A DNA stretch of 64,000 nt from an uncultured Acidobacteriota bacterium. Lineage in GTDB: Bacteria > Acidobacteriota > Thermoanaerobaculia > Gp7-AA8. The stretch lies in NCBI GenBank assembly GCA_963741955.1, contig CAVUKB010000010.1, forward strand, positions 288,001 to 352,000, in the 5' to 3' direction. The notes beneath the pieces are model-generated. The model had not been told where the DNA came from, ran no database searches, and saw only the letters and a list, made by a program, of their open reading frames with translations. Within the stretch, counting starts at the first letter, position 1. The number at the start of each line of letters is the position of its first letter. A program made the position numbers and the translations under genes. This document shows positions 1 through 64,000 of this stretch, in pieces.

Positions 1-153
1 CGGAGACGGATAGCGGCCTGTCTGCAGCGTTGCGCCCGGCTCCGGCTCCTCGACATAGTCCCCACTATGCCTTCGTTGCCGAAGCGGGGCGCGCCTTGCA
101 TCCAGGCCACTCTTCGCCTCCTCGCGACGAGAAGGCGTGAGAAATGCGGGTCA
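1..153. mobile_element. Palindromic MITE-like element family A, left end cut by the window edge
   Basis: Aligns closely with 12098..12250. Same central CATAGT-n4-ACTATG hairpin and right end GTGAGAAATGCGGGT. Confidence 0.75.
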
Positions 154-1407
154 ATCCGCATGCGCCTCCGTCACGCGGTGGTTGTTCTTCTCGAGCTCGG
201 CAGCCATGCTCTGGAGCTCCTGCAGCTTCCTGACCAGTTCGTAGTTGCCGTGCCACTGCACGAAGTCGGCACCTCCCATGAACGCGCCGTGTTTCGCCGT
301 CCGTCCGTCGTAGTGCCACATGTCGAAGTAGAGGTACTCGATCGGTTCGTCGAACGAAGCCTTGGTCAGGAGGCCTTTGGCGTAGAGGCGGTCCATGATC
401 GCGGTCGCTGCTTTGATGCGATCGTTGGTCGAGGCGACGACGGTCTCCGCGTCCTTGTAGAACTGGTCGATCCGCGGCTTGGTGTGGCACTTGAGACAGA
501 CTTCCTTCATGTTGACCTGACCCTGTTGCCAGGTCGGGCGTTTGTCGGAGACGGCTGCGAAGAGGAAGTACGAGAGCCGCTGGGTGACGTCATGGGTCAT
601 GCCGATCCCTTCGATCCCCGAGATGTGACAGGTGGCGCAGGTGGGAACCGGCATGTCGGCGGTGGTGAGCTTCGCCGCCGGAACGTCGAGCCGCATCCTC
701 TTGCGCTGGGCGTTGAAGAGGACGCCGTGCTTCGACTCGTGGTAGATCTCGATCTGAGAGTGGTCGGGTCCCATGTGGCACTGCCCGCACGTCTCGGGCA
801 GCCGCGCCAGTTCGATGGACGACGAGTGGCGGGCATGGCAGGCGGTACACGTGCCGATCGATCCGTCGGAGTTCGGTTTGCCGATCGCGTGGCACTTCTG
901 GCAGCCGTTCGTTCGTGCGATCGGCCCCTCCAGCATGCCCACCGCATTCCCGGCGCGGTTCACCGCGCCCGGATGGAACTGCTCGGAGAACGAGATCTCC
1001 TCCGGAGTGAAATCCTTCGGGCCCTCGACGGCGGCCCATGCCGGCGCGGCGTGCCGGCTCCGAAGAAACTGCCGGTACTGCTCGGAGTGGCATTGGGCGC
1101 AGTTCTGCGCGGTGAGGTTCTTCGCGATGGTGAATCCCTTGTGATCCATCGTCTCCTGGCCGGGGGTTCCCTTGTGGCAGTCGAGACAGTTCACGCCGCG
1201 CGCCGCGTGCCGGCTCATCTCGTATTCATGGACGGCGGCGGGAGTCTCCCGAGCGTGGCATTCCGCGCATTTTCCGCTCGCCCTCACCAGGGCAGCGTTC
1301 GGTTGCTGCACCTCGACACCAGGGCGGCGGCTGTTGAATACGAACGCCGCCACGAGAATTGCGGTGCCGATGAAGACGGCGATGAAGACGGCACGGAAAG
1401 ACCGCAT
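151..1407 (-). CDS. Octaheme cytochrome c, hydroxylamine oxidoreductase (HAO) family
   Basis: Eight CxxCH motifs (CAECH, CLDCH, CAQCH, CQKCH, CTACH, CGQCH, CATCH, CLKCH). HAO-type GPDHSQIEIYHESKHG motif and N-terminal hydrophobic signal/anchor. ATG 1407 with GGAGGGG RBS preferred over GTG 1422. Confidence 0.85.
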   Translation of the reverse strand: MRSFRAVFIAVFIGTAILVAAFVFNSRRPGVEVQQPNAALVRASGKCAECHARETPAAVHEYEMSRHAARGVNCLDCHKGTPGQETMDHKGFTIAKNLTAQNCAQCHSEQYRQFLRSRHAAPAWAAVEGPKDFTPEEISFSEQFHPGAVNRAGNAVGMLEGPIARTNGCQKCHAIGKPNSDGSIGTCTACHARHSSSIELARLPETCGQCHMGPDHSQIEIYHESKHGVLFNAQRKRMRLDVPAAKLTTADMPVPTCATCHISGIEGIGMTHDVTQRLSYFLFAAVSDKRPTWQQGQVNMKEVCLKCHTKPRIDQFYKDAETVVASTNDRIKAATAIMDRLYAKGLLTKASFDEPIEYLYFDMWHYDGRTAKHGAFMGGADFVQWHGNYELVRKLQELQSMAAELEKNNHRVTEAHAD

Positions 1408-1521
1408 GAGCTCCCCTCCCACTCGAGAATCGAGAGGAATCTATCACGGCTCGGCAGCGATCGCCGAGCGGCGGAACGGCCTTCATTTTGCACAATCCCA
1501 TGTGCATGAAAGGAGGCGTTC

Positions 1522-1677
1522 ATGCCGAAATCATGGAGCAATAAAGACGAGCGTCAGTACGAGCACGTGAAGGAAAGCGAGAAGAGAGAAGGACGCTCGA
1601 AGGAGCGGGCGAAAGAGATCGCCGCCCGCACGGTGAACAAGCAGCGGTCGAAAGAAGGACGAACCAAGAAGAGCTGA
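1522..1677 (+). CDS. 51-aa basic protein MPKSWSNKDERQYEHVKES...EIAARTVNKQR (N-terminal part of the so-called plasmid stabilization/Rho_N-associated family)
   Basis: Not in the ORF track (<60 aa). AGGAGG RBS, ATG 1522, TGA 1675-1677. RQYEH.KES and EIAARTVNK motifs recognised from memory. Confidence 0.75.
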   Translation: MPKSWSNKDERQYEHVKESEKREGRSKERAKEIAARTVNKQRSKEGRTKKS

Positions 1678-1791
1678 CCGCGGTGTGAAGTTGTGGGTTG
1701 CGAGTTGCCAGTTGCAGGCTCTGGTCCGGGTTCTCTGCCCGAGCGCGATTGATATCGAATATTTATCTTCGAAAGGAACCCGCAACCCACG

Positions 1792-3267
1792 TCACTCGAT
1801 CCATCCGCGCGCCCTCTCCACGGCGCGGTGCCACGTCTGCAGTTTCTCCTCCCGGGTCGCCGCGTCCATCGAGGGCTCGAATATCCGATCCGCCTTCCAC
1901 TGGCGGTCGATCTCCTGATCCGAGCTCCAGAAGCCGGTCGCGAGTCCGGCGAGGTAGGCGGCGCCGAGCGCGGTCGTCTCCGCCACGCGCGTGCGGACGA
2001 CCGGAATCCCGGCGAGGTCCGCCTGCATCTGCATCAGAAGATCGTTCGTCGAGGCGCCGCCGTCCACCCGGAGCTCGGCGAGCGTGATCCCCGAATCGCG
2101 TTGCATGGCCTCGAGGACGTCCGCGCTCTGCAGGGCGATCGATTCGAGCGTCGCCCGGGCGATGTGAGCGGCGGTCGACCCGCGCGTGAGCCCGAGGATC
2201 GTGCCGCGCGCGTGCGGATCCCAGTAGGGAGTCCCGAGGCCGGTGAAGGCCGGAACGAAGACCACTCCTCCACTGTCCGCGACGGTTGCCGCGAGCGGCT
2301 CGACGTCCGACGCGGTCCGGATGATCCCCAGCTCGTCGCGAAGCCATTGCACCGCGGCGCCGGTGATGAAGATGCTTCCTTCGAGTGCATACTCGAGTGA
2401 CCTCCCGTCGACTGCGGCGACGGTCGAGAGCAGCCCCTGACCGGAGCTGACCACTTCGGATCCCGTGTGCATCACCACGAACGAGCCGGTCCCGTACGTG
2501 TTCTTGGCCATCCCGGGGCGGGTGCAGCGCTGGCCGAAGAGAGCGGCCTGCTGATCGCCGGCGATTCCCGCGATCGGGATTCCTTCCGGAATCGGAAGGC
2601 CGGCCGCGGTCTCGCCGTACACCTCGCTCGATGAGCGGACTCCCGGAAGGAGGGCGCGCGGAACACCGAGGAGCGAGAGGAGCTCGTCGTCCCACTGACC
2701 GCGCCGGATGTCGAACATCAGCGTGCGCGATGCGTTCGTCGCATCCGTCACGTGGACTCCGCCGGTGAGCTTCCAGATCAGCCAGCTGTCGACCGTTCCG
2801 AATGCGAGCTCGCCGTGTGCCGCGCGCTCTCGCGCTCCCACGGTATGGTCGAGCAGCCACCTCAGTTTCGTTCCCGAGAAGTACGCGTCGAAGAGGAGGC
2901 CGGTCTTCTGACGGAAGAGCGGCTCGTGTCCCGCGGCCCGCAGCTCTTCGCACATCGGCGCGGTTCGCCGGTCCTGCCAGACGATCGCGTTCGCCACCGG
3001 ACGTCCGGTGGCTCGGTCCCACAACAGAGTCGTCTCGCGCTGATTGGTGATACCGATCGCGGTGATGTGCGGGTGACCGCCCTTTTCGAGAACCTCCGCC
3101 GCGACTTCGATCTGGCTCGACCAGATTTCTTCCGGATCATGCTCCACCCATCCGGGCCGGGAAAAGATCTGACGGAACTCGCGCCGGGCCACGTGCGCGA
3201 CGTTCCCTTCCGCGTCGAACACGATCGCGCGGCTGCTGGTGGTTCCCTGATCGAGTGCGAGAATCAT
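1792..3267 (-). CDS. glpK: Glycerol kinase
   Basis: [55 protein letters not shown] motifs. Confidence 0.96.
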
Positions 3268-3355
3268 TGCGAGTTGCGAGTTGCGAGTATTTTATTGTGG
3301 TCGCCCGTTGAACCGGCAACCGGCCACGCGCAACTCCTGGCCCGGGCATGAATAC

Positions 3356-3943
3356 TCAGCGTCCCGCGATCACGTCCAGCTCCTCGACCAGCTCCCGAAG
3401 TTGCGAGAGGCGGAACTCTTCCGGATCCTGAATCAGGCGGTCGAGCGGTTCCGGAGCGAATCCGAACGCTCGGAGCTGTGCGCGCAGTTTGACCGCTTCG
3501 ATCCGCAGGCTCCTCGGCTCGTGCGGCAGCGGCTCGGGAGGAGCCTCGGGGGGGCGGTACGGCTCCCTCTCGATCGCGCGAGCCCGTTCTTCGGCTTTTT
3601 CTCGAAGTGCCGCAATCCGCGCCTGCAGGTACGTCGGGAGAGCGGTCTCTCTTCCGAGCTCTTCGACTGCGCCGGTGATGGTCGCCATCGGATCCTCGAA
3701 AACCTCGGCGTCCTCGGGCGGCAGCTCGTCCACCGCGGCTCGAAGGTCACCGAGAGCGAACTCGACGTCGCTCAGTGTGCGGCGCGAAAGATCGCCGGCC
3801 ATCGCCTGCACCGCATTCCGGAGCACGTTCACCGCAACCCGGATCTGCATGGCGAACGCGTCCGCGACGGCGGCGGCGGCCGCGGCGAGCCGGTCGGTCG
3901 CCTCATTGAGTCTGCTCGTGGTTCCCGCATCGAGCGATGTCAT
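3356..3943 (-). CDS. Hypothetical alpha-helical protein
   Basis: 195-aa ORF with host-like codon usage, GGAGG RBS and Ala/Glu/Leu-rich helical composition. Confidence 0.7.
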   Translation of the reverse strand: MTSLDAGTTSRLNEATDRLAAAAAAVADAFAMQIRVAVNVLRNAVQAMAGDLSRRTLSDVEFALGDLRAAVDELPPEDAEVFEDPMATITGAVEELGRETALPTYLQARIAALREKAEERARAIEREPYRPPEAPPEPLPHEPRSLRIEAVKLRAQLRAFGFAPEPLDRLIQDPEEFRLSQLRELVEELDVIAGR

Positions 3944-3962
3944 GAAGAAGCCTCCAAAAGCA

Positions 3963-4176
3963 TCGATGATCGAGTATCGAGGATCGAGGATCTGAAAAAC
4001 ATCTCAGATCGATGATCGAGTATCGAGGATCGAGGATCTGAAAAACATCTCAGATCGAATATCGAGTATCGAGGATCGAGGATCTGAAAAACATCTCAGA
4101 TCGAATATCGAGTATCGAGGATCGAGGATCTGAAAAACATCTCAGATCGAGTATCGAATATCGAGTATCGAGTATC
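3963..4176 (+). repeat. Tandem array of four 46-bp units: GATCTGAAAAACATCTCA plus four GATCGAG/TATCGAG-type heptamers
   Basis: GATCTGAAAAACATC starts at 3989, 4035, 4081 and 4127. Confidence 0.9.
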
Positions 4177-4342
4177 CAGGACCGCGTTTCCAGGATCGAG
4201 TGAAGTTAGCTTGTATTTTTCTGCGCTCCGGAAAGTTCTGTCTGCGGATCACTTTGGAGAATAATATTCTTCTAAATGACACATATCCAGAATAATATTC
4301 TCCAAATACCGCCATTTAACAACGATCCTGCGTAGCCTCGGT

Positions 4343-4557
4343 GATCCACGATGTCTTTCAGATCCTCGATCCTCGATCCGCGATCCACGATGCCTTTCAG
4401 ATCCTCGATCCGCGATCCACGATGCCTTTCAGATCCTCAATCCACGATCCACGATCCACGATGTCTTTCAGATCCTCGATCCACGATCCACGATCCACGA
4501 TGCCTTTCAGATCCACGATCCTCGATCCACGATGTCTTTCAGATCCGCGATGCTGTT
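4343..4557 (-). repeat. Tandem array of six units (GATGYCTTTCA plus 3-4 GATCCWC heptamers), the reverse complement of the 3963 array motif
   Basis: Cores at 4350, 4389, 4421, 4460, 4499 and 4531 (periods 39 or 32). Confidence 0.9.
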
Positions 4558-4992
4558 TCATCTCGTCGCGATGACGCGGGGCTCGACCAGGCGCTCGAAA
4601 TCGCGCCAGGCGATCCGGATCCATTGGGAGCGGTCGCCGGGGTGGAAGACGATCTCTTCCTGGCCGGCCACCGCCGGGTCGGCATACACCTCGACGCCCG
4701 CGAAGTTCCCGAAGGGAGGAATCGCGTCCGGATCGCAGCCGGGGAAAATCACGCGACACTCCGACTCGTCGGCGATGCGTACCCGCATCGTGCCGACGAT
4801 GAAGCGGAGATCCTCGAGCGAGAACGGTCGCGAGGCAGGAACGACCACCATCCCCGGACGGCCATCGATCTCGACCACCACGGTGCGCAGCGCGTTCCGG
4901 ACGCTCTCACCCGAACGGAGAGAGGATGTCCGGCTGACGGCGTAGCCGACGTTGTGCCGATCGAGGTACGCGGTGATCTTCTCCAGAAACAT
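4558..4992 (-). CDS. YbaK/EbsC (prolyl-tRNA editing-like) family protein
   Basis: Size and the FPGCDPDAIPPFGN motif. The usual catalytic Lys motif appears as LRTVVV. Confidence 0.8.
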   Translation of the reverse strand: MFLEKITAYLDRHNVGYAVSRTSSLRSGESVRNALRTVVVEIDGRPGMVVVPASRPFSLEDLRFIVGTMRVRIADESECRVIFPGCDPDAIPPFGNFAGVEVYADPAVAGQEEIVFHPGDRSQWIRIAWRDFERLVEPRVIATR

Positions 4993-5255
4993 CTCTCCTC
5001 CCGTTTGCGCGCTTCCCGCAAAGTTAAGTCCGCCACGAATCGGCGGCAGCGTCAGCGGTCACGAGCGAGAAGGTCGGAAAGGGGCCAGAGCCCGAGCCCC
5101 GAGCCCCGAACCTCGAGCCTCGAGCCCCGCGCCTCTCCCCAGTCACGCTCCTCTGTGATGCGTGACATGGCCCCGGCCCGAGCACGATGAACATAATCGG
5201 ATCGCGCCCCTTCCGAACCTCTCCCGTCGCGGTCCGGGCGCGAATGGAGTCCGCA

Positions 5256-7472
5256 ATGATGGAAATGACCCTCTACGGACGCGGCGGACAGGGAGGCGTG
5301 ACCCTCGCGAAACTGATCGCGACGGCCTACTTCCTCCGCGGCAAGTACTCTCAGGCCTTCGGAGTCTATGCGGCCGAGCGCTCCGGCGCGCCGATTCAGG
5401 CTTATGTCCGGATCGACGACACGGAGATCACGAATCACAACCAGATCCGCGAGCCCGATCACGTGATCGTGCTCGACCCCACGCTGATCGCTCCCGGCAT
5501 CCTCGCCGGACTCGATCCGGAGGGGTGGATCATCCTGAATACACCGCGCTCACCTGCGGCCTGGGAGAGTCTCTTCCCCGGACGGCGGGTCGCGACCATC
5601 GACGCAACCGGGATCGCAGTGGAAAAAGGTCTCGGAACGCGGGCGGTTCCGATCGTCAACACGACGATGATGGGCGCCATCGCGAAGATCTTCGGAGTCA
5701 CTCTCGAAGAAGTCCGCGCGACGTTCGGCGAGCTGAAGTTCGGCGGAGCGAATCTCGACGCCGCCGAGGCCGCGTGGAACGAGGTGTCGATGCTGCAGCT
5801 TCCCGGTACGGCGGAGAAGACGACCCCTGTGCCGGTCGCCTCGCGGGTCGCGAGCATTCTCGACGAAGACGTCGGCGGACCACCGCGGATCCGGACCGGC
5901 TCGTGGGCGACGCGGCGTCCCGACCGTCGAACTCTCACCCCTCCCTGCAATCACAGTTGTCCCGCGGGAAACGACGTGCAGAGCTTCATCGAATCGGCGG
6001 CGCACGGAGAGTTCGACGAAGCACTTCGGACGCTCCTCGAGACGAATCCACTCCCCGGAGTCTGCGGCAGAGTCTGTCCGGCTCCGTGCATGGCGGGCTG
6101 CAACCGCATCGCGTGGGACGAGGGGATCAACGTCCGTGGGCTGGAGCGCTATGCAGCGGATCACGGCTCGTGGCCCGACACCACCTCGCCCTGGCGGCGC
6201 GAGCGCGTCGCGGTGGTCGGTTCTGGTCCGGCCGGCCTGAGTGCCGGATATCAGCTCGCCCGGCTCGGCTACCACGTCACACTCTTCGAAGCGGCGAGTG
6301 AGCTCGGAGGAGTTCTCCGCAACGGAATCCCGGACTATCGGCTCCCGAAAGAGGTCATCGATCGGGAGATCGGATTCATTCTGATGCACGGGCTGACCGT
6401 CTACACCGATTCGTTCATCGACCGGAGCGAGCTCCTTCGCCTGACCCGGCAGTACGCGGCCGTCTTCGTTGCAACGGGACTGCAGAGCGCACGTTCTCTC
6501 GACCTCGGAGCACCCGGAGTCGTGGCGCAGGGGATCGATTTTCTCGACCAGGTGCACCGCGGCGAGATCTCGTTGAAAGGTGAGCGAGTGATCGTGGTGG
6601 GCGGGGGGAACACCGCCATCGACGCGGCGCGCTCCTCACGACGACTCGGTGCATCCGAGGTCACCATCCTCTACCGGCGGAGCCGGGCCGAGATGCCTGC
6701 GATCGAAGAGGAGATCGACGCCGCGCTGGAGGAGGGGATCGAGCTCCGCGAGCTCGCGCTTCCTCTGGTGGTCAACCGCGAGCCGGACGGAGAGCATCTG
6801 ATGACCTGCGTCCAAATGAAGCTCGCCGAGCCGGACGAGAGCGGGCGGCGCCGTCCCGTGGTGGACGATCGTCCCGATGCACAGTTCATCATTCCCTGCG
6901 ATCGGGTCATCCTCGCCCTCGGGCAGTCGGCCGACCTCTCCATCATCGGAGAGGGAGGGGAGATCCGCGAGAACGGAGCGCTTCTCGGGCTCGCCGAAGC
7001 TCCGGTCTTCGTGGGTGGGGATTTCGGGACGAACGAAGGAACGGTCACCGCGGCGATCGGAAACGGCCGCCGCGCCGCGTGGCACATCCACCGGGCGCTC
7101 ACGGGCGAAGATCTCTTCCCGAAGGTCGAGCCACCGCGGGTGGCCGGCGGCGAGGATCTCCACGTGCAGCTCTTCCCGCACGCGGGACGCGAGAACGGTG
7201 CGGTGCTCGATCCCGAAGTCCGGCAGCGTGGCTTCATGGAAGTGCACGCGGGGCTCGACGATGCGATCGGAGCGGCGATGAGCGAAGCGCAGCGCTGCTT
7301 CAGCTGCGGCGTCTGCAACGACTGCGATCGCTGCATCACCTACTGTCCGGAAGGGATACTCGCCAGGAACGGTGACGGCGAATATCTCTTCAACTACGAC
7401 TACTGCAAAGGATGCGGAATCTGCGCCTCGGAATGTCCGCGCGGTGTCGTGTTCATGTCGGAGCTCGCCTGA
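5256..7472 (+). CDS. Fusion of 2-oxoacid:acceptor oxidoreductase gamma subunit, GltD/DsrL-like FAD/NAD(P)H oxidoreductase and C-terminal 2x[4Fe-4S] (delta-like) domain
   Basis: YGRGGQGGVT and AERSGAP (gamma). TPPCNHSCPAG, CGRVCPAPC, GSGPAGL, GGGNTAID and YRRS (GltD-like). CFSCGVCNDCDRCITYCP and CKGCGICASECP. ATG 5256 follows GGAG. Confidence 0.88.
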   Translation: MMEMTLYGRGGQGGVTLAKLIATAYFLRGKYSQAFGVYAAERSGAPIQAYVRIDDTEITNHNQIREPDHVIVLDPTLIAPGILAGLDPEGWIILNTPRSPAAWESLFPGRRVATIDATGIAVEKGLGTRAVPIVNTTMMGAIAKIFGVTLEEVRATFGELKFGGANLDAAEAAWNEVSMLQLPGTAEKTTPVPVASRVASILDEDVGGPPRIRTGSWATRRPDRRTLTPPCNHSCPAGNDVQSFIESAAHGEFDEALRTLLETNPLPGVCGRVCPAPCMAGCNRIAWDEGINVRGLERYAADHGSWPDTTSPWRRERVAVVGSGPAGLSAGYQLARLGYHVTLFEAASELGGVLRNGIPDYRLPKEVIDREIGFILMHGLTVYTDSFIDRSELLRLTRQYAAVFVATGLQSARSLDLGAPGVVAQGIDFLDQVHRGEISLKGERVIVVGGGNTAIDAARSSRRLGASEVTILYRRSRAEMPAIEEEIDAALEEGIELRELALPLVVNREPDGEHLMTCVQMKLAEPDESGRRRPVVDDRPDAQFIIPCDRVILALGQSADLSIIGEGGEIRENGALLGLAEAPVFVGGDFGTNEGTVTAAIGNGRRAAWHIHRALTGEDLFPKVEPPRVAGGEDLHVQLFPHAGRENGAVLDPEVRQRGFMEVHAGLDDAIGAAMSEAQRCFSCGVCNDCDRCITYCPEGILARNGDGEYLFNYDYCKGCGICASECPRGVVFMSELA

Positions 7473-7495
7473 GGCCAGCCGACGGAGGAAAACGA

Positions 7496-8668
7496 ATGGC
7501 ACGCACACTTTGTACCGGGAACTACGCGGCGGGGCATGCCCTCGCCGTGGCGGGCGAGGCGAACCGTCTCGCGCGCGGCTGCGCCGGAGGCGCTTACCCC
7601 ATCACTCCGCAGACCGAGATCATCGAATATCTTCGAGCGTTTCCTTTCAGCAAGGGACGGGTGGTACCGGTGGAGTCGGAGCACAGCGCGATGGGCGTCT
7701 GCATCGGTGCCTCTCTCGCCGGGGCCAGGTCTTTCACCGCGAGCTCGTCGAACGGGCTCGCGTACATGACCGAGAACGTCTTCGCCGCGGGCTACTACCG
7801 TCTGCCGATCGTCCTCATCGCGGTGAACCGGACCCTCGGGCCGCCCTGGAACATCTGGGTGGACCAGGGAGACAGTCTCGCGCTGCGGGATGCGGCGTGG
7901 CTGCAGTTCTACACCGAGTCGCATCAGGACCTCGCGGATACCGTCCTGCTGGCGTTCCGGGTGGCGGAGGATTCGAAAATCCTTCTGCCGGCGATCGTCG
8001 CGCTGGACGGGTTCGTCACCTCGCACACCCAGATGGTGGTCGATCTCCCGGAACAGGGGCTGGTCGACGGCTATCTCCCGGCGTGCTCCGTGCCGCACGG
8101 GCTGCGGCATGACCGCCCCTCCACGGTCGGAGGGTTGACCTGGCCGCGCGAGACCGAGCACCACCGCCGGGAGATTCAGGAGGCGATGGAACGAGTGCCC
8201 GAGGTACTGGACCGTGCGATCGACGAATTCGAGATCGTCTTCGGTCGGCGTCCGGACGGGGCGGTGACCAGCGAATGGACCGAGGATGCCGAGACGGTTC
8301 TCATCGCGACGAACACCATGGCGTCCACTCTCCGGGACGTGGTGCGCGAGCGCCGGAGCCGAGGTGAGAAGGTCGGGATGATCAAACTGAAGATGTTCCG
8401 GCCATTCCCGCGCGCCGAGATCCTTCGCGCAATCGGTCCGGCGAAGAGAGTGGGAGTGCTCGATCGCAATCACTCCCCGGGATCGGGAGGGATTTTCTGG
8501 AACGAAGTCGCCACGTCGCTGCGACAGCGGCCGGACGTCCTGGTTCAGGACTATCTGGTCGGGCTCGGCGGTGGAGACGTGACCCCTGAAGTGATCGGCG
8601 GAATCATCGACGATCTCAGCGGCCGGACCGAATCGGCCGATCCGCTCTGGAAGGAGGTGGCGGTATGA
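7496..8668 (+). CDS. porA: Pyruvate/2-oxoacid:ferredoxin oxidoreductase alpha subunit
   Basis: YPITPQTEI, VESEHSA, FTASSSNGL, FRPFP, GLGGGDVT. ATG 7496 with GGAGG RBS. Confidence 0.9.
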   Translation: MARTLCTGNYAAGHALAVAGEANRLARGCAGGAYPITPQTEIIEYLRAFPFSKGRVVPVESEHSAMGVCIGASLAGARSFTASSSNGLAYMTENVFAAGYYRLPIVLIAVNRTLGPPWNIWVDQGDSLALRDAAWLQFYTESHQDLADTVLLAFRVAEDSKILLPAIVALDGFVTSHTQMVVDLPEQGLVDGYLPACSVPHGLRHDRPSTVGGLTWPRETEHHRREIQEAMERVPEVLDRAIDEFEIVFGRRPDGAVTSEWTEDAETVLIATNTMASTLRDVVRERRSRGEKVGMIKLKMFRPFPRAEILRAIGPAKRVGVLDRNHSPGSGGIFWNEVATSLRQRPDVLVQDYLVGLGGGDVTPEVIGGIIDDLSGRTESADPLWKEVAV

Positions 8669-9552
8669 GCGCCATCGCAATCGAAAGCCCCAATCCCGAC
8701 GCCCTTCTTCGTGCAGGAAACACCAACTGCGCCGGCTGCGGGATGTCGATCGGTCTGAAGTGGCTCGGAGAAGCGCTGGCCACCGACAGGCCTTACCTCT
8801 CGATCCCGGCCTGCTGCGGCATCGTGACTGCCGGGGCGTTTCCGACCAGCTCCTACGGAGTCCCGACCGCCGCCACGACGTTCGCCAGTGCCCCCGCGGT
8901 GGCGAGTGGCATCACCACCGTCGCGGCGCTGAACGGGGAGAAACATCCGGTGGTGGTCTGGGCCGGCGACGGCGGGACGTACGACATCGGTATCGCCACC
9001 CTCTCGGCGGCCGCCGAGCGCGACGAAGAGATGATCTACATCTGCTACGACAACGAGATCTACGGCAACACCGGAGGTCAGCGCAGCAGCGCGACTCCCG
9101 AAGGCGCGGTGACGACCACCACTCCGAAGGGAAAGAGTGAGCGGAAGAAGGACATCATGGCCATCATGGCCGCGCACCGGATTCCGTATGCCGCGACTCT
9201 GTCGGTCGCCCACCGCGACGACTTCATGCGCAAGATGGAGCTCGCGCGGACGACGAAGGGGTTCCGCTTTCTCCTGATGCTCTCGCCCTGTCCGACCGGA
9301 TGGAAGTCGTCACCCGACGAGAGCGTGGAACTGATCGACACGGCCGTCCGCTCGGGCCTCTTCCCGCTGTACGAAGTCTTCGGAGGAGAACGTTACCGGA
9401 TCAACGCCCGCCCCGACGGAACGCCGGTCGAGGAGTATCTCTCCAGGCAGCGCCGCTACTCCGGTTCGGCGCTGGCGCCCGATCTGGTGCGGGAGAGAAT
9501 CGCCACCCAGTGGGCGTATCTCGAAGCGATGGAGAAGGCGTTCCCGGTGTGA
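8665..9552 (+). CDS. porB: 2-oxoacid:ferredoxin oxidoreductase beta subunit (TPP-binding)
   Basis: CAGCG, GDGGTYDIG...YDNEIYGNTGGQRS, SPCPTGW. ATGA overlap with the alpha gene. Confidence 0.9.
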   Translation: MSAIAIESPNPDALLRAGNTNCAGCGMSIGLKWLGEALATDRPYLSIPACCGIVTAGAFPTSSYGVPTAATTFASAPAVASGITTVAALNGEKHPVVVWAGDGGTYDIGIATLSAAAERDEEMIYICYDNEIYGNTGGQRSSATPEGAVTTTTPKGKSERKKDIMAIMAAHRIPYAATLSVAHRDDFMRKMELARTTKGFRFLLMLSPCPTGWKSSPDESVELIDTAVRSGLFPLYEVFGGERYRINARPDGTPVEEYLSRQRRYSGSALAPDLVRERIATQWAYLEAMEKAFPV

Positions 9553-9633
9553 GGTGACAGGAGCCTCATCCGGCAGCGATTCTGCATGCCCGCTCACCGG
9601 CTCGCGTGAAACCGAAACCGGAGGAGAGTGAAG

Positions 9634-10029
9634 ATGAGACGAAGTGTCGTTCTGCAGCTGTTCCTGGTCGTGGCTCTCTGTTGCAGCACCACGGCAGCGT
9701 TTGCCCATCACGGTCCCGTCACCATCACCATCGACGAGGCGCAGAAGAAGATGGCGCCGGTGACGTTCCCGCATGGTGAGCATGGCGAGAAGCTCGCGCC
9801 CAGCTGCGACACCTGCCATCACATGAACAAGGGCCTGAAGGCGGGAGACGATCTGTCGAAGGTCAAGAAGTGCTCCGCCTGTCACCTCGATCCGAAGTCG
9901 CCGAACATCCCCAGCATGCGCGAGATGAGCATGACCAAGAATCCCTTTCACATCCGCTGCATCAGCTGCCACAAGGAAAAGGGCGGAGATGCACCGACGA
10001 AGTGCACCGGGTGCCATAAGAAGCAGTGA
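9634..10029 (+). CDS. Periplasmic tetraheme class III cytochrome c (cytochrome c3-like)
   Basis: Signal peptide ending AFA. PVTFPHGEH motif and CDTCHH, CSACH, CISCH, CTGCH. Confidence 0.88.
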   Translation: MRRSVVLQLFLVVALCCSTTAAFAHHGPVTITIDEAQKKMAPVTFPHGEHGEKLAPSCDTCHHMNKGLKAGDDLSKVKKCSACHLDPKSPNIPSMREMSMTKNPFHIRCISCHKEKGGDAPTKCTGCHKKQ

Positions 10030-10216
10030 GGGAGACGAGAGGCGAGAGACGAGAGGCGAGAGGCGAGGCAGAGGCTCGGGAGTGGGGACTTGGGGTTCGT
10101 GCGCTCGGAACCCGAATCGATATTGCTCACCTGATCCAGCGAGGACTCAGCTCGCCTTTCTCGCCGCTCACATCTCGTCCCTCGCCTTGCCTTGAGCCTC
10201 GACCCTCGAGCTCCCC

Positions 10217-10342
10217 TCACTCCTTCTCGCGGATCGCGCGTACCAGCTCGTCCTTCTTCATGCTGCTGCGGCCTTCGATATTCAGCTGCGAGGCGCGGTT
10301 GCGAAGCTCGTCGACGGTTCGATCATCGAGGCTGTGGCTCGG
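10217..10342 (-). pseudogene. Start-less Rho_N-like fragment PSHSLDDRTVDELRNRASQLNIEGRSSMKKDELVRAIREKE
   Basis: Manual translation. No in-frame ATG/GTG/TTG between the fragment and the upstream TAG at 10457-10459. Heptamer repeats lie immediately upstream. Confidence 0.65.
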
Positions 10343-10454
10343 GGCTCGGGACTCGAGGCTCGAGGCTCGGGAGACGATGGGCGAGATTCGAGGGATGAGG
10401 GGCGTGAATCGACAGACGAAACGCGAACTCGATCCGTCACACTCGAGCCCTATC

Positions 10455-10526
10455 CTCTAGCCTCGAGCCTCTAGCCTCTAGCCTCGAGCCTCGAGCCTCG
10501 AGCCTCTAGCCTCTAGCCTCTAGCCT
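10455..10526. repeat. Heptamer tandem repeat (CTCTAGC/CTCGAGC)n
   Basis: About 10 consecutive heptamers overlapping the 3' end of the adjacent minus-strand gene. Confidence 0.85.
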
Positions 10527-11432
10527 CCTCCGTCCCAGCAGCAGATGTGCGACCGAGTGCAGCTCGAGACCGAACGGGAGATATCCGAGGTAGCCGAGCG
10601 CCGGCATCTGGAACAGATACCAGAACTCGACTCCCGGAGTCGTGTAAGTCCAGTAGGGATATGCAAACCAGTTCCACATCTCCCAGAAGAAGCCGCAGGT
10701 CAGCGCGCCGAGTGCGAGCGCGATCGGCGTCGCGTAGTCGCCTTCGCCGAGGTGCTCGAGAAGAGAGCCGCGGTTCGCTCTCCATGCGATCGGATCGACG
10801 AGGAAGAGAAGTGCGAGCCAGGTGAGAGGGTATGCAACGCGAGGGAGGAGGAGGAGAAGCGCCAGCAGGACGATGCCGGTCGTGAACCACGCCCAGCCGG
10901 TCCGAGCGCTGACGCGGAGCGGCGTGCGATGGGCGAAGCGCTCGGTCCAGCGGAACGTCCGCCACAGCTCGCCGGTCTCGAAGACGGCCGGGATCACCGT
11001 GGAGAAGGCGATCGACGCGAGGACGGCGTACGCGAGATCGCTGAAGTATTCGCGTCCGACGTAGTGCCAGTTGCGAGTCCGTAGATTCACCAGCTCGAAG
11101 ATCCACCAGAGTGGGATCGAGGCGATGAAAAGGAGGGCGAAGTACTTTTTCGAGCGGACGAAGATCGAGCTTCCACTGCGGAGGAACACGAGCCCGTCGA
11201 CGGTGAGAATGTATCCGAGCCAGAGAGGGAAGAAGAGCAGGTGCGTCCGGAGTCCCGGAAGGAGCGAGTTGAGCGGCCAGCAGATGGTGACCAGTGCGAG
11301 GCCGGCTCCGAGCTGCAGCGGAAGACGTCGCACGCCGGTTCGCCTCCGGACCCTTTTCGCAGATCGCAGCTCTTCCTCGGCAGCTGGGTTCTCCATGTCA
11401 CTTCCGGAGCTCGGTCGCGTCTCGGGAGTCAC
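10506..11432 (-). CDS. Polytopic membrane protein of unknown function
   Basis: About 8 hydrophobic segments. Internally repeated WW.FE..N...NWHY / FFWEMWN...WTY motifs. GTGA overlap with the upstream response regulator. Confidence 0.8.
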   Translation of the reverse strand: MTPETRPSSGSDMENPAAEEELRSAKRVRRRTGVRRLPLQLGAGLALVTICWPLNSLLPGLRTHLLFFPLWLGYILTVDGLVFLRSGSSIFVRSKKYFALLFIASIPLWWIFELVNLRTRNWHYVGREYFSDLAYAVLASIAFSTVIPAVFETGELWRTFRWTERFAHRTPLRVSARTGWAWFTTGIVLLALLLLLPRVAYPLTWLALLFLVDPIAWRANRGSLLEHLGEGDYATPIALALGALTCGFFWEMWNWFAYPYWTYTTPGVEFWYLFQMPALGYLGYLPFGLELHSVAHLLLGRRRLEARG

Positions 11433-11974
11433 GCCTCCACGGCACGTTTCAGGTAGGCGCCGAGCTCGTGAATGTCGAACGGTTTGTGGATCACGTCCCG
11501 GATCCGGTCGCGGCAGATCCGCTCATCGGTAATTCTCGAGACGGCCGAAAGCACCACCACTCTCGAAAGGAGCTCGGGCTGGTGGAGCCGGAGGTGCTGG
11601 ATGACGTCGAATCCGCTGATGTTCGGCATCATCAGGTCCAGCAGGATCAGGGCATATCCCCTTCCGTTCACCGTGCTGATCTTCTCGATCGCATCTCCTC
11701 CGTCCGTTGCGACGTCGCATGCGAATCCGGCACGTTCGGCGATCTTCGCGACCAGATTGCGGATCGCAGCGTCATCGTCGACGGCGAGGAGCCGTTTGCG
11801 AGGCTCGGTCGTCCCGGGCTGCGCCGCTCCTCGGTTCTCTTCCGGAACCGCGCTCTCACTCGCCGCCTTCCACGGCTTGGTGACCGTGGGACGCTTCGGC
11901 AGGAGGAAGGTCGGGGACTTCGGGAGCGAGAACCTGGGGCGGCGTGGCCCGCGCGAATCGCCGGACTGGACCAT
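11429..11974 (-). CDS. Single-domain response regulator (receiver); start uncertain
   Basis: LAVDDD, LILLDLMMPNISG, VVLSA, IHKPFD. Confidence 0.85.
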   Translation of the reverse strand: MVQSGDSRGPRRPRFSLPKSPTFLLPKRPTVTKPWKAASESAVPEENRGAAQPGTTEPRKRLLAVDDDAAIRNLVAKIAERAGFACDVATDGGDAIEKISTVNGRGYALILLDLMMPNISGFDVIQHLRLHQPELLSRVVVLSAVSRITDERICRDRIRDVIHKPFDIHELGAYLKRAVEA

Positions 11975-12066
11975 GGCTGCATTCTATCGCCGATCGCTCC
12001 GCGGGGGAGAGAGCCGGAGACGGCGGGCCCGGGCGGCGGAAATGTGCATGGCCCGGGAGCCGAACG

Positions 12067-12251
12067 TTAACCCGCATTTCTCACACTATCTCTGCTGCGG
12101 AAACGGATAGCGGCCTGTCTACTACGTTGCGCACATCTTCGGCTCCTCGACATAGTCACCACTATGCCTTCGTCGCCGAAGCTGCGCGCGCCTTGTATCC
12201 AGGCCGTTCTCCGCCCCCTCGCGACGAGACGGTGTGAGAAATGCGGGTTAA
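12067..12251. mobile_element. Complete 185-bp palindromic MITE-like element (family A)
   Basis: Perfect 20-bp terminal inverted repeat TTAACCCGCATTTCTCACAC / GTGTGAGAAATGCGGGTTAA. Internal pairings CGGCCTG/CAGGCCG, CTTCGGC/GCCGAAG, CATAGT/ACTATG. Confidence 0.85.
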
Positions 12252-12406
12252 GGGTCAGGTCTCCATTGATGTCCGAATTGTAATGGAGGACCCCGGTCGG
12301 TCTGCTCGAAATGGATCCTTTTCTGACCCGTTTTCAGCGGCGGACCCGGCACAATCGACAGGTTTGGGGGAATCACTGACCCACGTGACGAGCTGCTTCT
12401 CTTTAG

Positions 12407-12440
12407 AATCAATGACTTAGGCGATGGCTCACGCGTTGCT
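12407..12440 (+). promoter_or_regulatory. Sigma-54 promoter with adjacent IHF site
   Basis: AATCAATGACTTA at 12407-12419 fits WATCAANNNNTTR. TGGCTCACGCGTTGCT at 12425-12440 has exact GG-N10-GC spacing, 70 bp before ATG 12511. Confidence 0.7.
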
Positions 12441-12510
12441 GTGACGAGGCGCCGGTCGTGGCGCGCAGGACGCCTCGCGGCCCTATCAAACAACTTAGAG
12501 AGGGGACCCG

Positions 12511-13383
12511 ATGAAAAAGCTTCTGTCTCTGCTGTTCGTCGCCGCGCTGGCGGCTCCGGTTTTTGCTCAGAGCGCTCCTGAGCTCAACACGTCGAATTCG
12601 CACGCGAAGAAGTTCTACATGCGCGGATACGCGAGGCCGGGTGGAGGTGGATCGGCGAATCTGGTCTACCACTCGGGTGGAACGGTCATCCGGAGTGCTC
12701 ACGTGGTCTACATCTTCTGGGGGCCGAGCTTCCAGGGCTCCGACTCCGGGTACGCCGGAGAGCTGCAGAACTTCCGCGATCAGTTCGGAACCACCAAGGA
12801 GTACAACACCGTCACCCAGTACTACGGCGAGGATCCGGTGAGCGGCTACGGCAACATCGGTACGACGAACCTCAAGGGACAGGCCGACTGGTTCGACGCC
12901 AGCAATCCCCCGGTCCCCGTCACCGACAGCGACGTTCAGAACGAGGTGAAGGCGTACGTGGCGCGGTTCGGTGTCGACTACAATACGGTCTACGAGGTGG
13001 TTCTCCCGAGCAGCACCTTCTCCGCGGACGGCCATTCCGGTTCGTGCGGCGCCACTCATCCTTACCGGCTTGCATACTGCGCCTACCACAGCCACTACAG
13101 CGACTCCAGCGGTAACAACGTGAAGTACTCCATCGAGCCGTTTCCGAGCTGCAGTGGTTGCTCCGTCTCCGGCTGGACCGCAGCTCAGAACCAGGAGCAC
13201 TTCATCACTCACGAGACCCGCGAAGCAGTGACCGACGCCCTCGGCAATGCCTGGTTCGACAGCCAGGGATACGAAGCCGACGACAAGTGCGCGTGGAGCC
13301 CCTCCCCCTTCATCGGCACCGGTGGATACGGGTACCAGTACGAGTGGTCCAACGCCGACAGCGGTTGCGTCAAGACCAAGTAA
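12511..13383 (+). CDS. Secreted protein, bacterial Phi-1/EXORDIUM-like family (possible HE-type metal site)
   Basis: Signal peptide ending VFA. LVYHSGGTVI, YCAYHS, HETREAVTD...WFD..GYEADDKC motifs. Confidence 0.7.
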   Translation: MKKLLSLLFVAALAAPVFAQSAPELNTSNSHAKKFYMRGYARPGGGGSANLVYHSGGTVIRSAHVVYIFWGPSFQGSDSGYAGELQNFRDQFGTTKEYNTVTQYYGEDPVSGYGNIGTTNLKGQADWFDASNPPVPVTDSDVQNEVKAYVARFGVDYNTVYEVVLPSSTFSADGHSGSCGATHPYRLAYCAYHSHYSDSSGNNVKYSIEPFPSCSGCSVSGWTAAQNQEHFITHETREAVTDALGNAWFDSQGYEADDKCAWSPSPFIGTGGYGYQYEWSNADSGCVKTK

Positions 13384-13406
13384 GCGTTCGCGAACCGAAA
13401 CGGGCG

Positions 13407-13439
13407 CGAGCCCCGGAGGCCCTCGGGTTCCGGGGCTCG
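13407..13439 (+). terminator. GC-rich hairpin after the stop codon (possible terminator, no U-tract)
   Basis: CGAGCCCCGGA...TCCGGGGCTCG. Confidence 0.45.
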
Positions 13440-13450
13440 ACTCGTCTCTG

Positions 13451-14812
13451 GAGCGCATCGAGACGATGGCTCTGGCAGAAGCGGAGCCGTTCATCACACT
13501 CTCCTCGGCGCAAAAGCCCAAAGTGAGGTGAAGAGGGGTGCGGATCCTCCGATCCGCCGCGTGACCCGTGTTCAGAGCGCATCGGGGCGATGCCTTTGGC
13601 AGAAGCGGAGCCACTCCTCGGGCGCTCCTGAGGCGCAAAGCGCAAAGTGAAGTGAAGAGGGGTGCGGATCCTCCGATCCGCCGCGTGACCCGCGTTCAGA
13701 GCGCATCGAGACGATGTCTTTGGCAGAAGCGGAGCCGTTCATCGCGCTCCGTGGCCCAAAGCGCGAAGTGAAGTGAAGAGGGGTGCGGATCCTCCGATCC
13801 GCCGCGTGAACCGCGTTCAGGGCGCATCGAGACGATGCCCCTGGCAGAAGCAGAGCGACTCCTCGCTCTCTCCTGAGGCGCAAAGCGCAAAGTGAAGTGA
13901 AGAGGGGTGCGGATCCTCCGATCCGCCGCGTGACCCGTGTTCAGGGCGCATCGGGGCGATGCCTTTGGCAGAAGCAGAGCGACTCCTCGCTCTCTCCTGA
14001 GGCGCAAAGCGCAAAGTGAAGTGAAGAGGGGTGCGGATCCTCCGATCCGCCGCGTGAACCGCGTTCAGGGCGCATCGGGGCGATGCCCCTGGCAGAAGCA
14101 GAGCGACTCCTCGCTCTCTCCTGAGGCGCAAAGCGCAAAGTGAAGTGAAGAGGGGTGCGGATCCTCCGATCCGCCGCGAAAATCGTGTTCAGAGCGCATC
14201 GGGGCGATGCCCTTGGCAGAAGCGGAGCCACTCCTAGGGTGACAGAAGCGAAGCCACTCCTCGCACGAATCGATCCTGTGACGAACGCTTCGCGCGTAAT
14301 CAGAGCACCGGGTAACCTCGGCTTCGAGACGATCTGCGCGGCGGATCAGAGGATCCGCACCTCTCGGCGTGATTGACGAAAATCGTGTTCAGAGCGCATC
14401 GGGGCGATGCCCTTGGCAGAAGCGGAGCCACTCCTCGGGTGACAGAAGCGAAGCCGCTCCTCGCGCGAATCGATCCTGTGACGAACGCTTCGCGCGTAAT
14501 CACGGCACCGGCTAGCCTCGGCTTCGAGACGATCTGCGCGGCGGATCAGAGGATCCGCACTCCTCGGCGTGATTGACGTGATCCGCGTTCAGCGCGCATC
14601 GGGGCGATGCCTGTGGCAGAAGCAGAGCCACTCCGCGGGTGACGGAAGCGAAGCCACTCCTCGCACGAATCGATCCTGTGACGAACGCTTCGCGCGTAAT
14701 CACGGCACCGGCTAACCTCGGCTCCGAGACGATCTGCGCGGCGGATGGATCCGCACCCCTCGGCGTGATTGACGTGAATCGCGTTCAGGGCGCTACCGAT
14801 GCCTCTGGGAGA
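13451..14812. repeat. REP/BIME-like array: six ~124-bp units with forward GGGGTGCGGATCCTCCGATCCGCCGCG, then three 200-bp units with the inverted motif
   Basis: Forward motifs at 13535, 13659, 13780, 13904, 14028 and 14152. Inverted motifs at 14337, 14537 and 14737 (the last has a small deletion). Confidence 0.92.
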
Positions 14813-14814
14813 AG

Positions 14815-15756
14815 CTACGTCCCGTCCTCGGGAAGTACCACATGAAACGTCGTCCCTTCCGCCACACGGCTCTCGACGATGATCTCCCCTCCGTGCCGGG
14901 TCACGATCTGGTGGACGACCGCGAGACCGAGTCCGGTGCCGGACCGCTTGGTCGTGAAGAGCGGCTCGAAGATGCGGGCGAGGTCGCCGGGCTCGATTCC
15001 GAATCCCTGGTCGCGCACCTCCAGGTGCACGAGCTCGTGGGAACGGATCATCAGCCGTTTCGAGACCCAGCGACTGCGAACGCCGGAATGGCACGCCAGG
15101 GTGATCTCTCCGCCCGAGGGCATCGCGTCCTGAGCGTTCAGGATCAGATTCGCGACCACCTGGTGAAGCTGATGCCCGTCGAGTCGCGCCGTGACTTCCT
15201 CCGACCCCGCGTCGATGACGAGGCGGACCCCCTTTCGGAGCCGCGGCCGCATCTCTTCGGTGATCTCCCGCAGGAATTCGCGTATCGCGATCTTCTCGCG
15301 CTGGAGCGGAGCAGGACGCGCGAAGCGGAGAATCTCTCCGGAGATCACCGCTCCTCGATCGAGTGCACGCTCGATCTGCGAGATCGCGCGTTCGAGGGTC
15401 GGGTCTGCATCACAGCGGCGACGGAGGACCTCGACGAACGGCTGGCAGGACATCAGGGTGTTGTTGAACTCGTGGGTGATGGTCGCGGCAAGCGTTCCCA
15501 GGAGCTTCATCCGCTCGTCGCGCTGAACCGTTTCTTCCATGATCCGCGAACGTTCCGCGAAGCGCCGGATCAGGCGGTCGAGGAGTAGGGCGGTGATGGC
15601 GATGAAGAGCCACCCCTTGTACGTCTCGACCAGGAGAAACGTGTGGGCATCGGGGGAGATCCAGCGGGCGGCGGAGTCCGAAAGAAGAATCCAGAGGGCG
15701 CCGAATGCGACGTAAACGACCGCGATCCGCCGGGGAGACTGGAGGACCCTGGTCAT
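14815..15756 (-). CDS. Membrane sensor histidine kinase (2 TM, HisKA, HATPase)
   Basis: [39 protein letters not shown] 15756 (MTRVLQ) chosen over the ORF start. Confidence 0.88.
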   Translation of the reverse strand: MTRVLQSPRRIAVVYVAFGALWILLSDSAARWISPDAHTFLLVETYKGWLFIAITALLLDRLIRRFAERSRIMEETVQRDERMKLLGTLAATITHEFNNTLMSCQPFVEVLRRRCDADPTLERAISQIERALDRGAVISGEILRFARPAPLQREKIAIREFLREITEEMRPRLRKGVRLVIDAGSEEVTARLDGHQLHQVVANLILNAQDAMPSGGEITLACHSGVRSRWVSKRLMIRSHELVHLEVRDQGFGIEPGDLARIFEPLFTTKRSGTGLGLAVVHQIVTRHGGEIIVESRVAEGTTFHVVLPEDGT

Positions 15757-15856
15757 ACTCCGGCCCGGCCCGCCGGCCCCCTCCACCCCGCGAGCGGGCG
15801 TGACGGCAACCGGGTTGCGGCTGCCGCCACGTGCTCGAGCCGGCACGGAGGCCGGC

Positions 15857-16084
15857 TTACGGGATCGGAACCGCAATCACATCGCCGCAGATCCGGAGGA
15901 CGGTCACGACCGTCTGCAGGGCGTGCGGCAGCCACGCGCCGATGCCGGGTGCGAATGAGGACGCTCCATCCTGCATCGGCTCCATGATCCGGGCCGCAGC
16001 GAACGTCGCCGGGGTGAGTACGAAGAGATAGAGACTGATCAGCCACGCGAAGACCGTAGTCGACGATTTGAATACACGCTTCAT
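15857..16084 (-). CDS. 75-aa secreted pro-peptide-like protein, C-terminus GDVIAVPIP
   Basis: AAGGAGGG RBS. MKRVFK n-region, hydrophobic h-region, TFA/AAA signal peptidase site, amphipathic helix and Pro-rich tail. Confidence 0.75.
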   Translation of the reverse strand: MKRVFKSSTTVFAWLISLYLFVLTPATFAAARIMEPMQDGASSFAPGIGAWLPHALQTVVTVLRICGDVIAVPIP

Positions 16085-16140
16085 GATTCCCTCCTTCTGT
16101 CCGGCTTCTGGCCGGCGGTTGGGAGGGCGCCCTCAACAGG

Positions 16141-16182
16141 GGAGTTCCTTCAGGAAGGCATTTCGGTACCCAGGGTATGAAA
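16141..16182 (-). promoter_or_regulatory. Putative ECF-type promoter motif upstream of the pro-peptide gene
   Basis: TTTCATACCCTGGGTACCGAAATGCCTTCCTGAAGGAACTCC is 30/42 identical, ungapped, to 18150..18191 on the + strand. Confidence 0.55.
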
Positions 16183-16320
16183 AAAAGTTTTTCGACCGCC
16201 TGGCCTCGGCGGCAGCGGCCGGCCAGAAAGGGCGGAAGGGGGCGGGATGGAGTGGACGAGAAGGGGGGAGCGGTCAGCCCCTGTTCGGAGCTGCAGTGAA
16301 GGTTCAGCGCGGACTTTCAG

Positions 16321-17574
16321 CTAGACGCGGGCCCAGAGACGCTGAGGCTCGTGGTGGAGATGGCTCAGGTCGATCCGGACCTTCTCGACGATCTCGTGGG
16401 AGACCGTCTTGGCGGCGACGGCGTCCCGGAGGAACGCCAGGGCCGCGATGGCCCGGTTGTTCATCCCCGCGGCGGTGAACGTCTCGACGAGTGCGGACGC
16501 GAGTCGCTCCGCTTCGTTCCAGCGGGCAGTGGCGAGGCAGGCTTCGACGATATCGAGCCCGCAGAGGCCGGCTTCCTCGAGCATCCCCGCTTCTTCGAGC
16601 GACTGGCGCACCAGGCCGAGCGAGCCGATCGCGAGCTCGTAATCATTCCGGCGGAGATAGAGCTGCGCGAGTCCCCACCGCGCGCGAAGTTTGTCGGTCA
16701 GATTGCCAGCCTCATCGTATGCCGAGATGGCTCGGACGAAGAGTGACGCGGCCTCGCCGAACTTCCCGATTTCAGCGCTGCACTGGGCGAGATTGCTCAG
16801 AAGGATTCCGACGTGCGCGAGGTCGGGCTCAGTTTCCGCGGCCTCCAGCAATCCCATCCACGTTTGTTGTGCTTTTCCCATGTCGCCGCGCCGGAATGCG
16901 ATGGCGCCCCGGAACATCGCGGCTTCCGTGGCTCGCTTCCGGTCGCCGTAGCGCTGAAAAACGTTCTCGGCCTCGTCGAGGAGTCGCTCCGCCTGGTCGA
17001 GCCGGTCGATCTCCCGAAGAACCACCGCGCGGGCGAAGGCGATGACCGCGAGCCCGTAGTCGCTGGTCACCGTCTCCTCGTAGTACGTCTCTGCGCAATC
17101 GAGCGCGTCGAGCGCGTCGGAGTAGCGGGCGAGGAAACGGAAGGCATGGGACCGGAGTTTCCACGTTTCACCGCGCAACTCGAGCCGGACCAGGTCCGGT
17201 TCACCTTCCGGGAGGTGCTGGATCAGATCGAGTGCGATCTCGGTCTGCCGGAGCGACTCGGATGGAGATTCAGTGAGATTGCGCCGGATCTCGGCGAGGA
17301 GTCCGCGGACGAGTCCCACGCTGCTCCGGTCGCGGTCGAAACGTTCCGGATGCCTCAGCAGATCGCTGAGTGCGACGCGGGCCTCACTCTCTTCCGGGTC
17401 GATCTTCGCCGTGAAACGGGTGAACGCCTCCTGCAGCGCAGCCCTGCGTCGCGCGGTCTGCACCCGCTCCCGGCACGGATCGCACCACTCGACATGCTCG
17501 GGCAGATCCCGGTGGGGAGCCGTCTCCAATCCGTCCAGGATCTCCACGTCGCTGAGATGTTCGATTGTCGTCAT
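16321..17574 (-). CDS. Soluble TPR-repeat protein with N-terminal Zn-finger anti-sigma (ZAS) motif
   Basis: EHLSD...EHVEWCDPC fits H-xn-HxxxCxxC, followed by multiple TPR-like helical repeats. No TM segment or signal. Directly downstream of the ECF gene. Alternative start 17592. Confidence 0.82.
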   Translation of the reverse strand: MTTIEHLSDVEILDGLETAPHRDLPEHVEWCDPCRERVQTARRRAALQEAFTRFTAKIDPEESEARVALSDLLRHPERFDRDRSSVGLVRGLLAEIRRNLTESPSESLRQTEIALDLIQHLPEGEPDLVRLELRGETWKLRSHAFRFLARYSDALDALDCAETYYEETVTSDYGLAVIAFARAVVLREIDRLDQAERLLDEAENVFQRYGDRKRATEAAMFRGAIAFRRGDMGKAQQTWMGLLEAAETEPDLAHVGILLSNLAQCSAEIGKFGEAASLFVRAISAYDEAGNLTDKLRARWGLAQLYLRRNDYELAIGSLGLVRQSLEEAGMLEEAGLCGLDIVEACLATARWNEAERLASALVETFTAAGMNNRAIAALAFLRDAVAAKTVSHEIVEKVRIDLSHLHHEPQRLWARV

Positions 17575-17581
17575 TGTCGTT

Positions 17582-18076
17582 TCACCCGCCATGTGCCCGC
17601 TGCAATCCGATCCGCACCAATTTCTTGGCGTAGCCCGGAGTCGTCCCGAGAACCTGTGCGATCTCCTCTATCGTACATCCTTCGAGATAGTGGAGACGAA
17701 GGGCTTCTCCGTACTTTCCGCTGGCCTGATCCAGCGCTTCGCGTACGGCGACCCGGTTGTCGAGCACGTCCGCGGAAACCGGACACGGCATCTCCTGGTA
17801 ATCTTCAGGAAGCGTCTCGAGCCGGCCCTGGGAGCGCCAGTACTTTCGACTCGCGTTGCACGCCGCACCGATCAGCCACGCTCGAGCGTCACCGATCTCG
17901 CCGACGGACATCGCATACGACATCAGGACTTCCTGGACCAGGACCTCGGCGTCCATGGTCGGAATCCGGAACTTCCGTTCACAGACCGCGACCAGTGCAT
18001 CGAAGTACTCGAGATACACCGATTCCCAAAGGTCTTCTCGGCTCGCCGATTCGGGGAGTGTCGTTACCGTCGCCAT
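17582..18076 (-). CDS. ECF sigma-70 family factor
   Basis: Region 2: DAEVLVQEV...RAWLIGAACNASRKYWR. Region 4: LRLHYLEGCTIEEIAQVLGTT. Confidence 0.88.
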   Translation of the reverse strand: MATVTTLPESASREDLWESVYLEYFDALVAVCERKFRIPTMDAEVLVQEVLMSYAMSVGEIGDARAWLIGAACNASRKYWRSQGRLETLPEDYQEMPCPVSADVLDNRVAVREALDQASGKYGEALRLHYLEGCTIEEIAQVLGTTPGYAKKLVRIGLQRAHGG

Positions 18077-18149
18077 GCATCTCGTCCGGGTCTGCTTTGG
18101 CAGAGCTTAGCACTCCCGGTCTACTGCCGTAATTCTTTCCCGAAACGAA

Positions 18150-18191
18150 TTTGATACGCAGGGTGCTGTTTTGCCTCGCTGGTGGAACTCC
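18150..18191 (+). promoter_or_regulatory. Second copy of the putative ECF promoter motif, upstream of the divergent small gene
   Basis: TTTGATACGCAGGGTGCTGTTTTGCCTCGCTGGTGGAACTCC, ending 30 bp before GTG 18222. Confidence 0.55.
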
Positions 18192-18221
18192 TAGACAGAA
18201 GGGTTTGGAATCGGAGACATC

Positions 18222-18548
18222 GTGAGAGGACAGAAACGAACCAACGACGGGTGGTCGGTCCGTGACCGGCAAAGGCAGCGGCCGGAGAGTCGCAACCGGG
18301 CTGGTCCGGAACGTCGCGACTTCGACCAGAGTCTCCGGAACCTGCTGCGCTTCCACGTACTCATCCACGTGTTCGGCGGCGACGCGCGGAAATGGCTGGA
18401 GTATCTGGAGAGCCGCGGAACCCTGCGCCAGCGGAGGGACGACGTTCCCTTCGTCCGCGTCCTCTGCCATCAGATCGAGCGGAACCCGGGGGTTCTCGAT
18501 GGAATCCGGCTGGTCGTCGCGAACACCGTCCCCCCGGCCGCCGGGTGA
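18222..18548 (+). CDS. Hypothetical 108-aa protein divergent from the ECF sigma
   Basis: GGAGA RBS and GTG start. Ordered-looking core NLLRFHVLIHVFGGDARKWLEYLE. Confidence 0.65.
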   Translation: MRGQKRTNDGWSVRDRQRQRPESRNRAGPERRDFDQSLRNLLRFHVLIHVFGGDARKWLEYLESRGTLRQRRDDVPFVRVLCHQIERNPGVLDGIRLVVANTVPPAAG

Positions 18549-18666
18549 GAGAGGAGAAGACTTCCGCAATCCGACGACTCTCGCAAATCGTTTCTTCTCC
18601 TCCCTCACGATAGAATCCTCCGGCGCCGGCCGGTTGGCCCGGCCGATCCGTTCGTAAGGAGATCCG

Positions 18667-19737
18667 ATGTCCGAAAGCGCCCCCGCGTGGAAACTCCAGT
18701 TCGCAAGCGACAACACCGCACCGATCTCACCCGAAGCGCTCGACGCGCTGTACCGCGCCAATGAGGAACCGCGTTTCACTCTCGGTTACGGCGATGATCC
18801 GGTCACCCGCAAAGCCGTGAGTCTGATCCGCGATCTCTTCGAGACGGATTGCGAGGTCTTCTTCGTCTTCAACGGTTCCGCCGCGAACTCGCTCGCGCTC
18901 GCGTCGATCTGCAGCTCGTACCACGGAGCTCTCTGTCATCCCTTCTCGCATGCGGATACGGACGAAGCGAACATGCCGGAGTTCTTCACCGGAGGGGCGA
19001 AACTGATCCACGTGGACGGTCCTGCCGGAAAGATCGATCCCGCGAAAATTCCTCCGATGCTGGAGCGCGGCCATGGAATCCACTCCGCGAAGATCCGCGC
19101 GGTGACGCTCACCCAGGCGACGGAAGTCGCGGCAGTGTACACGCCCGAGGAGATCCGAGCGGTGACCGCGGTGCGGAACGTGAAGGGATGCGAAGACTTC
19201 CGCTTCCACATGGACGGCGCGCGCTTCGCGAATGCACTCGCGTTCCTCGGCGACGGCGTGACGCCCGCCGATCTGAGCTGGAAAGCGGGGATCGATGTCC
19301 TCTCTTTCGGTGGTGCGAAGAACGGACTTCCCGCGACCGAGGCGCTGCTCTTCTTCGACCGCGACCTCGCACGCGATTTCGAGTGGAGGCGGAAGCAGAG
19401 TGGCCAGCTCTCGTCGAAGATGCGCTATCAGGCCGCGCCGTGGATCGGGGTGATCGAGAGCGGTGCCTGGCTCGAGAACGCGAAACGGGCAAACGCGTGC
19501 GCGAAGAAACTCGGCGACGCGCTGGCGGCGCTTCCCGGAGTCGAGCTGCGCTTCCCGGTGGAGGCGAACGGTGTCTTCGTCCGCATGCCGGAACGAGTCG
19601 TCGACGGTCTGTACGAGCGAGGATGGCATTTCTATCCCTTCAGCGTGGTCGGCGCGTGGAGGCTGATGTGCAACTGGGCGACGTCCGATGAAGCCGTGGA
19701 GGCATTCGTCGCAGACGTGAAAGAGCTGCTCGGCTGA
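18667..19737 (+). CDS. ltaE: Low-specificity L-threonine aldolase
   Basis: FASDN, YGDD, NGSAANSLAL, HMDGARFANA, SFGGAKNG (PLP lysine). Confidence 0.92.
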   Translation: MSESAPAWKLQFASDNTAPISPEALDALYRANEEPRFTLGYGDDPVTRKAVSLIRDLFETDCEVFFVFNGSAANSLALASICSSYHGALCHPFSHADTDEANMPEFFTGGAKLIHVDGPAGKIDPAKIPPMLERGHGIHSAKIRAVTLTQATEVAAVYTPEEIRAVTAVRNVKGCEDFRFHMDGARFANALAFLGDGVTPADLSWKAGIDVLSFGGAKNGLPATEALLFFDRDLARDFEWRRKQSGQLSSKMRYQAAPWIGVIESGAWLENAKRANACAKKLGDALAALPGVELRFPVEANGVFVRMPERVVDGLYERGWHFYPFSVVGAWRLMCNWATSDEAVEAFVADVKELLG

Positions 19738-19874
19738 TCTCGTCGAAAATCCGTCGCCCTCGTCGTCCGATGGCAGTGCGACCTCCGGTGTCGAGAACCT
19801 GGTACTCTCGACTCTTCCAGGTCCGAAATTCGAGATCTCCGCTATTCTGATCATGATTTCGGAGCCGATCCGCG

Positions 19875-21905
19875 ATGACGATCACAGCCTGCCCACGGAA
19901 CTGCTACTCGACCTGCTCGATGGATGTGACGGTCGAGGGGGGAAGGCTCGTGCGAATCGACCCGGTCGCGGCGAATCGAGCGACGCCCGAGGGCCCGTGC
20001 GTGAAAGGGCTGGCGTATGTCGAACGGGCGCATTCGCCGCAGCGAGTGGTCCGGCCGATGCGGCGGCGGAGTGACGGCTCGTTCGAGCCGTTCTCCTGGA
20101 CCGAGGCGATCGACCTCATCGCGTCGAATCTCGAGCGGCTCCGCGAGAAGCACGGTCCTCAGACGGTCCTCTACTACAGCGGAAGTGGCACCAAGGGACT
20201 CCTCAACGGATGCGGGCTCGCGTTCTGGCGTCTTTTCGGCGGCTGCACCACGACGTACGGCGATCTCTGCTGGCCCGCGGGGCTCGAGGCAACCCGTCTG
20301 ACGCTCGGGGCGAATTCGCACAATGCTCCGTGGGATCTCGAGAACGCTCGCCTCATCGTGATGTGGGGTAAGAATCCCGCCGAGACGAACATCCATCAAA
20401 TGCCGCACATCGAGCGGGCGATCGAGGAGGGAGCGAAGCTCGTGGTGATCGACCCGCGCCGCACGGAAACCGCGGAACGGGCGGATCTTCTCGCGCAGCT
20501 CCGTCCCGGCACCGACGGCGCGCTGGCCCTCGCAATCGGGCACGTCCTTCTTCGCGAGCGCCTGATCGACCGCGAGTTCATCGCCGCGCACGTCGAGGGA
20601 TTCGACCGGTATGCGGAGATGGTTCGCGAGTGGACGCCGGAGAGGGTGGCGGAGATCACCGAGCTCCCCGAGCCGAAGATCGAGTCGATCGCGAAACTGA
20701 TCGGAACGATCCGTCCGGTGACGATCGTTCCCGGCTTCGGGATGCAGCGCTACACGAACTCGGGACAGTCGATGCGGGCGATGCTCGCGCTTCTCGCGAT
20801 CACCGGAAACATCGGCAAGCCGGGCGCGGGATGGATGTACGCGAACCTGCAGACGCAGGTGTTCTCGAGCGTGAAGGACCCGGTCGATTTCTATCCACCC
20901 GAGCATCCGGACGGAGTGGTCCGCGTGTCGATCTCCACCGCACGGCTCGGCCGCGACATGCTGCGCACCACCGATCCACCGCTCACGTTCGCCTGGGTGG
21001 AGCGCGGCAATCCGATTCCGCAGAATCCCGAGACGAACCGCGTGATCGAAGCGTTCCGCGGGCTCGAGTTCCGCGTAGTCGTCGAAGAGTTCATGACCGA
21101 CACTGCGCGTGAAGCCGACGTCGTTCTCCCGGCGAAGAACTTCTTCGAGCAGTCCGACGTGATCGGCGCGTACTGGCATCCATATCTCCATCTCCGGCAG
21201 AAGGTCCTGGAGCCGCCACCGGAGGTGAAGCCGGAGACGGAGATCTACCGCGCTCTCGGGCGGCGTCTCGGCATCGACGAAGCGAAGCTCTCCGCTGCGC
21301 TTCCCGGTCCGTCGGATGCGAGCATCGAGGCGTGGCTCGGCGCGAAGCTCTCGCCGCTGGGGATCACTCTCGACCGACTGCGCGAAGGGCCGCTCCTGTC
21401 GCTCGAGTTCGAAGAGATCGCATTCCACGATCTCCGGTTTCCGACCCGATCGGGAAAGATCGAGCTGCGGAGCGATGAGGCGCGCGAACGCTGGGGGGTC
21501 GACGAGCTGCCGCTCTGGCACGAAGCGGACGAGCGTCCACGGCGCGGCGGGAAGTATCCACTGCACATCCTCACTCCGAATACGAAGAACCGGATTCACA
21601 GCCAGTTCGGGAATCTCGACACCATCCGCCGGATGGATCCCGAGCCGTTCGTCGCGATGCATCCGTCCGATGCGCGCGACCGCGACCTCGGCGAAGGTCA
21701 GCGGGCGCGGATCTTCAACGACCGTGGCGCGCTCGAAGTTCCGGTCCGCTTCGATTGGGGTCTCAAGCGCGGCTGCATCACCGTCACGAACGGATGGTGG
21801 ATTGAGCAGGGGGGCGCGGTGAACGTCCTCTCCATGGGGCGGGAGACCGACATGGGACACGGCGCGGCGTTCCACGACAACGCAGTCGAGGTCGAACGGG
21901 CGTGA
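19875..21905 (+). CDS. Molybdopterin (DMSO reductase family) oxidoreductase catalytic subunit, no Tat signal
   Basis: CPRNCYSTC...CVKG Fe-S motif, GDLCWPAG, WGKNPAET, VIDPRRTETA, MTDTAREADVVLPA, C-terminal MopB_CT domain. Confidence 0.9.
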   Translation: MTITACPRNCYSTCSMDVTVEGGRLVRIDPVAANRATPEGPCVKGLAYVERAHSPQRVVRPMRRRSDGSFEPFSWTEAIDLIASNLERLREKHGPQTVLYYSGSGTKGLLNGCGLAFWRLFGGCTTTYGDLCWPAGLEATRLTLGANSHNAPWDLENARLIVMWGKNPAETNIHQMPHIERAIEEGAKLVVIDPRRTETAERADLLAQLRPGTDGALALAIGHVLLRERLIDREFIAAHVEGFDRYAEMVREWTPERVAEITELPEPKIESIAKLIGTIRPVTIVPGFGMQRYTNSGQSMRAMLALLAITGNIGKPGAGWMYANLQTQVFSSVKDPVDFYPPEHPDGVVRVSISTARLGRDMLRTTDPPLTFAWVERGNPIPQNPETNRVIEAFRGLEFRVVVEEFMTDTAREADVVLPAKNFFEQSDVIGAYWHPYLHLRQKVLEPPPEVKPETEIYRALGRRLGIDEAKLSAALPGPSDASIEAWLGAKLSPLGITLDRLREGPLLSLEFEEIAFHDLRFPTRSGKIELRSDEARERWGVDELPLWHEADERPRRGGKYPLHILTPNTKNRIHSQFGNLDTIRRMDPEPFVAMHPSDARDRDLGEGQRARIFNDRGALEVPVRFDWGLKRGCITVTNGWWIEQGGAVNVLSMGRETDMGHGAAFHDNAVEVERA

Positions 21906-23290
21906 GTGGACCGAGAATCGTTCGGTCCATCGAAACGGGGCCGTTGGGGGTCAGAGCTGCATTTTCATTCGACCCGGACCGCTGTACTGCGTGTGAAGCA
22001 TGCAGGGTGGCGTGCGGAATCGAGAACGGAGAAGGGCGCGACACCGGCTGGCGCAGCCTCTCCACATTCAACGCGGCGCGCCATCCCGCACTGCCGGTGC
22101 TCAACCTGACCCTGGCGTGCAACCACTGCGACACGCCGGTCTGTGCGCTCGGCTGTCCCGCAGACGCATACCATCGAGACCCGCAGAGCGCAGCGGTGAT
22201 CCTCGACGGATCGAAGTGTATCGGCTGCCACTACTGCTCCTGGCTTTGTCCGTACGACGCGCCGAAGTTCGACGAAGACGAAGGAGTGATGTCGAAGTGC
22301 ACGTTCTGTTCGCCGCGTCTCGCCGCGGGAGGGGAGCCCGCGTGCACTCAGGCCTGTCCGACCGGCGCACTTTCACTCGGCAGCCGTCTGCCGGGCGAGC
22401 CCGAGCCCGATCTCGCCGGGCTCGGCCGCTTCGGACTCGGCCCTGCACTCTCGATCACTCCGCCGCGCGCGCGCATCCCGGTCGATGCAGCGGAGGATGA
22501 TGAGCCGCCTCCTTCGCCCTCGCTCCCTCCGCGGAAGATCGACGTCGGGCGGGAATGGGCGCTCCTGCTCTTCACGACGATCATGCCGGCGCTCGTCGCC
22601 TGGCTCGGCGCGGGACTCCTGGTTCCGGCGCATTCTCCGGGGGCATTCGCGTTCGTCACCCTCGGCGGCGCGGCGCTCGTTCTTTCCACGCTCCACCTCG
22701 GAAAGCCGCTTCGCGCCTGGCGCGCAGTGCTGAACGTCCGTACGTCGTGGCTGAGCCGGGAGATCGTCTTCGCGAATCTCTTCCTCCTTCTCGGAGCGGT
22801 CTGGCTCTCGTTTCCGCGTTTCGGTGTCGCGGTGGGATGGGCGGCGTTCGCGTGCGGCGTCGCGCTCGCATGGTCGATCGATCACGTCTATCGCGCGATT
22901 CCGCGCGATGAGCCGATGCCATTTCACAGTGCAGAGACGATGCTGGGGGTGGTTCTTCTTTTCGGGATCGCGGCCGGTGCGCGGATCGTCGCATGGCCCG
23001 CTGCGGCGCTGATCGTCGCGCTCTTCGTCTTTCGCAAAGCCTCGGCCGCGACACGAACGCCGGACGAATGGGTGTTCGCGTTCGCGCGGATCGCACTTCT
23101 CGTTACGGCGGTGATCATTCTTCGATGGCCCGAAGCGTTCGCAATGGGGGTCGCTTCGTTCGCCCTCGACCGGCTCGATTTCTACGACGAGCTCGAGCCC
23201 ACAACACCTCTGCGGCGCATGGCTCGCAGAATGGTGATCTCCACGCCGGCGAAGGCGGCCCCGTCCGTTGTCCGTCGTTCCATCTTGTGA
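21902..23290 (+). CDS. Fused DmsB-like 4x[4Fe-4S] domain and DmsC-like membrane anchor
   Basis: CTACEACRVAC, CNHCDTPVCALGCP, CIGCHYCSWLCP, CTFC..ACTQACP. EWALLLFT and STLHLGKPLRAWRAVLNVRTSWLSREI are DmsC-type motifs. Confidence 0.88.
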   Translation: MSGPRIVRSIETGPLGVRAAFSFDPDRCTACEACRVACGIENGEGRDTGWRSLSTFNAARHPALPVLNLTLACNHCDTPVCALGCPADAYHRDPQSAAVILDGSKCIGCHYCSWLCPYDAPKFDEDEGVMSKCTFCSPRLAAGGEPACTQACPTGALSLGSRLPGEPEPDLAGLGRFGLGPALSITPPRARIPVDAAEDDEPPPSPSLPPRKIDVGREWALLLFTTIMPALVAWLGAGLLVPAHSPGAFAFVTLGGAALVLSTLHLGKPLRAWRAVLNVRTSWLSREIVFANLFLLLGAVWLSFPRFGVAVGWAAFACGVALAWSIDHVYRAIPRDEPMPFHSAETMLGVVLLFGIAAGARIVAWPAAALIVALFVFRKASAATRTPDEWVFAFARIALLVTAVIILRWPEAFAMGVASFALDRLDFYDELEPTTPLRRMARRMVISTPAKAAPSVVRRSIL

Positions 23291-23365
23291 TCGGGCTCAC
23301 GGCGTCGCAGAATTGGTGACGGCATCATCATCGGGCGCTATTGAACCTGGATCGGAGGTCTACCC

Positions 23366-24373
23366 ATGAGAATCGCGCGTTCGTTCATCACAGCAGTCAT
23401 CGTCGTCGCTCTTGCCGCGCCTGCGGCATTCGCCGGGGCGACGGTCGGACAGCACACGAAATTCGGCTTCGGCGGCACCATCGGCCGGATGGTCAACCTC
23501 TTCGGCGGGAAGGCCGCGAAAGAAGGTGTCGACTCGATCTCCGTCGTGAACGGGGATCGCCGGAACCACATCGTCGGCGAGAGCGGCGAGCTGGTCGATC
23601 TGAAGGAAGAGAAGATCTACCGGATCAACTACGCCCGGAAGACGTACACCGTCACCACGTTCGACGAGCTGCGGAAGCAGTGGGAGGACGCTCAGAAGCA
23701 GGCGGAGAAAGAGAGCGGCAACGCGGAAGAAGAAAAGCCGCAGGAGAAGGGACCGGAGTACACGGTCGACGTCGATGTGAAAGAGACCGGGAAGAAAGAA
23801 GTGATCAACGGCTTCCACACCCATCAGGTGATCGTGACGACTACGGTTCGCGAGAAGGGGAAGACGCTCGAGCAGGCCGGCGGCGGGGTGCTGACCTCGG
23901 ATCTCTGGATCGGTCCGCACGTTTCCGAGATGAAGGAGCTTCAGTCATTCGAGCAGCGCTACGCGTCGAAGCTCTACGGCCAGATGGTTTCCGGGATGGA
24001 CATGCAGGCGCTGGCACGCGTCTTTGCGTCTGCCCCGCAGTTCTCCGAGGCGATGAAGAAGTTTCAGGAGAAGGAAGGCGCGCTCGACGGCACTCCGATC
24101 CGCACCACGCTCACGTTCGAATCGGTGGCCGATCCGCGGGCGAAGAAGGAGAACGGCGAGGATGAGTCGGCCGGCCCCTCGGCCGCGGCGGCGCGGATGA
24201 TCGGCGGATTTCTTTCCCGTCATCGCGGGTCGAAGAACGAGGAGTCGGAAGCGAAATCGGAGAACCCGAACCGCTCGATGGTCTTCACGTCGACGAACGT
24301 CCTCACCAGCGCTGAGGGGAGTGCCGACCGGTCGAAGCTGGAGATCCCGGCCGGTTTCCGCCAGGTGAAGTAG
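23366..24373 (+). CDS. Secreted protein (DUF4412-like)
   Basis: Signal peptide. LVDLKEEKIYRINYARKTY, ETGKKEVING and C-terminal LEIPAGF motifs. Confidence 0.75.
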   Translation: MRIARSFITAVIVVALAAPAAFAGATVGQHTKFGFGGTIGRMVNLFGGKAAKEGVDSISVVNGDRRNHIVGESGELVDLKEEKIYRINYARKTYTVTTFDELRKQWEDAQKQAEKESGNAEEEKPQEKGPEYTVDVDVKETGKKEVINGFHTHQVIVTTTVREKGKTLEQAGGGVLTSDLWIGPHVSEMKELQSFEQRYASKLYGQMVSGMDMQALARVFASAPQFSEAMKKFQEKEGALDGTPIRTTLTFESVADPRAKKENGEDESAGPSAAAARMIGGFLSRHRGSKNEESEAKSENPNRSMVFTSTNVLTSAEGSADRSKLEIPAGFRQVK

Positions 24374-24550
24374 AGAGGGCGTTCCGAAGCTGTTCACTCC
24401 GCGCAGACACCTGGGCTCGTTCTTTCGCGAGAATGGAGCACGGCCAACCGGCGCCCCATCAGCCCGGGACGTGCCCCTGAGGGAGCGGCGAACGTGCCTG
24501 CACGCGGGGGAGGAATCGGGAACCGGCGCGAGAAAAATCGCGGCATCCCG

Positions 24551-24576
24551 CGAACGGAACGGCCGCGACCCGTGTT
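24551..24576 (+). promoter_or_regulatory. Possible autoregulatory ECF promoter CGAAC-N18-GTT
   Basis: Spacing matches SigR/SigH-type GGAA(C/T)-N18-GTT, about 40 bp before the sigma start. Confidence 0.35.
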
Positions 24577-24618
24577 CTTTCTGGTATGAGAAGCAGCTGG
24601 ACCGGAGGGCGAGCCGTG

Positions 24619-25206
24619 ATGCAACAGAGTTCGACCGCGGATCTCGCCCTTGCCGTACACCGTCGTGAACCGGGCTCATTCGAGCGTCTCGTCGAGCGCT
24701 TCGAGGCGAGCCTGTTCAACTATGCGCACCGCATCCTGGGCAATCCTTTCGATGCCCAGGAGGTCGTCCAGGACGCGTTTCTCCGTGCGCACGACGCGCT
24801 GACGCGGCGCTACGAATCCAGCCGGGCCGCGGAGCTGGCCCTCCGCCCATGGCTCTTCCGAATTGCCCGGAACCTTTGTTTCAACAAGCGGCGAGGCAGG
24901 AAGACGAAGCTCGACGAGCCGCTCTCGAGCTTCGACGACAGTCGCATCGGGCCGCTCGTCCCGCCGAGCTCGGTGGGCGCGGCCCTCGAGGCGCGTCAGG
25001 AGAAAGAAGCACTCGACCGGGCACTGGCGACGCTTCCCGCCGAAAGTCGTGAGCTGATCATCCTTCGATTCATGGAGGAGATGTCGTATGCCGAGATCTC
25101 GAAGACCCTCGGGGCGGAAGAGACCGTGCTTCGCGGTCGCGTGTTCCGTTCGCTGAAGCTTCTGAGACAAGCGCTCGACCGCAGCGAGGTGACCCATGCA
25201 GTGTAG
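24619..25206 (+). CDS. ECF sigma-70 family factor
   Basis: DAQEVVQDAFLRA, RPWLFRIARNLC, LRFMEEMSYAEIS. GGAGG RBS (start GTG 24616 or ATG 24619). Confidence 0.92.
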   Translation: MQQSSTADLALAVHRREPGSFERLVERFEASLFNYAHRILGNPFDAQEVVQDAFLRAHDALTRRYESSRAAELALRPWLFRIARNLCFNKRRGRKTKLDEPLSSFDDSRIGPLVPPSSVGAALEARQEKEALDRALATLPAESRELIILRFMEEMSYAEISKTLGAEETVLRGRVFRSLKLLRQALDRSEVTHAV

Positions 25207-26089
25207 ATCCGTGCTGACCCGCATCGACGCTCTCCGCACCGGAGAGCTCGAGAACCGTGAATCCGACGACGTACGCGAGCACCTCGAGGTTTGCACGAGC
25301 TGTCACGAGTCGCTCGACGACGTGGAGGAGTTCGCCGGCGCGATCCGCGGACTGGCGACCCAGCCGTTCCGCTCCTGCCTCTCCGATGTCGCGAAGGCGT
25401 TGACGGATTCATTCTCGCTGGTGCAATCGGGTGATCTTCGGGCATGGGTTGCGTTCTCCGGCCGCGGAATCCGGATGATCGACCTCGGGAGTCCGGACGA
25501 AGAGTCGTTCCGGGGGCGATACGAGCAGCGTTTCGGAAGAGCGCTGCGCGAAGAGGCGCTCAGCGATCGTCAGAGGAGCGCGGTGGAACGCGCGCTCGCC
25601 GGTGAGCCGGGAGAGCTGCCGGAGATCGACCTCGAAGGACTGACGGAGTTCGAACAGAAAGTCCTTCGAACCATCGTCGGCATTCCGCGCGGCGAAGTGC
25701 GCTCGTACGAATGGGTCGCGCGGAAGGCAGGACGCCCCGGCGCAGCGCGCGCGGTGGGGAACATCATGGCTTCCAATCCCGTCCCGCTGCTCCTTCCCTG
25801 CCATCGCGTCGTTCCGGCCGCGGGCGGAATCGGAAAGTACGGCTACGGACCGGAGATGAAGCGGCGGATCCTCGCCGCGGAGCACGCGCCGGTGGCAGAG
25901 ATCGAACGACTGGCGAAGGAGGGGGTCCGGTTCATCGGATCGCGGATCACGAAGATCTTTTGTTGCCCGACCTGTCGCGACGCGCGGCGGATCCGGGAAG
26001 AGAACCGCGTCCTCTTTCACGACGCATCGGAGGCCGAGAGCCATGGATTCCGTCCGTGCAGGCGCTGCACTCCCGTCGCTGCTGCATGA
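25196..26089 (+). CDS. Zn-finger anti-sigma / O6-methylguanine-DNA methyltransferase / Ada Zn-binding domain fusion
   Basis: MQC...HLEVCTSC (ZAS). IPRGEVRSY..ARAVG..NPVPLLLPCHRVV (MGMT). KIFCCPTC...GFRPCRRC (Ada N-domain). Confidence 0.9.
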   Translation: MQCRSVLTRIDALRTGELENRESDDVREHLEVCTSCHESLDDVEEFAGAIRGLATQPFRSCLSDVAKALTDSFSLVQSGDLRAWVAFSGRGIRMIDLGSPDEESFRGRYEQRFGRALREEALSDRQRSAVERALAGEPGELPEIDLEGLTEFEQKVLRTIVGIPRGEVRSYEWVARKAGRPGAARAVGNIMASNPVPLLLPCHRVVPAAGGIGKYGYGPEMKRRILAAEHAPVAEIERLAKEGVRFIGSRITKIFCCPTCRDARRIREENRVLFHDASEAESHGFRPCRRCTPVAAA

Positions 26090-26759
26090 TCCGGCCGTCT
26101 GCTGTGCGGCGGTCGTTCCGAAGTGGTCGATCGACGCGGAGTCGCTTCCGGCGTCCGGCTTCAGCGGCGACTTCTGGATGACCTCCGAATGCGGCGACGC
26201 CCTCTGGTTCGCTGCGGGCGATTTCGCGGGACATGGACTCCAGGCCGCGGTTCCGATGGCGATGCTCCAGGAGGAGATCGAGTGCCTCACCCACGAGGAT
26301 CCCGATGCGCTCGTCGAGTCGATCGTCACCGAGGTCGACCGGGCGCTCAAATCGTTCCTCCCGTCGAATCGATTCGCCACACTCGTCCTCGGGCGGGCGA
26401 CGAATGACGGCGAGATCGAGATCGTGAACGCGGGGCACTGCTACCCGGTGGTCCTTCGGGCGGACGGGTCCCTCGAGTGGATCCCTTCGCATGGGCCGGT
26501 GGTCGGAATCAGCCCGTTCGCCGAGTGGCGATGCGAGCGCATTTCGCTCGATCAGGGAGACCGGCTGATCATCTACTCCGACGGCGTGGTCGAAGCGGAG
26601 GATGCGGCGGGCGAAGAGCTCGGGAGCGAGCGACTCGCGGAGTTCCTCGCTCGTGCGCCCCGGGCGGAGCTGATCGAGACCGTGCTTCGCGAAGTGAAGC
26701 GCTTCACCGGTGGCGTGCGTCGCGACGACGCGACGCTGTTCGTGCTCGCGCGCGAATAG
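26043..26759 (+). CDS. Stand-alone PP2C/SpoIIE-type phosphatase
   Basis: SGDFW, GDFAGHG, NAGHCYP, YSDGVVEA, DDATL. Start uncertain. Confidence 0.85.
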   Translation: MDSVRAGAALPSLLHDPAVCCAAVVPKWSIDAESLPASGFSGDFWMTSECGDALWFAAGDFAGHGLQAAVPMAMLQEEIECLTHEDPDALVESIVTEVDRALKSFLPSNRFATLVLGRATNDGEIEIVNAGHCYPVVLRADGSLEWIPSHGPVVGISPFAEWRCERISLDQGDRLIIYSDGVVEAEDAAGEELGSERLAEFLARAPRAELIETVLREVKRFTGGVRRDDATLFVLARE

Positions 26760-26827
26760 AGCATCCATCCGCCGCTCGAGCCGCCAGGAGGGAGTGGCGA
26801 CGACGATCCTCTTGAAAGGAGCTGATC

Positions 26828-27160
26828 ATGATTCTGCGGATCTGGCACGGATGGACGAATCACGAGAACGCGGATGCGTACCAGCAGACACTGATCGATG
26901 AGGTCTTCCCCGGGATCGCGGCGAAGAACGTCCGCGGTTACCGCGGGATCGAGCTGCTGCGGCGCGATTCGGGTCAGGAAGTCGAGTTCGTGACCATCAT
27001 GCGCTTCGACTCGCTCGACGCCGTGCGTGAGTTCGCGGGGGAGGATTATCGCGTCTCCTACGTGCCGGCCAAGCCGCGTACGCTCCTCTCGCGCTTCGAT
27101 GCACACGCCGCGCATTACGAGCTGTGCCACCAAGGGCAGCCGGCGCCCCGCACGCCGTGA
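26828..27160 (+). CDS. Antibiotic biosynthesis monooxygenase (ABM)-like protein
   Basis: MILRIWHGWT...VEFVTIMRFDSLDAVREFAGEDY. AAAGGAG RBS. Confidence 0.85.
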   Translation: MILRIWHGWTNHENADAYQQTLIDEVFPGIAAKNVRGYRGIELLRRDSGQEVEFVTIMRFDSLDAVREFAGEDYRVSYVPAKPRTLLSRFDAHAAHYELCHQGQPAPRTP

Positions 27161-27325
27161 CGAGCGGGCGACGCATCGCATCCGGCGAGCTCGTCGCGCG
27201 GAATTCACGCCCATGAGCTCCGGCGCTCGACGGCGGAATGACTGCACTTCTGCCGAAGGTGTTCTGTACGAGATTCACGACGCCATGGTGGAAGCCGGCG
27301 CAACCCTCGGCAGTGATTCGCGTGT

Positions 27326-27349
27326 GGGGTGCGGATCCTCTGATCCGCC
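27326..27349 (+). repeat. Solo copy of the REP-like palindrome
   Basis: GGGGTGCGGATCCTCTGATCCGCC, the same family as the 13.5-14.8 kb array. Confidence 0.8.
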
Positions 27350-27655
27350 TCGACGATCGTGTTGGCGCGATGTTGACCGAGCCTGTGGCCGCGGGCGGAG
27401 CGTCTGCGGCTTTGCCCTCGATGCCTGAACGACGCCGCCGAAAGCGAGCCCGTACACGACCGAGTCGTCGCCGACTGAAGAGGTTCATTCCGACCGGCGG
27501 AGTGAGATAGCCGAGCTCGAGGTTCGCGAGAGAGATGATGCCGAGGTGGATCGGGTCGATCCCGAACGCGAGAGCGCGTTTTCGCGCTTGTCTTCCTCGC
27601 TGCCTGGCCGTAACTTGGAGTGAATCCCCGGGAACGAGACGATTGGAGGCGGCCG

Positions 27656-28957
27656 ATGCGACGTCTGGTGACGCTTATTGCTCTTTCTGTATTCCTGATC
27701 TCTGTACCGATTGCTACGGCTCGCGAGGGCTTCGGCTTCTCGAAGCGGGCCGTGAAGCTCGACCGGCGCGTTCCTCCCGAAGTGCTCCTGGTGGCGACGA
27801 AGGTGGATGTGCGGGTGAAGGATGACGGGGGATTCACCATTGCTTCGCGACAGCTGCGCGATCTCGTGGAGCAGAAGATGCTCTCGTACGATTCGCGGCT
27901 GATGAAAGAGACGGAGCGGCCGGAGGTGGTGATCGAATTGGATGTCCACGAAGCACGAGCGGACGAGACGTGGGAACAGAAGAGGGAGTACGAGACGCGC
28001 CAGACCGGGACGAAAACCGAGTACGACTCGAAAGGCAACAAGAAGACGAAGGCCGTCTACAGTTCCGTTCCGATCGACGTGAACTACAAGAAGATCTCCG
28101 GGACGGTCGAAGCGAAAGCCCGCGTCGTCGACGCCGCGTCGAAACGGGAGATCTGGAGCGGGGACGCCGTCGCGACGTTCAGGAACTCGTACAAGAAGGG
28201 CGACGGAGCGCCGACCGTGACCGATCTCGAAAAGACGCTGGTCGAGCAGAGTGCGTCGCAGATTGCGGCGAAACTCGTCGGCAGCATCGAAGAGGTCAGC
28301 GTGCTGGTTCCCCGCGGGAGCTTCGACGATCTGGTTCCGGTCGCCGAGCGGGGCGAGTGGGAGACGTATGCTCAGCGGGTCGAGGCGATGCCGCCGAAGA
28401 AGCGTTCCGATGACGAGGCGTTCCGGCAGTACGCGCTCGGCGTGGCCACCGAGGCGCTGGCGTACCGGACCGGGAAGGAAGAGGAGACCATCGAGCGGCT
28501 TCGCCATGCCGGGGAGTACTACCGGAAAGCCGTGGAACTGAACCCGCGGGAAGAGCTCTTCGCGAAGGCGTACGCGAACAACTGGAGTGGCGGAGAGGCG
28601 AGCTCTCCGATCGACCGCGTCGAGTCGGCACTCGCGAATTACGAAAAGTTGCGTCAGTTCCGGGAACGGATCGCCGCCGTCCCTGCCGCGAGTCCGTCCC
28701 CGTCATTGAAACCCGCACTGGTGAACACGGCTGCGTCCGGCGGGCGGGCGTCCGCAGCGACCAGGTCTGCGAAACGGATTCGTAATGACGACGTGATCGC
28801 GATGGCGAAGGCGGGACTCGGCGACGAGAACATCGTCCTCGCGATCGACGCCGCCGGTGCGAAGGAATTCGATCTCTCTCCCGACGGACTGATCGCTCTC
28901 TCCAAAGCGGGCGTGAGTCGTACTGTGATCGCCCACATGCAGAAGAGCCGCAAATAG
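27656..28957 (+). CDS. Secreted hypothetical protein with TPR-like segment and small C-terminal helical domain
   Basis: Signal peptide MRRLVTLIAL...ATA with GGAGG RBS. C-terminal NDDVIAMAKAGL...FDLSPDGLIALSKAGVS motif. Confidence 0.78.
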   Translation: MRRLVTLIALSVFLISVPIATAREGFGFSKRAVKLDRRVPPEVLLVATKVDVRVKDDGGFTIASRQLRDLVEQKMLSYDSRLMKETERPEVVIELDVHEARADETWEQKREYETRQTGTKTEYDSKGNKKTKAVYSSVPIDVNYKKISGTVEAKARVVDAASKREIWSGDAVATFRNSYKKGDGAPTVTDLEKTLVEQSASQIAAKLVGSIEEVSVLVPRGSFDDLVPVAERGEWETYAQRVEAMPPKKRSDDEAFRQYALGVATEALAYRTGKEEETIERLRHAGEYYRKAVELNPREELFAKAYANNWSGGEASSPIDRVESALANYEKLRQFRERIAAVPAASPSPSLKPALVNTAASGGRASAATRSAKRIRNDDVIAMAKAGLGDENIVLAIDAAGAKEFDLSPDGLIALSKAGVSRTVIAHMQKSRK

Positions 28958-29452
28958 AAGGAGTTCGTGTCCGGGATGGCTGACGACTCGAGTTGATGGC
29001 TGCCACTGGTGCGCACGCATTCCGCCGTGAGTGCAATCATCACGAACGGAGTACGGAACGAGGCGGGTGCTGCTGGCTCGGCGCCGGCTCAGTACGACGA
29101 GCGTCGCTTCGGCACCTTCGCGCGCTTCCGGTCGTCCTGAATTGCATCGCGAAGCACCTTCCCTGCATATGCAGCGACGAGAACGAGTCCAACAACGAGC
29201 CATGGAAACATGGTCTTATCTCCTGATCACGAAGACACGTCACCCGTGTGTCGGTGGGATGCTGCGTGATCCAGTCATGGACTGAGAGGGAAGGTTCCAG
29301 GCAGCACGACTCAGTTCGTGCGCTCTGATCCACCGTTGAAGATTCGCTGGTGTAAGAACATGATACCGCGTTTGCGCGTCTGGGGGTGTCAACTTGAAGT
29401 GAACTCCGGCGCCCGCGGCCGCCCCGCGTCCGGAATTCCGCCCTTCAGGCCG

Positions 29453-29461
29453 TGTTATAGT
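29453..29461 (+). promoter_or_regulatory. Extended -10 promoter TGtTATAGT for the RRM gene
   Basis: Matches TGnTATAAT with one mismatch. Implies a leader of about 175 nt. Confidence 0.45.
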
Positions 29462-29643
29462 GAATGAGCCGCGGAATCCTCCTCGGATGTCGGCCGATCG
29501 AGCTAAGTCGATTTCGGACCGGCCCTACCGTTTCTTAGCCTGACAAACGCCCGTTCCTCGCACAGGTTGCGCGCTGCACGCTTGCGTGAGGTGTTCTTCT
29601 GGCCAGGCCGGACGGGCTCGCAGGGCGAGCGAGAGGAGTTCTC

Positions 29644-29904
29644 TTGAAACTGCACATCGGCAATCTTCCCAAATCAACCACTGAATCCGAGCTCAAGGAG
29701 TTGATCGGAGCCTTCGGTCAGCCCGCTACCCTCGAGATCATCAAAGACTCCGACGGATCCTCGAAGGGCTTCGGCTTCGTCGAGTTCTCGGACAACGGAC
29801 AGGCCCAGGCGGCGATCGCAGGTCTCGACGGCAAAGATGTCGGAGGCCGGACTCTGCGGGTCAGTGAAGCACGTCCCCGCCGGACTGACGGTCCGCGACA
29901 CTGA
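29644..29904 (+). CDS. RRM (RNP-1) RNA-binding protein
   Basis: LHIGNL (RNP2) and KGFGFVEF (RNP1). TTG start with GAGGAG RBS. Confidence 0.92.
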   Translation: MKLHIGNLPKSTTESELKELIGAFGQPATLEIIKDSDGSSKGFGFVEFSDNGQAQAAIAGLDGKDVGGRTLRVSEARPRRTDGPRH

Positions 29905-29989
29905 ATCCGAACCCGTGTACCGGAGGGGAGCGGCTCGTCTGCTCCCCCGTCCGGATCAACACCGTCACGACCAGCTCCAAGGAGGAGAG

Positions 29990-30220
29990 ATGAAGAAAGC
30001 AGCCACCGCGGCGACACCGAAAGAGAAACGGGGAAAAATCCCGGTCTCTGAAACCAACATCAACAAGGCGGCTGCCCGCCTTCTCCATGCCAAGCTCGTC
30101 TCGACCGAGATCTTCTACGTCCAGCGCGAGCTCGGCTCCACGGCAACTCAGGCCGACGTCGACGCGAAGGTCGTCGAAGTGCGACGCCTCCCCTGGGAGA
30201 GCATCGCAATGCCCGACTGA
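29990..30220 (+). CDS. Small hypothetical protein (76 aa)
   Basis: AAGGAGGAG RBS before ATG 29990 and host-like codons. Confidence 0.7.
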   Translation: MKKAATAATPKEKRGKIPVSETNINKAAARLLHAKLVSTEIFYVQRELGSTATQADVDAKVVEVRRLPWESIAMPD

Positions 30221-30352
30221 GTTCGCCTGTCGCCCTCGTGCGAAGCCGTCCCCGGGAAGGAGACTGCGCGCGAGATCCGCCCGGTCGCGAGTGACTGTCG
30301 CGGGTTCCCACCGAAGTACTCGATGCGGAAGCCGGCGCTCCGGCGTCGCGAT

Positions 30353-30450
30353 CCCGATTTTTCACACGTCTCTGCTGTGGGTGCGGGGATAGCGGGGGGC
30401 GTCTGCTGCGTTGCGCCCGCTTCGCCCGATCGACGTGCCGCGCGGGTCCA
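30353..30450. mobile_element. Degenerate left part of a family A palindromic element
   Basis: CCCGATTTTTCACAC.TCTCTGCTG..GGATAGCGG..GTCTGCTGCGTTGCGCCCG resembles 12071-12135 and 7-38. Confidence 0.55.
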
Positions 30451-30576
30451 TCACGAAAGGTGCTGCAGGAGGCGCCGGATCCGCTCGTGTTTCGTGACCA
30501 ACGTCACGTTTTCATGTGATAAGGCCGCTCACGCCTCTCCATCGGCCGATGCTTCACTCTCCTGCAAGGATCTCGA

Positions 30577-33276
30577 GTGATGCTTTCGATTCTTCTGGTG
30601 GACTTCTTCTCGCGGGGAGCGACTCTTGCGGTCAGCCGCGAGATCACGATCGCCCCCTGGTGGATCGTCACCGCGGTGGCGGCCGTGATCTCGCTGTTGT
30701 TCTTCTTCCATGGATGGCGGGCGGCTGCTCGCAGCCTGGTCGAAGGGCGCGGCACGACCATGAAGTTGCTGCGTGTCCTCCTGATCGCGAGTGTGACGGT
30801 GCCGTTCGCCACAGACGAGTTCCTTCGCGCGCTCGGCAGCGGAGGGATCTTCGACTCCGCGACGATCGAATCGCTGGAGAAGATCGTCGTGGCGACTCTG
30901 CTGGGACTGATCATCCTGTACGCAGCGAAGTCGGTGCAGAGGAGTGAACGGCTCCGGCTGGCGGCGCTCGAGGAGTTGAGGACGAGCCGGGAACATCTTC
31001 AGCTGCAGATCGATTCGATGCCGTTCGCGTACATCACCTGTTCACCGGCGATGCTGATCACCCGATGGAACCCGGCGGCGGAGAAAATCTTCGGATGGAC
31101 CGCCGAGGAGATCGTCGGAAGAGGTGCAGACGTGCTGACTCCGGAGTACAGCGATCTGATGTCCGCCGGGTTCGAGGAAGAAACGGCTGGCGGTGGCGGG
31201 CGACAGAGCGTCACACCGAAGCGGTCGAAGAGCGGCCGGATCATCCTCTGCCGGTGGGAAGAAACGGCTCTGGTCGACGACCAGGGCAATCTCGTCGAGC
31301 TCATTGCCATGGCCAGTGACGTCACTGCCGAGCAACGGGCGCAGAGAGAGTTCCAGGATGCCGAGAGACGTCACCGGGAGCTTCTGGACACGCTTCCGCA
31401 CTGCATCTTCAGTGTGGATCTGCACGATCGGTACACCGCCGTGAATGCCGCGACCTGCGAATTCTTCGGGCTCCCCGAGGCTGAGATCATCGGACGCTCA
31501 CCGCTCGAGATCGGATTGCCGGCGGAGCTGAGCCGGGAATGGCTCGAACAAAAAGCGTCATGCCGCCAGGCGGGAAGGACGCTGGTTTTCGATCGACGGG
31601 TGACGGTTCGAGGCGAAGCTCGCATGCACGAGACGATTCTCTCTCCGATGCGAGCCGGTGACGGTTCGATCATCGGAGTCACGGGAATCTCGATCGACGT
31701 GACGGAACTTCGCGACGCCGAGGAGACCGCATCGGAGCTCCTGCGCGCGGTCGAGCAGCTCGACGAAGTGATCTTCATTACTGACCGTGAAGGGGCCATC
31801 ACGTATGTGAACCCCGCATTCGAGCGCGTCTACGGGTTTGAACAACACGAGGTGCTCGGTCAGACGCCGCGGCTGCTCAAGAGCGGCGAGCTCACCCCGG
31901 AAGCAGTACGGCATTTCTGGTCCGAGATCATCGCCGGACGGAACGTCCGCGCTGAATATCGCAATCGGCGGAAAGACGGAACGCTGGTGACCGTCATCGC
32001 GTCGGCGACGCCGCTCTTCGACGACCACGGAGAGATCCGTGGTTTCGTCGCCATCCAGCAGGATGTCACGGCGCAGAAGGAGGCGGAAGAAGAGCGGGCC
32101 CGTCTCGACGCCCGTCTGACTCAGTTCGCGAAAATGGAGGCCCTCGGCACCCTGGCAGGAGGCATCGCCCACGACTTCAACAATATCCTCGCGGTCATTC
32201 TCGCGCATGTCTCTCTGGTGGACCGGCTTTCGGGCGCGGAGCCCCGTACGGCTCGAGCAGTCGAAACGATCAGGCATGCAGTCCAGCGCGGTGCCTCGCT
32301 TTCCCGGCAGATTCTCACGTTCGCTCGTCGGACGGAGATGGAGCGCCAACGCACCGATCTCGCGAGCATCATTCTCGAGCTCGGGCAAATGGTCTCGGAA
32401 ACATTTCCACGCACGATCGAGCTGACGATCGATCTCGATCCTGACCTCCCCGCGGTCGACGGTGACGGGGGACAGATTCATCAGGCCCTGCTGAACCTCT
32501 GCGTCAATGCCCGGGATGCGATGCCGGACGGGGGAAGTCTCCACGTCACTGCCCATCCGCTTCATCCGGGTGGCGGGCCGGTGACCCTCGAGGGAGCGCC
32601 TCCCGGCGACTACGTCTGCGTCTCGGTCTCCGATACTGGATCGGGAATGGACGGAGAGACCCTTTCGCGGATCTTCGATCCGTTCTTCACCACCAAGGAA
32701 AAGGGGAAGGGAACCGGGCTCGGTCTCGCCCTCGTCTATGGCATCGTCAATGCGCATCGAGGAATCGTCACGGTCGACTCGGAAGTGGGAGGAGGGACGG
32801 TGTTTCGCCTCTACCTTCCGGCTGCCGCGGACCAAGTGGAGAGGGACGAAGAACCGACGCTCGCCGGACTCGAAGGGATGGGAGAGACACTACTGGTCGT
32901 CGAAGACGAAGCGCAGCTGCTCGAGGCGATCACTCTGCATCTGCGTACGCGCGATTATCGCGTGATCACGGCATCGAACGGGCCCGACGCCGTCCGCCTG
33001 CTGCAGTCCGCCAGCCCGCCACCCGATGCGGTGATCATCGATCTGGGAATGCCGAAAATGGGTGCCGCAGAGCTGATCGAAAATCTGCGGAAAGCATCTC
33101 CCGGAATCGCGATCCTGGCGATGACCGGCTACGTCGAACCGGAGATCCATGCGAACGTGCTACGGTCGGGCGTGGAGTGCATCATTCAGAAGCCGTTTCA
33201 GGTGGAGCATCTCATCGCGAAACTGCGGAACGTTCTCGATCGCCAGAATGAAGAGGAAGATCGCGAGGCGAGCTGA
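30577..33276 (+). CDS. Hybrid sensor kinase (TM, 3 PAS, HisKA, HATPase, receiver)
   Basis: [26 protein letters not shown] (PAS). [38 protein letters not shown]. Confidence 0.93.
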
Positions 33277-33306
33277 CCTCGTTTCCCCCCCCGGATCTCT
33301 TCGATC

Positions 33307-34377
33307 TCAGACAGGCGGCGCGCAGGCGATGACCAGCATGGTCACGTCGTCGTCGTACGGCCGATTGCGGCCGAAACGCGCCAGGGTCTCGACGATCGAG
33401 GAGCAGATCTGCTCCGCCGAGCCGACCTCGCTCCGGCTCAGAAGCTCGCGAAGACGGCCTTCACCGAATTCATCACCCTCGCGGTTCTCGTACTCCGTCA
33501 CGCCGTCACTGTAGATCACCAGCCGGTCTCCGGGTGTGAGTTGGATGCGGACTGAGTGATATTCGGCGCCCGGAAGGATGCCTGTCACCGGTCCGGTCGG
33601 TTCGAGTCGCACCAGAGTGCCGTCGGCGCGGCGAAGGAGCGGCGGATTGTGTCCTCCGCTCGCGTAGAGCAGCTCACCGTTCTCCGTGTCGAGGAGTGCG
33701 TAGAAGATGGTGACGAAGGAACCGCGACGGAGGCGATGGCACTCGACCCGGTTCAGTGTGCCCAATACGTGTTCGGGCGCCAGCCGATCCGCCGTGAGCG
33801 CGTGAATGGTTGCCTGTACGTTCGACATGGTGAGCGCCGCGGCCATTCCTTTTCCCGAGACATCCGCCAGACAGATCGCGATCCGATGTGGTCCGGCCTC
33901 GATCACGTCGTAGTAGTCTCCGGCGACCGTCCACGCAGGGATCCACCGCGATGCGATGTCGACGTTCGGAAGAGACGGAACCGACGGGAGAAGATGACGC
34001 TGCACTTCCTGAATCAGATCTCGTTCGCGTTCGGTCTGCTTCCTCAGTGTGCTCACGACCACGTTCAGGAAGAGGAAGACCGCGAGCATCGAGATGTCGT
34101 TGAGGTAGGCGATCGGCGCCTTGGGTTCCGCCAGTGGACCGATCCGGTCGGCCACCGCCCAGGTGATCGCCGCGAGGAGCGCGAGAGCGTGCGCTCTCCG
34201 GGTACCCGCGATCCACGCGGTGGCGGTGACCGGAACGAGATAGAGCACGAGGAGCGAGACGATCGGTCCGGTGAAGTGATCGAAGAAACCGATCGCCACG
34301 ATCGCCAGGGCGGCTCCCGTCGTGAAGCGGTCCGGCGGGGTCGCTTCGACGCGACGCATCCAGGAGTTGAAGTTCAC
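33307..34377 (-). CDS. Membrane-bound PP2C/SpoIIE (RsbU-like) phosphatase
   Basis: N-terminal TM helices. AGDYYD, ADVSGKG, GGHNPP, YSDGVTE, DDVT. Confidence 0.92.
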   Translation of the reverse strand: MNFNSWMRRVEATPPDRFTTGAALAIVAIGFFDHFTGPIVSLLVLYLVPVTATAWIAGTRRAHALALLAAITWAVADRIGPLAEPKAPIAYLNDISMLAVFLFLNVVVSTLRKQTERERDLIQEVQRHLLPSVPSLPNVDIASRWIPAWTVAGDYYDVIEAGPHRIAICLADVSGKGMAAALTMSNVQATIHALTADRLAPEHVLGTLNRVECHRLRRGSFVTIFYALLDTENGELLYASGGHNPPLLRRADGTLVRLEPTGPVTGILPGAEYHSVRIQLTPGDRLVIYSDGVTEYENREGDEFGEGRLRELLSRSEVGSAEQICSSIVETLARFGRNRPYDDDVTMLVIACAPPV

Positions 34378-34389
34378 TCTTCTTCCCCG

Positions 34390-35226
34390 TCAGCGGGTTC
34401 CTTTCGCCCAGTGAACGAAGGATCCGTTCGAGTAGACCAGATCGTTGTCGTATCCGGCGACCTCTCCCGATTCATCGTTCAGATATTCGAGCAGCTGCTG
34501 GTGCTCGAAGGTACCGTCTTTCCCGGCGCTCGCAATGACGTAGCCGTCGCACACTCCATTCTCACAGACGGCCGCGTACCGGATCGGATTCCCCCACCCG
34601 TCGACTCGCGGAAGAGTCCGGACGTAGGTCGGTTCGAGAAGAGTCGCGAGCGCCGATTCCGATGCGACGTCGGGATACGCCCGCTTGTCGACGGCATACG
34701 CTTCGACCGCCGTCGCCACCGTCCTCATATCCGCGGCGGTGCGCTTCTGCTTCGAGCGCTGAATCGCGGTGAGAAAATTCGGAATCGCGATCGCGGCGAG
34801 GACTCCGGGTATGTAAAGGAGGATCATGATCAGCGCGGCGATCCCGGTGAACTTCCAGAACGACTTCTGCTGGCGGAGCGCATCTTCCACCGATGCCACA
34901 CGAGGTCCGGTGGTGATCGCACGTCCGATCGCGCTGGCATACCGCGAGAGATAAAGCGCGGGGAAGAAGTAGAGGAGCGCGAGAAGCGAGTAGAGCACGC
35001 CGAGGCCGGCGACGACGATGCCACCCCCTGCAGACTTCGTCGCCGAGCCTCCGATCAGGCCGAAGCCGACCATGAAGATGCCGATGATGAGAATGAGCCC
35101 CGCAGCGATGAAGCCGAGAACCGAAAGGAGACGAACCCACGGTTTCGTCCTGCGCAACGAGTCGAGCATCGGGCCGGTGAGGAGATCACGGGGTGGCGGA
35201 ACCGAGGCGGTGAAAGGAGCATCCAT
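34390..35226 (-). CDS. DUF5362-like membrane domain fused to GspG/pilin-like domain
   Basis: TKPWVRLLS...QKSFWKFTGI, then LAAIAIPNF...KRTAADMRTVATAVEAY..D..YP..DGWGNP. Confidence 0.75.
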   Translation of the reverse strand: MDAPFTASVPPPRDLLTGPMLDSLRRTKPWVRLLSVLGFIAAGLILIIGIFMVGFGLIGGSATKSAGGGIVVAGLGVLYSLLALLYFFPALYLSRYASAIGRAITTGPRVASVEDALRQQKSFWKFTGIAALIMILLYIPGVLAAIAIPNFLTAIQRSKQKRTAADMRTVATAVEAYAVDKRAYPDVASESALATLLEPTYVRTLPRVDGWGNPIRYAAVCENGVCDGYVIASAGKDGTFEHQQLLEYLNDESGEVAGYDNDLVYSNGSFVHWAKGTR

Positions 35227-35332
35227 CGGGTGGGCCTCCGAGTCTGGATTCTTGATGCCCCGGAATTATAGACCAGTCCGCACCGATGCCGATGCGACGC
35301 GCCCCCGCCGAAGCGCGCCGCATCTCTCCCCA

Positions 35333-36091
35333 TCAATCGTCTCGATCACGTCGATCACCGTCGTCCCGATCGTGGTCGCTCTGGCCGCCGCGGCCGTCGC
35401 GCCACCCATCGCCCGACCGTTGGAGCGAATCGGCGACGAAGTTACGACCGGAGTACCATCCGCTGAAGGCGGCGTAGCTTCCGCGATGGAGTCCGCGGGC
35501 CCACCGGTTTCCGTCGCTGCGGCCGAGCGCCCTGGTGTCGATGGTGATGTCGCCGACGCGGTCGCTGTGCAGCACCACGAGATCGCGGTTCCGCTGGATG
35601 GAGACGATCGTTCCTTCGACGTACGCCGTGACGCGGCTGCCGTGCTGGTCGTACCCGCGGCCATACGTGTCGTTAGGGCCGTACGGATCGTACTGGCCGT
35701 AGGCGCGATCGCGCACGCTCTCGAGAACGGTCACTGAGCGGGCGTGGAGTCGCGAGGAGCGGGACCCGGAGAGGTCGACGCCGACCCGGTCACCCCTCTC
35801 GAGGTCGCGGATCCGGTAACGGCGGCCGCGATACCACGCCACGATCCCTCCTTTGGCGTCGATCCGGAGAACGCCACGGTTCGTCCGAAGGGTGAATTCA
35901 TCTCCGTTCGGATTGACCCAGTCGACCACGCCTTCGACATCCCACCGGCTTTGCGTCGATGACCCTCCGCCGTCCCCCGGTCCGTTCGTCCTCCAGTCGA
36001 GACGCTGTTCCGCGAATACGGACAGTGCCGAGAGGGCGAAGACCGCGATGGCGATTGTCGTAACTCTTTGAATTCTTGTGCCTTGTACCAT
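35333..36091 (-). CDS. Secreted protein with two OB-fold/DUF5666-like repeats
   Basis: Signal peptide ending VFA. Two VEG.V/I...DLERGDRV-type repeats. ATG 36091 with GAGG RBS. Confidence 0.7.
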   Translation of the reverse strand: MVQGTRIQRVTTIAIAVFALSALSVFAEQRLDWRTNGPGDGGGSSTQSRWDVEGVVDWVNPNGDEFTLRTNRGVLRIDAKGGIVAWYRGRRYRIRDLERGDRVGVDLSGSRSSRLHARSVTVLESVRDRAYGQYDPYGPNDTYGRGYDQHGSRVTAYVEGTIVSIQRNRDLVVLHSDRVGDITIDTRALGRSDGNRWARGLHRGSYAAFSGWYSGRNFVADSLQRSGDGWRDGRGGQSDHDRDDGDRRDRDD

Positions 36092-36341
36092 CGGTTCCTC
36101 CCGTTCGATCGAGCTTCCGTCAACCGAAGTGCGCAATCGTCGCGCCATGCGGGCGCCGGGACGACCTGATTCGAGTTCCCCTTCAGGAGGGTCATGTCTT
36201 CGGTTCGCTCACGACCGAGAGGCTCCGCGATCCGCAGGCTCGGATTTCCAATTTCGAAGAGCGAAAGAGACGCAAGTGAATTCTCGTTCTGGTGTATGGT
36301 CCTCGGAGGGAGTTCCTCCTGTTTTGTCGCGGAGCTCGGGC

Positions 36342-37727
36342 ATGGCGAAAACCGATCAGAAAGCGATCACCTCCGGCGACACCGTCGGTGGAATTCCCAA
36401 CGCCCTGAGGTCTCAGGTGGCGGTCCTCGACGCGGACGGATGGATCGTCTGGACCAATGAGTCGTGGCGGCGTTTCGCGCAGGAAAACTCGACCACCGAC
36501 GGCGCCGCCTATCTCGGATGGAACTACCAGTCCGTCTGTGAGGCGGCTGCTCGATCCGGCGCGTCCCCCGCCGCGGCGGTCCTTCAGGGAATCATGTCCG
36601 TGCGTGCGGGAACGAGCGACGAGTTTTCGCTGGAATACGAATGCCACTCGCCGTCGGCGGAGCGCTGGTTTCTGCTTCGCGTGACGCGTCTCGCGGCCGA
36701 TTCCCCCGGGGCGCTGGTGGTCACGCACGACGACATTACCGAGCGGAGACGGGCGGAGCTCGAATTGAGGGAAGCCGAGCAGAGGCTCCGGAAAGTTCTC
36801 GAGACGCTCCCGGTCGGGGTCTGGATCATGAACCGTGAAGGGATGATCGTTCACGGCAATCCGGCGGGACAGAAGATCTGGGCGGGGGCCCGTTACGTCG
36901 GCCCGGGTGATTTCGGAGAATACAAAGGATGGTGGGTCAGCAGCGGGAAGCCGATCGCCGCGGACGAGTGGGCGGCGGCGCGCGCGATCCGGAACGGTGA
37001 GATCTCCATCGACGAGGAGGTCGAGATCGAGTGCTTCGACGGAAGCCGGAAGATCATTCTCAACTCCGCGATGCCGCTGCTCGACGCGAACGGAAGGACC
37101 TCCGGCGCGATCATCGTCAACCAGGACATCACCCAACGGAAACGTTACGAGAGCGCGCTGCAGCTGGCGAACGAGAAGTTCGAGAGGGCGAATCTCGAAC
37201 TGAAGGAAGCGCTCGCGCGCGAGCATACTCTCGCGGGCCTCGACAGCCTCACCGAAGTGCACAACCGGCGTTACTTCTTCGAGCTCGCCGAGCACGAGCT
37301 CAACGTCGCCACGCGCTACGGTCACGCGATCTCGATCGTTCTGTTCGATATCGATCACTTCAAGGCGGTCAACGATCAATTGGGACACGAGGCGGGAGAC
37401 TACGTGCTGAAAGAGGTCGCCGGGATCATGAAGACGCAGCTTCGCGAGTCGGACGTCCTCGCGCGGTACGGGGGGGAAGAGTTCATCCTCCTGATGCCGA
37501 ACACCCGCGCTGTCGACGCGATGGTGGTCGCGGACCGGATCCGCGAGCGGATCGCTTCCGTGACCATGTTCCTGCGCACCGGAGTCAGCGTGGTGACCGT
37601 CAGTGGAGGCGTGGCCGATACCGAATCGGCGACCGGAGGGCTCGACGCCATCGTACGGGAAGCCGACCGCGCGCTCTATCGCGCGAAGGCAGCGGGGCGT
37701 AACCGCGTGATGATGAACCGGCGTTGA
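36342..37727 (+). CDS. PAS-PAS-GGDEF diguanylate cyclase
   Basis: DSLTEVHNRR, DIDHFKAVND, RESD I-site, YGGEEF, ADRALYRAK. Start taken at ATG 36342. Confidence 0.92.
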   Translation: MAKTDQKAITSGDTVGGIPNALRSQVAVLDADGWIVWTNESWRRFAQENSTTDGAAYLGWNYQSVCEAAARSGASPAAAVLQGIMSVRAGTSDEFSLEYECHSPSAERWFLLRVTRLAADSPGALVVTHDDITERRRAELELREAEQRLRKVLETLPVGVWIMNREGMIVHGNPAGQKIWAGARYVGPGDFGEYKGWWVSSGKPIAADEWAAARAIRNGEISIDEEVEIECFDGSRKIILNSAMPLLDANGRTSGAIIVNQDITQRKRYESALQLANEKFERANLELKEALAREHTLAGLDSLTEVHNRRYFFELAEHELNVATRYGHAISIVLFDIDHFKAVNDQLGHEAGDYVLKEVAGIMKTQLRESDVLARYGGEEFILLMPNTRAVDAMVVADRIRERIASVTMFLRTGVSVVTVSGGVADTESATGGLDAIVREADRALYRAKAAGRNRVMMNRR

Positions 37728-37730
37728 AGT

Positions 37731-38426
37731 TCATCCGGACTCCTCCACCCTTCGACCCAGCTCCTCGAGCTTCGCGTGGTCCTTCACGATCACTTTTTCC
37801 CGTCCCGATTTCACGATCCCCTCGGCATCCCACGACTTGAGAAGCCGGCTCACCGTGAAGAGGGTCGTGCCGATCATCTCCGCCAGATCCTGGCGCGAGA
37901 GAGTCAGCGCCGGCGAGGCCGATTCGATCCGCTGTTCTTCCAGTTTCACCAGGACCCGCGCCAGCCGCTGCGGCACGGGGATCGTCGCCAGCTCGTGAAA
38001 GCGCTCCTGCAACTCCTGCATCCGCTCGGAGACGATCTTCATCGCATCGACCGCGATCTGCGGATGACGCTCGAGGTAGGGCTGGAGGACCTCTCGCGAC
38101 CAGCCGATGAGCACTGCACCGGTCGTCGCAACCGCGCTGACTGGATAACGGAAGCTGCGCAGCGCAGCGACCACTCCGAACAGCAGACCCGGAGTCATGA
38201 ACGCGACGATCATCTGCTCTCCATCGCGGGTGAGCTTCGAGAGTCGGATCTGTCCTTCCGCGACGATCCACGCCCAGTGGCCTTCATCGCCCTGGTGGAA
38301 AAGGATCTCCCCCGGAACGAGCGTGCGGAGGGTGGTCTGCCGGACGAGCTCGTCGATCTCGCCGGGAGCAAGATGCTCGAAAACAGGGCAGGCTTCCACG
38401 TGTCCTCTGATCGTCGCCGGATCCAC
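37731..38426 (-). CDS. Crp/Fnr family regulator, NnrR/Dnr-like
   Basis: LFHQGD, LSRQDLAEMIGTTLFTVSRLLKSW helix-turn-helix, no FNR Cys cluster. GTG 38426 with GGGAGA RBS. Confidence 0.9.
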   Translation of the reverse strand: MDPATIRGHVEACPVFEHLAPGEIDELVRQTTLRTLVPGEILFHQGDEGHWAWIVAEGQIRLSKLTRDGEQMIVAFMTPGLLFGVVAALRSFRYPVSAVATTGAVLIGWSREVLQPYLERHPQIAVDAMKIVSERMQELQERFHELATIPVPQRLARVLVKLEEQRIESASPALTLSRQDLAEMIGTTLFTVSRLLKSWDAEGIVKSGREKVIVKDHAKLEELGRRVEESG

Positions 38427-38466
38427 ATGGACATTCTCCCGTCTCCGCGGTCGCGGAACAACCGTT

Positions 38467-38484
38467 GATTGACCCGGCGCAAAG
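38467..38484. promoter_or_regulatory. Fnr/NnrR-type box gaTTGACccggCGCAAag
   Basis: TTG-N8-CAA dyad between the divergent regulator and narK. The right arm CGCAAAG matches the NnrR-type consensus. Confidence 0.55.
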
Positions 38485-38699
38485 AAGACATTTTCCGGTG
38501 GCTCGATACTGATTGCGACTCCTGTGTCGAGGACTGAAGCGCTCCACTGCCACGAATCGCGACTCGAGTCGTGGCAGCCCGCAAATTCGAGCCATAAGAT
38601 GATCACCGGAATTTCGAATTCTTCATTCCTCTCCAGCCGCCGCATCGGCGGTGAAAGGGGTGACAGTCCCGGTCGAATCTTCTTCTCCGGAGGCGTCAG

Positions 38700-39995
38700 A
38701 TGAGCAGAATCAAGGGGACACCGCGGCAAGGCCTCTTCGCGGCGACCCTCGGCTTTTTCGTCGGCTTTGCAGCCGTCGCGCTGTTCGGTCCCACCGCGAA
38801 ACTCTTCTCCGATCCGCTGCACCTCTCGTCGCTGGCTGCAGGATTTCTGATCGCCATGCCGGCACTCTCGGGCTCTCTTCTCCGGATCCCGTTCTCCGCG
38901 TGGGTCGACACGACCGGAGGCCGCAAGCCATTTCTCGTGCTCCTCACTCTCTCTCTGGTCGGAATGGCGGGCGTTCTCGCGGTGGTCCTCCTCTTCTATC
39001 CGTCGAGGATGACCGGCGCCGTCTACCCGCTGCTCCTCCTTCTCGGCGTCCTCTGCGGATGCGGGATCGCGACTTTCTCCGTCGGGATCAGTCAGGTCGC
39101 GTACTGGTATCCGCAGAAATCGCAGGGACGAGCGCTGGCGATCTTCGCCGGGATCGGAAACGTCGCGCCGGGCATCTTTTCTTTTCTCATTCCGGTGGCG
39201 CTGGTGAGTCTCGGACTGAGTGGTGCCTATCTCGCGTGGCTGATCTTCCTCGCCGCAGGCACCATCGTCTACTTCGCGTTCGGCCGGAATGCCTGGTTCT
39301 TCCAGCTCCGCACGGAGGGAGCGTCGGTCGACGAGGCGAGGAATGAAGCGAAGTCGATGGGACAGGAGCTCTTCCCCGCCGGAAGTCTTCGTGAAAGTCT
39401 CGCTGCATCCGCGAAAGTCTGGAAGACGTGGGCGCTGGTGTCGATCTACTTCACAACCTTCGGCGGGTTCATCGCGCTCACCGCATGGCTGCCGACGTAC
39501 TGGACGCAATATTTCGGGCTGTCGCTCGTCACGGCGGGCCTTCTCACCGGGATCTATTCGGTCCTCACCTCGCTGATCCGGATCGTGGGCGGACTGGTCG
39601 CCGACAAGCTTCGTGAAGGGGGTGAGAACACCGCTGTCCTCGCTCTCCTGGTGATGCTGGTGGGAGCGCTGGTGATGACCATGGCTCGTGAATACGAGCT
39701 CGCCATTCCGGGGATCATTCTTCTCGCCTCCGGAATGGGGATCTGCAACGCGGCGGTGTTCAAGATCGTTCCGCAGGCGGTGCCGCACGCCGTAGGCGGC
39801 GCTGCGGGGTGGGTGGGTGGACTCGGCGCGTTCGGCGGATTCGTCATTCCGCCGATGCTCGGCTTCGCGGTCAGGGATCTCGGTAACCGCGGCTACGCGA
39901 TCGGCTTCATCATCTTCATCTTCCTTGCTCTCTTTTCGCTCGCGATGGCCTGGATGCTCAAGTACATCCCGAATCCCGATGAGGTTCCGACGTGA
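38700..39995 (+). CDS. narK: Nitrate/nitrite porter (MFS, NNP family)
   Basis: 12-TM pattern, GSLLRIP, YFTTFGGF, NAAVFKIVP, GGLGAFGGF. First gene of the nar operon. Confidence 0.9.
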   Translation: MSRIKGTPRQGLFAATLGFFVGFAAVALFGPTAKLFSDPLHLSSLAAGFLIAMPALSGSLLRIPFSAWVDTTGGRKPFLVLLTLSLVGMAGVLAVVLLFYPSRMTGAVYPLLLLLGVLCGCGIATFSVGISQVAYWYPQKSQGRALAIFAGIGNVAPGIFSFLIPVALVSLGLSGAYLAWLIFLAAGTIVYFAFGRNAWFFQLRTEGASVDEARNEAKSMGQELFPAGSLRESLAASAKVWKTWALVSIYFTTFGGFIALTAWLPTYWTQYFGLSLVTAGLLTGIYSVLTSLIRIVGGLVADKLREGGENTAVLALLVMLVGALVMTMAREYELAIPGIILLASGMGICNAAVFKIVPQAVPHAVGGAAGWVGGLGAFGGFVIPPMLGFAVRDLGNRGYAIGFIIFIFLALFSLAMAWMLKYIPNPDEVPT

Positions 39996-40825
39996 GAGCG
40001 CTCGTGCGGGGATCGCTCGTCGTGCTCGCGGCTCTGGCGGTCGGAGCTGCGGCGTGGGGGGAGAGCCCGCCCGGACCGGCGAGTTCCGCGAGTGCGTCAC
40101 CCGCCGCCGCGAACGCACCGGCCGATCCCGCAGCCGACTACTTTCTGGACACCTGCGCCGGGTGCCACACCATCGGGGGTGGAGTACTCACAGGGCCGGA
40201 CCTCCAGAAAGCCACTGCATGGTCAGCGGACGACCTCCATGCCGCAGTCAAGCGGATGGAGAAAAACGTCGGTCCGATGAGCGACGAGCGGGTCAGCGCT
40301 CTGGTGTCCCTCCTGAAGAGCGGCGAGGTTCAGAAGCGGCTCGAGGCGGCGAAGGAGCGACGCAGGGTCGAGCTCACCGCGACACTGGTGCCGGGCTCCC
40401 CCGCGACCGGCCGCGATCTCTTCTTCGGAGCGAAGACCTTCGCCTCCGGCGGAATTCCGTGTGCAGCCTGCCACGCCGTCGGCGGCGAAGGAGGAAACAT
40501 GGCGGTCGACCTCACTGCCGTCTATCCGCGACTCGGCGAACAGTCGCTGATGTCGACCATCGAACGTCCGGCCTTTCCTCTGATGAAGACCGCCTACGGC
40601 GCTCACGTCGTGAGCTCTCAGGAGGCGATGGATCTCTCGGCCTTTTTCAAGTCCGTGGGGAAAGGGCTGCCGCGTGACGCGAGCGTTCCGCCCCGGAATC
40701 TCGCAGCGCTGCACGGAACCGCGGCCGGGCTGGTGATCGTCGCACTCGGCGGTGTGGCGTGGATCTTCCGCTCGCGTCGCGGCGGATTGAGAAGACGGAT
40801 GCTGCGCGACTCGTACAAGAGGTGA
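39992..40825 (+). CDS. Membrane-anchored diheme cytochrome c (NarC-like)
   Basis: Signal peptide, CAGCHTIGGG..GPDL, CAACH, C-terminal TM helix. Confidence 0.87.
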   Translation: MRALVRGSLVVLAALAVGAAAWGESPPGPASSASASPAAANAPADPAADYFLDTCAGCHTIGGGVLTGPDLQKATAWSADDLHAAVKRMEKNVGPMSDERVSALVSLLKSGEVQKRLEAAKERRRVELTATLVPGSPATGRDLFFGAKTFASGGIPCAACHAVGGEGGNMAVDLTAVYPRLGEQSLMSTIERPAFPLMKTAYGAHVVSSQEAMDLSAFFKSVGKGLPRDASVPPRNLAALHGTAAGLVIVALGGVAWIFRSRRGGLRRRMLRDSYKR

Positions 40826-40831
40826 ATCGAC

Positions 40832-43800
40832 GTGACCTGGATCCAGGATCTCTTCAGCCCCGAAGCCCGCTCGTGGGAAGACTTCTACCGGAACCGGTGG
40901 TCTCACGACAGAGTCGTCCGCAGCACCCACGGAGTGAACTGCACCGGCGGCTGCAGCTGGAACATCCACGTCAAGCAGGGTCTGGTGACGTGGGAGTACC
41001 AGGCGCTCGACTATCCGCGTTTCGATCCCGACATTCCGTCCTACGAGCCGCGCGGATGCCAGCGCGGGATCTCGCACTCCTGGTACGTCTACAGTCCTCT
41101 GCGGGTGAAGTACCCGTACGTGCGCGGGACTCTCCTCGACCTCTGGAAAGAATCGCTGAAGAAGCACTCCGATCCGATCGCAGCGTGGGAATCACTGGTG
41201 ACCGACGATGCGGCGCGCGCGAAGTGGCAGAAGGCGCGCGGGAAGGGAGGGTTCCGCCGCGCAAGCTGGAACGAAGTGCTGCCGATGCTCGCAGCCGCGA
41301 ACCTCTACACTGCACGACGCCACGGTCCCGACCGGGTGATCGGCTTCTCGCCCATCCCGGCGATGTCGATGGTCAGCTATGCCGCCGGCGCGCGGTATCT
41401 GCAGCTTCTCGGCGGGGTCTGTCTTTCGTTCTACGACTGGTACTGCGATCTTCCTCCCGCCTCGCCGGAGATCTGGGGCGAGCAGACCGACGTCGGGGAG
41501 AGCGCCGACTGGTACAAGTCGCGGTACATCGCGGTAGTCGGCTCCAACGTCCTCGGGACGCGGACGCCCGACGCGCACTTTCTGGTCGAAGCGCGGCATC
41601 AGGGAGCGAAAGTCGTGGTCTTCTCTCCCGATCTCAGTCAGACGTCCAAGGTCGCCGACGAGTGGGTTCCGATCCATCAGGGACAGGACGGCGCGTTCTG
41701 GATGGCGGTCACCCACGTCCTCCTCGAGGAGTTCCACACGAAGAGAACCGTTCCCTACTTCGACGACTATCTCCGCCGATACACGGACGGCCCGTTCCTG
41801 GTCGAGCTCGAGCCGGACGGCCATGGCGGTTATGGTGCCGGATCGCTGCTGCGCAGCTCCGCGCTCCCCGAGTCGAAGGACGAGGAGCTCGGCGAATGGA
41901 AGCTCGTGGTCATCGACGAAGATCTGAAGCTCCGGATGCCGCAGGGGACGGTCGGGCATCGCTGGCAGAAGAAGAAGGGACAGTGGAATCTCGAGTCGCG
42001 CGATGCGCGCAGCGGCGAAGAATACACGCCGCGTCTCACCCTCGCCGGAGCGAGTGACGAGGTCGTCCTCGTCCGGATCGACGACTTTTCGGAGCCGGGG
42101 ACTCCGGGCCTGATCCGGCGCAGCGTTCCCGCTCGACGGATCGAGACGATGGACGGACCGCGGCTCGTCACCACCGCATTCGATCTTCTCCTCGCCCAGT
42201 ACGGCGTCCGCCGCGACCTCGGCGAAGGGCCGGAGGGCGAATGGCCCGAAGGTTACGCCGACGCCGCGCAACCGTTCACTCCTGCATGGCAGGAACAGTT
42301 CACCGGAGTGGCGGCCGCCGACGTGATCCGCTTCGCGCGCGAGTGGGGGAAGACTGCGGAGACGACGAAGGGGCGCTGCATGATCATCATCGGCGCCGGC
42401 GTCAATCACTGGTACCACAACAATCTGATTTACCGCGCCGCCATCACCGCGCTGATGGTCACCGGCTGCATCGGTCGCAACGGCGGCGGTTGGAACCACT
42501 ACGTCGGTCAGGAGAAGCTCGTCCCCGTCGCATCCTGGGCGCCGATTGCGTTTGCGCAGGACTGGGGCGGTCCGCCACGTCTGCAGAACGCGCCGTCGTT
42601 CCACTACATGCACTCGGATCAGTGGCGCTACGACCGTCCGTTCGGCGAAGTCTGTCCGGTCGCCGACGACGGCCAGCCGATGGCGTCCGGCCACACCGCC
42701 GACCTGCAGGCTAAAGCCGTTCGCTGTGGCTGGCTCCCCTGTTATCCGCAGTTCGATCGGACCAACGCGAGCGTTCTCGAAGAGGCGCGTGCGGCAGGTG
42801 AGGATGTCGCGAGTCACGTGGTCGGGCAGCTCCGCCAGCGCAACCTTCGCTTCTCGATGGAGGATCCCGACAACCCCGAGTCGTTCCCACGCGTCTGGTA
42901 CATCTGGCGCGGGAACGCCCTGCAGGCCTCCGCCAAAGGACACGAGTACTTCCTCGAGCACTACCTCGGTACCGACAGCGCTTCGGTCGCGGCGGAGGAA
43001 GGGGAGGGATTCGTCGAGGACGTCGTCTGGCGCGACGTCGCGGCAAAGGGGAAGCTCGACCTGGTCGTCGACCTGAACTTCAGGATGGACACCTCCGCCC
43101 TCTACTCCGATGTCGTCCTCCCCGCCGCCTCGTGGTACGAGAAGGACGACCTCAACTCGACGGACCTCCACAGCTTCATCCATCCACTCCAGCGCGCGAT
43201 CACCCCCTGCTGGGAGTCGAAGAGCGACTGGCAGATCTTCCGCGAGCTCGCCCGGGTGACCCAGGAGATCGCACAGGAGTGGATGCCTGACCCCTTCGAG
43301 GATCTCGTCCTCACCCCTCTGATGCACGACACCGCCGCTGAAGTCGCGCAGCCGGACGTGCGTGACTGGGCGAAGGGAGAGTGCGAGCCGGTTCCCGGAA
43401 AGACGATGGCGAACATCACCGTCGTCACCCGTGACTACGCGAATCTCTACAACCGGTTCGTCTCCCTGGGGCCGAAATTCCGAGACGGCGGACTCGGCGC
43501 GCACGGTACGAAGTATCCGGTCGACGATGTGTACGACCGCTGGCGCGAGATTCACGCGGTCGAAAAGTGGGATGGCGAGACGTATCCCTCTCTGCGCGAA
43601 GACCGCTCCGTCTGTGACACCATTCTCCGTTTCGCGCCGGAGACGAACGGCGAGCTCGCGTGGCGGGCGTTCCGCTCCGAGTCGGAGAAGACCGGTCGCG
43701 ACCACACCCATCTCGCGGAGAAGACCCGTGGCGTGACGTACAGCTTCGACGATCTGGTGCGCCAGCCTCGTCGAGTCCTCACCTCCCCGTACTGGACCGG

Positions 43801-44466
43801 CATCACGGGCGACGGCCGTACGTACGCGGCATTCTGTCAGAACGTCGAAGAGCTGATCCCGTGGCGCACCCTCACCGGACGGCAGCATCTCTATCTCGAC
43901 CACCAGGTCTACCGGGCCTTCGGCGAGCACCTCCCGACCTTCAAACCGCGCCCGGACCAGAGGGCGCTCGGCGATCTCGAACAAACCCCCGCCGACCATC
44001 GTTCGCTGGTCCTCAACTACCTCACCCCTCACGGGAAGTGGCATATTCACTCCACGTACGGCGACACGCTCCGGATGGAGACGCTCTCCCGCGGCATCGA
44101 GCCGATCTGGATGAACGACCGCGACGCGGGACTCCTCGGGATTCGCGACAACGACTGGGTCGAGGTGCTGAACGACCACGGCGTCGTCGTCACCCGCGCG
44201 TGCGTCAGCGCACGCATCCCGCGCGGAATGTGCTTCATCTACCACGCGACGGAGCGGACCATCGGAACGCCGAAGACGACCACTCGACTTCGTAACGGAA
44301 AACCGCGGCGCGCCGGCGCGCACAACAGTCTGACCCGGGTGCGGCTCAAGCCGGTGTTCATGATCGGCGGGTACGCGCAGTTCACGTACGCATTCAACTA
44401 CTGGGGGCCGCCCGGCGTGAACCGGGACACCTACGTCGTGGTTCGCAAGACGGAGAGGAAACCCGA

Positions 44467-44473
<7 letters not shown>
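40832..44473 (+). CDS. narG: Respiratory nitrate reductase alpha subunit (cytoplasmic Nar/Nxr type)
   Basis: [53 protein letters not shown]. No Tat signal. Confidence 0.95.
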
Positions 44474-45992
<1,519 letters not shown>

Positions 45993-45996
<4 letters not shown>

Positions 45997-46553
45997 GCGC
46001 GGTGGACGTGGAACCGCTTTGTCTGGGAGTGGAGACACTCGGCGTGCTGTCGCCTCTCTTCCGGTATCCGGCAGAGGGATACGCGCGTGCTCTCGACTTT
46101 GCGCGCGTTTTCGAGACGGAGATCGACGCGGCTGCAGGAAGCGCGCTCGCTCGATTCGCCGCAGAGATCGAGCCGCTCAGTCGAGGCCAGCTCGAGTCGA
46201 CGTACACCCACACCTTCGATCTCGCGCCGTCGTGCAGCCCGTACCTCGGCGCGCACCTCTTCGGTGACGAGACGCCGGATCGCGCGCGGCTGATGGTGGG
46301 CCTCCGGATGACGTACCGGAACCACGGGATCGACGTCGACGGGCGTGAACTGCCGGACCACGTCGCGGAGGTGCTCGAACATGCGCGCTGCTTCGAAGGC
46401 GCAGAGTGGTTCGAGCTCGGAAGGCTGATCCTGATTCCCGCGCTCGATCGGATGACGGCGATTCTCGAATCAACGACGAATCCGTACCGGCATCTCCTCG
46501 ACGCGACCCGGCGAGTGGCTCGGACACTTTTCGAAGAAGGAGGTCTATCGTGA
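45993..46553 (+). CDS. narJ: Nitrate reductase Mo-cofactor assembly chaperone
   Basis: YTHTFD, SPYLG, ELPDH. ATGA overlap with narH. Confidence 0.9.
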
Positions 46554-47878
46554 CCGGCGCCCCGATCGAAAACCTCCTTCTCACCGGGATTCCCTACGCC
46601 GCGATCGTCGTCTTCATCGCCGGGATGTTCTGGCGGATTCGATCGCAGTTCTCGATCTCATCGCTCTCCTCGCAGTTTCTCGAAAGTCGATGGCTCGTCT
46701 GGGGCTCGGTCCCGTTTCACCTCGGGATCACCATCCTGTTCATCGGACATCTGATTCCGGTCATCATCCCGGGGGCGTGGAAAGTACTCGTCTCGAATGC
46801 CTCGTTCCGCATCGCCGTGGAGAGCGTCGGACTCGGCGCGGCGGTACTCACCCTGATCGGGCTGCTCGTCCTCTTCGTGCGTCGGATCACTTCGCGGACG
46901 GTGCAGCCGAATTCGACGGTGATGGATCTGGTGGTGCTCGGAATCCTGATCTTTCAGGTCGCGGTGGGAACGGGAGTGGCGGCGCTTCACCGGTGGGGAT
47001 CACTCTGGTCGGTGGGAACGACCACGCCGTACCTCTGGAGTCTCCTCACCCTCCACCCCGATCCGGCCCTGGTCGGCGGGATGCCGCCTCTGATGCAGCT
47101 CCACCTCACAGGCGCGTGGGTGGTGCTCGCGCTGATCCCGTTCACCCGCCTCGTGCACATGTTCTCCCTCCCTCTGCAGTACCTTGCCAGACCGCCGCAG
47201 CGCGTGATCTGGGCGAGCGCTCGAAGACGTCTCGCGGACGAGCGGCGTGAGGAACGGGACGTTGCGGGACGGCGTCTCCTCCTGAGGGGCGCGGTCGGTG
47301 TGGGAGCCGCGGGCGTCCTTCTCTCCATCGGTGTCGCCGACAAACTCTTCAACTACTTCCGCGGCCCGCAGATGACGCTGGACGAAGAAGCCGCGCTCCT
47401 CAAGAAACGACTCGGCCGGCTCGAAGCGACGACCGAGCAGCGGCAGCTCGAGCTCGAGCGGATGCGGAAGTCGTACATCCGCGTCGCGCGTCTCGGCGAT
47501 CTCTCACGCGACACCGGCTTCTACTTCGTCGATTACCAGATGCGGCCGGCGCTCGCGTTCCGGAACGCCGAGGGTCTGCCCCACCTGATCTCGGCCAAGT
47601 GCACGCACCTCGGGTGCACGGTGGCGAAGGACGTCGACCCGGAAGGACGGATCGTCTGTCCGTGCCACATCTCGTACTTCAACGTCGCGACCGGCGTCCC
47701 GCAGCCGGGATCGCCGGCCAAGGCGCCGCTTCCGATGCTCGGCTGGGTGCTGCGCGAGCCTCAGGGCGGCATCGTCGCGAAGAGAACCGCCGACGGACGG
47801 ATGGAGGGGAAGATCGATCCGGCGGTGCTCGACGACTACGAAGTGTGGATCTCGCGCGAGATGGAGGTTCAGGCCTGA
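46550..47878 (+). CDS. narI: NarI (gamma, diheme b) fused to a Rieske [2Fe-2S] domain
   Basis: SSLSSQFLE, FHLGITILFIGH, LHL...PFTRLVH (all four heme His). Then GRRLLLR plus a Gly-rich TM, CTHLGC and CPCHIS. GTGA overlap with narJ. Confidence 0.92.
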   Translation: MTGAPIENLLLTGIPYAAIVVFIAGMFWRIRSQFSISSLSSQFLESRWLVWGSVPFHLGITILFIGHLIPVIIPGAWKVLVSNASFRIAVESVGLGAAVLTLIGLLVLFVRRITSRTVQPNSTVMDLVVLGILIFQVAVGTGVAALHRWGSLWSVGTTTPYLWSLLTLHPDPALVGGMPPLMQLHLTGAWVVLALIPFTRLVHMFSLPLQYLARPPQRVIWASARRRLADERREERDVAGRRLLLRGAVGVGAAGVLLSIGVADKLFNYFRGPQMTLDEEAALLKKRLGRLEATTEQRQLELERMRKSYIRVARLGDLSRDTGFYFVDYQMRPALAFRNAEGLPHLISAKCTHLGCTVAKDVDPEGRIVCPCHISYFNVATGVPQPGSPAKAPLPMLGWVLREPQGGIVAKRTADGRMEGKIDPAVLDDYEVWISREMEVQA

Positions 47879-48978
47879 TGCCGACACGATTCCAGGCGGC
47901 GACCGCATTCCTCTCCGAGCGCCTTCCGCTCGAGAAGATGAGCGTGCGCTCGCTCATCACCACCAAGATGGTGCCGGTCCACCGCATGAGCTGGGCCTAC
48001 TACCTCGGCGGACTCACGCTCTTCTTATTCATGGTCCAGATGGTGACGGGCCTGATGCTCCTCTTCTATTACGAGCCGACGGTCAGTGATGCGCACGCAT
48101 CGGTCGAGAGGATCACCGAGCACGTGGTCGGTGGTGGGCTGGTGCGGAATCTTCACACCTGGGCCGCGTCGGCCATGATTCTGATGGTGCTCGCGCACAT
48201 GATCACCACCTTCGCGATGAAGGCGTTCGACAAACCGCGCGAGATCACCTGGCTGAGTGGAGTGACTCTGCTTCTTCTCGCGTTCGGATTCGGGTTCACC
48301 GGTTACCTTCTGCCGTGGCACCAGATCGCGGTCAATGCGACCAAGGTGGGACTGCAGTCGATCGAAGACGTCGGGCAATACCTCCCGACGGCGATCGCCA
48401 CCTGGCCTACCCGGCTCCGGGAGCTCATCCAGGGCGAACCGGCGGTGGGACAGGCCACGCTCTCGCGTTTCTACGCCATCCACGTCGTCGTCCTCCCGCT
48501 GGTGTTCCTCGGGTTAGTCGGGCTCCACCTTCTCTCCGTGCAGCTTCACGGCATGAGCCGCGGAGTCGACCGGCCGACGGACCGCACCGAGCGCTTCTTC
48601 CCGTTCTTCATCCTCAAGGATTTCTGGGTGTGGGGCGTGGCGTTCCTGGCGATCTTCACCCTCGCTCTCACGCTGCCGTTCGAATCGTTCTTTCAATATC
48701 CCCTTTTCGAGGCCTACAACGCGATGGGCTCGACGCCGGACGGGATCAAGCCGGAATGGTATTTCTACTTCGTCTACTATCCGCTCGAGCTGCTCCCGTT
48801 CTGGGTGGTGGGGCTCCTGATGAACGGCGCGATCGTCACGCTGTTCGTCTCACCCTGGATCTTCAAAGGGACCAAACGACGGACTCTACAGACGCTCGCG
48901 GTGATCGCGACGACGTACCTCGTGGTGATGACGCTCTTCGGGGGTCAGATCTACAGCGTCTTCCGAGGAGGCAAGTGA
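47878..48978 (+). CDS. Cytochrome b of a Rieske/cytb (bc-type) complex
   Basis: YYLGG, LHTWAASAMILMVLAH, TGYLLPW, IHVVVLP..GLH, IKPEWY (Qo motif). TGATG coupling. Confidence 0.93.
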   Translation: MPTRFQAATAFLSERLPLEKMSVRSLITTKMVPVHRMSWAYYLGGLTLFLFMVQMVTGLMLLFYYEPTVSDAHASVERITEHVVGGGLVRNLHTWAASAMILMVLAHMITTFAMKAFDKPREITWLSGVTLLLLAFGFGFTGYLLPWHQIAVNATKVGLQSIEDVGQYLPTAIATWPTRLRELIQGEPAVGQATLSRFYAIHVVVLPLVFLGLVGLHLLSVQLHGMSRGVDRPTDRTERFFPFFILKDFWVWGVAFLAIFTLALTLPFESFFQYPLFEAYNAMGSTPDGIKPEWYFYFVYYPLELLPFWVVGLLMNGAIVTLFVSPWIFKGTKRRTLQTLAVIATTYLVVMTLFGGQIYSVFRGGK

Positions 48979-49634
48979 TGCGCGCGCGTCTGCTCGGCGC
49001 GATGACCTTGGCGCTGTTGGTCTCTGCGAACGCCTGGGCTTATCCCGAGTTCCAGACCTGGATCTCGAAGCACTCCGGCCATTCCGTCGACTGCGCGATG
49101 TGCCACGTGAATCCGGAGGGGCCGGAGGGATTGGGGGAGGGGCAGATCAGGGGTCTCGACCGTCAGGAGCTCGAACGGCTGAACGACGCGCGTGCGGCGT
49201 TTCAGCCCGGGATCAGGATCGACAGTCCGATCCTGAACGAATTCGGGAATCGCATCATCGAACGGCTCGGACGGAAGGAGTTTCTGGAGATCCGAGTGAC
49301 GGATCCGGGGCGGCTGGTTGCGAAGTACGGCTTCGAATCCGATCTCGACGGCGACGGGATCCCCGACGCACAGGAGTATCTCGACGGGACGCTTCCGATC
49401 GACCCGCGGAGTGGCGATCCATGGCTGCTGTTCGCGCATAATCTCGGCCGCCGATGGCTCGACCTCCTGATGGTGATCCTCGCTACGCTGTGCGGGCTCT
49501 TCGGTCTCAACCAGATGCTCCACTGGTTCGAATTCGCGTCGCGCGAAGAAGAGACCGCGGATGCGACGGTGGACGAACGACATCCCCGGCCGCGCCGCCG
49601 CCCCACCCGCGCACGGACTTCGATTTCGAGCTGA
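48978..49634 (+). CDS. Membrane-anchored monoheme cytochrome c with DxDxDG Ca-binding motif
   Basis: Signal peptide ending AWA, CAMCH, DLDGDGIPDAQE, C-terminal TM. TGATG coupling. Confidence 0.8.
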   Translation: MRARLLGAMTLALLVSANAWAYPEFQTWISKHSGHSVDCAMCHVNPEGPEGLGEGQIRGLDRQELERLNDARAAFQPGIRIDSPILNEFGNRIIERLGRKEFLEIRVTDPGRLVAKYGFESDLDGDGIPDAQEYLDGTLPIDPRSGDPWLLFAHNLGRRWLDLLMVILATLCGLFGLNQMLHWFEFASREEETADATVDERHPRPRRRPTRARTSISS

Positions 49635-49642
49635 AGCAGGAA

Positions 49643-49948
49643 TCAAGAGTGGGGCGATCCACTTCGGCTGGTGTGCCAGAGCTCGAGGACGGCGACGGTC
49701 TGATCCTCTTCCGAGATCGTGTAATACAAATAGTAACCAACGGACGAGAGGAGGATTCTCCGAAGGTGGGGAATCGCGGTGTGTTTCACCGATTCACAGG
49801 CTCTCGGGAACGACGTCAGAGCCAGGAATCCTCGCTAGATCTCCTACGAGAAGAGCAGAGGTGCAGTGCCGCGGTTCTCGAGCCACCACGCGGCGGGTTT
49901 TTCGATCTGGCGCTCGGCGCGGGGAGAGACGCGGATCCGATAACTCAA
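49643..49948 (-). pseudogene. ParE/RelE-family toxin pseudogene with two in-frame TAG stops
   Basis: Manual translation: LSYRIRVSPRAERQIE..AAWWLENR..APLLFS*EI*RG...LRRILL..VGYYLYY..VAVLELWHTSR. TAGs at 49844-46 and 49835-37. Confidence 0.8.
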
Positions 49949-50168
49949 CGACCGCTGTCCTCGAGCCTCCGAATCAGATCGTCATCGTTCATGAAATTAC
50001 CGGACTGAATTTCTTTCAGCGACTCGAGAAGCGCGTCCTCCTCAGTGCGGGAGAGGGAGACGGGCTCGTTCGTCCCGGAGGCGAGGACCGCAACCGGAGT
50101 CCCATCTTCCAATGCGCCCGGGGAAGCGCAATTTTTCCGTCGACAACGGTTCGGGTCACGATCTTCAT
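49945..50168 (-). pseudogene. Cognate antitoxin pseudogene (frameshift)
   Basis: MKIVTRTVVDGKIALP, then a shifted frame GALEDGTPVAVLA...LSRTEEDALLESLKEIQSGNF..DDLIRRLE. Length 224 nt. TTGA overlap with the toxin. Confidence 0.7.
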
Positions 50169-50177
50169 CAATTCAGT

Positions 50178-50238
50178 CTACCCGCACATCCGCCAGAGAA
50201 TTTCCGTTCGAGCGAGACGGTGTGAGAAATACGGGCCA
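50178..50238. mobile_element. Remnant right end of a family A element
   Basis: CGAGACGGTGTGAGAAATACGGG compared with CGAGACGGTGTGAGAAATGCGGG at 12225-12247. Confidence 0.6.
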
Positions 50239-50400
50239 GGAGTCTGCGCGGTAGAAACGTCCGTAGTGAGAAAGCGGAGCAGCGAGGCCAAATTCGTTCG
50301 GATTTGAGGTGCGTAGCGGTGGCTACTCGCCGAAAATCGGGGCGGATTTGGACCGCTGATCCGCTTTCGCAGCAGGACGGTTTCTATCGCGCAGACTCCT
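50238..50400. mobile_element. Palindromic MITE-like element family B
   Basis: TIR AGGAGTCTGCGCG.TAGAAAC / GTTTCTA.CGCGCAGACTCCT. Inner GAAAGCGGA/TCCGCTTTC, CCAAAT/ATTTGG, GTAGC/GCTAC. CCAG and CTAG at the ends. Confidence 0.78.
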
Positions 50401-50456
50401 AGGGGACAGCGATTTCGTACAATCAGAACCACCCCATGACAGGAGGCCCGTTCCCG

Positions 50457-50804
50457 ATGCCGATCCCGACGATCCTGAAATCGATCGCTCTTTTCATCGC
50501 GGCCGGACTCTGCGAGATCGGGGGCGGCTATCTCGTCTGGCTCTGGCTCCGCGAGTCGCGCGGATTCGTCCTCGGCGCAGCCGGCGGCCTGATCCTCTTT
50601 CTTTACGGCATCCTCCCGACCTTCCAGCCCGCGCACTTCGGTCGCGTCTACGCCGCGTACGGAGGAGTCTTCGTGGTGATGTCGCTCCTGTGGGGGTGGT
50701 GGATCGACGGCCGTCGTCCGGACGCTCCCGACTGGATCGGCGCCGCGTTCTGCGCGGTCGGCGTTGCGGTGATCATGTACTGGCCTCGAACGGTGGCGAG
50801 GTGA
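50457..50804 (+). CDS. ynfA: YnfA (UPF0060) small membrane protein
   Basis: [35 protein letters not shown]. Confidence 0.92.
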
Positions 50805-50896
50805 TTGAGCGCACGAGTCTTGATGGCATGAGGGGATCACATCGGACCGCGACGACGGCCATGGAGAAACGACGGCTTCCATGAGAGGATGCGAGG

Positions 50897-52573
50897 ATGC
50901 GGCAGACCTCGCTCATGTGGATTCTCGCGCTCATCCTCGTCCTCCCGTCACCGGCCGCAGCGCAGACTCCTCACGTGTACTCCGAATCGATCGAGGTTCG
51001 CGTGGCGACCGTCGACGTGGTGGTCACGGACTCGAGCGGCCGGTACGTGCCGAATCTGACGAGGAACGATTTCGAGCTGTTCGAGAACGGGCAGCGGCGT
51101 GACATCACGAGTTTCTACGAAGCTCGAAACCAGGCGACGGGCGCGGTGACGGCGGAGGGAGGTTCGCCGGCGAAGACTACGACCGCGGTCGTTGCGCCCG
51201 AACCGCAGCCGCGCCACATCGTGATCTTCGTCGACAGCTACAGCCTCTCGCCTTTTCATCGCCAACGGATGCGCGATTCCGTGGTGCGGTTCGCGCAGGA
51301 GGGACTGCGGCCGGGCGACGAGATCATGCTCGTCTCCTGGAATCACGAGCTCCACATCGCCGTGCCGTTCACCACGGACCGCGAGGCGGTAGTGCACGGT
51401 GTCGATGCGCTCTTCGGTTCCACCTCGGGCGGTTTCGACATGGAGCGGAGCATCCTGGAACGGCAGATCGAAATGGAGCTGCAGAACGCGTTCGCCGGAG
51501 ACAACCGGGCCGGAAGGATGCTTGAAGCGTATCGGAACTCGACCAACTTCGTCGATCACTGGTGCGAACAGCAGAGCCGCCTGCTCCGGAATCTCGGGAC
51601 CGACCTGGAACGGATCATCTCCACCATGTCGGCATCCACCGGGCGAAAGGCGCTGGTCTTCGTCGGAGAGCACCTGCCGATGCAGGTCGGTCAGGACATG
51701 TACCAGCACGTCGACGAAGTGTTCCGTCCTTACGCTTCGCTGCTCCAGAACGTCCGTTTCGGGGCGCTTCACCTGCGGTCGGGCGGCTCCAGTCAGATCC
51801 CGCTGCAGGAAGGACTGCAGAAGACCGCGAACACGAACGGGGTCGCGCTCTACATGGTCGATCCGGCCGAGCCCGAGGCGCAGAACGATGCGGGGATGAA
51901 GAGCGCCGATTCACCTGCCGAGCACTTCATGCGTTTCTCGAATACCGCGGCCTCCTTTCAGGAAATGGCGAAGGCCACCGGCGGCCTCGCGCTCCTCGCT
52001 TCGAAGAACGCCGGGCTCGCGTTCGATGCGGTGGCGGGAGATCTCGATCACTACTACTCGCTCGGGTATCGACCGGAAGGGAATCGGGAAGCGCGCGCGG
52101 TAAAGGTCAGAGTGGAGCGGCCGGGTCTCACGGTCCGCTTCCGCCGCGAGGTCGTGGTGCGGCCGCTCGAGGCCGAAGTGCGCGACGGACTGGCGGCGAA
52201 TGCGTTCACTGCTCCCGCGCGGAACGACCTCGACGTCTCGCTCTCGTTCGCTGCGCAGCGAAACAAGGGCCGCAGGCGGATCATCCTTCCCGTCACCGTG
52301 CACATCCCGTCGGCACAGCTCTCGTTTCAGGGCACGAACGACGGTTCCGCTGCGGCGATCCGCATTCTGATCGGAGCGATCGAGAGGAAGGGGACATTCT
52401 CGGCGATCACCGAACGGAGACAGGAGATCCGGATCGCGACCGGAAAGCCGCTGCCGGCGGAGATCGAGTATTCAGTCGACGTCGAGCTTCGCCGCACGAC
52501 GCAGGTCCTCTCCGTCGCGGTCATCGACGAGACCTCCGACGCGGTTGGCTACGCGCGAGCGGAACTGAAATGA
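50897..52573 (+). CDS. VWFA-related Acidobacterial domain protein, secreted
   Basis: SIEVRVATVDVVVTD..G..VPNLTRNDFELFENG, GRKALVFV, MAKATGG, YYSLGY. Confidence 0.87.
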   Translation: MRQTSLMWILALILVLPSPAAAQTPHVYSESIEVRVATVDVVVTDSSGRYVPNLTRNDFELFENGQRRDITSFYEARNQATGAVTAEGGSPAKTTTAVVAPEPQPRHIVIFVDSYSLSPFHRQRMRDSVVRFAQEGLRPGDEIMLVSWNHELHIAVPFTTDREAVVHGVDALFGSTSGGFDMERSILERQIEMELQNAFAGDNRAGRMLEAYRNSTNFVDHWCEQQSRLLRNLGTDLERIISTMSASTGRKALVFVGEHLPMQVGQDMYQHVDEVFRPYASLLQNVRFGALHLRSGGSSQIPLQEGLQKTANTNGVALYMVDPAEPEAQNDAGMKSADSPAEHFMRFSNTAASFQEMAKATGGLALLASKNAGLAFDAVAGDLDHYYSLGYRPEGNREARAVKVRVERPGLTVRFRREVVVRPLEAEVRDGLAANAFTAPARNDLDVSLSFAAQRNKGRRRIILPVTVHIPSAQLSFQGTNDGSAAAIRILIGAIERKGTFSAITERRQEIRIATGKPLPAEIEYSVDVELRRTTQVLSVAVIDETSDAVGYARAELK

Positions 52574-52608
52574 CGTGGTGAGCGTCTCGCGGCTCGCGGC
52601 GGCGGATC

Positions 52609-53061
52609 TTACTTCAGCAGCGTTGCCAATGCGCTCCGCAGCGCGTCGTAAGACCGCTTTCCCAGCTTTTTCGCATATCCCTTCTCAATCCTGTCGATGG
52701 CGCGGCGGGCGAGCGAAGCGACCGCGAGCCCTTCTTCCGTGAGGACGATCAGACGTGCGCGCCGGTCCGTGGGGTCGTCGCGACGGTCGAGATAGCCGAG
52801 GTCCGACAACTCGTCCACCAACTCCTTCATGGAGGGCTTGCTGATCCCGGCGAGCGCCGCGAGCTCGGTGAGTCTCGCACCGTCGCGCCCGAGGTTGGCG
52901 AGGACGGCGCCATGCTTGGGCCGAAGGGCGTCGTGACCGGCATTCCGAAACGCACGAAACAGCTCTCTCTCGAACGCGCGGTAGGCCTCCAGGAGGAGCG
53001 TGCCGGTGTTCGCCTCATCCGGAGGGAGGGATTTCGGCTGACGGAGCTCTCTTGACAACAT
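52609..53061 (-). CDS. MarR family transcriptional regulator
   Basis: GARLTELA..GISKPSM.ELVDEL..GYL.R.DDPTDRRA..I.LTEEG. Confidence 0.92.
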   Translation of the reverse strand: MLSRELRQPKSLPPDEANTGTLLLEAYRAFERELFRAFRNAGHDALRPKHGAVLANLGRDGARLTELAALAGISKPSMKELVDELSDLGYLDRRDDPTDRRARLIVLTEEGLAVASLARRAIDRIEKGYAKKLGKRSYDALRSALATLLK

Positions 53062-53099
53062 GATTAGGTTACCTTATCTTTTGATTAGGTAACCTAACG
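53052..53099 (+). promoter_or_regulatory. Sigma-70 promoter overlapped by two palindromic operators (likely MarR)
   Basis: TTGACA (53052)-17 bp-TATCTT (53075). Operators GATTAGGTTACCTTATC (53062-78) and GATTAGGTAACCTAACG (53083-99). Confidence 0.78.
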
Positions 53100-53117
53100 A
53101 TAAGGAGGCTCCCTGCA

Positions 53118-53591
53118 ATGAACCGTCAGCTCTTCACCACGTCGATCGGCATCCCATACTCCGCCGCAGGCTTCACCGAAAAGGACGAAGCTCTCTCGGC
53201 GCTCGCTCCGGTTGCCGGCTTCGTCGACGCCTGGAATCGTCACGACATGAATGCTCTGGCCGAGCTCTATACCGCGGACGCGGAATTCGTGAATGTGATC
53301 GGGATGTGGTGGCACGGCCGTGACGAGATTCGAGCGCAACACGCACTGCTTCACCAGGGAAGGATGAAGCAAACCACGCTCAGCCAGGAGGCCCCGATGG
53401 TGAAGCTCCTCTCGCAGTCGGTGGCGATGGCACACGCGAGATGGGAGCTGCGGGGCGACGCCGGAGCTCCAGGGTGGGAGATCGGCGAGGTCCGGCGCGG
53501 AATGCTGATTCACGTCCTGATCCGTGAGGCCGGGGTATGGAAGATCACCGCCACGCAGAACACCGACATCGTCGAGATTCCGAACAACTGA
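53118..53591 (+). CDS. SnoaL/NTF2-like protein (SgcJ/EcaC family)
   Basis: FVDAWNRHD..ALAELYTADAEFVNV.G..WHGRDEI, WKITATQNT. TAAGGAGG RBS. Confidence 0.88.
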   Translation: MNRQLFTTSIGIPYSAAGFTEKDEALSALAPVAGFVDAWNRHDMNALAELYTADAEFVNVIGMWWHGRDEIRAQHALLHQGRMKQTTLSQEAPMVKLLSQSVAMAHARWELRGDAGAPGWEIGEVRRGMLIHVLIREAGVWKITATQNTDIVEIPNN

Positions 53592-53676
53592 CGACCGGCT
53601 CGACCACTCGTCGGGGGAAGCGGGGCCCTCTCCGCGACGAGACACTGAATTCCCCGGACGACGATTCTCCCGGAAG

Positions 53677-54225
53677 TCAGAGCTCCAGTGCGATGTCGGC
53701 GGATGTCCGCACGGTCGCGAACGATCCGTCGAGTGCCGCGAGGTACGACGTCTGGACGTCGGCCGCGGCGACCATGCGCTCCCCGAACCGGAGATCCCGC
53801 GTCGCGCACGCGTCGTGGACGAGCTCGCAGCTGAAGCCGTAATCGGCGGCGGCGCGGGTGGTCGTGTCGACGCACATGTGGGTCATCATCCCGGCGATCA
53901 CGAGCTGATCGGGCCCCAGGGCCCGTAGATGCTCGAGGAGCGGAGTCTCCCGGAACGAATTCGGGTAATGCTTCCGGAACAGCGTCTCTCCGGAGAGCGG
54001 TGCGACGCTCGGGTGGATCTCGACGCCGGCCGTCCCGGGAAGAAAGAACGTCGCGCCGGGCCGCACCGAGACATGCTGGATGTGAATCACCGGGCGCACC
54101 GCTCGACGGAACGAGTCGAGGAGCTCTGACGCTCGATTGACGGCGTCATCACTCCCGTCGAGCTCCATCGCACCCCCGGGAAAGTAGTCTTTCTGAAGAT
54201 CGATCAGCAGCAACGCTCGTTTCAT
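53677..54225 (-). CDS. Isochorismatase/cysteine hydrolase family protein
   Basis: ALLLIDLQKDYF, KHYPNSF, GMMTHMCVDTT. Confidence 0.92.
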   Translation of the reverse strand: MKRALLLIDLQKDYFPGGAMELDGSDDAVNRASELLDSFRRAVRPVIHIQHVSVRPGATFFLPGTAGVEIHPSVAPLSGETLFRKHYPNSFRETPLLEHLRALGPDQLVIAGMMTHMCVDTTTRAAADYGFSCELVHDACATRDLRFGERMVAAADVQTSYLAALDGSFATVRTSADIALEL

Positions 54226-54459
54226 CGAGTCACCCCTCCACTTGTTACGGAATCATAACTCCCCCCTCTTCCGTCAAAACTCCCGGATCGCGTATCCTTT
54301 GAGCGGGACGTTTCATCGGACTTCCGTGGAGGGGCGAACGGGGCGGTCTGAGGCAGGCCGGTCTCATCCTCCAATCGGGAATCCCGACGATTCATTACGG
54401 CAAGGTCCGCGGTCAGAGCACGATCCAATCAACCGGAGTACCGCAGTCGAGGTGTCTTT

Positions 54460-55584
54460 ATGAAGAAACGCATGTTTCTGATGCTTTCGGTCGTCGTCGT
54501 CTTCATCGGAGCGGTGGGAGGGTTCAAGTTCCTGCAGATCCGCGATGCGATGGCGCAGGGTGCGGCCTATCAGCCGCCTCCCGAAGCGGTGACCACGATC
54601 GTCGCGCACCAGGAGCAGTGGGCCGACAAGCTCAAGGCGATCGGAACGGTCGTCGCGGTGAACGGGGTCGACGTCAGCGCCGATCTCCCCGGTGTGGTCG
54701 AGCAGATTCATTTCGAATCGGGCCGTCCGGTGGAGAAGGGGTCGGTCCTCGTCACGCTCGACACGCGCCAGGAGCGCGCCCAGCTCGCGGCTGCGGTCGC
54801 GGAGCGCGACCGGCTCGCGGTCGATCTGAGACGCGCGCAGGAGATGCTCACCAGCGCGGTGATCCCGCAGTCGACCTACGATTCGGTGGCCGCGCAGTCG
54901 AAGCAGGCGATTGCCAGAGTCGGCGAGATCGAAGCGACCATCGCCCGCAAGACCATCCGCGCTCCGTTCTCCGGAGTCCTCGGGATCCGCAAGGTCAACC
55001 TCGGCCAGTACCTCTCCGGCGGCGAGGCTATCGTCTCCCTCCAGTCGCTCCGCCCCGCCTACGTCGAGTTCGACGTCCCCCAGCAGGATCTCGCCAAGCT
55101 GAAGATCGGCGGTGAGGTCGAAGCGACCACCGAGTCGATCGGTTCAGTGGAGAGTGGAAGGATCACCGCCTACGATTCGCGGATCGACCCGGTGACGCGA
55201 AACGTCCGGGTCCAGGCGAGCTTCGACAACCGCTCCGGCAACCTTCATCCCGGGATGTTCGTCGACGTTCACCTTTCGGCGGGTACGAATGTGGCGGTCA
55301 TCCCGCTCCCGTCGTCCGCGATCAGCTACGCGCCATTCGGAAACTCGGTGTACATCGTGGAGAACGTCAAGGGTGAGGACGGCAAGTCGTATCGAGGCGT
55401 GCGCCAGCAGTTCGTGAAGACCGGCGCCTCGCGCGGCGATCAGGTGGCCGTTCTTTCCGGCGTGAAACCGGGGGAGGAGGTCGTGACCTCGGGGGCGTTC
55501 AAACTTCGCCCCGGAGCGGCGGTGATCGTGAACAACCAGGTCCAGCCGTCGAACAATCCTTCGCCCAATCCGGCAGACAGCTGA
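54460..55584 (+). CDS. RND efflux periplasmic adaptor (MFP)
   Basis: N-terminal anchor, IRAPFSGVLG, LHPGMF, GVKPGEEVVTSG. Confidence 0.93.
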   Translation: MKKRMFLMLSVVVVFIGAVGGFKFLQIRDAMAQGAAYQPPPEAVTTIVAHQEQWADKLKAIGTVVAVNGVDVSADLPGVVEQIHFESGRPVEKGSVLVTLDTRQERAQLAAAVAERDRLAVDLRRAQEMLTSAVIPQSTYDSVAAQSKQAIARVGEIEATIARKTIRAPFSGVLGIRKVNLGQYLSGGEAIVSLQSLRPAYVEFDVPQQDLAKLKIGGEVEATTESIGSVESGRITAYDSRIDPVTRNVRVQASFDNRSGNLHPGMFVDVHLSAGTNVAVIPLPSSAISYAPFGNSVYIVENVKGEDGKSYRGVRQQFVKTGASRGDQVAVLSGVKPGEEVVTSGAFKLRPGAAVIVNNQVQPSNNPSPNPADS

Positions 55585-55625
55585 GTCAGGGTCAGCTCTG
55601 CAGTTTCGAAGATCGGACGTGACGC

Positions 55626-58600
55626 ATGAAAATCACTGATCTCTTCGTCCGCCGCCCGGTACTCGCCGTGGTGGTGAACCTGGTCATCCTCATCGGCGGC
55701 CTTCAGGCCGTTCGCTCGCTGACCGTACGCCAGTTCCCGCGCAGTGACATGGCGAACGTCGTCGTACGCACCGTCTACATCGGCGCGAACGCCGATCTGG
55801 TGCGCGGCTTCATCACCGCGCCGCTCGAGCGGGCCATCGCCGGCGCCGACGGGATCGACTTCATGGAGTCTTCGAGCGCGCAGGGGATGAGCACCATCAC
55901 GGTGCACCTGAAGCTCAACTACGACACCAACGCCGCTCTCACCCAGATCCAGGCGAAGGTCGCCCAGGTGCGCAATCAGCTTCCCCCTGAAGCCGAGGCG
56001 CCGGTGATCGACCTGCAGACGACGGACAGCCAGTTCGCCTCCGGGTACCTCGGCTTTTCTTCAAAAGAGCTCGACCAGAACCAGATCACCGACTACCTGA
56101 CTCGCGTCGTCCAGCCGAAGCTGAGCGCGATCGCCGGCGTCCAGCGCGCAGAGATCTTCGGGGACCGGACTTTCGCCATGCGGGTCTGGCTCAAGCCCGA
56201 CCGGATGGCGGCACTCGGCATCTCTCCCTCCGAGGTCCACGACGCGCTCGCGGCGAACAACTATCTGTCGGCACTCGGAGCGACGAAGGGATCGATGACG
56301 TCGATCAACCTCGTCGCGAACACGAACCTCCAGACCGCCGACGAGTTCCGCAAGCTGGTGGTAAAGGAACGGAATGGGACGGTGATCCGTCTCGGCGACA
56401 TCGCCGACGTGGTGCTCGGCGCCGAGACGTACGACAGCGAAGTTCGCTTCAACGGACAGACCGCGGTCTTCATCGGGATCTACCCGCTGCCGACCGCGAA
56501 CACGCTCGACGTGATGAAGGCGGTCCGCGCTGAGATTCCCGAGATCCGGGCACAGCTTCCGGCCGGAATGAGCATCGGCGTTCCGTACGACTCCTCGGAG
56601 TACATCCAGTCGGCGATCGACGAGGTTCTCAAGACGCTGACGGAGACGCTCCTCATCGTCGTGCTGGTGATCTTCCTCTTCCTCGGCAGCGTCCGGGGAT
56701 TGATCATCCCGGTGGTCGCGATTCCGGTCTCGCTGATCGGCGCGGTCCTCCTGATGATGATCTTCGGCTTCACCATCAACCTTCTGACGCTCCTCGCGAT
56801 CGTCCTATCCGTCGGGCTGGTCGTCGATGATGCGATCGTGATGGTGGAGAACATCGAGCGGCATCTCCACATGGGAAAGACGCCGATGCAGGCGGCGGCC
56901 GACGCGGCGCGCGAGCTGGTCGGTCCGGTCATCGCGATGACCATCACCCTCGCCACGGTGTACACGCCGGTCGCACTGCAGGGGGGGCTGACCGGTTCGC
57001 TTTTCCGCGAATTCGCGTTCACCCTCGCGGGCGCGGTGCTGATCTCCGGATTCGTAGCCCTGACCCTCTCTCCGATGATGGGATCGAAGCTGCTGCGCGA
57101 AGGCGACACCGAGCGCGGCTTTGCGGGGATGATCAACCGTCACTTCGAGGTGGTGCGGCGGCTTTATACGCGGCTCCTCACCGGAACGCTGAAGTACCGG
57201 CCGGTAGTCTTCACCCTCTGGATCATCGTCGTCGCCCTGGCGATTCCCTTCTACATGTTCTCCCAGAAGGAGCTCGCTCCTCCGGAGGATCAGAACTTCA
57301 TCTTCGGCATCATTCAGGCAGCTCCGAACGCGACGCTCGACCAGACCAAGCTCTTCGCGCATCAGGTGGACGACATCTACCGCGCACAGCCGGAGTACAA
57401 GGCGACGTTTCAGGTGGTCACCCCGAACGGCGGCTTCGGCGGGATGGCGATGAAGCCTCTCGAGGAGCGGTCCCGCGGAGTGCAGCAGGTTCAGGTCGCT
57501 GTCTCGAACGCCACGTCGAAGATCCCCGGGATCCGTTCGATCCAGCTGATTCCTCCGTCACTCCCCGGCGGTGAAGGATTCCCGGTCGACTTCGCAATCG
57601 TTTCGACCGCCGAGCCGGAGCAGCTCGCGGAGTTCGCAAACCAGCTGGTGCAGAAGGCGTACACGAGCGGGAAGTTCATGTTCGTCGATACGGACCTGAA
57701 GTTCGACCAGCCGCAGGCGAAAGTGGTTTTCGACCGCGACAAGCTCCGCGCGCAGGGAGTCGACATGTCTCAGGTCGGACGCGACCTCTCCGTACTCCTC
57801 GGCGGGAACTACGTGAACCGCTTCAGTATCCAGGGACGCAGCTACAAGGTCATCCCGCAGGTGAAGCGCGCCGACCGCCTCACGCCCGACCAGCTCGAGC
57901 AGATCTACGTCACCGGGGGAAACGGGAAGCTCGTTCCGCTCTCGACGTTCGCCACGCTGGAGACCTCGACCCAACCTCGCGAGCTGAAGCGCTTTCAGCA
58001 GCTCAATGCGGTGCGGATCCAGGGAGCGATCCCGCCGGGCGTTTCGCTCGACGACGCTCTCTCGTATCTCGAGGAGCAGGCGCGCGAAATTCTGCCGCGC
58101 GGCTACTCCATCGACTACGCGGGCGAGTCGCGACAGTTGCGCACTGAGGGGAACAAGTTTCTCGGCGTGTTTCTCCTCTCGGCGATTCTGATCTATCTCG
58201 TACTCGCGGCGCAGTTCGAGAGCTTCCGCGATCCGCTGATCATCCTCGCGGGCTCGGTCCCGCTCGCGATCTCCGGATCGCTCCTCTTCTCGTTCCTCGG
58301 GCTCACGTCGATCAACATCTACAGCCAGATCGGTCTGATCACGCTGGTCGGACTGATCTCGCGCAACGGCATTCTGATCGTCGAATTCGCGAATCACCTT
58401 CAGGAGACGGGGAAGGCGAAGATCGCGGCGGTGATCGAGGCGGCGGGAACTCGGCTCCGGCCGATTCTGATGACCACGGCGGCGACTGTCGCTGGCCATC
58501 TCCCGCTCGTCTTCGCACGCGGTCCGGGAGCCGGAGCGCGCAACAGCGTCGGCATCATGCTGGTGACGGGAATGATGATCGGGACCTGCTTCACGCTGTT

Positions 58601-58718
58601 CGTCGTGCCGTCGATCTACGTCCTTCTCGCGCGGACGCATCGCGCCGACGAGATCGAGGAGATCGCCACGGAGTCGGAACCGGAGATCGGTCCCGACCTC
58701 GAGCCCTCTACGGTGTAG
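55626..58718 (+). CDS. RND efflux permease (AcrB/MexW-like)
   Basis: 1030 aa. FVRRPVLA, GLVVDDAIVMVEN, LAAQFES, RLRPILMTT. Confidence 0.95.
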   Translation: MKITDLFVRRPVLAVVVNLVILIGGLQAVRSLTVRQFPRSDMANVVVRTVYIGANADLVRGFITAPLERAIAGADGIDFMESSSAQGMSTITVHLKLNYDTNAALTQIQAKVAQVRNQLPPEAEAPVIDLQTTDSQFASGYLGFSSKELDQNQITDYLTRVVQPKLSAIAGVQRAEIFGDRTFAMRVWLKPDRMAALGISPSEVHDALAANNYLSALGATKGSMTSINLVANTNLQTADEFRKLVVKERNGTVIRLGDIADVVLGAETYDSEVRFNGQTAVFIGIYPLPTANTLDVMKAVRAEIPEIRAQLPAGMSIGVPYDSSEYIQSAIDEVLKTLTETLLIVVLVIFLFLGSVRGLIIPVVAIPVSLIGAVLLMMIFGFTINLLTLLAIVLSVGLVVDDAIVMVENIERHLHMGKTPMQAAADAARELVGPVIAMTITLATVYTPVALQGGLTGSLFREFAFTLAGAVLISGFVALTLSPMMGSKLLREGDTERGFAGMINRHFEVVRRLYTRLLTGTLKYRPVVFTLWIIVVALAIPFYMFSQKELAPPEDQNFIFGIIQAAPNATLDQTKLFAHQVDDIYRAQPEYKATFQVVTPNGGFGGMAMKPLEERSRGVQQVQVAVSNATSKIPGIRSIQLIPPSLPGGEGFPVDFAIVSTAEPEQLAEFANQLVQKAYTSGKFMFVDTDLKFDQPQAKVVFDRDKLRAQGVDMSQVGRDLSVLLGGNYVNRFSIQGRSYKVIPQVKRADRLTPDQLEQIYVTGGNGKLVPLSTFATLETSTQPRELKRFQQLNAVRIQGAIPPGVSLDDALSYLEEQAREILPRGYSIDYAGESRQLRTEGNKFLGVFLLSAILIYLVLAAQFESFRDPLIILAGSVPLAISGSLLFSFLGLTSINIYSQIGLITLVGLISRNGILIVEFANHLQETGKAKIAAVIEAAGTRLRPILMTTAATVAGHLPLVFARGPGAGARNSVGIMLVTGMMIGTCFTLFVVPSIYVLLARTHRADEIEEIATESEPEIGPDLEPSTV

Positions 58719-58754
58719 TGGCTCGCGCCAGAGTGGGTCGCGCGTCCCGCGCAG

Positions 58755-58779
58755 GCTCCCCGGCGTGGCGCCGGGGAGC
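58755..58779 (+). terminator. Hairpin downstream of the RND operon
   Basis: GCTCCCCGGCG-TGG-CGCCGGGGAGC with a weak U-tract. Confidence 0.45.
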
Positions 58780-59288
58780 GATGGTTTGCAGCGGAGGCTG
58801 GATGCGACAAGTCACGCGGCTGACACGGCGAATTCCCTCGTACTCGATGAGAACCACGCTGCAGTCCCGCTGGCAAAACCTGAAGTGATCGTTCCGCCAA
58901 TACTTCCGGCAGACCTGAAACTGGCTGCACACTCGTTCAGGACTCCTGTGTCGAAGCGGAGGGTTTCAGCTCTTCTGTGCGGTGGGAGGCCAATCGGCAT
59001 GTTACGGAACTGTCACGAGTCGAAAACGCTGGGTACCGAAGTGCCGTTGTGAAGGTACACCCTAAGTGAAAGGAAGTCTTGTCGGAGGACAGCAACCGCT
59101 GAGGATCGCGCGAGATGGATTCTGCCGACGACGCCGTGCCGCGGTGCCCCTCCTGCCCGAGCCTGAGCACGACAAGATCATGGCAAGTCGCAGCATTCAG
59201 TTATCACGGTTACCCTGGCATCGACGCCGGCCGATCCATCGTAGGTGAAAACGGCCGTTGGGACGGCAGCCCAGAAGGAGAAGACGAC

Positions 59289-61709
59289 ATGAACTCAAGA
59301 AGAAGGTTCGCGAAAGTGCGGTTGCACCCCACGACCGCGCTCGCCGCGACTTTGGCGCTCGTCGCGTCGACGCTTGTCGCGGGGGCACCAGGTCGAACAA
59401 AGCTGCTGATCAGTTCCGGCGGATCCGCGCCGCCGCAGACCACGGTCACAGCAATGGTTGCCGCTGGCGCAAAAGCTATCGAAGCGTACGACCCTTTCCA
59501 GCTGATCGACGTTCCGGCCAACGCGGTCCCCGACTTTCTTGCGTTGGCCACTCACCTTGGACTAACGGTCGAGATTCGCGACGACTTCGACGAGGTGCGC
59601 CTACCTCGGCTCATGATCGACACGCGAAGACCGCCCACGATCCCCAGCTATCCGCCGGGAACTAACGGGATCTTCGTAGTACAATTCAAGGGTCCCCAGA
59701 AGGCTGAGTGGTCGCGATCACTCAGCGCACACGGCATTATAGTGCTGCAAGGAATTCAAGCCAATGCGGCGCTGGTGGTGGCCACGACGACTGCCCTTGA
59801 TCGCTACCTGGCCGAAACGTCCGTTGTCCAATGGGTAAGCCCGTACCCTCCCGAGGCAAAAGGAGCCTTATTCGGTCGCGATGATCCACCTGCCGATCTC
59901 CAGATCGAAGTCGCGAACGTTCCGGGTAAGGAACAGGTCGCTGAGAGAGCCGCCGCTGCCTCGGGATTTGCAGCTCGAACCGAATACGGGCCCAACGACT
60001 TTCGCATCCACGCCCGTCTCAGCGGCGCTGACGCGATCCAACTGCTCGCCGAACCGCTAGTCTTGGGTATCTTTCACGAGCCGCAGTGGCGACTCTCGGA
60101 CGAACGCCAAGTCCTTAGCGCGACGATGAAGACTGGTTGGACTAGTCCGAGCCCAGGTTACCAGTCCTGGCTGGTCAGCAATTGCGCGGTCTGTTCGAAC
60201 CTCGGCCCGACTTTCAAAGTGAGCATAGCGGACACCGGGCTGGACAAGGGCAATGTTCCGCAGGGCCAAGAGGGGGTCGAGCAGGCAGATTTGCGAGGGC
60301 GAGAAGTCTTCGGTTCGCAATGGGCTACCGACGATTGCTCAAGTCCCGGAGGCTACGTCGGGTGCGATCGCTTGGGCCATGGCACGATGGTTGCCGGAAT
60401 CGTGGGTGGAAACGGCGCGACGGCCACCGTCGATACGGGTAACTATCTCCTCGGTGTAGGTGTCGCGCCCACCGCGACGATCGTGAGTACGAAGATCGAA
60501 AACGGCGCAGGCGTTGTCGGTTCAGGCACAATCAGGAGCTGGGCGCCGGACGCGACTAATCGCGGTGCCTATATTCAGAACCACTCCCACAACGACTACG
60601 GGCACGACGTCAGCGGTCGATATACTCTCGAAAGTCGCGACTTTGATTACGTCGTCCGAGACGCCGATGGTGACTGGACGGATCATGATGATACGCAAAT
60701 CACCTTAACAGTATCGGCAGGTAATATCGACCAGGCGGGGGACGACCCTAATAAGCAGCTCGTATCGCCGCCGGCAACCGCGAAGAACGTGATTTCAGTG
60801 GGTGCTACCGAGAATTACCGCCCGGATAAGGACGCCATGGATTGTGCCTCGACTCAAGCCGATAGCTACCGCAATCTCGCCATCATCAGCAAGCGTGGTG
60901 TTCTGGATGCCGCCATCTTCAAGCCCGACCTGGTTGCACCGGCAACTATGATTATCAGCGCAAAGCCCGGGACCCAAGCGGCAGCACCTTGGTGCGACAA
61001 CTGGCCCTATGGAAGTCTAAAGCATAACATGGGTTCGGGTACGAGCTTCGCTGCCCCCATAGCCGCCGGAGTGGCGCTTCTAGCCGGGCGTATTTACTCG
61101 TCAAGCCCGAGTGCCCCAGCCCCCGCGCTTAGAAAGGCGATGTTGATAGCAGCAGCGCGCAGCATGATCGGAGGTATCGACCGGTATACCAATACTTCCA
61201 TAGGTGCCCGCCCGAACAGCACGATCGGGTTCGGGCTCGTCACTCTCGAAGCGATTGCCAAGTCGATCGGCAGTCAGTATGTCAATCAGAGCGTCCGCTT
61301 CTACACGTCAGGCGCGTCGTGGTCACAGGACTACTACACTGTGGATCAAAACAGTCTGGTCACGATCGTTCTCGCCTGGACTGACGCGCCGGGCCCAGCC
61401 GGAGGCAGCCCGCAGCTCGTTAACAATCTCGACCTGACGGTTGAGGTATTTCAGCCGGGTGGTTGCGTTTACCGAATGGTCGGGAACGACATCAGTGCGA
61501 CAACCGAAAACTCGTATGGGCATTCCTGCGTCGGCAGTCTTGCAATGGACACCAAAAACAACGTCGAAATCGTCAGGTTCACGCCGGGCCTAAGCAATCA
61601 GTACCGAGTCACGGTACGAGCTACATCATTGAATGGAGAGGCTCTACCGCTGCAAGGCATATCACAGGATTTTGCGTTGTATGCGATTAATGCGAGGCTC
61701 ACCCCATGA
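59289..61709 (+). CDS. Secreted S8 subtilase (KP-43-like) with prodomain and C-terminal jelly-roll domain
   Basis: Catalytic triad ADTGLD / GHGTMVAG / GSGTSFAAP. PATAKNVISVGA, KPDLVAP, LAWTDAPG..LVNNLDL..NNVE. AAGGAG RBS. Confidence 0.92.
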   Translation: MNSRRRFAKVRLHPTTALAATLALVASTLVAGAPGRTKLLISSGGSAPPQTTVTAMVAAGAKAIEAYDPFQLIDVPANAVPDFLALATHLGLTVEIRDDFDEVRLPRLMIDTRRPPTIPSYPPGTNGIFVVQFKGPQKAEWSRSLSAHGIIVLQGIQANAALVVATTTALDRYLAETSVVQWVSPYPPEAKGALFGRDDPPADLQIEVANVPGKEQVAERAAAASGFAARTEYGPNDFRIHARLSGADAIQLLAEPLVLGIFHEPQWRLSDERQVLSATMKTGWTSPSPGYQSWLVSNCAVCSNLGPTFKVSIADTGLDKGNVPQGQEGVEQADLRGREVFGSQWATDDCSSPGGYVGCDRLGHGTMVAGIVGGNGATATVDTGNYLLGVGVAPTATIVSTKIENGAGVVGSGTIRSWAPDATNRGAYIQNHSHNDYGHDVSGRYTLESRDFDYVVRDADGDWTDHDDTQITLTVSAGNIDQAGDDPNKQLVSPPATAKNVISVGATENYRPDKDAMDCASTQADSYRNLAIISKRGVLDAAIFKPDLVAPATMIISAKPGTQAAAPWCDNWPYGSLKHNMGSGTSFAAPIAAGVALLAGRIYSSSPSAPAPALRKAMLIAAARSMIGGIDRYTNTSIGARPNSTIGFGLVTLEAIAKSIGSQYVNQSVRFYTSGASWSQDYYTVDQNSLVTIVLAWTDAPGPAGGSPQLVNNLDLTVEVFQPGGCVYRMVGNDISATTENSYGHSCVGSLAMDTKNNVEIVRFTPGLSNQYRVTVRATSLNGEALPLQGISQDFALYAINARLTP

Positions 61710-62491
61710 CCAGATTATGCTTGCACGTGACCGCACTCTTGTCGTGTATCGCCGGCACGTTGAGCGCCGGAACGAGGTTGGTACCGGTGTTCGCCGAGCA
61801 CGTGCCGGGAAGAGGAGGTTCCGTGTGGCAGTCGGAGCTTCGCTTCTACAACGCTACGGCCGTGCCGCAAACGATCGAGGTGTCTCGAACATTTCCGGCG
61901 GAAGGCACCGAGTGCACCGGAATCGCTCCCTTTGCGATCGAGCCGGGAGCGTTGGCCCAAATTAGATCGATTGGCTGCGGCGAAGGCAGCGCGGCGGCGT
62001 TTGAAATGTTGGTTGCGGACGGCGTCGAAGTGTCGAGCGTCATTACCAATATCGATCAAACGGCCCAGACAAGCTGTTGCCTGACGGGATACTCGCAAAA
62101 CATACCGATCGTCGACGCGGACCGGGCGTATGAGTTACGCCACTCGATGGCTAACCTTCAAGTGCCCGTCGTCGGAAGAACGAATCTGGGCCGGCACAAT
62201 CTCGTCATCGTGAATCCCAGCGGAAGCCCGTTGATTGTGACGCTGTTATACTATGAGGCTCATGGGTTGGATGGTACGGTATTGTTCCAGCCCCAGGAAA
62301 TTGCCGTGCCCGCGAGGGCGTACACACAGGTCGGCGACGTGCTGCCGCAGCTTCACGGCTCGGTCACGGAGCCGATTATTACGGGATACTGGCGCATCGA
62401 CGCTGCAGGCGACCGGCCTTTCTTCATTCTCGACTCATATGTCGACAATGCTACGAATGATGCAACCACAATTGAAGCCGGTGACCGCTAA
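61706..62491 (+). CDS. Secreted hypothetical protein coupled to the S8 protease
   Basis: ATGA overlap, signal-like N-terminus, VPGRGGSVWQSELRFYN and VDNATND motifs. Confidence 0.72.
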   Translation: MTRLCLHVTALLSCIAGTLSAGTRLVPVFAEHVPGRGGSVWQSELRFYNATAVPQTIEVSRTFPAEGTECTGIAPFAIEPGALAQIRSIGCGEGSAAAFEMLVADGVEVSSVITNIDQTAQTSCCLTGYSQNIPIVDADRAYELRHSMANLQVPVVGRTNLGRHNLVIVNPSGSPLIVTLLYYEAHGLDGTVLFQPQEIAVPARAYTQVGDVLPQLHGSVTEPIITGYWRIDAAGDRPFFILDSYVDNATNDATTIEAGDR

Positions 62492-62560
62492 GGCCTGATC
62501 GTCCGAGAATCGACTCTCAATTCTGCACTCTGCACTCCGCATTCTGAATTCGTCTCTCAG

Positions 62561-62596
62561 AAAAAGGAACGGCCACCCTCGCGGGTGGCCGTTCCT
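62561..62596 (-). terminator. Rho-independent terminator of the M13 peptidase gene
   Basis: 14-bp stem AGGAACGGCCACCC-TCGC-GGGTGGCCGTTCCT followed by a T-run on the minus strand. Confidence 0.85.
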
Positions 62597-62621
62597 GATT
62601 TACTCACTGGAGTGAATCGTC

Positions 62622-64000
62622 TTACCAGATCCGCACGCGGTCTGCCGGCTTGACGTAGTTCTTGTCTCCGGGTTGGACGTCGAATGCCTTGTACCACGCA
62701 TCGACGTTTCTCATAGGCGCGAACGCACGCACCTGACCCGGCGAGTGCGGGTCGGTCGCGAGCTGCTGACGGAGCGCGTCGTCGCGTGAGAGCGTTCTCC
62801 AGACCTGACCCCATCCGAGGAATACGCGCTGGTCGCCGGTGAATCCGTCGATGACCGGTGCGGGCTTCCCGTTCAGTGAGAGGTGGTACGCGTCGAGCCC
62901 GAGGAGGATTCCGCCGAGGTCCGCGATGTTCTCGCCCATGGTCTGGCCGGGGATGATGTGCATCCCGGGAAGATTGGCGAAGTCGATCGCTTCGTACTGT
63001 GCGCCGAGTTTCTTCGCCTGCGCGTCGAACTTCTCCGCGTCGTCCTTCGTCCACCAGTCGCGGAGGACGCCATTGCCGTCGGACTTCCGGCCCTGGTCGT
63101 CGAATCCGTGGGTGATCTCGTGTCCGATCACACCGCCGATCGCACCGTAGTTGACGGCCGGATCCGCCTTCGGATCGAAGAACGGCGGCTGGAGGATCGC
63201 GGCGGGAAAGACGATCTCGTTCCGGGACGAGGAGTAGTACGCGTTGACGGTCTGGGGGAACATGCCCCATTCCTGCTTGTCGACCGGCTGACCGATCCGG
63301 TTGACGTCGCGGTTCCACTCGAATTCCGCGGAGCGAAGGGTGTTGCCGACCAGGTCTCCCGATTTCACGTCGAGCTTCGAATAGTCACGCCACTTCGACG
63401 GGTAGCCGACGTTGACGGTGAAGTGCGCCAGCTTGTCGAGCGCCGCCTTCTTCGTCTCCGGGGACATCCAGGCGAGGTTTTCGATGCGGGCCTTCAGTGC
63501 GACTCGGAGGTCGGCGACCAGTTGCTCCATCTTCGCTTTCGACTCCGGCGGGAAGTAGTCGGCGACGTACGTCTTGCCGATCGCTTCGCCCATTCCGCGC
63601 TCCGCCGCGCCGACTGCGCGCTTCCAGCGCGGGCGCTGTTCCTGCGCTCCGTTGAGAAACTTCGAATGGAACTCCCAGTGCATGTCGACGAAGCGCTTCG
63701 ACAGAAGCGGTGCCGCGTCGTCTGCGATCTGGAACGCTTCCCACGCCTTCAGTGTGTCCACCGGGGTGTCGGCGAAGATCTTCGCGATCTTCGGGAAAGC
63801 AGTATTCTGACGGACGACTGCTTCCTTCGCCTTCGCAATTCCCGCCTCGTCGAAGTACTCCTTCCACGGGAATCCCGGCGCGTCCTTCTCGAGCTGCGCG
63901 AGCGTCATCGGGTTGTACGTCTTGTCGCGATCGCGGCTCTGGGCGCGGCTCCACTGTGCTTCCGCGATCTTCGTTTCCATCGCCACGATGTCGGCGGCGT
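62622..64000 (-). CDS. M13 family (neprilysin/PepO-like) metallopeptidase, 5' part outside the window
   Basis: VNAYY, FPAAILQPPFF, HEITHGFDDQG, GENIAD, DPHSP. Confidence 0.95.
   Translation of the reverse strand, partial: AADIVAMETKIAEAQWSRAQSRDRDKTYNPMTLAQLEKDAPGFPWKEYFDEAGIAKAKEAVVRQNTAFPKIAKIFADTPVDTLKAWEAFQIADDAAPLLSKRFVDMHWEFHSKFLNGAQEQRPRWKRAVGAAERGMGEAIGKTYVADYFPPESKAKMEQLVADLRVALKARIENLAWMSPETKKAALDKLAHFTVNVGYPSKWRDYSKLDVKSGDLVGNTLRSAEFEWNRDVNRIGQPVDKQEWGMFPQTVNAYYSSSRNEIVFPAAILQPPFFDPKADPAVNYGAIGGVIGHEITHGFDDQGRKSDGNGVLRDWWTKDDAEKFDAQAKKLGAQYEAIDFANLPGMHIIPGQTMGENIADLGGILLGLDAYHLSLNGKPAPVIDGFTGDQRVFLGWGQVWRTLSRDDALRQQLATDPHSPGQVRAFAPMRNVDAWYKAFDVQPGDKNYVKPADRVRIW

Follow-up and report, generated by a model that had tools for sequence, protein, structure and literature searches.

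A recurrent Acidobacteriota gene set combining an ECF sigma factor, a TPR anti-sigma candidate and a small predicted pro-peptide looks like a peptide-sensing switch

INTRODUCTION

Cytoplasmic receptors of peptide pheromones are regarded as a Gram-positive speciality, and pairs of ECF sigma and anti-sigma factors as stress sensors. The locus analysed here raises the question of whether the two have been joined in one device: within a window of 64,000 nucleotides (the whole stretch of DNA analysed) from an uncultured member of the Acidobacteriota, an ECF-type sigma gene is followed by the gene of a soluble anti-sigma candidate with a long TPR superhelix and then by a 75-codon gene, orf75, for a predicted pro-peptide. 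By analogy, the module looks like a peptide-sensing switch of a type described so far in Gram-positive bacteria only, and the gene set recurs many times in the host's group of soil Acidobacteria. The mechanism proposed below, to which we give about even chances, would make it a form of RRNPP-like signalling new both in its phylum, which is diderm, and in its output, an anti-sigma factor. If so, ECF factors, the commonest alternative sigma factors, would gain a new class of input, and RRNPP-like signalling would extend to a poorly studied and mostly uncultured soil phylum. Since the family is large and modular and its candidate ligands are short enough to be synthesised, the hypothesis is directly testable in E. 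coli; orthogonal sigma/anti-sigma/peptide triads might also serve as switches in synthetic biology.

RESULTS

The sigma factor and the TPR anti-sigma candidate

The four ORFs named in a preliminary description of this DNA were all found in place. The first (17582..18076, minus strand) encodes a protein of 164 aa, a size within the range of ECF (group 4) sigma-70 factors (~160-200 aa), and its layout is restricted to sigma regions 2 and 4. Its score with Pfam Sigma70_r4_2 was above the cut-off (36.3 bits versus 25.7), Sigma70_r2 was under it (17.1 versus 24) and TIGR02937 fell just short (42.2 versus 42.9); its best PDB relatives were the ECF factors SigH and SigE (profile match, E 2.5e-4). A homologue of this sigma factor lies directly upstream of 55 of the 71 homologous TPR genes considered below.

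The next gene (16321..17592, minus strand) starts within the end of the sigma gene, with the overlap of start and stop expected of a co-transcribed pair; the database gene call places the start at Met7 (17574). Its product, of 423 aa, displays neither a signal peptide nor a hydrophobic or membrane segment in its sequence. It consists of an N-terminal helical domain with a zinc motif and, from about residue 90, of a TPR superhelix of ~330 aa. The zinc motif, H-x3-C-x2-C, reads HVEWCDPC (residues 33-40; 17473..17496, minus strand) and has an upstream histidine, His12, as candidate fourth ligand. Across 45 family members H33, C37 and C40 never vary, and conservation of H12 is at least 90%. Such a motif with a fourth upstream ligand, in a gene adjacent to an ECF sigma gene, is what is expected of a ZAS protein. 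The ZAS zinc finger proposed earlier thus holds for the motif and its conservation, but not for Pfam zf-HC2: residues 1-95 matched no Pfam family at E<=10, zf-HC2 included, and zf-HC2 was also absent from the Pfam scan of the whole protein.

That the remainder is a soluble TPR solenoid, as first proposed, agrees with a TPR_12 match (Pfam, E 4.8e-15) and with an AlphaFold model that is all-helical (19 helices, pLDDT 93.5). The top Foldseek matches of the model were peptide-binding TPR proteins, namely LGN/Pins, Rap, NprR and APPBP2, with RapF at rank 47 (TM 0.56). Compared with Rap J, I and F and with NprR, the family profile gave E values of 1e-8 to 1e-12, LGN and designed TPRs scoring better. 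The modelled fold is closest to peptide-binding TPR superhelices, Rap and NprR among them. A likeness of the model to APPBP2, a C-degron receptor, was also noted. The family is large: at E<=1e-10 it counts 806 cluster representatives, and a single genome may hold as many as 14 copies.

orf75, orf108 and the neighbouring genes

The 75-aa gene (15857..16084, minus strand) has the features previously ascribed to it: a strong ribosome binding site (AAGGAGG, 5 nt 5' of the ATG), a Sec-type signal and a Pro-rich tail. Its GC content by codon position (0.58/0.49/0.79) resembles that of the adjacent genes. The predicted signal peptide (residues 1-31; nt 15992-16084) comprises a charged n-region (MKR..K), a hydrophobic core of 19 residues and AAA before Arg32, and was called by an in-house heuristic based on a positive n-region, a hydrophobic h-region and small residues at -3/-1. 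A hydrophobic middle follows, and the protein ends with the tail GDVIAVPIP (nt 15860-15886). Among 5.8 billion proteins no homologue was found by sequence; Pfam and NCBIfam hold no family for it, and the ESM Atlas returned nothing usable for either orf75 or orf108. What orf75 has in common with the peptide genes found next to homologous TPR genes is its architecture, tail, promoter motif, palindrome and leader. On our best reading, orf75 is one member of a large mini-protein family, as yet undescribed, whose design is a signal peptide, a helix and a C-terminal hydrophobic-Pro-x-Pro/Gly tail. A second tail-like ORF in the same genome (C6:451515) was rejected; it lies inside a longer ORF of the opposite strand and is devoid of the motifs.

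The divergent 108-aa gene (orf108, 18222..18548, plus strand), also announced earlier, has a coding-like GC3 (0.80) and encodes a small cytoplasmic protein that is a recurrent fourth component. Homologues were found in 13 of the 26 genomes searched, the host's own included, and tblastn placed them divergently upstream of the sigma gene at 9 of 62 loci, again including this one. The protein has no Pfam or NCBIfam family; its best PDB profile match, an Xre antitoxin, was not significant (E 0.008).

On the other side, the module adjoins a histidine kinase gene (14815..15756, minus strand; HisKA and HATPase_c domains, two predicted membrane helices separated by a short loop), gene proximity by itself not implying membership. 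Kinase, receiver or EAL genes are close to several of the homologous modules, and such families are common.

Peptide genes recur next to homologous TPR genes

The preliminary description proposed to look in homologous TPR loci for small ORFs that combine a signal peptide with a Pro-rich tail, and the outcome was positive. The set comprised 71 homologous TPR genes from 62 loci; no more than 900 bp downstream of 39 of these genes lies a mini-ORF encoding a signal peptide (0.05 expected per window). The background was 302 such ORFs in the 5.44 Mb of the host's own genome, i.e. 0.056 per kb or 0.052 per 940-bp window, and 26 in the rest of the loci (~464 kb). The enrichment is about 10-fold, and the arrangement is far above chance. 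When the tail was used instead (a hydrophobic-Pro-x-Pro/Gly end), an automatic collector found a mini-ORF beside 46 of the 71 TPR genes, and a relaxed listing added 5 (46-51 of 71); since the tail regexes were composed after the data had been viewed, the count based on the signal peptide only is the clean statistic. Spurious candidates had been removed beforehand: L037 (34 aa), L075 (80 aa), L067, L083, L089 and L093_5737.

The tail peptides have a median length of 60 aa and a median distance of 117 nt from the TPR gene; 36 of the genes are co-oriented with it and 17 are convergent. The proline at -3 is invariant in 41 peptides. None of 25 peptides compared with Pfam and NCBIfam reached a curated cut-off.

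Presence of the peptide as a function of gene context was as follows: 27 of 43 for TPR genes with both sigma gene and zinc motif, 6 of 12 with a sigma gene but no match to the zinc regex, 4 of 5 with the zinc motif but no sigma gene found, and 9 of 11 with neither. Within this last group, five of the peptide-associated proteins carry a probable XRE-type HTH, their peptides being of 17-23 aa, without signal peptide, and three are TPR-only. The HTH assignment has sub-threshold support only: alignment of the putative HTH profile with one verified HTH_3 protein (hhalign) superposed the expected helices, at a probability of 1.2%. In the shortest versions of the peptide (17-23 aa), just the hydrophobic stretch and the tail are kept. 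The peptide goes with the TPR domain and not with the sigma factor, whatever the output.

Co-variation of receptor and peptide, another check put forward at the outset, came out in part. The distribution of the two tail classes, PxP and PxG, follows the TPR tree, with 20 changes against 31.9 in shuffles (none of 200 shuffles being as low), and the TPR protein of the window falls in a starred clade in which 14 of the 18 rows are PxP, but co-inheritance alone can account for this. In two further taxonomic families of the class, tail-like mini-ORFs were found at 5 of 21 TPR genes. No peptide was detectable for about 20 of the 71 TPR genes, among them that of the second module of the host's own genome (contig C4), and the tail is conserved between paralogues of one genome. 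Such conservation is more in keeping with a motif for docking or processing than with one that determines specificity; together with the TPR genes devoid of peptide, it counts against a simple, pherotype-style ligand.

Promoter-like motif, palindrome and leader of orf75

Neither a sigma-70-type promoter nor a terminator showed up when the interval from the TPR gene to orf75 was scanned. The interval does contain an ECF-promoter-like motif (16141..16170, minus strand; its end is 57 nt before the orf75 start) made of a GGTA-type box, a spacer of ~14-16 nt and an AACTCC-type box. The corresponding regex gave 36 matches in 531 kb of loci versus 28 in the 5.44 Mb of the genome. In 17 peptide genes, orf75 included, the motif is 42-74 nt ahead of the start, and it also precedes 6 sigma and 2 TPR genes; just 17 of 53 peptide genes satisfy the strict regex, and unrelated small AraC-type genes are preceded by the motif as well. 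The feedback suggested earlier, i.e. transcription of the peptide gene by the sigma factor, thus receives support of an indirect kind, from an ECF-like motif shared by peptide and sigma genes.

Between a -10-like box and the ribosome binding site, at an operator-like position, lies a perfect 12-bp palindrome, GAGGGCGCCCTC (16123..16134, minus strand), which occurs only once in the genome and the 3' half of which is complementary to the orf75 Shine-Dalgarno sequence. A GCGCCC-type core precedes 32 of 49 peptide genes. In the orf75 leader (16085..16135, minus strand) the SD GGAGGG is paired with an anti-SD, CCCTCC, and a GC hairpin (16101-16115) lies inside this pairing. The SD is paired in the minimum free energy structure of 26 of 27 leaders; the z-score is -2.46 for orf75 and -1.72 on average over 26 leaders. 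The RNAalifold consensus consists of an invariant 5-bp stem only, hence without covariation support, and Rfam gave no match in window positions 13000-19000.

DISCUSSION

A proposed mechanism

From the genes, their conserved association, the promoter-like motif and the leader fold, the following scheme can be drawn. The orf75 product would be exported by the Sec pathway as a pro-peptide, of a family that appears genetically tied to a single family of cytoplasmic TPR sensors. At the N-terminus of the sensor, the zinc-motif domain would act as an anti-sigma domain and hold the co-translated ECF sigma factor. After a return to the cytoplasm, the peptide, chiefly by its tail, would bind the TPR superhelix and alter the grip of the anti-sigma domain on the sigma factor. 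Once free, the latter would transcribe orf75 from the two-box promoter, probably along with other genes preceded by the same boxes, so that a feedback loop would result. The orf75 leader may keep the ribosome site paired, which would provide a second gate on output. The host genome has four genes for OppA-type (SBP_bac_5) binding proteins, which make import of the peptide possible; against it, mature peptides of 30-45 aa would be large for import over two membranes. We hold the core of this scheme, with the tail as ligand of a TPR sensor that controls release of a sigma factor transcribing the peptide gene, to be as probable as all else together.

A bolder version is one that we favour less, and put forward tentatively. 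Thermoanaerobaculia-type Acidobacteriota might possess a large superfamily of cytoplasmic TPR peptide receptors with interchangeable heads (an anti-sigma domain releasing an ECF sigma factor, an XRE-type HTH, or none), every receptor being matched by a tail peptide of its own, either exported or short and hydrophobic. A diderm phylum would then have true cell-cell quorum sensing by peptides, through a system that is an ancient sister of RRNPP or convergent with it, and would provide the first pheromone receptor that is itself an anti-sigma factor.

Other readings of the gene set

The peptide could be an output rather than a signal, i.e. a secreted antimicrobial or membrane-active effector made under sigma control while the TPR anti-sigma candidate senses something else. 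We judge this unlikely, even though it is the alternative that survives best. Many family members have a cationic amphipathic helix, peptide genes are preceded by a sigma-type promoter motif and, in a single clade of ~9 loci, genes for a DrrA-type ABC ATPase and for an ABC-2 permease come after the peptide gene, an order reminiscent of loci for bacteriocin immunity or export. That synteny, however, represents one orthologous locus and not independent cases. The combination of cationic amphipathic peptide and ABC transporter typical of bacteriocins, seen in that clade, is not that of orf75, since its predicted mature form has a net charge of about -1 (counted from sequence) and no transporter gene adjoins it in the window. 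Nor does an effector account for peptides beside TPR relatives that have no sigma gene, or for versions reduced to the hydrophobic stretch and tail.

Less probable still is that the peptide acts within the producing cell, a precursor or membrane-anchored form docking its tail on the TPR domain, either to serve as an anti-anti-sigma factor or to report on secretion or on the state of the membrane. Conservation of the extreme C-terminus would suit recognition of a free C-terminus by a TPR, the resemblance to APPBP2 points the same way, and signal-less variants are found beside both HTH-TPR and zinc-motif TPR genes. In most members, however, the signal peptide is canonical and ends in an AxA site, and insertion with the N-terminus inside would leave the tail outside the cytoplasm. 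As to the variants without signal peptide, the short hydrophobic peptides of Rgg systems lack one too and yet are exported.

We give yet less credence to a purely regulatory linkage, in which small envelope proteins would simply be the nearest members of the regulon and the palindrome an operator for orf108 or an AraC-type regulator, with no contact between TPR and peptide. The operator-like location of the palindrome, the sharing of the two-box motif with small AraC-type genes and the recurrence of orf108 speak for it, but it gives no reason for the tail being the only feature that is invariant, or for the peptide remaining beside the TPR domain over three output architectures. Finally, that orf75 is a chance ORF, as its want of sequence homologues and the frequency of spurious ORFs at 64% GC might suggest, has next to nothing left in its favour and is already contradicted by its strong ribosome binding site and coding-type GC3, by a design common to ~50 loci (promoter, palindrome and leader included) and by the ~10-fold enrichment.

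Comparison with known systems

The preliminary description knew of no characterised system of this design in a diderm Acidobacterium. No description of a set of sigma factor, TPR anti-sigma factor and peptide was found in the literature searched, supplementary ECF group tables being a place where the sigma group might be listed. In the sources covered, RRNPP/RRNPPA systems are treated as a family of Bacillota and their mobile elements, and none was found in other phyla.

Like these systems (Rap-Phr, NprR-NprX, PlcR-PapR, Rgg-SHP, AimR-AimP), the module pairs a cytoplasmic protein having a TPR-type superhelix (TPR_12; Rap, NprR and LGN in Foldseek) with an adjacent small ORF of which the C-terminal part is conserved. 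Other common points are the many diversified paralogous pairs per genome, the coexistence of Sec-type and signal-less peptides, and swappable N-terminal outputs. The RRNPP analogy of the preliminary description is strengthened by relatives in which a probable XRE-type HTH and a short tail peptide accompany the same TPR domain. The window protein itself has no N-terminal HTH or Rap-type effector domain: its output would be a zinc-motif anti-sigma domain and an ECF sigma factor. The module also differs from RRNPP in its host, a diderm Acidobacteriota group, in a TPR similarity that is generic (LGN/Pins and designed TPRs score higher), and in a tail conserved among paralogues.

In the Sigma-E/RseA/DegS system, a conserved C-terminal peptide motif of outer-membrane proteins frees an ECF sigma factor; the motif is read by a periplasmic PDZ protease and the anti-sigma factor spans the membrane. 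Here too a conserved C-terminal motif would be the cue, but the sensor would be a cytoplasmic TPR protein and the peptide has a dedicated gene.

RsrA and ChrR respond to redox state or singlet oxygen through their zinc site or a cupin domain. The anti-sigma candidate resembles these class I anti-sigma domains, taken as the comparison for zinc-binding anti-sigma factors (PMC6432622), by its H-x3-C-x2-C motif with an upstream His, its solubility and the overlap of its gene with an ECF sigma gene; it differs from them in that zf-HC2 is unmatched and the zinc domain is followed by a 330-aa TPR superhelix. A TPR domain is tied to the control of an ECF sigma factor in ECF42 as well (PMC7826278). There, the TPR domain is a C-terminal extension fused to the sigma factor and anti-sigma factors are lacking, whereas here it belongs to a separate anti-sigma candidate accompanied by a peptide gene.

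Lastly, in the ComR-ComS (XIP) system of streptococci, as presented in bioRxiv 10.1101/265223, sensing of a peptide pheromone in the cytoplasm ends in the activity of the sigma factor ComX, an outcome similar to the one proposed here. The step between the two is different: the streptococcal HTH-TPR activator transcribes the sigma gene, whereas the putative receptor of the acidobacterial module would sequester the sigma protein.

The sigma-TPR-peptide module and its genes

The module described here is a real, conserved feature. Its four genes, as set out in the preliminary description, were all confirmed in the window: an ECF-type sigma gene (164 aa; 17582-18076, minus strand); an adjacent gene for a TPR protein with a zinc motif (423 aa; 16321-17592, minus), the start of which overlaps the sigma stop; 236 nt past it, a 75-aa ORF with a ribosome-binding site (RBS), a signal sequence and a hydrophobic tail (orf75; 15857-16084, minus); and, divergent from sigma, a 108-aa gene of coding-like composition (orf108; 18222-18548, plus). 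In the sigma, the Sigma70_r4_2 score exceeds the Pfam cut-off, the scores of region 2 and TIGR02937 fall just short of theirs, and the best solved relatives were the ECF factors SigH/SigE. The TPR protein contains HVEWCDPC (residues 33-40) and TPR_12 repeats, and AlphaFold models it as an all-helical superhelix (pLDDT 93.5, pTM 0.87). For orf75, AAGGAGG lies 5 nt ahead of the ATG and GC by codon position is of coding type (0.58/0.49/0.79); the product combines a charged n-region with a hydrophobic core, has AAA preceding Arg32 and ends in the tail GDVIAVPIP. Sequence searches found no homologue of it.

With HMMER against 1.84 billion cluster representatives, relatives of the TPR protein numbered 2742 at E<=0.001, falling to 806 at E<=1e-10 and to 126 at E<=1e-30, with identities of 37% at most. 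Among 45 aligned family members His33, Cys37 and Cys40 do not vary and His12 hardly does, which is how the ligands of zinc-binding anti-sigma domains are arranged; Pfam zf-HC2 did not match this domain. Matches at E<=1e-10 were present in 28 of 41 related genomes (own genome included) and in 23 of the 24 that belong to the own taxonomic family, a single genome having as many as 14 copies. Among 301 genomes of the phylum, a tally that takes in the unpublished genome G030, full-length matches were confined to the same class, and the other classes gave partial TPR matches, inside ORFs of ~950 aa. Two relatives carry names in their sources that indicate Thermoanaerobaculia. The own genome has one paralogous sigma and zinc-motif TPR pair (contig C4, 303511-305378; 34% identity), followed by a LuxR-type HTH gene; peptide gene and promoter motif are both absent there.

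Recurrence of the peptide genes

The expectation that homologous TPR loci would carry small ORFs with a signal peptide and a Pro-rich tail was borne out. The two own loci and 60 others, drawn from more than 20 genomes, made up the locus set (530,813 bp, 71 TPR genes). The unpublished genome G022 contributed two of the 60, L039 and L090, which each have peptides and are included in all locus counts. A sigma homologue was directly upstream of 55 TPR genes. The signal-peptide detector (40-115 aa, signal-peptide heuristic, RBS and GC3 filter), set before tails were inspected, found an ORF at most 900 bp downstream of 39 of the 71 TPR genes. The remaining ~464 kb of the same loci held 26 such ORFs, and the 5.44 Mb own genome 302, i.e. 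0.052 per 940-bp interval, so that the enrichment is about ten-fold. With a regex composed after data inspection, 36 of the 39 ORFs end in a Pro-x-Pro/Gly-type tail (own-genome background: 26 matches). Collection by tail placed peptides next to 46 TPR genes, one false match having been removed, and a relaxed stop-to-stop listing added five more; about 20 of the 71 TPR genes were without any. The peptides have a median length of 60 aa, and their genes lie at a median of 117 nt from the TPR gene end (range -3 to 608); 36 run in the same direction as the TPR gene and 17 are convergent with it; tandem copies occur at four TPR genes (three copies at three of them, two at one). Pro at position -3 is invariant in 41 aligned peptides, and none of 25 tested against Pfam/NCBIfam reached a curated cut-off.

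Association with the TPR domain

Tail peptides, i.e. those ending in hydrophobic-Pro-x-Pro/Gly, were found at 27 of 43 TPR genes with both an upstream sigma and a zinc motif, 6 of 12 with sigma and no zinc regex match, 4 of 5 with the zinc motif and no sigma found, and 9 of 11 with neither. The peptide accompanies the TPR domain, not the sigma.

In the group with neither sigma nor zinc motif, five relatives have a different N-terminal domain (L070:6104-7537, L074:2932-4329, L082:5467-6846, L087:6091-7506 and L093:3629-5035), probably an XRE-type HTH. Two of the five gave Pfam HTH_31 (E 3e-4) and HTH_3 hits, both below cut-off; in a profile search of the PDB the five best matches were all XRE-family regulators (E 0.055-0.4); two close homologues go by 'transcriptional regulator with XRE-family HTH domain' in one source; and hhalign of the candidate HTH profile to one verified HTH aligned the expected helices at a non-significant score. 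Each of these genes has a convergent 17-23-aa ORF with a strong RBS and no signal peptide, ending in a Ser-hydrophobic-Pro-x-Gly/Pro tail; a second sigma-TPR pair comes after each. Three further, TPR-only relatives (L049:3986-5119, L062:771-1928, L064:3395-4552), in which neither zinc motif, HTH nor sigma was found, each have a convergent signal-peptide tail peptide. In other families of the class (19 loci), tail-like mini-ORFs lie at 5 of 21 TPR genes, four of them without signal peptide. At L113, L114, L115 and L119, from another family, a zinc-motif TPR gene precedes an 18-44-aa ORF that has a strong RBS and lacks a signal peptide; the ORF of L115 ends in Pro-Ile-Asn, the other three in Pro-Ile-Gly-Gly/Pro. 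No sigma was found there by phmmer; an upstream frame suggests that there may be one.

As to receptor-peptide co-variation, a check proposed in the preliminary description, tail class tracks the TPR tree (quick LG+G4, 70 rows, split gene L069_4716 omitted), with 20 changes versus 31.9 in shuffles and none of 200 shuffles as low; co-inheritance alone could explain the agreement.

Promoter motif and leader

Of 49 peptide genes, 32 are preceded by a GCGCCC-type palindrome core; that of orf75 is a perfect 12-mer (16123-16134) and occurs nowhere else in the own genome. The 3' half of the palindrome, CCCTCC, complements the Shine-Dalgarno (SD) sequence GGAGGG, and the SD is paired around a variable GC hairpin in the minimum-energy fold of 26 of 27 leaders (mean z -1.72; z < -2 in 12 of 26; -2.46 for orf75). 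RNAalifold retained an invariant 5-bp stem alone, which displays no covariation, and Rfam gave no match for the leader.

Further upstream is a two-box motif (GGTA-type box, spacer, CACTCC-type box), located by regex at 16141-16170, ending 57 nt ahead of the orf75 start. The regex matched 36 times in the loci versus 28 in the ten-fold larger own genome; 17 of the 36 end 42-74 nt ahead of peptide starts, 6 lie before sigma genes, 2 before TPR genes and 11 elsewhere. The strict form is satisfied at only 17 of 53 peptide genes, and the box variants of the window's TPR clade differ from those of other clades. In the own genome the motif also stands right in front of small stand-alone AraC-type (HTH_18) genes, some apparently leaderless (C7:754279-754836; C6:355020-355483 and 349219; C9:89415-89854), as it does at L061:3286-3618 and L089:3184-3588. 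The C7 gene (754279-754791), with boxes near-identical to those of orf75, may be a further target of the window's sigma. Judged from the motifs, the distribution would fit a family of related ECF sigmas with related promoters.

An A-run then a T-run lies immediately upstream of the -35-like box of the orf75 promoter motif (16171-16195), likewise at L044, L047, L076, L077, L085 and L090; it could be an UP-like element or a terminator tail, and the scan called no terminator at 16171-16195. The two-box motif, at L039:3026-3054 and L040:2923-2952, also precedes a receiver-EAL gene. Two adjoining tandem arrays (13451-14793; 124 bp x 6.4 copies and 200 bp x 3.1 copies, 90-92% matches) lie between a 290-aa gene and a histidine kinase gene, with units that hold CCACTCC, resembling the -10-like box.

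Neighbouring genes and proposed mechanism

Of the 62 loci, 9 have a homologue of orf108 divergent from sigma, most of them belonging to the TPR clade of the window; family and structure-profile searches assigned orf108 no family or fold. Kinase, receiver and EAL genes often neighbour homologous modules. Directly downstream of orf75 is a histidine kinase gene (14815-15756, minus) with no adjoining response regulator; the two membrane helices of the kinase are joined by only a short loop, as intramembrane-sensing kinases have. In L034, L039 and L040, which are syntenic, the peptide gene and a conserved 158-aa ORF of no known family are followed by the receiver-EAL gene. The 290-aa secreted protein (12511-13383, plus; no Pfam family) is 64% identical to the product of a module-adjoining gene in L050 (4124-4987) and resembles L047:5802-6743; its gene recurs close to modules of the window's TPR clade.

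The genes, their recurrence, the motif and the fold are observations; we infer that the peptide is bound, that it leaves the cell and re-enters the cytoplasm, and in which direction the feedback works. In the mechanism that we propose as the most likely, and to which we give an even chance, the zinc domain would hold sigma, the TPR superhelix would bind the peptide tail and so set sigma release, and sigma would drive the peptide gene, the leader of which would mask its own ribosome site. The interpretation in the preliminary description thus gains partial support. Four OppA-type genes in the own genome make peptide import possible, nothing beyond that. Against the mechanism are the conservation of the tail across paralogues, the substantial share of TPR genes without peptide and the predicted mature peptides, large for import. 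A rival explanation is that the peptide is an effector accompanied by immunity genes. It draws on one clade (L065, L068, L075, L076, L078, L079, L081, L085, L086) in which a divergent M20 peptidase gene is followed by sigma, TPR and peptide genes, then by those of a DrrA-type ABC ATPase and an ABC-2 permease; the latter two could alternatively be the exporter of the peptide.

Comparison with known systems

The solved folds nearest to the TPR model are superhelices of TPR proteins that bind peptides, among them LGN/Pins, several Rap proteins (TM 0.56 for RapF), NprR and APPBP2, a C-degron receptor. With the family profile, Rap and NprR reach E 1e-8 to 1e-12, and generic TPRs score better. In the portions of the literature searched, no zinc-motif TPR anti-sigma with a peptide gene is described, including in the ECF reclassification (PMC7826278) and the class I anti-sigma survey (PMC7406223), and no RRNPP-like system in Acidobacteriota, including in RRNPP papers (PMC10075063, PMC9765709, PMC12700828). 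RRNPP receptors (of the Rap/Rgg/NprR/PlcR type) have an HTH or Rap-type domain, whereas the window's TPR protein has neither; it resembles them in working design and is at most a possible member of the group. The HTH-candidate relatives with their short convergent peptides have the architecture of Rgg/PlcR-type receptors. The module is a new version of the receptor-plus-pro-peptide design.

Follow-up and report, generated by a model that had tools for sequence, protein, structure and literature searches.

An ECF sigma factor encoded with a putative anti-sigma factor that carries two suicide alkyl-acceptor domains: a candidate alkylation-responsive module

Nearly all that is understood of the adaptive response to alkylation comes from Ada-type activators, and the modes of signalling to ECF sigma factors that are understood are membrane proteolysis, redox, partner switching and phosphorylation. 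E. coli Ada consists of the N-Ada Zn domain, an AraC-type HTH and C-Ada, and binds its target promoters directly. Pairs of an ECF sigma factor and a methyltransferase have also been catalogued: according to excerpts from the supplement of Casas-Pastor et al. (2021, NAR), an O6-methylguanine methyltransferase is found at position +1 in both ECF122 and ECF203, accompanied in ECF203 by Ada_Zn_binding (1.22 per ECF nearby) and a TetR neighbour, and the promoter motif reported for ECF122 is CTCAC / CGTCTAC. In the same excerpts, the membership of both groups is 100% Actinobacteria and each is described as having 'no putative AS factor'; they have been placed under unknown mechanism (PMC8999054). 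The first-pass annotation of the locus analysed here had passed over these catalogued neighbours.

The locus lies in a 64-kb stretch of DNA from a soil-type bacterium (the window, meaning the whole stretch analysed) and shares the methyltransferase at +1 with ECF122 and ECF203, as well as Ada_Zn_binding with ECF203. Compared by the published group descriptions, as excerpted, it differs in that its nearest relatives are Thermoanaerobaculia and that the partner contains an explicit zinc anti-sigma (ZAS) domain; moreover, no TetR gene was seen near the locus, in contrast to ECF203, and its promoter reads CGAAC-N16-GTGTT instead of the motif of ECF122. Four actinobacterial loci of the ECF203/ECF122 kind (L008, L018, L021 and L024) do, however, share the AAC-N15-17-GTGTT motif of the window.

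The partner protein, hereafter the fusion, resembles E. coli Ada in combining two suicide acceptor domains in one autoregulated regulator, in which the repair protein would also be the sensor. In contrast to Ada, its Ada Zn domain is C-terminal and its predicted output is sequestration of an ECF sigma factor. Its score against the Ada equivalog NF011964 (107 bits) is far under the cutoff of 345, which sets the fusion apart from Ada orthologues. With the class I zinc anti-sigma factors (RsiW/SigW, 5wuq; RsrA/SigR) it has in common the C-x25-H-x3-C-x2-C pattern, an N-terminal helical domain and the overlap with the sigma gene, but the fusion is soluble, its C-terminal part consists of two DNA-repair acceptor domains instead of a membrane or periplasmic sensor, and its proposed input is irreversible covalent alkyl transfer. 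An anti-sigma reading of this repair protein was not found in the literature searched; the novelty is confined to this reading and to the ZAS-bearing form, since the sigma-methyltransferase pairing is already known from the excerpted descriptions of ECF122 and ECF203.

The interpretation favoured here, which we hold with evenly balanced confidence, is a self-regulating module of sigma factor, anti-sigma factor and phosphatase, in which the anti-sigma factor would be a bifunctional suicide alkylation-repair protein and its alkylation would free the sigma factor.

Gene layout and the two acceptor domains

The first-pass annotation had described an ECF sigma gene overlapping a gene for a ZAS-MGMT-Ada fusion, and this was borne out by Pfam, NCBIfam and structure-profile matches (Table 1). 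The two genes overlap by 11 nt, which is preserved in the related loci L001-L003, and the encoded fusion is composed, from N- to C-terminus, of a zinc anti-sigma domain, a complete O6-alkylguanine alkyltransferase with a PCHR motif and an Ada-type Zn(Cys)4 domain. All of the motifs quoted in that annotation are there (the zinc ligands of the ZAS, the PCHR motif and the cysteines of the Ada domain). The reversed domain order relative to E. coli Ada also held, as did the absence of AraC, with no HTH_18 or HTH_AraC match returned by Pfam. The ZAS ligands, PCHR and all four Ada cysteines are invariant among 23 full-length relatives of 36-64% identity, and the three patterns occur together in 120/120 close homologues. 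A profile built from the 23 relatives matched three solved structures, namely C-Ada 1sfe (E 7e-32, residues 68-230), N-Ada (E 1e-9) and the anti-sigma factor RsiW 5wuq_C (E 1.2e-4, residues 1-73).

Table 1. Features of the locus, in positions of the window
Feature	Positions	Strand	Details	Basis
ECF-type promoter	24551..24576	+	-35 CGAAC 24551-24555; -10 CGTGTT 24571-24576	
ECF sigma gene	24586..25206	+	206 aa	ORF list, Pfam, NCBIfam
Fusion gene (ZAS, alkyltransferase, Ada Zn)	25196..26089	+	297 aa	ORF list, Pfam
Putative anti-sigma domain of the fusion	25196..25402	+	residues 1-69	zf-HC2, ligand conservation, RsiW profile match, predicted complex
O6-alkylguanine-DNA alkyltransferase	25403..25885	+	N-domain residues 70-134, C-domain residues 151-230	
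Ada-type Zn(Cys)4 methylphosphotriester-acceptor domain	25919..26074	+	residues 242-293	PF02805
Tail V-A-A-A, candidate ssrA/RseA-like ClpXP degron	26075..26086	+		homologue C-termini, literature likeness
SpoIIE/PP2C-type phosphatase gene	26043..26759	+	238 aa	PF07228, E 1.1e-42

The alkyltransferase part is complete as judged from its sequence, which contains the PCHR motif, DNA_binding_1 and the two-domain fold. DNA_binding_1 (PF01035) covers the C-domain with E 4.8e-28, the TIGR00589 (ogt) score is 87.4 against a cutoff of 46.4, and Foldseek aligned the model of the fusion with solved alkyltransferases at TM 0.73-0.80, normalised by target length. The active site reads P201-C202-H203-R204, with the codon of the acceptor Cys202 at 25799-25801.

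The Ada-type domain was matched by Ada_Zn_binding (PF02805) with E 8.3e-14 and 51.8 bits, above the cutoff of 23, and by Foldseek to 1u8b (E 6.7e-3). When aligned with N-Ada 1adn by HMMER, C256, C260, C288 and C291 correspond to C38, C42, C69 and C72, respectively, placing C256 at the acceptor position C38. The match is not full-length, as it spans profile positions 14-64 of 65, and activity of the domain is not assured because the first ~13 positions are missing. Other C-terminal Ada copies (P0130, P0145, P0189 and P0247) similarly begin at profile position 12-18, whereas canonical Ada proteins begin at 2.

The N-terminal anti-sigma domain

The N-terminal region of the fusion carries the ligand set C3, H29-x3-C33-x2-C36, that is, H-x3-C-x2-C together with an upstream ligand in an N-terminal helical domain, as in ZAS proteins. 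The AF2 model contains helices at residues 3-14, 20-32 and 34-53, which make up the ZAS, followed by a further helix at 59-69. Pfam zf-HC2 was matched over residues 3-37 with E 2.8e-4 and 21.4 bits, marginally below the cutoff of 22.2, and precomputed PF13490 annotations are found in 55/120 close homologues. The RsrA model TIGR03988 gave a weak match (E 3.6e-4, 20.6 bits, cutoff 62.5). Foldseek searches with the whole fusion model returned only alkyltransferases and N-Ada and no anti-sigma structure, because the rest of the protein dominates over so small an N-terminal domain.

When the complex of the sigma factor with fusion residues 1-70 was predicted, it reached an ipSAE of 0.78 compared to 0.00 for the best of three controls, a pass at a mark attained by 116/157 solved complexes and 2/215 mismatched pairs, which may merely mirror the likeness to solved ZAS/ECF complexes such as 5wuq. 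The runs shared at least 76% of contacts, with a partner pLDDT of at least 86. In the predicted interface, sigma residues 32-69 and 139-194 meet fusion residues 7-17 and 42-69, forming a two-sided clamp that spans sigma regions 2 and 4.

The fusion could in principle not be an anti-sigma factor at all, with the sigma factor merely driving the downstream repair gene and the zinc finger serving in DNA binding or stability. The zf-HC2 score under the Pfam gathering threshold would fit such an arrangement, as would the published ECF classification, which in the excerpted group descriptions saw no anti-sigma factor beside the ECF122 and ECF203 sigma factors. We nevertheless find it very improbable, since it sits poorly with the RsiW profile match over residues 1-73, the retained overlap of the two genes, the predicted clamp on both sigma regions and the position of C3, which at 25 residues ahead of H29 has the spacing typical of ZAS domains. 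An anti-sigma role of the fusion N-terminus is supported computationally by the ZAS motif, the profile match, the gene overlap and the modelled complex.

Promoter conservation and linkage of sigma factor and alkyltransferase

By its sequence the sigma factor belongs to the ECF (group 4) sigma-70 factors: it contains regions 2 and 4 only (Sigma70_r2, PF04542, and Sigma70_r4_2, PF08281) and scores 85.1 bits against TIGR02937 (sigma70-ECF, cutoff 42.9). Its N-terminus, MRSSWTGG, follows a conserved M-R/K-x-S-W-T-G-G pattern, in which S4, W5, T6, G7 and G8 are invariant or nearly so across 27 sequences; these conserved residues and the promoter spacing fix the start at ATG 24586. In the sigma tree, the window sigma clustered with those of L001, L002 and L003 (support 99/97). 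The outgroup of this tree consisted of five rows labelled unlinked, one of which (L026) actually adjoins an alkyltransferase, and with so few unlinked rows the tree does not decide whether all linked sigma factors form a single clade.

An autoregulatory promoter had been proposed ahead of the sigma gene in the first-pass annotation, and its exact position gained support from both motif conservation and recurrence before linked sigma genes. The spacer from AAC to GTGTT is 16 nt, and the operon mRNA is probably leaderless because the sigma ATG follows only 9 nt past GTGTT. Footprinting against the relatives L001 and L002 revealed an identical motif with identical spacing ahead of their sigma genes. 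Among sampled alkyltransferase-linked loci, AAC-N15-17-GTGTT was present upstream of the sigma gene in 12 of 30, which belong to Acidobacteriota, Chloroflexota and Actinomycetota; GTGTT lies 8-11 nt ahead of the start codon there, and the exact motif is missing from the other 18. Given a background of 29 matches in 1.59 Mb, both strands included, ~0.07 occurrences would be expected (Poisson P ~5e-23). The window promoter is conserved at the level of sequence, and it presumably depends on the window sigma factor.

The strict promoter pattern occurs only once within the 64-kb window. A looser-motif match at 2480 (+) was dismissed as chance because it lies antisense within glpK (glycerol kinase, 1792..3267, - strand), inside a conserved coding motif, and apart from this match the promoter precedes no other gene of the window. 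Further alkylation-repair genes were not found within about 12 kb of the locus.

The association of the two genes was assessed in the best 80 of 596 confirmed matches from a genome scan. Alkyltransferases with a C-terminal Ada domain accounted for 25 of these 80, and 23 are immediately preceded by an ECF sigma gene on the same strand; a contig end cuts the remaining two loci, so that every evaluable Ada-bearing locus (23/23) has the upstream sigma gene. Within the same best 80 of 596, only 8 of the 55 alkyltransferases without an Ada domain have an upstream sigma gene (Fisher P = 2e-13).

The wider family bears on which part of the fusion would act as sensor. One alternative to our proposal is that the ZAS finger itself senses as in RsrA, with electrophiles or oxidants hitting its thiolates, zinc being lost and the sigma factor being freed, while the repair domains are mere cargo. 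The invariance of C3, H29, C33 and C36 in the 23 full-length relatives and the weak RsrA match are in line with this, and zinc thiolates are known from N-Ada chemistry to react with alkylating agents. Many ZAS proteins, on the other hand, are not redox-responsive. Of 150 representatives examined, 79 lack H-x3-C-x2-C although they possess PCHR and the Ada cysteines, and forms without ZAS helices 1-2 still lie directly behind an ECF sigma gene, many of them behind an AAC-N15-17-GTGTT motif. Because these forms keep the sigma linkage and often the promoter, the ZAS zinc site cannot be the common sensor, and the repair domains are more likely to fill that role. Sensing by the finger is accordingly judged fairly unlikely.

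A search for genuine gene fusions of the sigma factor with the alkyltransferase yielded only P0189, a 287-aa protein with a partial Sigma70_r2 (25 bits), an alkyltransferase C-domain and an Ada Zn domain, which may have arisen from a frameshift or from faulty assembly; among the remaining long matches there were just canonical Ada proteins and fusions of unrelated kinds.

Possible release of the sigma factor and the phosphatase gene

That alkylation is the signal, with methylation or proteolysis freeing the sigma factor, is something we infer from family knowledge and from the conserved -AA tail of the fusion. Such a C-terminus is found in 94/120 close homologues (VAA in 38, AAA in 28, and LAA, IAA and PAA in 8 each) and is rarer outside the close family (23/100 representatives with Ada cysteines). 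It resembles the VAA C-terminus by which ClpXP, in the excerpts of PMC3597663, recognises two anti-sigma fragments, RseA(1-108) and RsdA, with the difference that their tail is made by membrane proteolysis while that of the fusion is encoded at its natural C-terminus. According to the same excerpts, RslA with its AAA end, or altered to VAA, withstood ClpXP, so an -AA tail by itself is insufficient to make a ClpXP substrate. Alkylation, for its part, destabilises these alkyltransferases and disrupts contacts between the N-domain and the C-domain, as stated in section 3.3 of PMC10779285.

In the module proposed here, the sigma factor and the fusion are co-produced from their overlapping genes, as the sequence shows, and residues 1-~69 of the fusion are predicted to grip sigma regions 2 and 4. 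Judging from the intact active sites, Cys202 would irreversibly accept one alkyl group from O6-alkylguanine or O4-alkylthymine, and Cys256 one from methylphosphotriesters. Alkylation might then unsettle the alkyltransferase fold, which starts right after the sigma-contacting helix 59-69, and the spent fusion would be cleared, probably by ClpXP via the V-A-A-A tail. The released sigma factor would transcribe its own leaderless operon from CGAAC-N16-GTGTT, such that used-up repair protein would be replaced roughly one for one. The net outcome would be an adaptive response like that of Ada, with sequestration of an ECF sigma factor taking the place of the AraC-type DNA-binding output.

A broader generalisation, which we advance only tentatively and consider somewhat doubtful, is that the repair enzyme acts stoichiometrically as an anti-sigma factor: for every alkyl group taken from DNA, one inhibitor would be consumed, destabilised and removed through its -AA tail, and one sigma factor freed, so that transcription counts the lesions repaired. 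This logic may be common to the alkyltransferase-linked ECF sigma factors of Acidobacteriota, Chloroflexota, Actinomycetota, Methylomirabilota and others, including ECF122 and ECF203, whose partners would retain just a short sigma-binding helix at the N-terminus and for that reason have been scored as lacking an anti-sigma factor. If true, it would represent an alternative to the Ada regulator that spans phyla and would account for two ECF groups now listed under 'unknown mechanism'. A soluble anti-sigma factor sensing by irreversible single-turnover repair would likewise add a new type of ECF input, and would show how large, little-studied soil phyla control alkylation repair. The compact set of promoter, sigma factor and anti-sigma factor could also become an orthogonal alkylation biosensor.

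The third member of the unit, a PP2C gene that the first-pass annotation had passed over, shares 47 nt with the fusion gene at the 3' end of the latter and encodes a catalytic domain only. It follows the fusion gene in L001 and L002 too, where the flanking genes are not conserved, and on these sequence grounds it is part of the three-gene unit. Its presence raises the alternative of a homeostatic or phosphorylation-controlled module without damage sensing, in which the anti-sigma factor provides only negative feedback on the repair level and any real input arrives through Ser/Thr phosphorylation reversed by the PP2C protein. Besides the retention of this overlapping gene, the nearly invariant S-W-T-G-G at the sigma N-terminus would offer both Ser and Thr, and the supplement of Casas-Pastor et al., in excerpt, provides a precedent in the ZAS protein RshA, which is phosphorylation-controlled by a Ser/Thr kinase. 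The gene was, however, found only at the three Thermoanaerobaculia-type loci and at none of the other linked loci examined, whereas the sigma-alkyltransferase pair extends over several phyla. Moreover, inspection of 12-40 kb of the window turned up neither a Ser/Thr kinase nor a STAS protein, and mere dosage feedback would not need strictly kept acceptor cysteines. We therefore regard a module of this kind as unlikely. Within the alkylation-responsive module that we favour, the PP2C protein may supply feedback or a second input.

Architecture of the fusion and its predicted contact with the sigma factor

The first-pass annotation had read the protein as an anti-sigma Zn finger joined to an MGMT and an Ada Zn domain, and this architecture proved real, as domain calls, motifs, structure profile matches, an AlphaFold2 model and Foldseek all agree. 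The motifs quoted there were all found (C3...H29-x3-C33-x2-C36, P201-C-H-R204 and C256/C260/C288/C291), and HMMER aligned the last four cysteines with C38/C42/C69/C72 of N-Ada (1adn), C38, the counterpart of C256, being the methyl acceptor of Ada. A profile built from 23 relatives matched C-Ada (1sfe; E 7e-32, residues 68-230), N-Ada (E 1e-9, residues 248-295) and the RsiW anti-sigma domain (5wuq_C; E 1.2e-4, residues 1-73). In the AlphaFold2 model (mean pLDDT 88.7, pTM 0.72), three N-terminal helices (3-14, 20-32, 34-53) are followed by a low-confidence hinge (54-58) and a fourth helix (59-69), which continues without a break into the opening strand of the alkyltransferase N-domain; the C-domain of this enzyme and then a small zinc domain complete the chain, and Foldseek bore out the alkyltransferase and N-Ada folds. 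The AraC domain is absent, as had been claimed, and since the equivalog score also falls far below the cutoff, the fusion was rejected as an Ada orthologue. The C-terminal Ada Zn domain looks like a shortened variant: all C-terminal copies examined (the fusion, P0130, P0145, P0189 and P0247) began to align with the Pfam profile at positions 12-18, compared to position 2 for the canonical N-terminal Ada proteins P0223, P0253 and P0262.

The 120 best matches among 5.8 billion proteins measured 272-317 aa (all but five 285-304 aa), covered the query nearly end to end at 51-64% identity (the window's own record aside) and, where a taxon was stated, came from Thermoanaerobaculia. Their source names were solely methylated-DNA-protein-cysteine methyltransferase, and all 120 carried the ZAS, PCHR and Ada cysteine patterns. 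These four ZAS ligands, PCHR and four Ada cysteines were invariant in 23 aligned full-length members with identities down to 36%. When the 50% representatives were searched exhaustively, 106 proteins scored E 1e-30 or better. Of the 150 listed, 14 combined all three patterns, 79 had PCHR and the Ada cysteines without the ZAS motif, and five lacked the Ada domain but had ZAS and PCHR. Further occurrence of the family in Methylomirabilota, Chloroflexota, Binatota and Vulcanimicrobiota is suggested by Atlas clusters, which serve as leads only. One representative (P0189, 287 aa) consists of a partial Sigma70_r2 (25 bits), an alkyltransferase C-domain and an Ada Zn domain, and is either a real fusion of sigma and repair domains or an artefact of assembly or frameshift.

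A single complex prediction, pairing the sigma alignment with residues 1-70 of the fusion, scored 0.78 (runs 0.78, 0.77 and 0.80) against 0.00 for the best of three controls. Of 157 solved complexes 116 attain this mark, as do two of 215 mismatched pairs; as ZAS/ECF complexes have been solved, the score measures likeness to these and does not prove binding. Contacts agreed between runs to at least 76%, with partner pLDDT of at least 86. The predicted interface joins sigma region 2 (residues 32-69) and region 4 (139-194) to fusion residues 7-17 and 42-69, the same sandwich arrangement as in class I anti-sigma domains. The anti-sigma reading of the N-terminus draws on the ZAS motif, the RsiW match, the gene overlap with the sigma and the predicted clamp.

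Operon and promoter

The sigma, fusion and PP2C genes overlap head to tail on one strand (Table) in DNA of about 64% G+C, and the first two strongly appear to encode a co-translated sigma/anti-sigma pair. The trio is conserved in the relatives' loci L001 and L002, where the flanking genes differ; the PP2C gene is absent from the other linked loci, i.e. those with an ECF sigma gene directly upstream of the alkyltransferase gene.

Features of the operon, its surroundings and related loci (window coordinates unless stated)
Feature	Position	Strand	Remarks
Promoter	24551-24576		-35 CGAAC to -10 CGTGTT
ECF sigma, 206 aa	24586-25206	+	Sigma70_r2 and r4_2 (Pfam), ECF superfamily model (NCBIfam)
Sigma N-terminal motif	24586-24609	+	residues 1-8, M-R/K-x-S-W-T-G-G, ahead of region 2
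Fusion, 297 aa	25196-26089	+	own ATG 11 nt ahead of sigma stop codon
zf-HC2	fusion residues 3-37		Pfam, 21.4 bits (cutoff 22.2)
DNA_binding_1	fusion residues 151-230		Pfam, E 4.8e-28
Ada_Zn_binding	fusion residues 242-293		Pfam, E 8.3e-14
Fusion C-terminus	26075-26086	+	V-A-A-A
SpoIIE/PP2C phosphatase, 238 aa	26043-26759	+	catalytic domain only; 47-nt overlap with fusion 3' end
Second motif match	2480-2503	+	ACGAAC...CGTGTTCT, antisense within glpK (1792..3267 -)
Hybrid histidine kinase	30577-33276	+	PAS-rich
Second SpoIIE phosphatase, 356 aa	33307-34377	-	about 7 kb downstream
GGDEF protein	36078-37727		
cNMP-binding/Crp protein	37731-40118	-	large
Tandem repeats, L002	about 2130-2215 of L002	+	~11-nt units, CTCCGAGGAAC-like, GGAAC in each
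Second alkyltransferase-Ada Zn gene, L003	7007-7675 of L003	+	no ZAS domain

Upstream of the sigma gene in the window, L001 and L002 lie GCGAAC, 13 variable bases and CCCGTGTTCT, with an ATG 7-8 nt on, which is taken as the sigma start because the encoded N-terminus, M-R/K-x-SWTGG, is conserved (S4, W5, T6, G7 and G8 are nearly invariant in 27 sequences). The candidate promoter proposed earlier (24551-24576) runs exactly from the -35 CGAAC to the -10 CGTGTT of this element. The generalised motif AAC-N15-17-GTGTT, sought within 200 nt upstream of sigma, was present at 12 of 30 linked loci, from Acidobacteriota, Chloroflexota and Actinomycetota, compared to about 0.07 expected in 30 such stretches from its 29 matches in 1.59 Mb of fetched DNA (both strands). 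Such sharing argues for autoregulation and a single promoter specificity of these sigmas, and a start codon 8-11 nt past GTGTT in most of the 12 points to leaderless transcripts.

Motif search and gene inspection found no regulon member in the window besides the operon itself; the match within glpK is probably due to chance, stemming from a conserved glycerol kinase coding motif. When the window, L001 and L002 were compared, a tandem GGAAC-containing run just upstream of the promoter was seen in L002 only.

Sigma linkage across genomes and published ECF groups

Gene context in GTDB genomes was sorted by script, and the counts describe a sample, since only the best 80 of 596 loci were kept. Within these, 23 of the 25 alkyltransferases with a C-terminal Ada domain had an ECF sigma gene directly upstream on the same strand, frequently with a 4-nt overlap, and the other two (L013, L019) were truncated by the contig end. 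By contrast, only 8 of 55 without the domain were so linked (Fisher P = 2e-13), with one further case, L026, whose overlapping ORFs escaped the distance rule. Carriage of a C-terminal Ada domain thus all but marks an alkyltransferase as ECF-linked.

The full ZAS form was seen in L001 and L002 (Thermoanaerobaculia), L003 (Chloroflexia) and L037 (Rokuibacteriota). Directly behind the ZAS-bearing gene of L003 lies a second alkyltransferase-Ada Zn gene, 38% identical to fusion residues 72-293. Other sigma partners (L005, L006, L010, L015-L018, L058, L068, L070 and L073) lack ZAS ligands and carry only a helix-like N-terminal extension of 20-45 residues, of the type AP..L...VL...GLAD or LDRRFR.AAA..GLLDV, the counterpart of helix 59-69; alignments of representatives reach back to query residues 44-68.

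The sigma-alkyltransferase pairing itself is already catalogued. In the supplementary group descriptions through ECF295 by Casas-Pastor et al. 2021 (PMC7826278), 'methylguanine' occurs only under two actinobacterial groups: ECF122, for which position +1 is given as a 6-O-methylguanine methyltransferase and 'no putative AS factors' are recorded, and ECF203, with a methyltransferase at +1, a TetR neighbour, 1.22 Ada_Zn_binding per ECF and no anti-sigma factor identified. These published descriptions do not suffice to file the window sigma under either. In view of the short extensions resembling the sigma-contacting helix, the published absence of an anti-sigma factor from both groups may need to be revisited. 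A review files ECF122 under unknown mechanism (PMC8999054), and a 2023 alkyltransferase review names EndoV and histone-like fusions, the word 'sigma' being absent from it (PMC10779285). A full-text literature search, which did not extend to the original ECF122 paper (Huang et al. 2015) or bioRxiv supplements, both of which could bear on priority, returned neither an alkyltransferase as anti-sigma factor nor a description of the ZAS-alkyltransferase-Ada fusion. What is new, as far as this search shows, is the reading of the repair protein as an anti-sigma factor, the occurrence of an explicit ZAS form outside Actinobacteria, the leaderless promoter shared between loci and the tail ending in -AA; the proteins themselves belong to the ECF, ZAS and alkyltransferase families.

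A possible alkylation trigger

The promoter is conserved and both acceptor sites (Cys202, Cys256) are intact. In the proposed mechanism, alkyl transfer to Cys202, and perhaps Cys256, would inactivate the anti-sigma factor, and the resulting loop would make up for each repair molecule consumed. The logic resembles that of Ada, with sigma sequestration as the output. The proposal is based on alkylation destabilising alkyltransferases and breaking their N-domain/C-domain contacts (PMC10779285, section 3.3), and on the N-domain here being welded to the sigma-contacting helix 59-69. It is also based on the C-terminal tail, which resembles the VAA signal for ClpXP in the anti-sigma fragments RseA(1-108) and RsdA (PMC3597663), though in the same study RslA with AAA or VAA resisted ClpXP. 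Ends in -AA were found in 94 of the 120 closest homologues (VAA 38, AAA 28), with the end 4-7 residues past the last zinc cysteine in 111 of the 120, and were rarer beyond the close family (23/100). Since partners without ZAS ligands stay sigma-linked, we infer that the common sensor would sit in the repair domains. Alkylation as the trigger of sigma release is plausible, unproven and cheaply testable.

The shortened start of the Ada Zn domain and the lack of regulon members in the window beyond the operon count as further caveats. The PP2C phosphatase so far has no place in this mechanism; that the Ser and Thr of the sigma N-terminal motif might be its phosphosites is pure conjecture. Signalling genes are dense downstream of the operon, where the histidine kinase lies beside the second, longer SpoIIE phosphatase, followed by the GGDEF and cNMP-binding/Crp genes.

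Follow-up and report, generated by a model that had tools for sequence, protein, structure and literature searches.

In an uncultured Acidobacteriota bacterium, the genes of a nitrate reductase and of a Rieske/cytochrome b/cytochrome c module very probably form a real, conserved and physically linked unit, the two parts being joined by a single protein in which NarI is fused to a Rieske [2Fe-2S] domain. No description of a NarI::Rieske fusion was found in the literature searched. The operon is located within a window of 64,000 nucleotides (contig CAVUKB010000010.1), by which we mean the whole stretch of DNA that was analyzed and to which all positions refer. The eight tightly coupled genes of the original prediction were all recovered on the plus strand (positions 38700-49634; Table 1), running from the narK-like MFS gene to that of the monoheme cytochrome c and overlapping or abutting one another throughout: six of the seven junctions are overlaps of 1-7 bases and the one between the diheme cytochrome c gene and narG is a 6-base gap. 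The products of narG, narH, narJ and narI scored 1521, 638.7, 68.7 and 113.8 bits, above the curated equivalog cut-offs (1084, 524 for TIGR01660, 59.35 and 105.55 bits, respectively), while the NarK family match (TIGR00886) reached 170.7 bits and stayed under its cut-off of 311.7. The divergent regulator, for which GTG at 38426 and GTG at 38399 are alternative candidate starts, likely controls the operon.

Table 1. Features of the nitrate reductase locus and the evidence for their assignment
Feature	Coordinates	Strand	Evidence
Crp/Fnr-family regulator, divergent	37731..38426	-	cNMP_binding 4.3e-18, HTH_Crp_2 2.7e-17, Crp 5.1e-8
NarK-like MFS nitrate/nitrite transporter, 431 aa	38700..39995	+	MFS_1 8.4e-30; TIGR00886 4.8e-50
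NarC-like diheme cytochrome c, 277 aa	39992..40825	+	Cytochrome_CBB3 and Cytochrom_C; two CxxCH
NarG, Mo-bisMGD catalytic subunit, 1213 aa	40832..44473	+	TIGR01580
NarH, Fe-S subunit, 509 aa	44467..45996	+	TIGR01660; Fer4_11 and Nitr_red_bet_C
NarJ chaperone, 186 aa	45993..46553	+	TIGR00684; ATG at 45993 overlaps the narH stop
narI::Rieske, one ORF of 442 aa	46550..47878	+	Pfam NarI 8-221, Rieske 311-393
NarI domain of the fusion, residues 1-222	46550..47215	+	Nitrate_red_gam 9.3e-56; TIGR00351
Linker of the fusion, residues 223-308	47216..47473	+	invariant R241-R242; AF2 helices
Rieske [2Fe-2S] domain of the fusion, residues 309-442 plus stop	47474..47878	+	Rieske 1.1e-7
Cytochrome b, 366 aa	47878..48978	+	Cytochrome_B 6.5e-39; Cytochrom_B_C 1.5e-7
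Monoheme cytochrome c, 218 aa	48978..49634	+	CAMCH at residue 39

The NarI domain of the fusion has five transmembrane helices and the heme ligands H57, H67, H185 and H203, all four invariant in an alignment of 77 fused proteins; its AF2 model matched E. coli NarI with target-normalised TM values of 0.77-0.80, and it is 40% identical to the unfused NarI of Thermus. The linker consists of a cytoplasmic stretch with a Tat-like R241-R242 pair (both invariant, 77/77), a sixth transmembrane helix and a periplasmic helix of ~30 residues (AF2 helices at 224-271 and 277-306). The Rieske domain (AF2 pLDDT > 90) has the bc-type boxes CTHLGC and CPCH with C351, H353, C356, C370, C372 and H373 invariant among the aligned fused proteins; in PDB sequence comparisons it matched the Rieske proteins of Thermus and of b6f, and its fold matches are likewise Rieske proteins. 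In the proposed topology the five NarI helices would finish on the cytoplasmic side, followed by the twin-arginine motif and by the sixth helix, which would return the folded Rieske domain to the periplasm beside cytochrome b. Stand-alone Rieske relatives (127 matches) show that the fusion itself is not obligatory, which counts against a supercomplex; such relatives begin ~20 residues ahead of the same RR motif.

A survey of the NarI plus Rieske architecture and of its operon, one of the checks proposed at the outset, showed both to be widely kept. Both Pfam domains were present in all 120 homologues listed, out of 560 with E ≤ 1e-3 (several independent sources), and at least 520 of the 599 pattern-matching stretches from species-representative genomes encoded relatives of the fusion. 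Eighty of these ≥ 520 loci were compared within ± 10 kb, and the fusion was found in every one of them. Where the contig had room, it was accompanied by the diheme cytochrome c (50/50), narG (50/51), narH (63/64), narJ (72/75), cytochrome b (67/68) and the last cytochrome c (64/64), with median intergenic gaps of -4 to +15 bases. This seven-gene core spans more than 10 phylum labels, many of them uncultured bacterial phyla, and the fusion tree required 15 phylum-label changes (minimum 11, shuffled mean 42.6); as the tree mostly tracks the labels, it points to a long residence of the fusion within each phylum. The narK-like gene, predicted as part of the operon, is indeed present but does not belong to the conserved core, since most related loci have such genes downstream of the last cytochrome and not upstream. 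An artefact (a lost stop codon or the assembly error that the original prediction had allowed for) can be dismissed with near certainty, given the ~440-aa architecture shared by all these homologues and loci and the conserved junction with its invariant RR; no point in its favor was found.

The diheme cytochrome, with heme motifs at residues 55 (CAGCH) and 157 (CAACH), a signal peptide and a C-terminal transmembrane helix as membrane anchor, bears out the proposed resemblance to Thermus NarC: it is a true homologue, encoded at the equivalent place in the operon. Its only plasmid matches were to 13 Thermus plasmids, the matched gene being directly 5' of narG; identity with NarC was 41% over 103 aa (E 4e-19), and C55, C58, H59, C157, C160, H161 and M198 did not vary among 24 sequences, Thermus NarC being one of them. 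NarG is 59% identical to Thermus NarG in an alignment starting at residue 3, and no RR motif or twin-arginine signal was seen on reading its N-terminus, which argues for a cytoplasm-facing enzyme.

Cytochrome b is a single chain whose N-terminal half resembles b6 and whose C-terminal half resembles subunit IV; among solved proteins its best match is cytochrome b6 (5.3e-46). The PEWY motif (292-295) and four histidines noted originally (H93, H107, H202, H217) were invariant in 23/23 aligned sequences; the heme ci cysteine is absent, its b6 position being taken by a Y42 invariant in the aligned sequences. The monoheme cytochrome c, presumably the equivalent of the c1/f subunit, has a signal peptide, a YPEFQ motif, CAMCH, a TSP3-like DxDxDG and a C-terminal transmembrane helix, with C39, C42, H43, D122, D124, D126 and G127 invariant and TSP3_bac detected in 16 of 23 members. 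It matched no Pfam or NCBIfam family, and its AF2 model (pLDDT 87.2) gave no fold match in the PDB (best E 6.8). The predicted combination of NarI, a NarC-like cytochrome and a full Rieske/cytochrome b/cytochrome c module is thus well supported.

Known systems share parts of this combination. The closest in layout is NarCGHJI of Thermus thermophilus, with the same gene order (narC-narG-narH-narJ-narI), a divergent Crp/Fnr regulator upstream of narC, an MFS transporter, a two-heme NarC with C-terminal anchor and a cytoplasm-facing enzyme, but with an unfused NarI (229 aa) and an operon lacking the Rieske protein, cytochrome b and the third c heme. In E. coli NarGHI (PDB 1Q16) the four subunit families are those matched here above their cut-offs and the NarI fold corresponds, yet its NarI (225 aa, Lys86) is a stand-alone quinol oxidase without c-type cytochrome or bc module. 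Cytochrome b6f/bc complexes have in common the Rieske boxes, the Tat-like motif before the Rieske anchor, a b6-like cytochrome b with its four histidines and PEWY, and a c-type heme subunit held by an anchor; the present module differs in the single chain formed by the b6 and subunit IV parts, the missing heme ci cysteine, a c subunit unrelated in sequence and fold to solved proteins and a Rieske domain placed behind a five-helix NarI. In bc1 structures just a short hinge precedes the Rieske domain, compared with the long AF2 helix 277-306 here. The haloarchaeal pNar (NarB/NarC) also has Rieske and cytochrome b genes within its nar cluster, and a Q-cycle was proposed to supply NarH and NarG, but as described in PMC3509893 the enzyme faces outward, the proposed link is a periplasmic b-type cytochrome and no NarI appears in the model set out there; the present locus has a NarG without Tat signal, a fused NarI and c-type hemes as links. 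In Streptomyces coelicolor, cytoplasmic NarGHI (Nar1) needs and co-purifies with the bcc complex (PMC7931247); the genes are unlinked and unfused there, the two partners associate weakly or transiently and the complex includes an oxidase, in contrast to the genetic and covalent link and the operon without oxidase gene found here.

In the best reading, the locus would encode a single membrane supercomplex in which a Thermus-type Nar (NarC-NarG-NarH-NarI, matured by NarJ) and a dedicated Rieske/cytochrome b/cytochrome c module would be held together by NarI::Rieske. Cytochrome b would oxidize menaquinol at its Qo site, with one electron recycled via the two b hemes (Q-cycle) and the other passing from the Rieske center to the anchored monoheme c, the diheme NarC, NarI hemes bD and bP, NarH and finally NarG in the cytoplasm, so that every 2 electrons would move ~4 charges, compared with 2 in a plain NarGHI redox loop. 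We regard the case for such a closed supercomplex, with Q-cycle electrons entering NarI, as evenly balanced. In its favor, the two c-type cytochromes are always encoded together and each has a membrane anchor, which makes a closed wire of three c-hemes. Further fusions lean towards the Q-cycle route, as they independently put c-hemes beside both partners: two clusters, on contigs of 68 and 374 kb, join a cytochrome c resembling NarC heme 1 to this same Rieske, cytochrome c::NarI occurs twice (P0256, P0277), and P0263, P0284 and P0292 combine NarI with Rieske domains of other types. Also counted towards it is the column of E. coli Lys86, which we take to have a role at the quinone site: PDB titles list a NarI-K86A mutant in the same series as a Q-site inhibitor complex. 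This column is basic in 4/77 fused proteins and non-basic in 73/77, whereas Thermus NarI has Arg there and 42/79 unfused relatives have Arg or Lys. This point is weakened by an alignment that moves one position between methods and by an Arg two columns before it in about half of the fused proteins (39/77). Also against the route, c-type hemes lie above NarI heme bD on E. coli potentials, and the step from c to bD would thus be uphill. Moreover, Thermus NarC is thought to take electrons from Nar to nitrite/NO reductases (PMC7694296), the opposite direction to the one proposed. The Q-cycle concept as such is not new: for Streptomyces Nar1 with a bcc-aa3 supercomplex, PMC7931247 proposed the same electron route, in which a diheme cytochrome c hands electrons to NarI heme bD, and argued that it is thermodynamically feasible (~505 mV, 4 rather than 2 H+ per 2e-), a precedent that also favors the route here.

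A possible but unlikely alternative is a branched arrangement, in which NarI and the bc module would both oxidize menaquinol and the c-hemes would pass electrons out to periplasmic acceptors (NrfA, multiheme cytochromes, NO reductase, oxidases), nitrate being reduced through the ordinary NarI redox loop. The retained heme ligands of NarI, together with Glu91 (invariant in the fused proteins and also found in Thermus NarI and 55/79 unfused relatives), indicate that the fused NarI may still oxidize quinol itself, and some loci have candidate acceptors within 10 kb, i.e., NrfA (L026, L047), a multiheme cytochrome (L004), a COX1-family protein (L046) or NnrS (L037, L020, L075); the window itself encodes the octaheme cytochrome named in the original prediction (151-1422, minus strand), 37 kb off and unlinked to the operon. 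In addition, Thermus without NarC cannot grow on nitrite or NO, and NarC was proposed as a replacement of complex III, as reported in PMC7694296. However, the acceptors are not co-encoded: NrfA is near only 2 of the 80 loci and the 196 large flanking ORFs included no member of the cd1 or copper nitrite reductase or N2O reductase families, and this rarity of adjoining periplasmic N-oxide reductases was counted towards the Q-cycle route. A general-purpose bc complex is also unlikely to persist in a nar operon at 67/68 loci across so many phylum labels, a covalent tie to NarI would be unexpected for it, and neither c cytochrome is soluble, both being anchored in the membrane.

It is improbable that the fusion serves assembly or stoichiometry only, i.e., that two independent quinol oxidases are co-expressed and co-localized without exchanging electrons, the bc module supplying, for example, an oxidase encoded elsewhere. 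NarI is often fused to functionally loose neighbors, such as an MFS protein (P0288) or a SLAC1-like channel (P0323), and split Rieske forms are known among the relatives, but NarI has become fused to Rieske proteins of two or more distinct types, a NarC-like heme domain sits on the same Rieske in two clusters, which would be difficult to account for if no electrons were exchanged, and the operon always brings its own two anchored c cytochromes. Reverse operation as a nitrite oxidoreductase, with electrons leaving via NarI and NarC and the bc module running backwards to quinone, is very improbable despite the very similar cluster with a NarC homologue that works in the oxidative direction in Nitrobacter (described in PMC7694296), as NarG is above the narG equivalog cut-off and close to the Thermus nitrate reductase, the Crp/Fnr, Rrf2, NarK-type and ScdA/hemerythrin neighbors of the related loci are typical of anaerobic nitrate respiration, and no oxidase is linked except the COX1-family gene of L046. 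The host labels, which we take to be mainly heterotrophic groups, also speak against reversal, and the ScdA/hemerythrin family presumably repairs iron centers under NO stress.

Among the three routes first envisaged (a Q-cycle into NarI, electron supply to a periplasmic nitrite reductase, or reverse electron flow), the indirect evidence leans to the Q-cycle into NarI. If this holds true, nitrate reduction would yield 4 instead of 2 H+ per 2e- and may conserve more energy than the textbook enzyme.

Positions 38700-49634 contain eight ORFs on the + strand of the window; six of their seven junctions overlap by 1-7 bases, and a gap of 6 bases separates the genes at the other. For the four 3'-most genes, starts were set by reading the frames, each with a purine-rich stretch upstream and an overlap with the preceding stop (ATGA, GTGA, TGATG). 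Pfam and NCBIfam backed every gene assignment except that of the last cytochrome c, and narG, narH, narJ and narI all scored above the NCBI equivalog cut-offs (NCBIfam), so that the coordinates, the overlaps and the family matches bear out the prediction of eight tightly coupled nar and bc genes. A promoter and terminator scan of 37600-50600 gave counts near those of shuffled sequence.

Features of the window, with family evidence and, for the operon genes, presence in those of the best 80 related loci that had enough sequence on the relevant side
Feature	Position	Strand	Evidence or composition	Loci with gene/loci with room
Octaheme c-type cytochrome, 423 aa	151-1422	-	Pfam Multi-haem_cyto 3.3e-28; 8 CxxCH; N-terminal hydrophobic segment	
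2-oxoacid:ferredoxin oxidoreductase cluster	5187-10029	+	first protein 761 aa: POR gamma, pyridine-nucleotide-disulfide oxidoreductase and Fe-S domains	
Class III (c3/c7-type) cytochrome	9628-10029	+	closes the preceding cluster	
Second molybdopterin oxidoreductase, then a further protein	19875-23290	+	676 aa with Fe4S4 domain; then 462 aa with 4Fe-4S dicluster domain and DmsC-like membrane anchor	
Crp/Fnr regulator, divergent, upstream of operon	37731-38426	-	family match	
narK-like MFS	38700-39995	+	Pfam/NCBIfam; NarK match real but below family cut-off	
Diheme cytochrome c (NarC)	39992-40825	+	Pfam/NCBIfam	50/50
narG	40832-44473	+	TIGR01580, 1521 bits (cut-off 1084)	50/51
narH	44467-45996	+	TIGR01660, 638.7 bits (cut-off 524)	63/64
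narJ	45993-46553	+	TIGR00684, 68.7 bits (cut-off 59.35)	72/75
narI::Rieske	46550-47878	+	442 aa; TIGR00351, 113.8 bits (cut-off 105.55); Pfam NarI 8-221, Rieske 311-393	
Cytochrome b	47878-48978	+	Pfam: both cytochrome b domains	67/68
Last cytochrome c	48978-49634	+	one CAMCH; matches no Pfam/NCBIfam family	64/64

A search of 5.8 billion proteins with the fusion returned 560 hits (E <= 1e-3) among 8000 scored candidates, and both PF02665 and PF00355 were present in all 120 listed hits of these 560. The listed hits were about 440 aa long, except for one 293-aa fragment identical to the window, and the best among them reached 68% identity and were labelled Thermoanaerobaculia. In addition, a genome scan with one genome per species (185,579 species) gave at least 599 pattern matches, at least 520 of which encode a relative of the fusion. 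An assembly error, which the original prediction had named as a possible refutation, is ruled out by the 120 listed homologues and the stretches from at least 520 species representatives. The survey of NarI-Rieske architecture and operon conservation proposed at the same time therefore yielded a widespread fusion, with the gene order kept in the best 80 of these loci (L001-L080), all of which come from metagenome-assembled genomes. Phylum labels of these 80 were Verrucomicrobiota (16), Melainabacteria/Obscuribacterales (16), Hydrogenedentota (10), Planctomycetota (8), Acidobacteriota (6) and Bacteroidota (4), together with nine smaller groups or unassigned; Ca. Obscuribacter and Chthoniobacter-like Verrucomicrobiota are among the labels that the scan gave. 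In a quick maximum-likelihood tree of 71 fusion proteins (10 incomplete loci omitted), the labels clustered (15 changes, where 11 is the lowest number possible and shuffling gives 42.6 on average), and the fusion of the window grouped with Acidobacteriota/Thermoanaerobaculia (SH-aLRT 99).

Operon conservation was assessed by tblastn of the eight window proteins against the best 80 of the at least 520 loci, followed by gene models. The order cytochrome c2, narG, narH, narJ, narI::Rieske, cytochrome b, last cytochrome c was identical throughout these 80, with median intergenic distances of -4 to +15 bases. The six missing core genes were partial matches, not absences: five had a coverage of 0.46-0.58, and the sixth was narH of L001, where the gene model failed and tblastn gave 79% identity over 80% of the protein. 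In this locus, which is the closest long one, the partial matches of narG and narH (L001:6268-9453; coverage 0.46 and 0.80) suggest frameshifts or assembly errors, and the operon is followed by another narJ-like ORF in the reverse orientation (L001:13208-13708, -). Two neighbouring partial matches (coverage 0.51 and 0.42) make up the cytochrome b of L013 (11374-12409), a pattern that points to a frameshifted or split gene in this metagenome-assembled genome. The place of narK in the unit was upheld in part, as the gene is present in the window but stands outside the fixed core across the best 80 loci; there, NarK-like genes lie mostly 3' of the last cytochrome c, and a close homologue (65-75% identity) is found downstream in L008, L023 and L072.

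Clustering of 545 flanking ORFs (>= 90 aa) from the best 80 loci gave as recurrent neighbours the NarK-like MFS (41 loci), an Rrf2-family regulator (19), ScdA/hemerythrin proteins (10), an unannotated protein of about 567 aa (8; e.g., L044:17364-19067), and molybdenum-cofactor genes. The Rrf2-family regulator is mostly situated just upstream of the operon and presumably resembles the NO-sensing regulator NsrR, while the ScdA/hemerythrin family serves iron-centre repair. In L003 and L046 the operon is succeeded by genes for SLAC1/TehA-like channels.

The Nar half has its closest relative in Thermus. When the diheme cytochrome was searched by tblastn against 72,556 plasmids, matches were found only in 13 Thermus plasmids, and in T. 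thermophilus JL-18 the match is the c-type cytochrome gene that immediately precedes narG in a narC-G-H-J-I cluster, which has a Crp/Fnr regulator on its upstream side and an MFS transporter on its downstream side. Identity to Thermus NarC is 41% over 103 residues (E 4e-19), in a stretch that takes in heme 2 and stops short of the C-terminal anchor. Across 24 aligned sequences including Thermus NarC, the two CxxCH motifs and Met198 do not vary and every chain ends in a transmembrane helix, and in all 50 of the best 80 loci with room this membrane-anchored diheme cytochrome lies directly upstream of narG. NarG and Thermus NarG share 59% identity over the full length (the alignment starts at residue 3), and a reading of the N-terminal sequence of the window NarG showed no twin-arginine motif there. 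From the four equivalog matches and a NarG without RR, the enzyme is predicted to be of the cytoplasm-facing NarGHI type. Compared with Thermus NarI, which is unfused and 229 aa long, the NarI domain shows 40% identity; it matches E. coli NarI at E 7e-19, and its heme ligands H57, H67, H185 and H203 are invariant in 77 of 77 fusion proteins. The Thermus NarCGHJI cluster differs in having no counterpart to the whole bc half (Rieske, cytochrome b and last cytochrome c).

An AF2 model of the fusion (mean pLDDT 85.9) contains five NarI helices, a long helix (224-271) that combines a cytoplasmic linker with a sixth transmembrane helix, a further helix (277-306) and a confident Rieske domain (309-442). 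Foldseek retrieved E. coli NarI first (target-normalised TM 0.77-0.80, E ~2e-10) and then Rieske proteins. CTHLGC (351-356) and CPCH (370-373), including the disulfide cysteines, are invariant in all 77 fusion proteins, as is R241-R242, which sits immediately before the hydrophobic helix. Since NarI ends in the cytoplasm in the E. coli structure, the RR motif and the sixth helix would bring the Rieske domain to the periplasmic side, where such domains normally reside. A periplasmic Rieske domain implies Sec-type insertion of the five helices and then Tat-type export of the last segment, a dual mode that is used by three-helix actinobacterial Rieske proteins. Box II reads CPCH-x-S-Y-F (S375, Y376, F377; about 47672-47680), with the Ser and the Phe invariant. 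Ser and Tyr are the hydrogen-bond donors of this box in high-potential bc1 Rieske proteins, and Phe for Tyr would be compatible with a cluster of lower potential, suited to menaquinol.

The closest solved relative of the cytochrome b is cytochrome b6 (5.3e-46), and its chain runs on into a subunit IV-like part. All 23 aligned sequences keep H93, H107, H202, H217 and PEWY unchanged. The heme-ci cysteine of b6f and Bacillus-type b6c complexes is absent, the b6 cysteine column, which we take to hold the heme-ci ligand, being an invariant Y42. Judged by its motifs, the bc half would be a Rieske/cytochrome b complex, and it may work as a Q-cycle quinol:cytochrome c oxidoreductase. A complex prediction combining NarI::Rieske, cytochrome b and the mature monoheme cytochrome c gave a score too close to that of one control to be specific, and it weighs neither in favour of binding nor against it.

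The last cytochrome c (218 aa) has a signal peptide, one CxxCH and a C-terminal transmembrane helix. Its predicted mature N-terminus carries a conserved YPEFQ (Y/H-P-E-F/Y-Q), and DxDxDG...E..GT is invariant between the heme domain and the anchor, where Pfam recognised a bacterial TSP3 repeat, a calcium-binding type, in 16 of 23 members. Neither a Met nor a second His is invariant in the aligned sequences as a candidate sixth heme ligand. With its confident AF2 model (pLDDT 87.2), Foldseek found nothing in the PDB below E 6.8, and profile and peptide searches against PDB sequences gave no cytochrome f hit. A resemblance of its mature N-terminus and heme motif to cytochrome f was rejected, as the best matches were insignificant NrfA-like heme motifs (E 0.012). 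In the ESM Atlas scores >= 0.9 were reached only by the protein's own cluster, with the Temptin_C and Deinococcota rows as leads. From its position, anchoring and strict co-occurrence, we infer that the protein is the c1/f-equivalent subunit.

A search of 1.84 billion cluster representatives with Pfam scans showed that NarI is a frequent fusion partner. The NarI::Rieske family itself falls into a few 50%-identity clusters (P0241-P0244). Other clusters fuse NarI to other Rieske types (P0263, P0284, P0292; P0263 has a proteobacterial-type UCR_Fe-S_N Tat signal between NarI and Rieske), to cytochrome c (cytochrome c::NarI in P0256 and P0277), to multiheme c3/c7 (P0309), to an MFS protein (P0288) or to a SLAC1-like channel (P0323). 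In P0247, a domain resembling NarC heme 1 (48% identical to window NarC residues 51-123) is followed by a transmembrane helix, an RR motif, a second transmembrane helix and a window-type Rieske part (52% identical). P0387 is a second such NarC-like::Rieske cluster, 78% identical to P0247, and the contigs of the two are 68 and 374 kb long, the latter being that of P0387. A further 127 Rieske relatives (E <= 1e-3) stand alone. Many have a length of 205-235 aa, an identity of 44-66% and a separate Met some 20 residues ahead of the RR motif, and some lie on Mb-scale contigs; split forms therefore exist.

The quinol site of NarI may be a further point at which the fused proteins depart from the unfused ones. 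According to PDB titles, the E. coli NarI K86A variant belongs to a crystallographic series with a Q-site inhibitor complex, and we take a basic residue of the Lys86 type to be functional at this site. At the Lys86 column Phe (45) prevails among the 77 fused proteins, followed by Ala (11), Val (6), Ile (6), Arg (4), Leu (2) and others (3), while Thermus NarI has Arg and 79 unfused relatives (205-262 aa) include 37 with Arg and 5 with Lys. A basic residue is thus present in 4/77 fused vs. 42/79 unfused proteins, a comparison in which the column shifts by one residue between HMMER and MAFFT and the full set of four His is found in only 52 of the 79 comparators. An Arg stands two columns before in 39 of the 77 fused proteins, and Glu91 is invariant in fused NarI and present in Thermus NarI and 55 of the 79 unfused relatives. 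As the hemes and this invariant Glu91 are retained, fused NarI may still oxidise quinol.

The original prediction of a nitrate reductase hard-wired to its own Rieske/cytochrome b complex stood as far as the wiring goes, which is seen in the fusion and the operon, while the electron route is something we infer. We consider a Q-cycle-coupled NarC-NarGHI::Rieske/b/c supercomplex the best explanation, at about an even chance of being correct, in which electrons would pass in a closed route from the quinol oxidation site of cytochrome b (Qo) to the Rieske cluster, the last cytochrome c, NarC, NarI and NarGH. This closed route is favoured because both c cytochromes are membrane-anchored and always co-encoded, because other fusions put c-hemes beside both Rieske and NarI, and because fused NarI is mostly without a basic residue at the Lys86 column. 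It is also favoured by the rarity of periplasmic N-oxide reductases within +/-10 kb of the best 80 loci. The E. coli potentials count against it, as they would make the step from cytochrome c to the NarI heme bD uphill.

The main rival, which we regard as unlikely though deserving attention, is a branching hub that supplies periplasmic acceptors. The octaheme cytochrome of the window, the protein named in the original prediction, speaks for it, at a distance of 37 kb from the nar operon. A Pfam scan covered all 196 flanking ORFs >= 300 aa without a Nar match in the best 80 loci, many of which match no Pfam family. At the thresholds used it found none of the cd1 nitrite reductase, copper nitrite reductase and N2O reductase families among these ORFs; NrfA lies near the operon in two loci (L026, L047), although +/-10 kb says little on whole genomes. 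A multiheme cytochrome flanks L004, a COX1-family protein L046, and NnrS L037, L020 and L075. Thermus NarC also counts against the closed route, as its proposed role under repression of complex III is to carry electrons outward to the nitrite and NO reductases; the same source describes a membrane-bound periplasmic diheme cytochrome that is required for Nar maturation and interacts with NarI in two-hybrid assays (PMC7694296). A Nitrobacter-type nitrite oxidoreductase, working in the nitrite to nitrate direction, is opposed by indirect context, namely the narG match, the 59% Thermus identity, the neighbours and the Crp/Fnr regulator.

Coupling of Nar to a Q-cycle has precedents. In the textbook view, bacterial Nar takes electrons directly from quinol and bypasses the bc complex, and the haloarchaeal pNar with Rieske/cytochrome b shares the Q-cycle idea but faces outward and uses a periplasmic b-type cytochrome as link (PMC3509893). 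The window differs from the haloarchaeal system in that its NarG has no Tat motif and NarI is present; this NarI is not a stand-alone sole quinone link, being fused to Rieske in an operon that adds cytochrome b and three c-hemes. Streptomyces Nar1 requires an active bcc-aa3 supercomplex and co-purifies with it, and electrons were proposed to pass from diheme QcrC to the NarI heme bD, with ~505 mV to draw on and a yield of 4 H+ per 2e- in place of 2 (PMC7931247). Nar/Q-cycle coupling has thus so far been a proposal based on weak co-purification in Streptomyces (PMC7931247), and the mechanism favoured here is accordingly a published hypothesis. What appears to be new is a bacterial locus, conserved in many phyla, whose gene fusion hard-wires Q-cycle and Nar and which also encodes NarC and a novel protein for the third c-heme. 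In the full-text literature searched, outside which lie most subscription journals and supplements, neither a NarI-Rieske fusion nor this operon is described, and public annotation calls the fusion gene only "nitrate reductase gamma subunit", which overlooks a bc complex.

Taken jointly, these features might define a new class of supercomplex, a reading that we hold tentatively and rate somewhat below an even chance: a Q-cycle-coupled cytoplasmic Nar whose NarI quinol site is lost, whose electrons arrive only via Rieske, three anchored c-hemes and NarI, whose six-helix NarI::Rieske subunit would need combined Sec and Tat insertion, and which is the standard Nar of several large and for the most part uncultured phyla, namely Hydrogenedentota, Obscuribacterales, Verrucomicrobiota, Planctomycetota and Thermoanaerobaculia. 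If this is true, the charge yield of nitrate respiration would be doubled. The NarI::Rieske fusion, in a seven-gene operon and in at least 520 species-representative genomes, offers a defined object for purification, imaging and assay and a natural test case for dual Sec/Tat membrane insertion, and the last cytochrome c a c-type heme protein without a known fold. Should the coupling be real, the energy with which nitrate respiration is credited in lineages of soil, groundwater and wastewater would be an underestimate, by as much as twofold.
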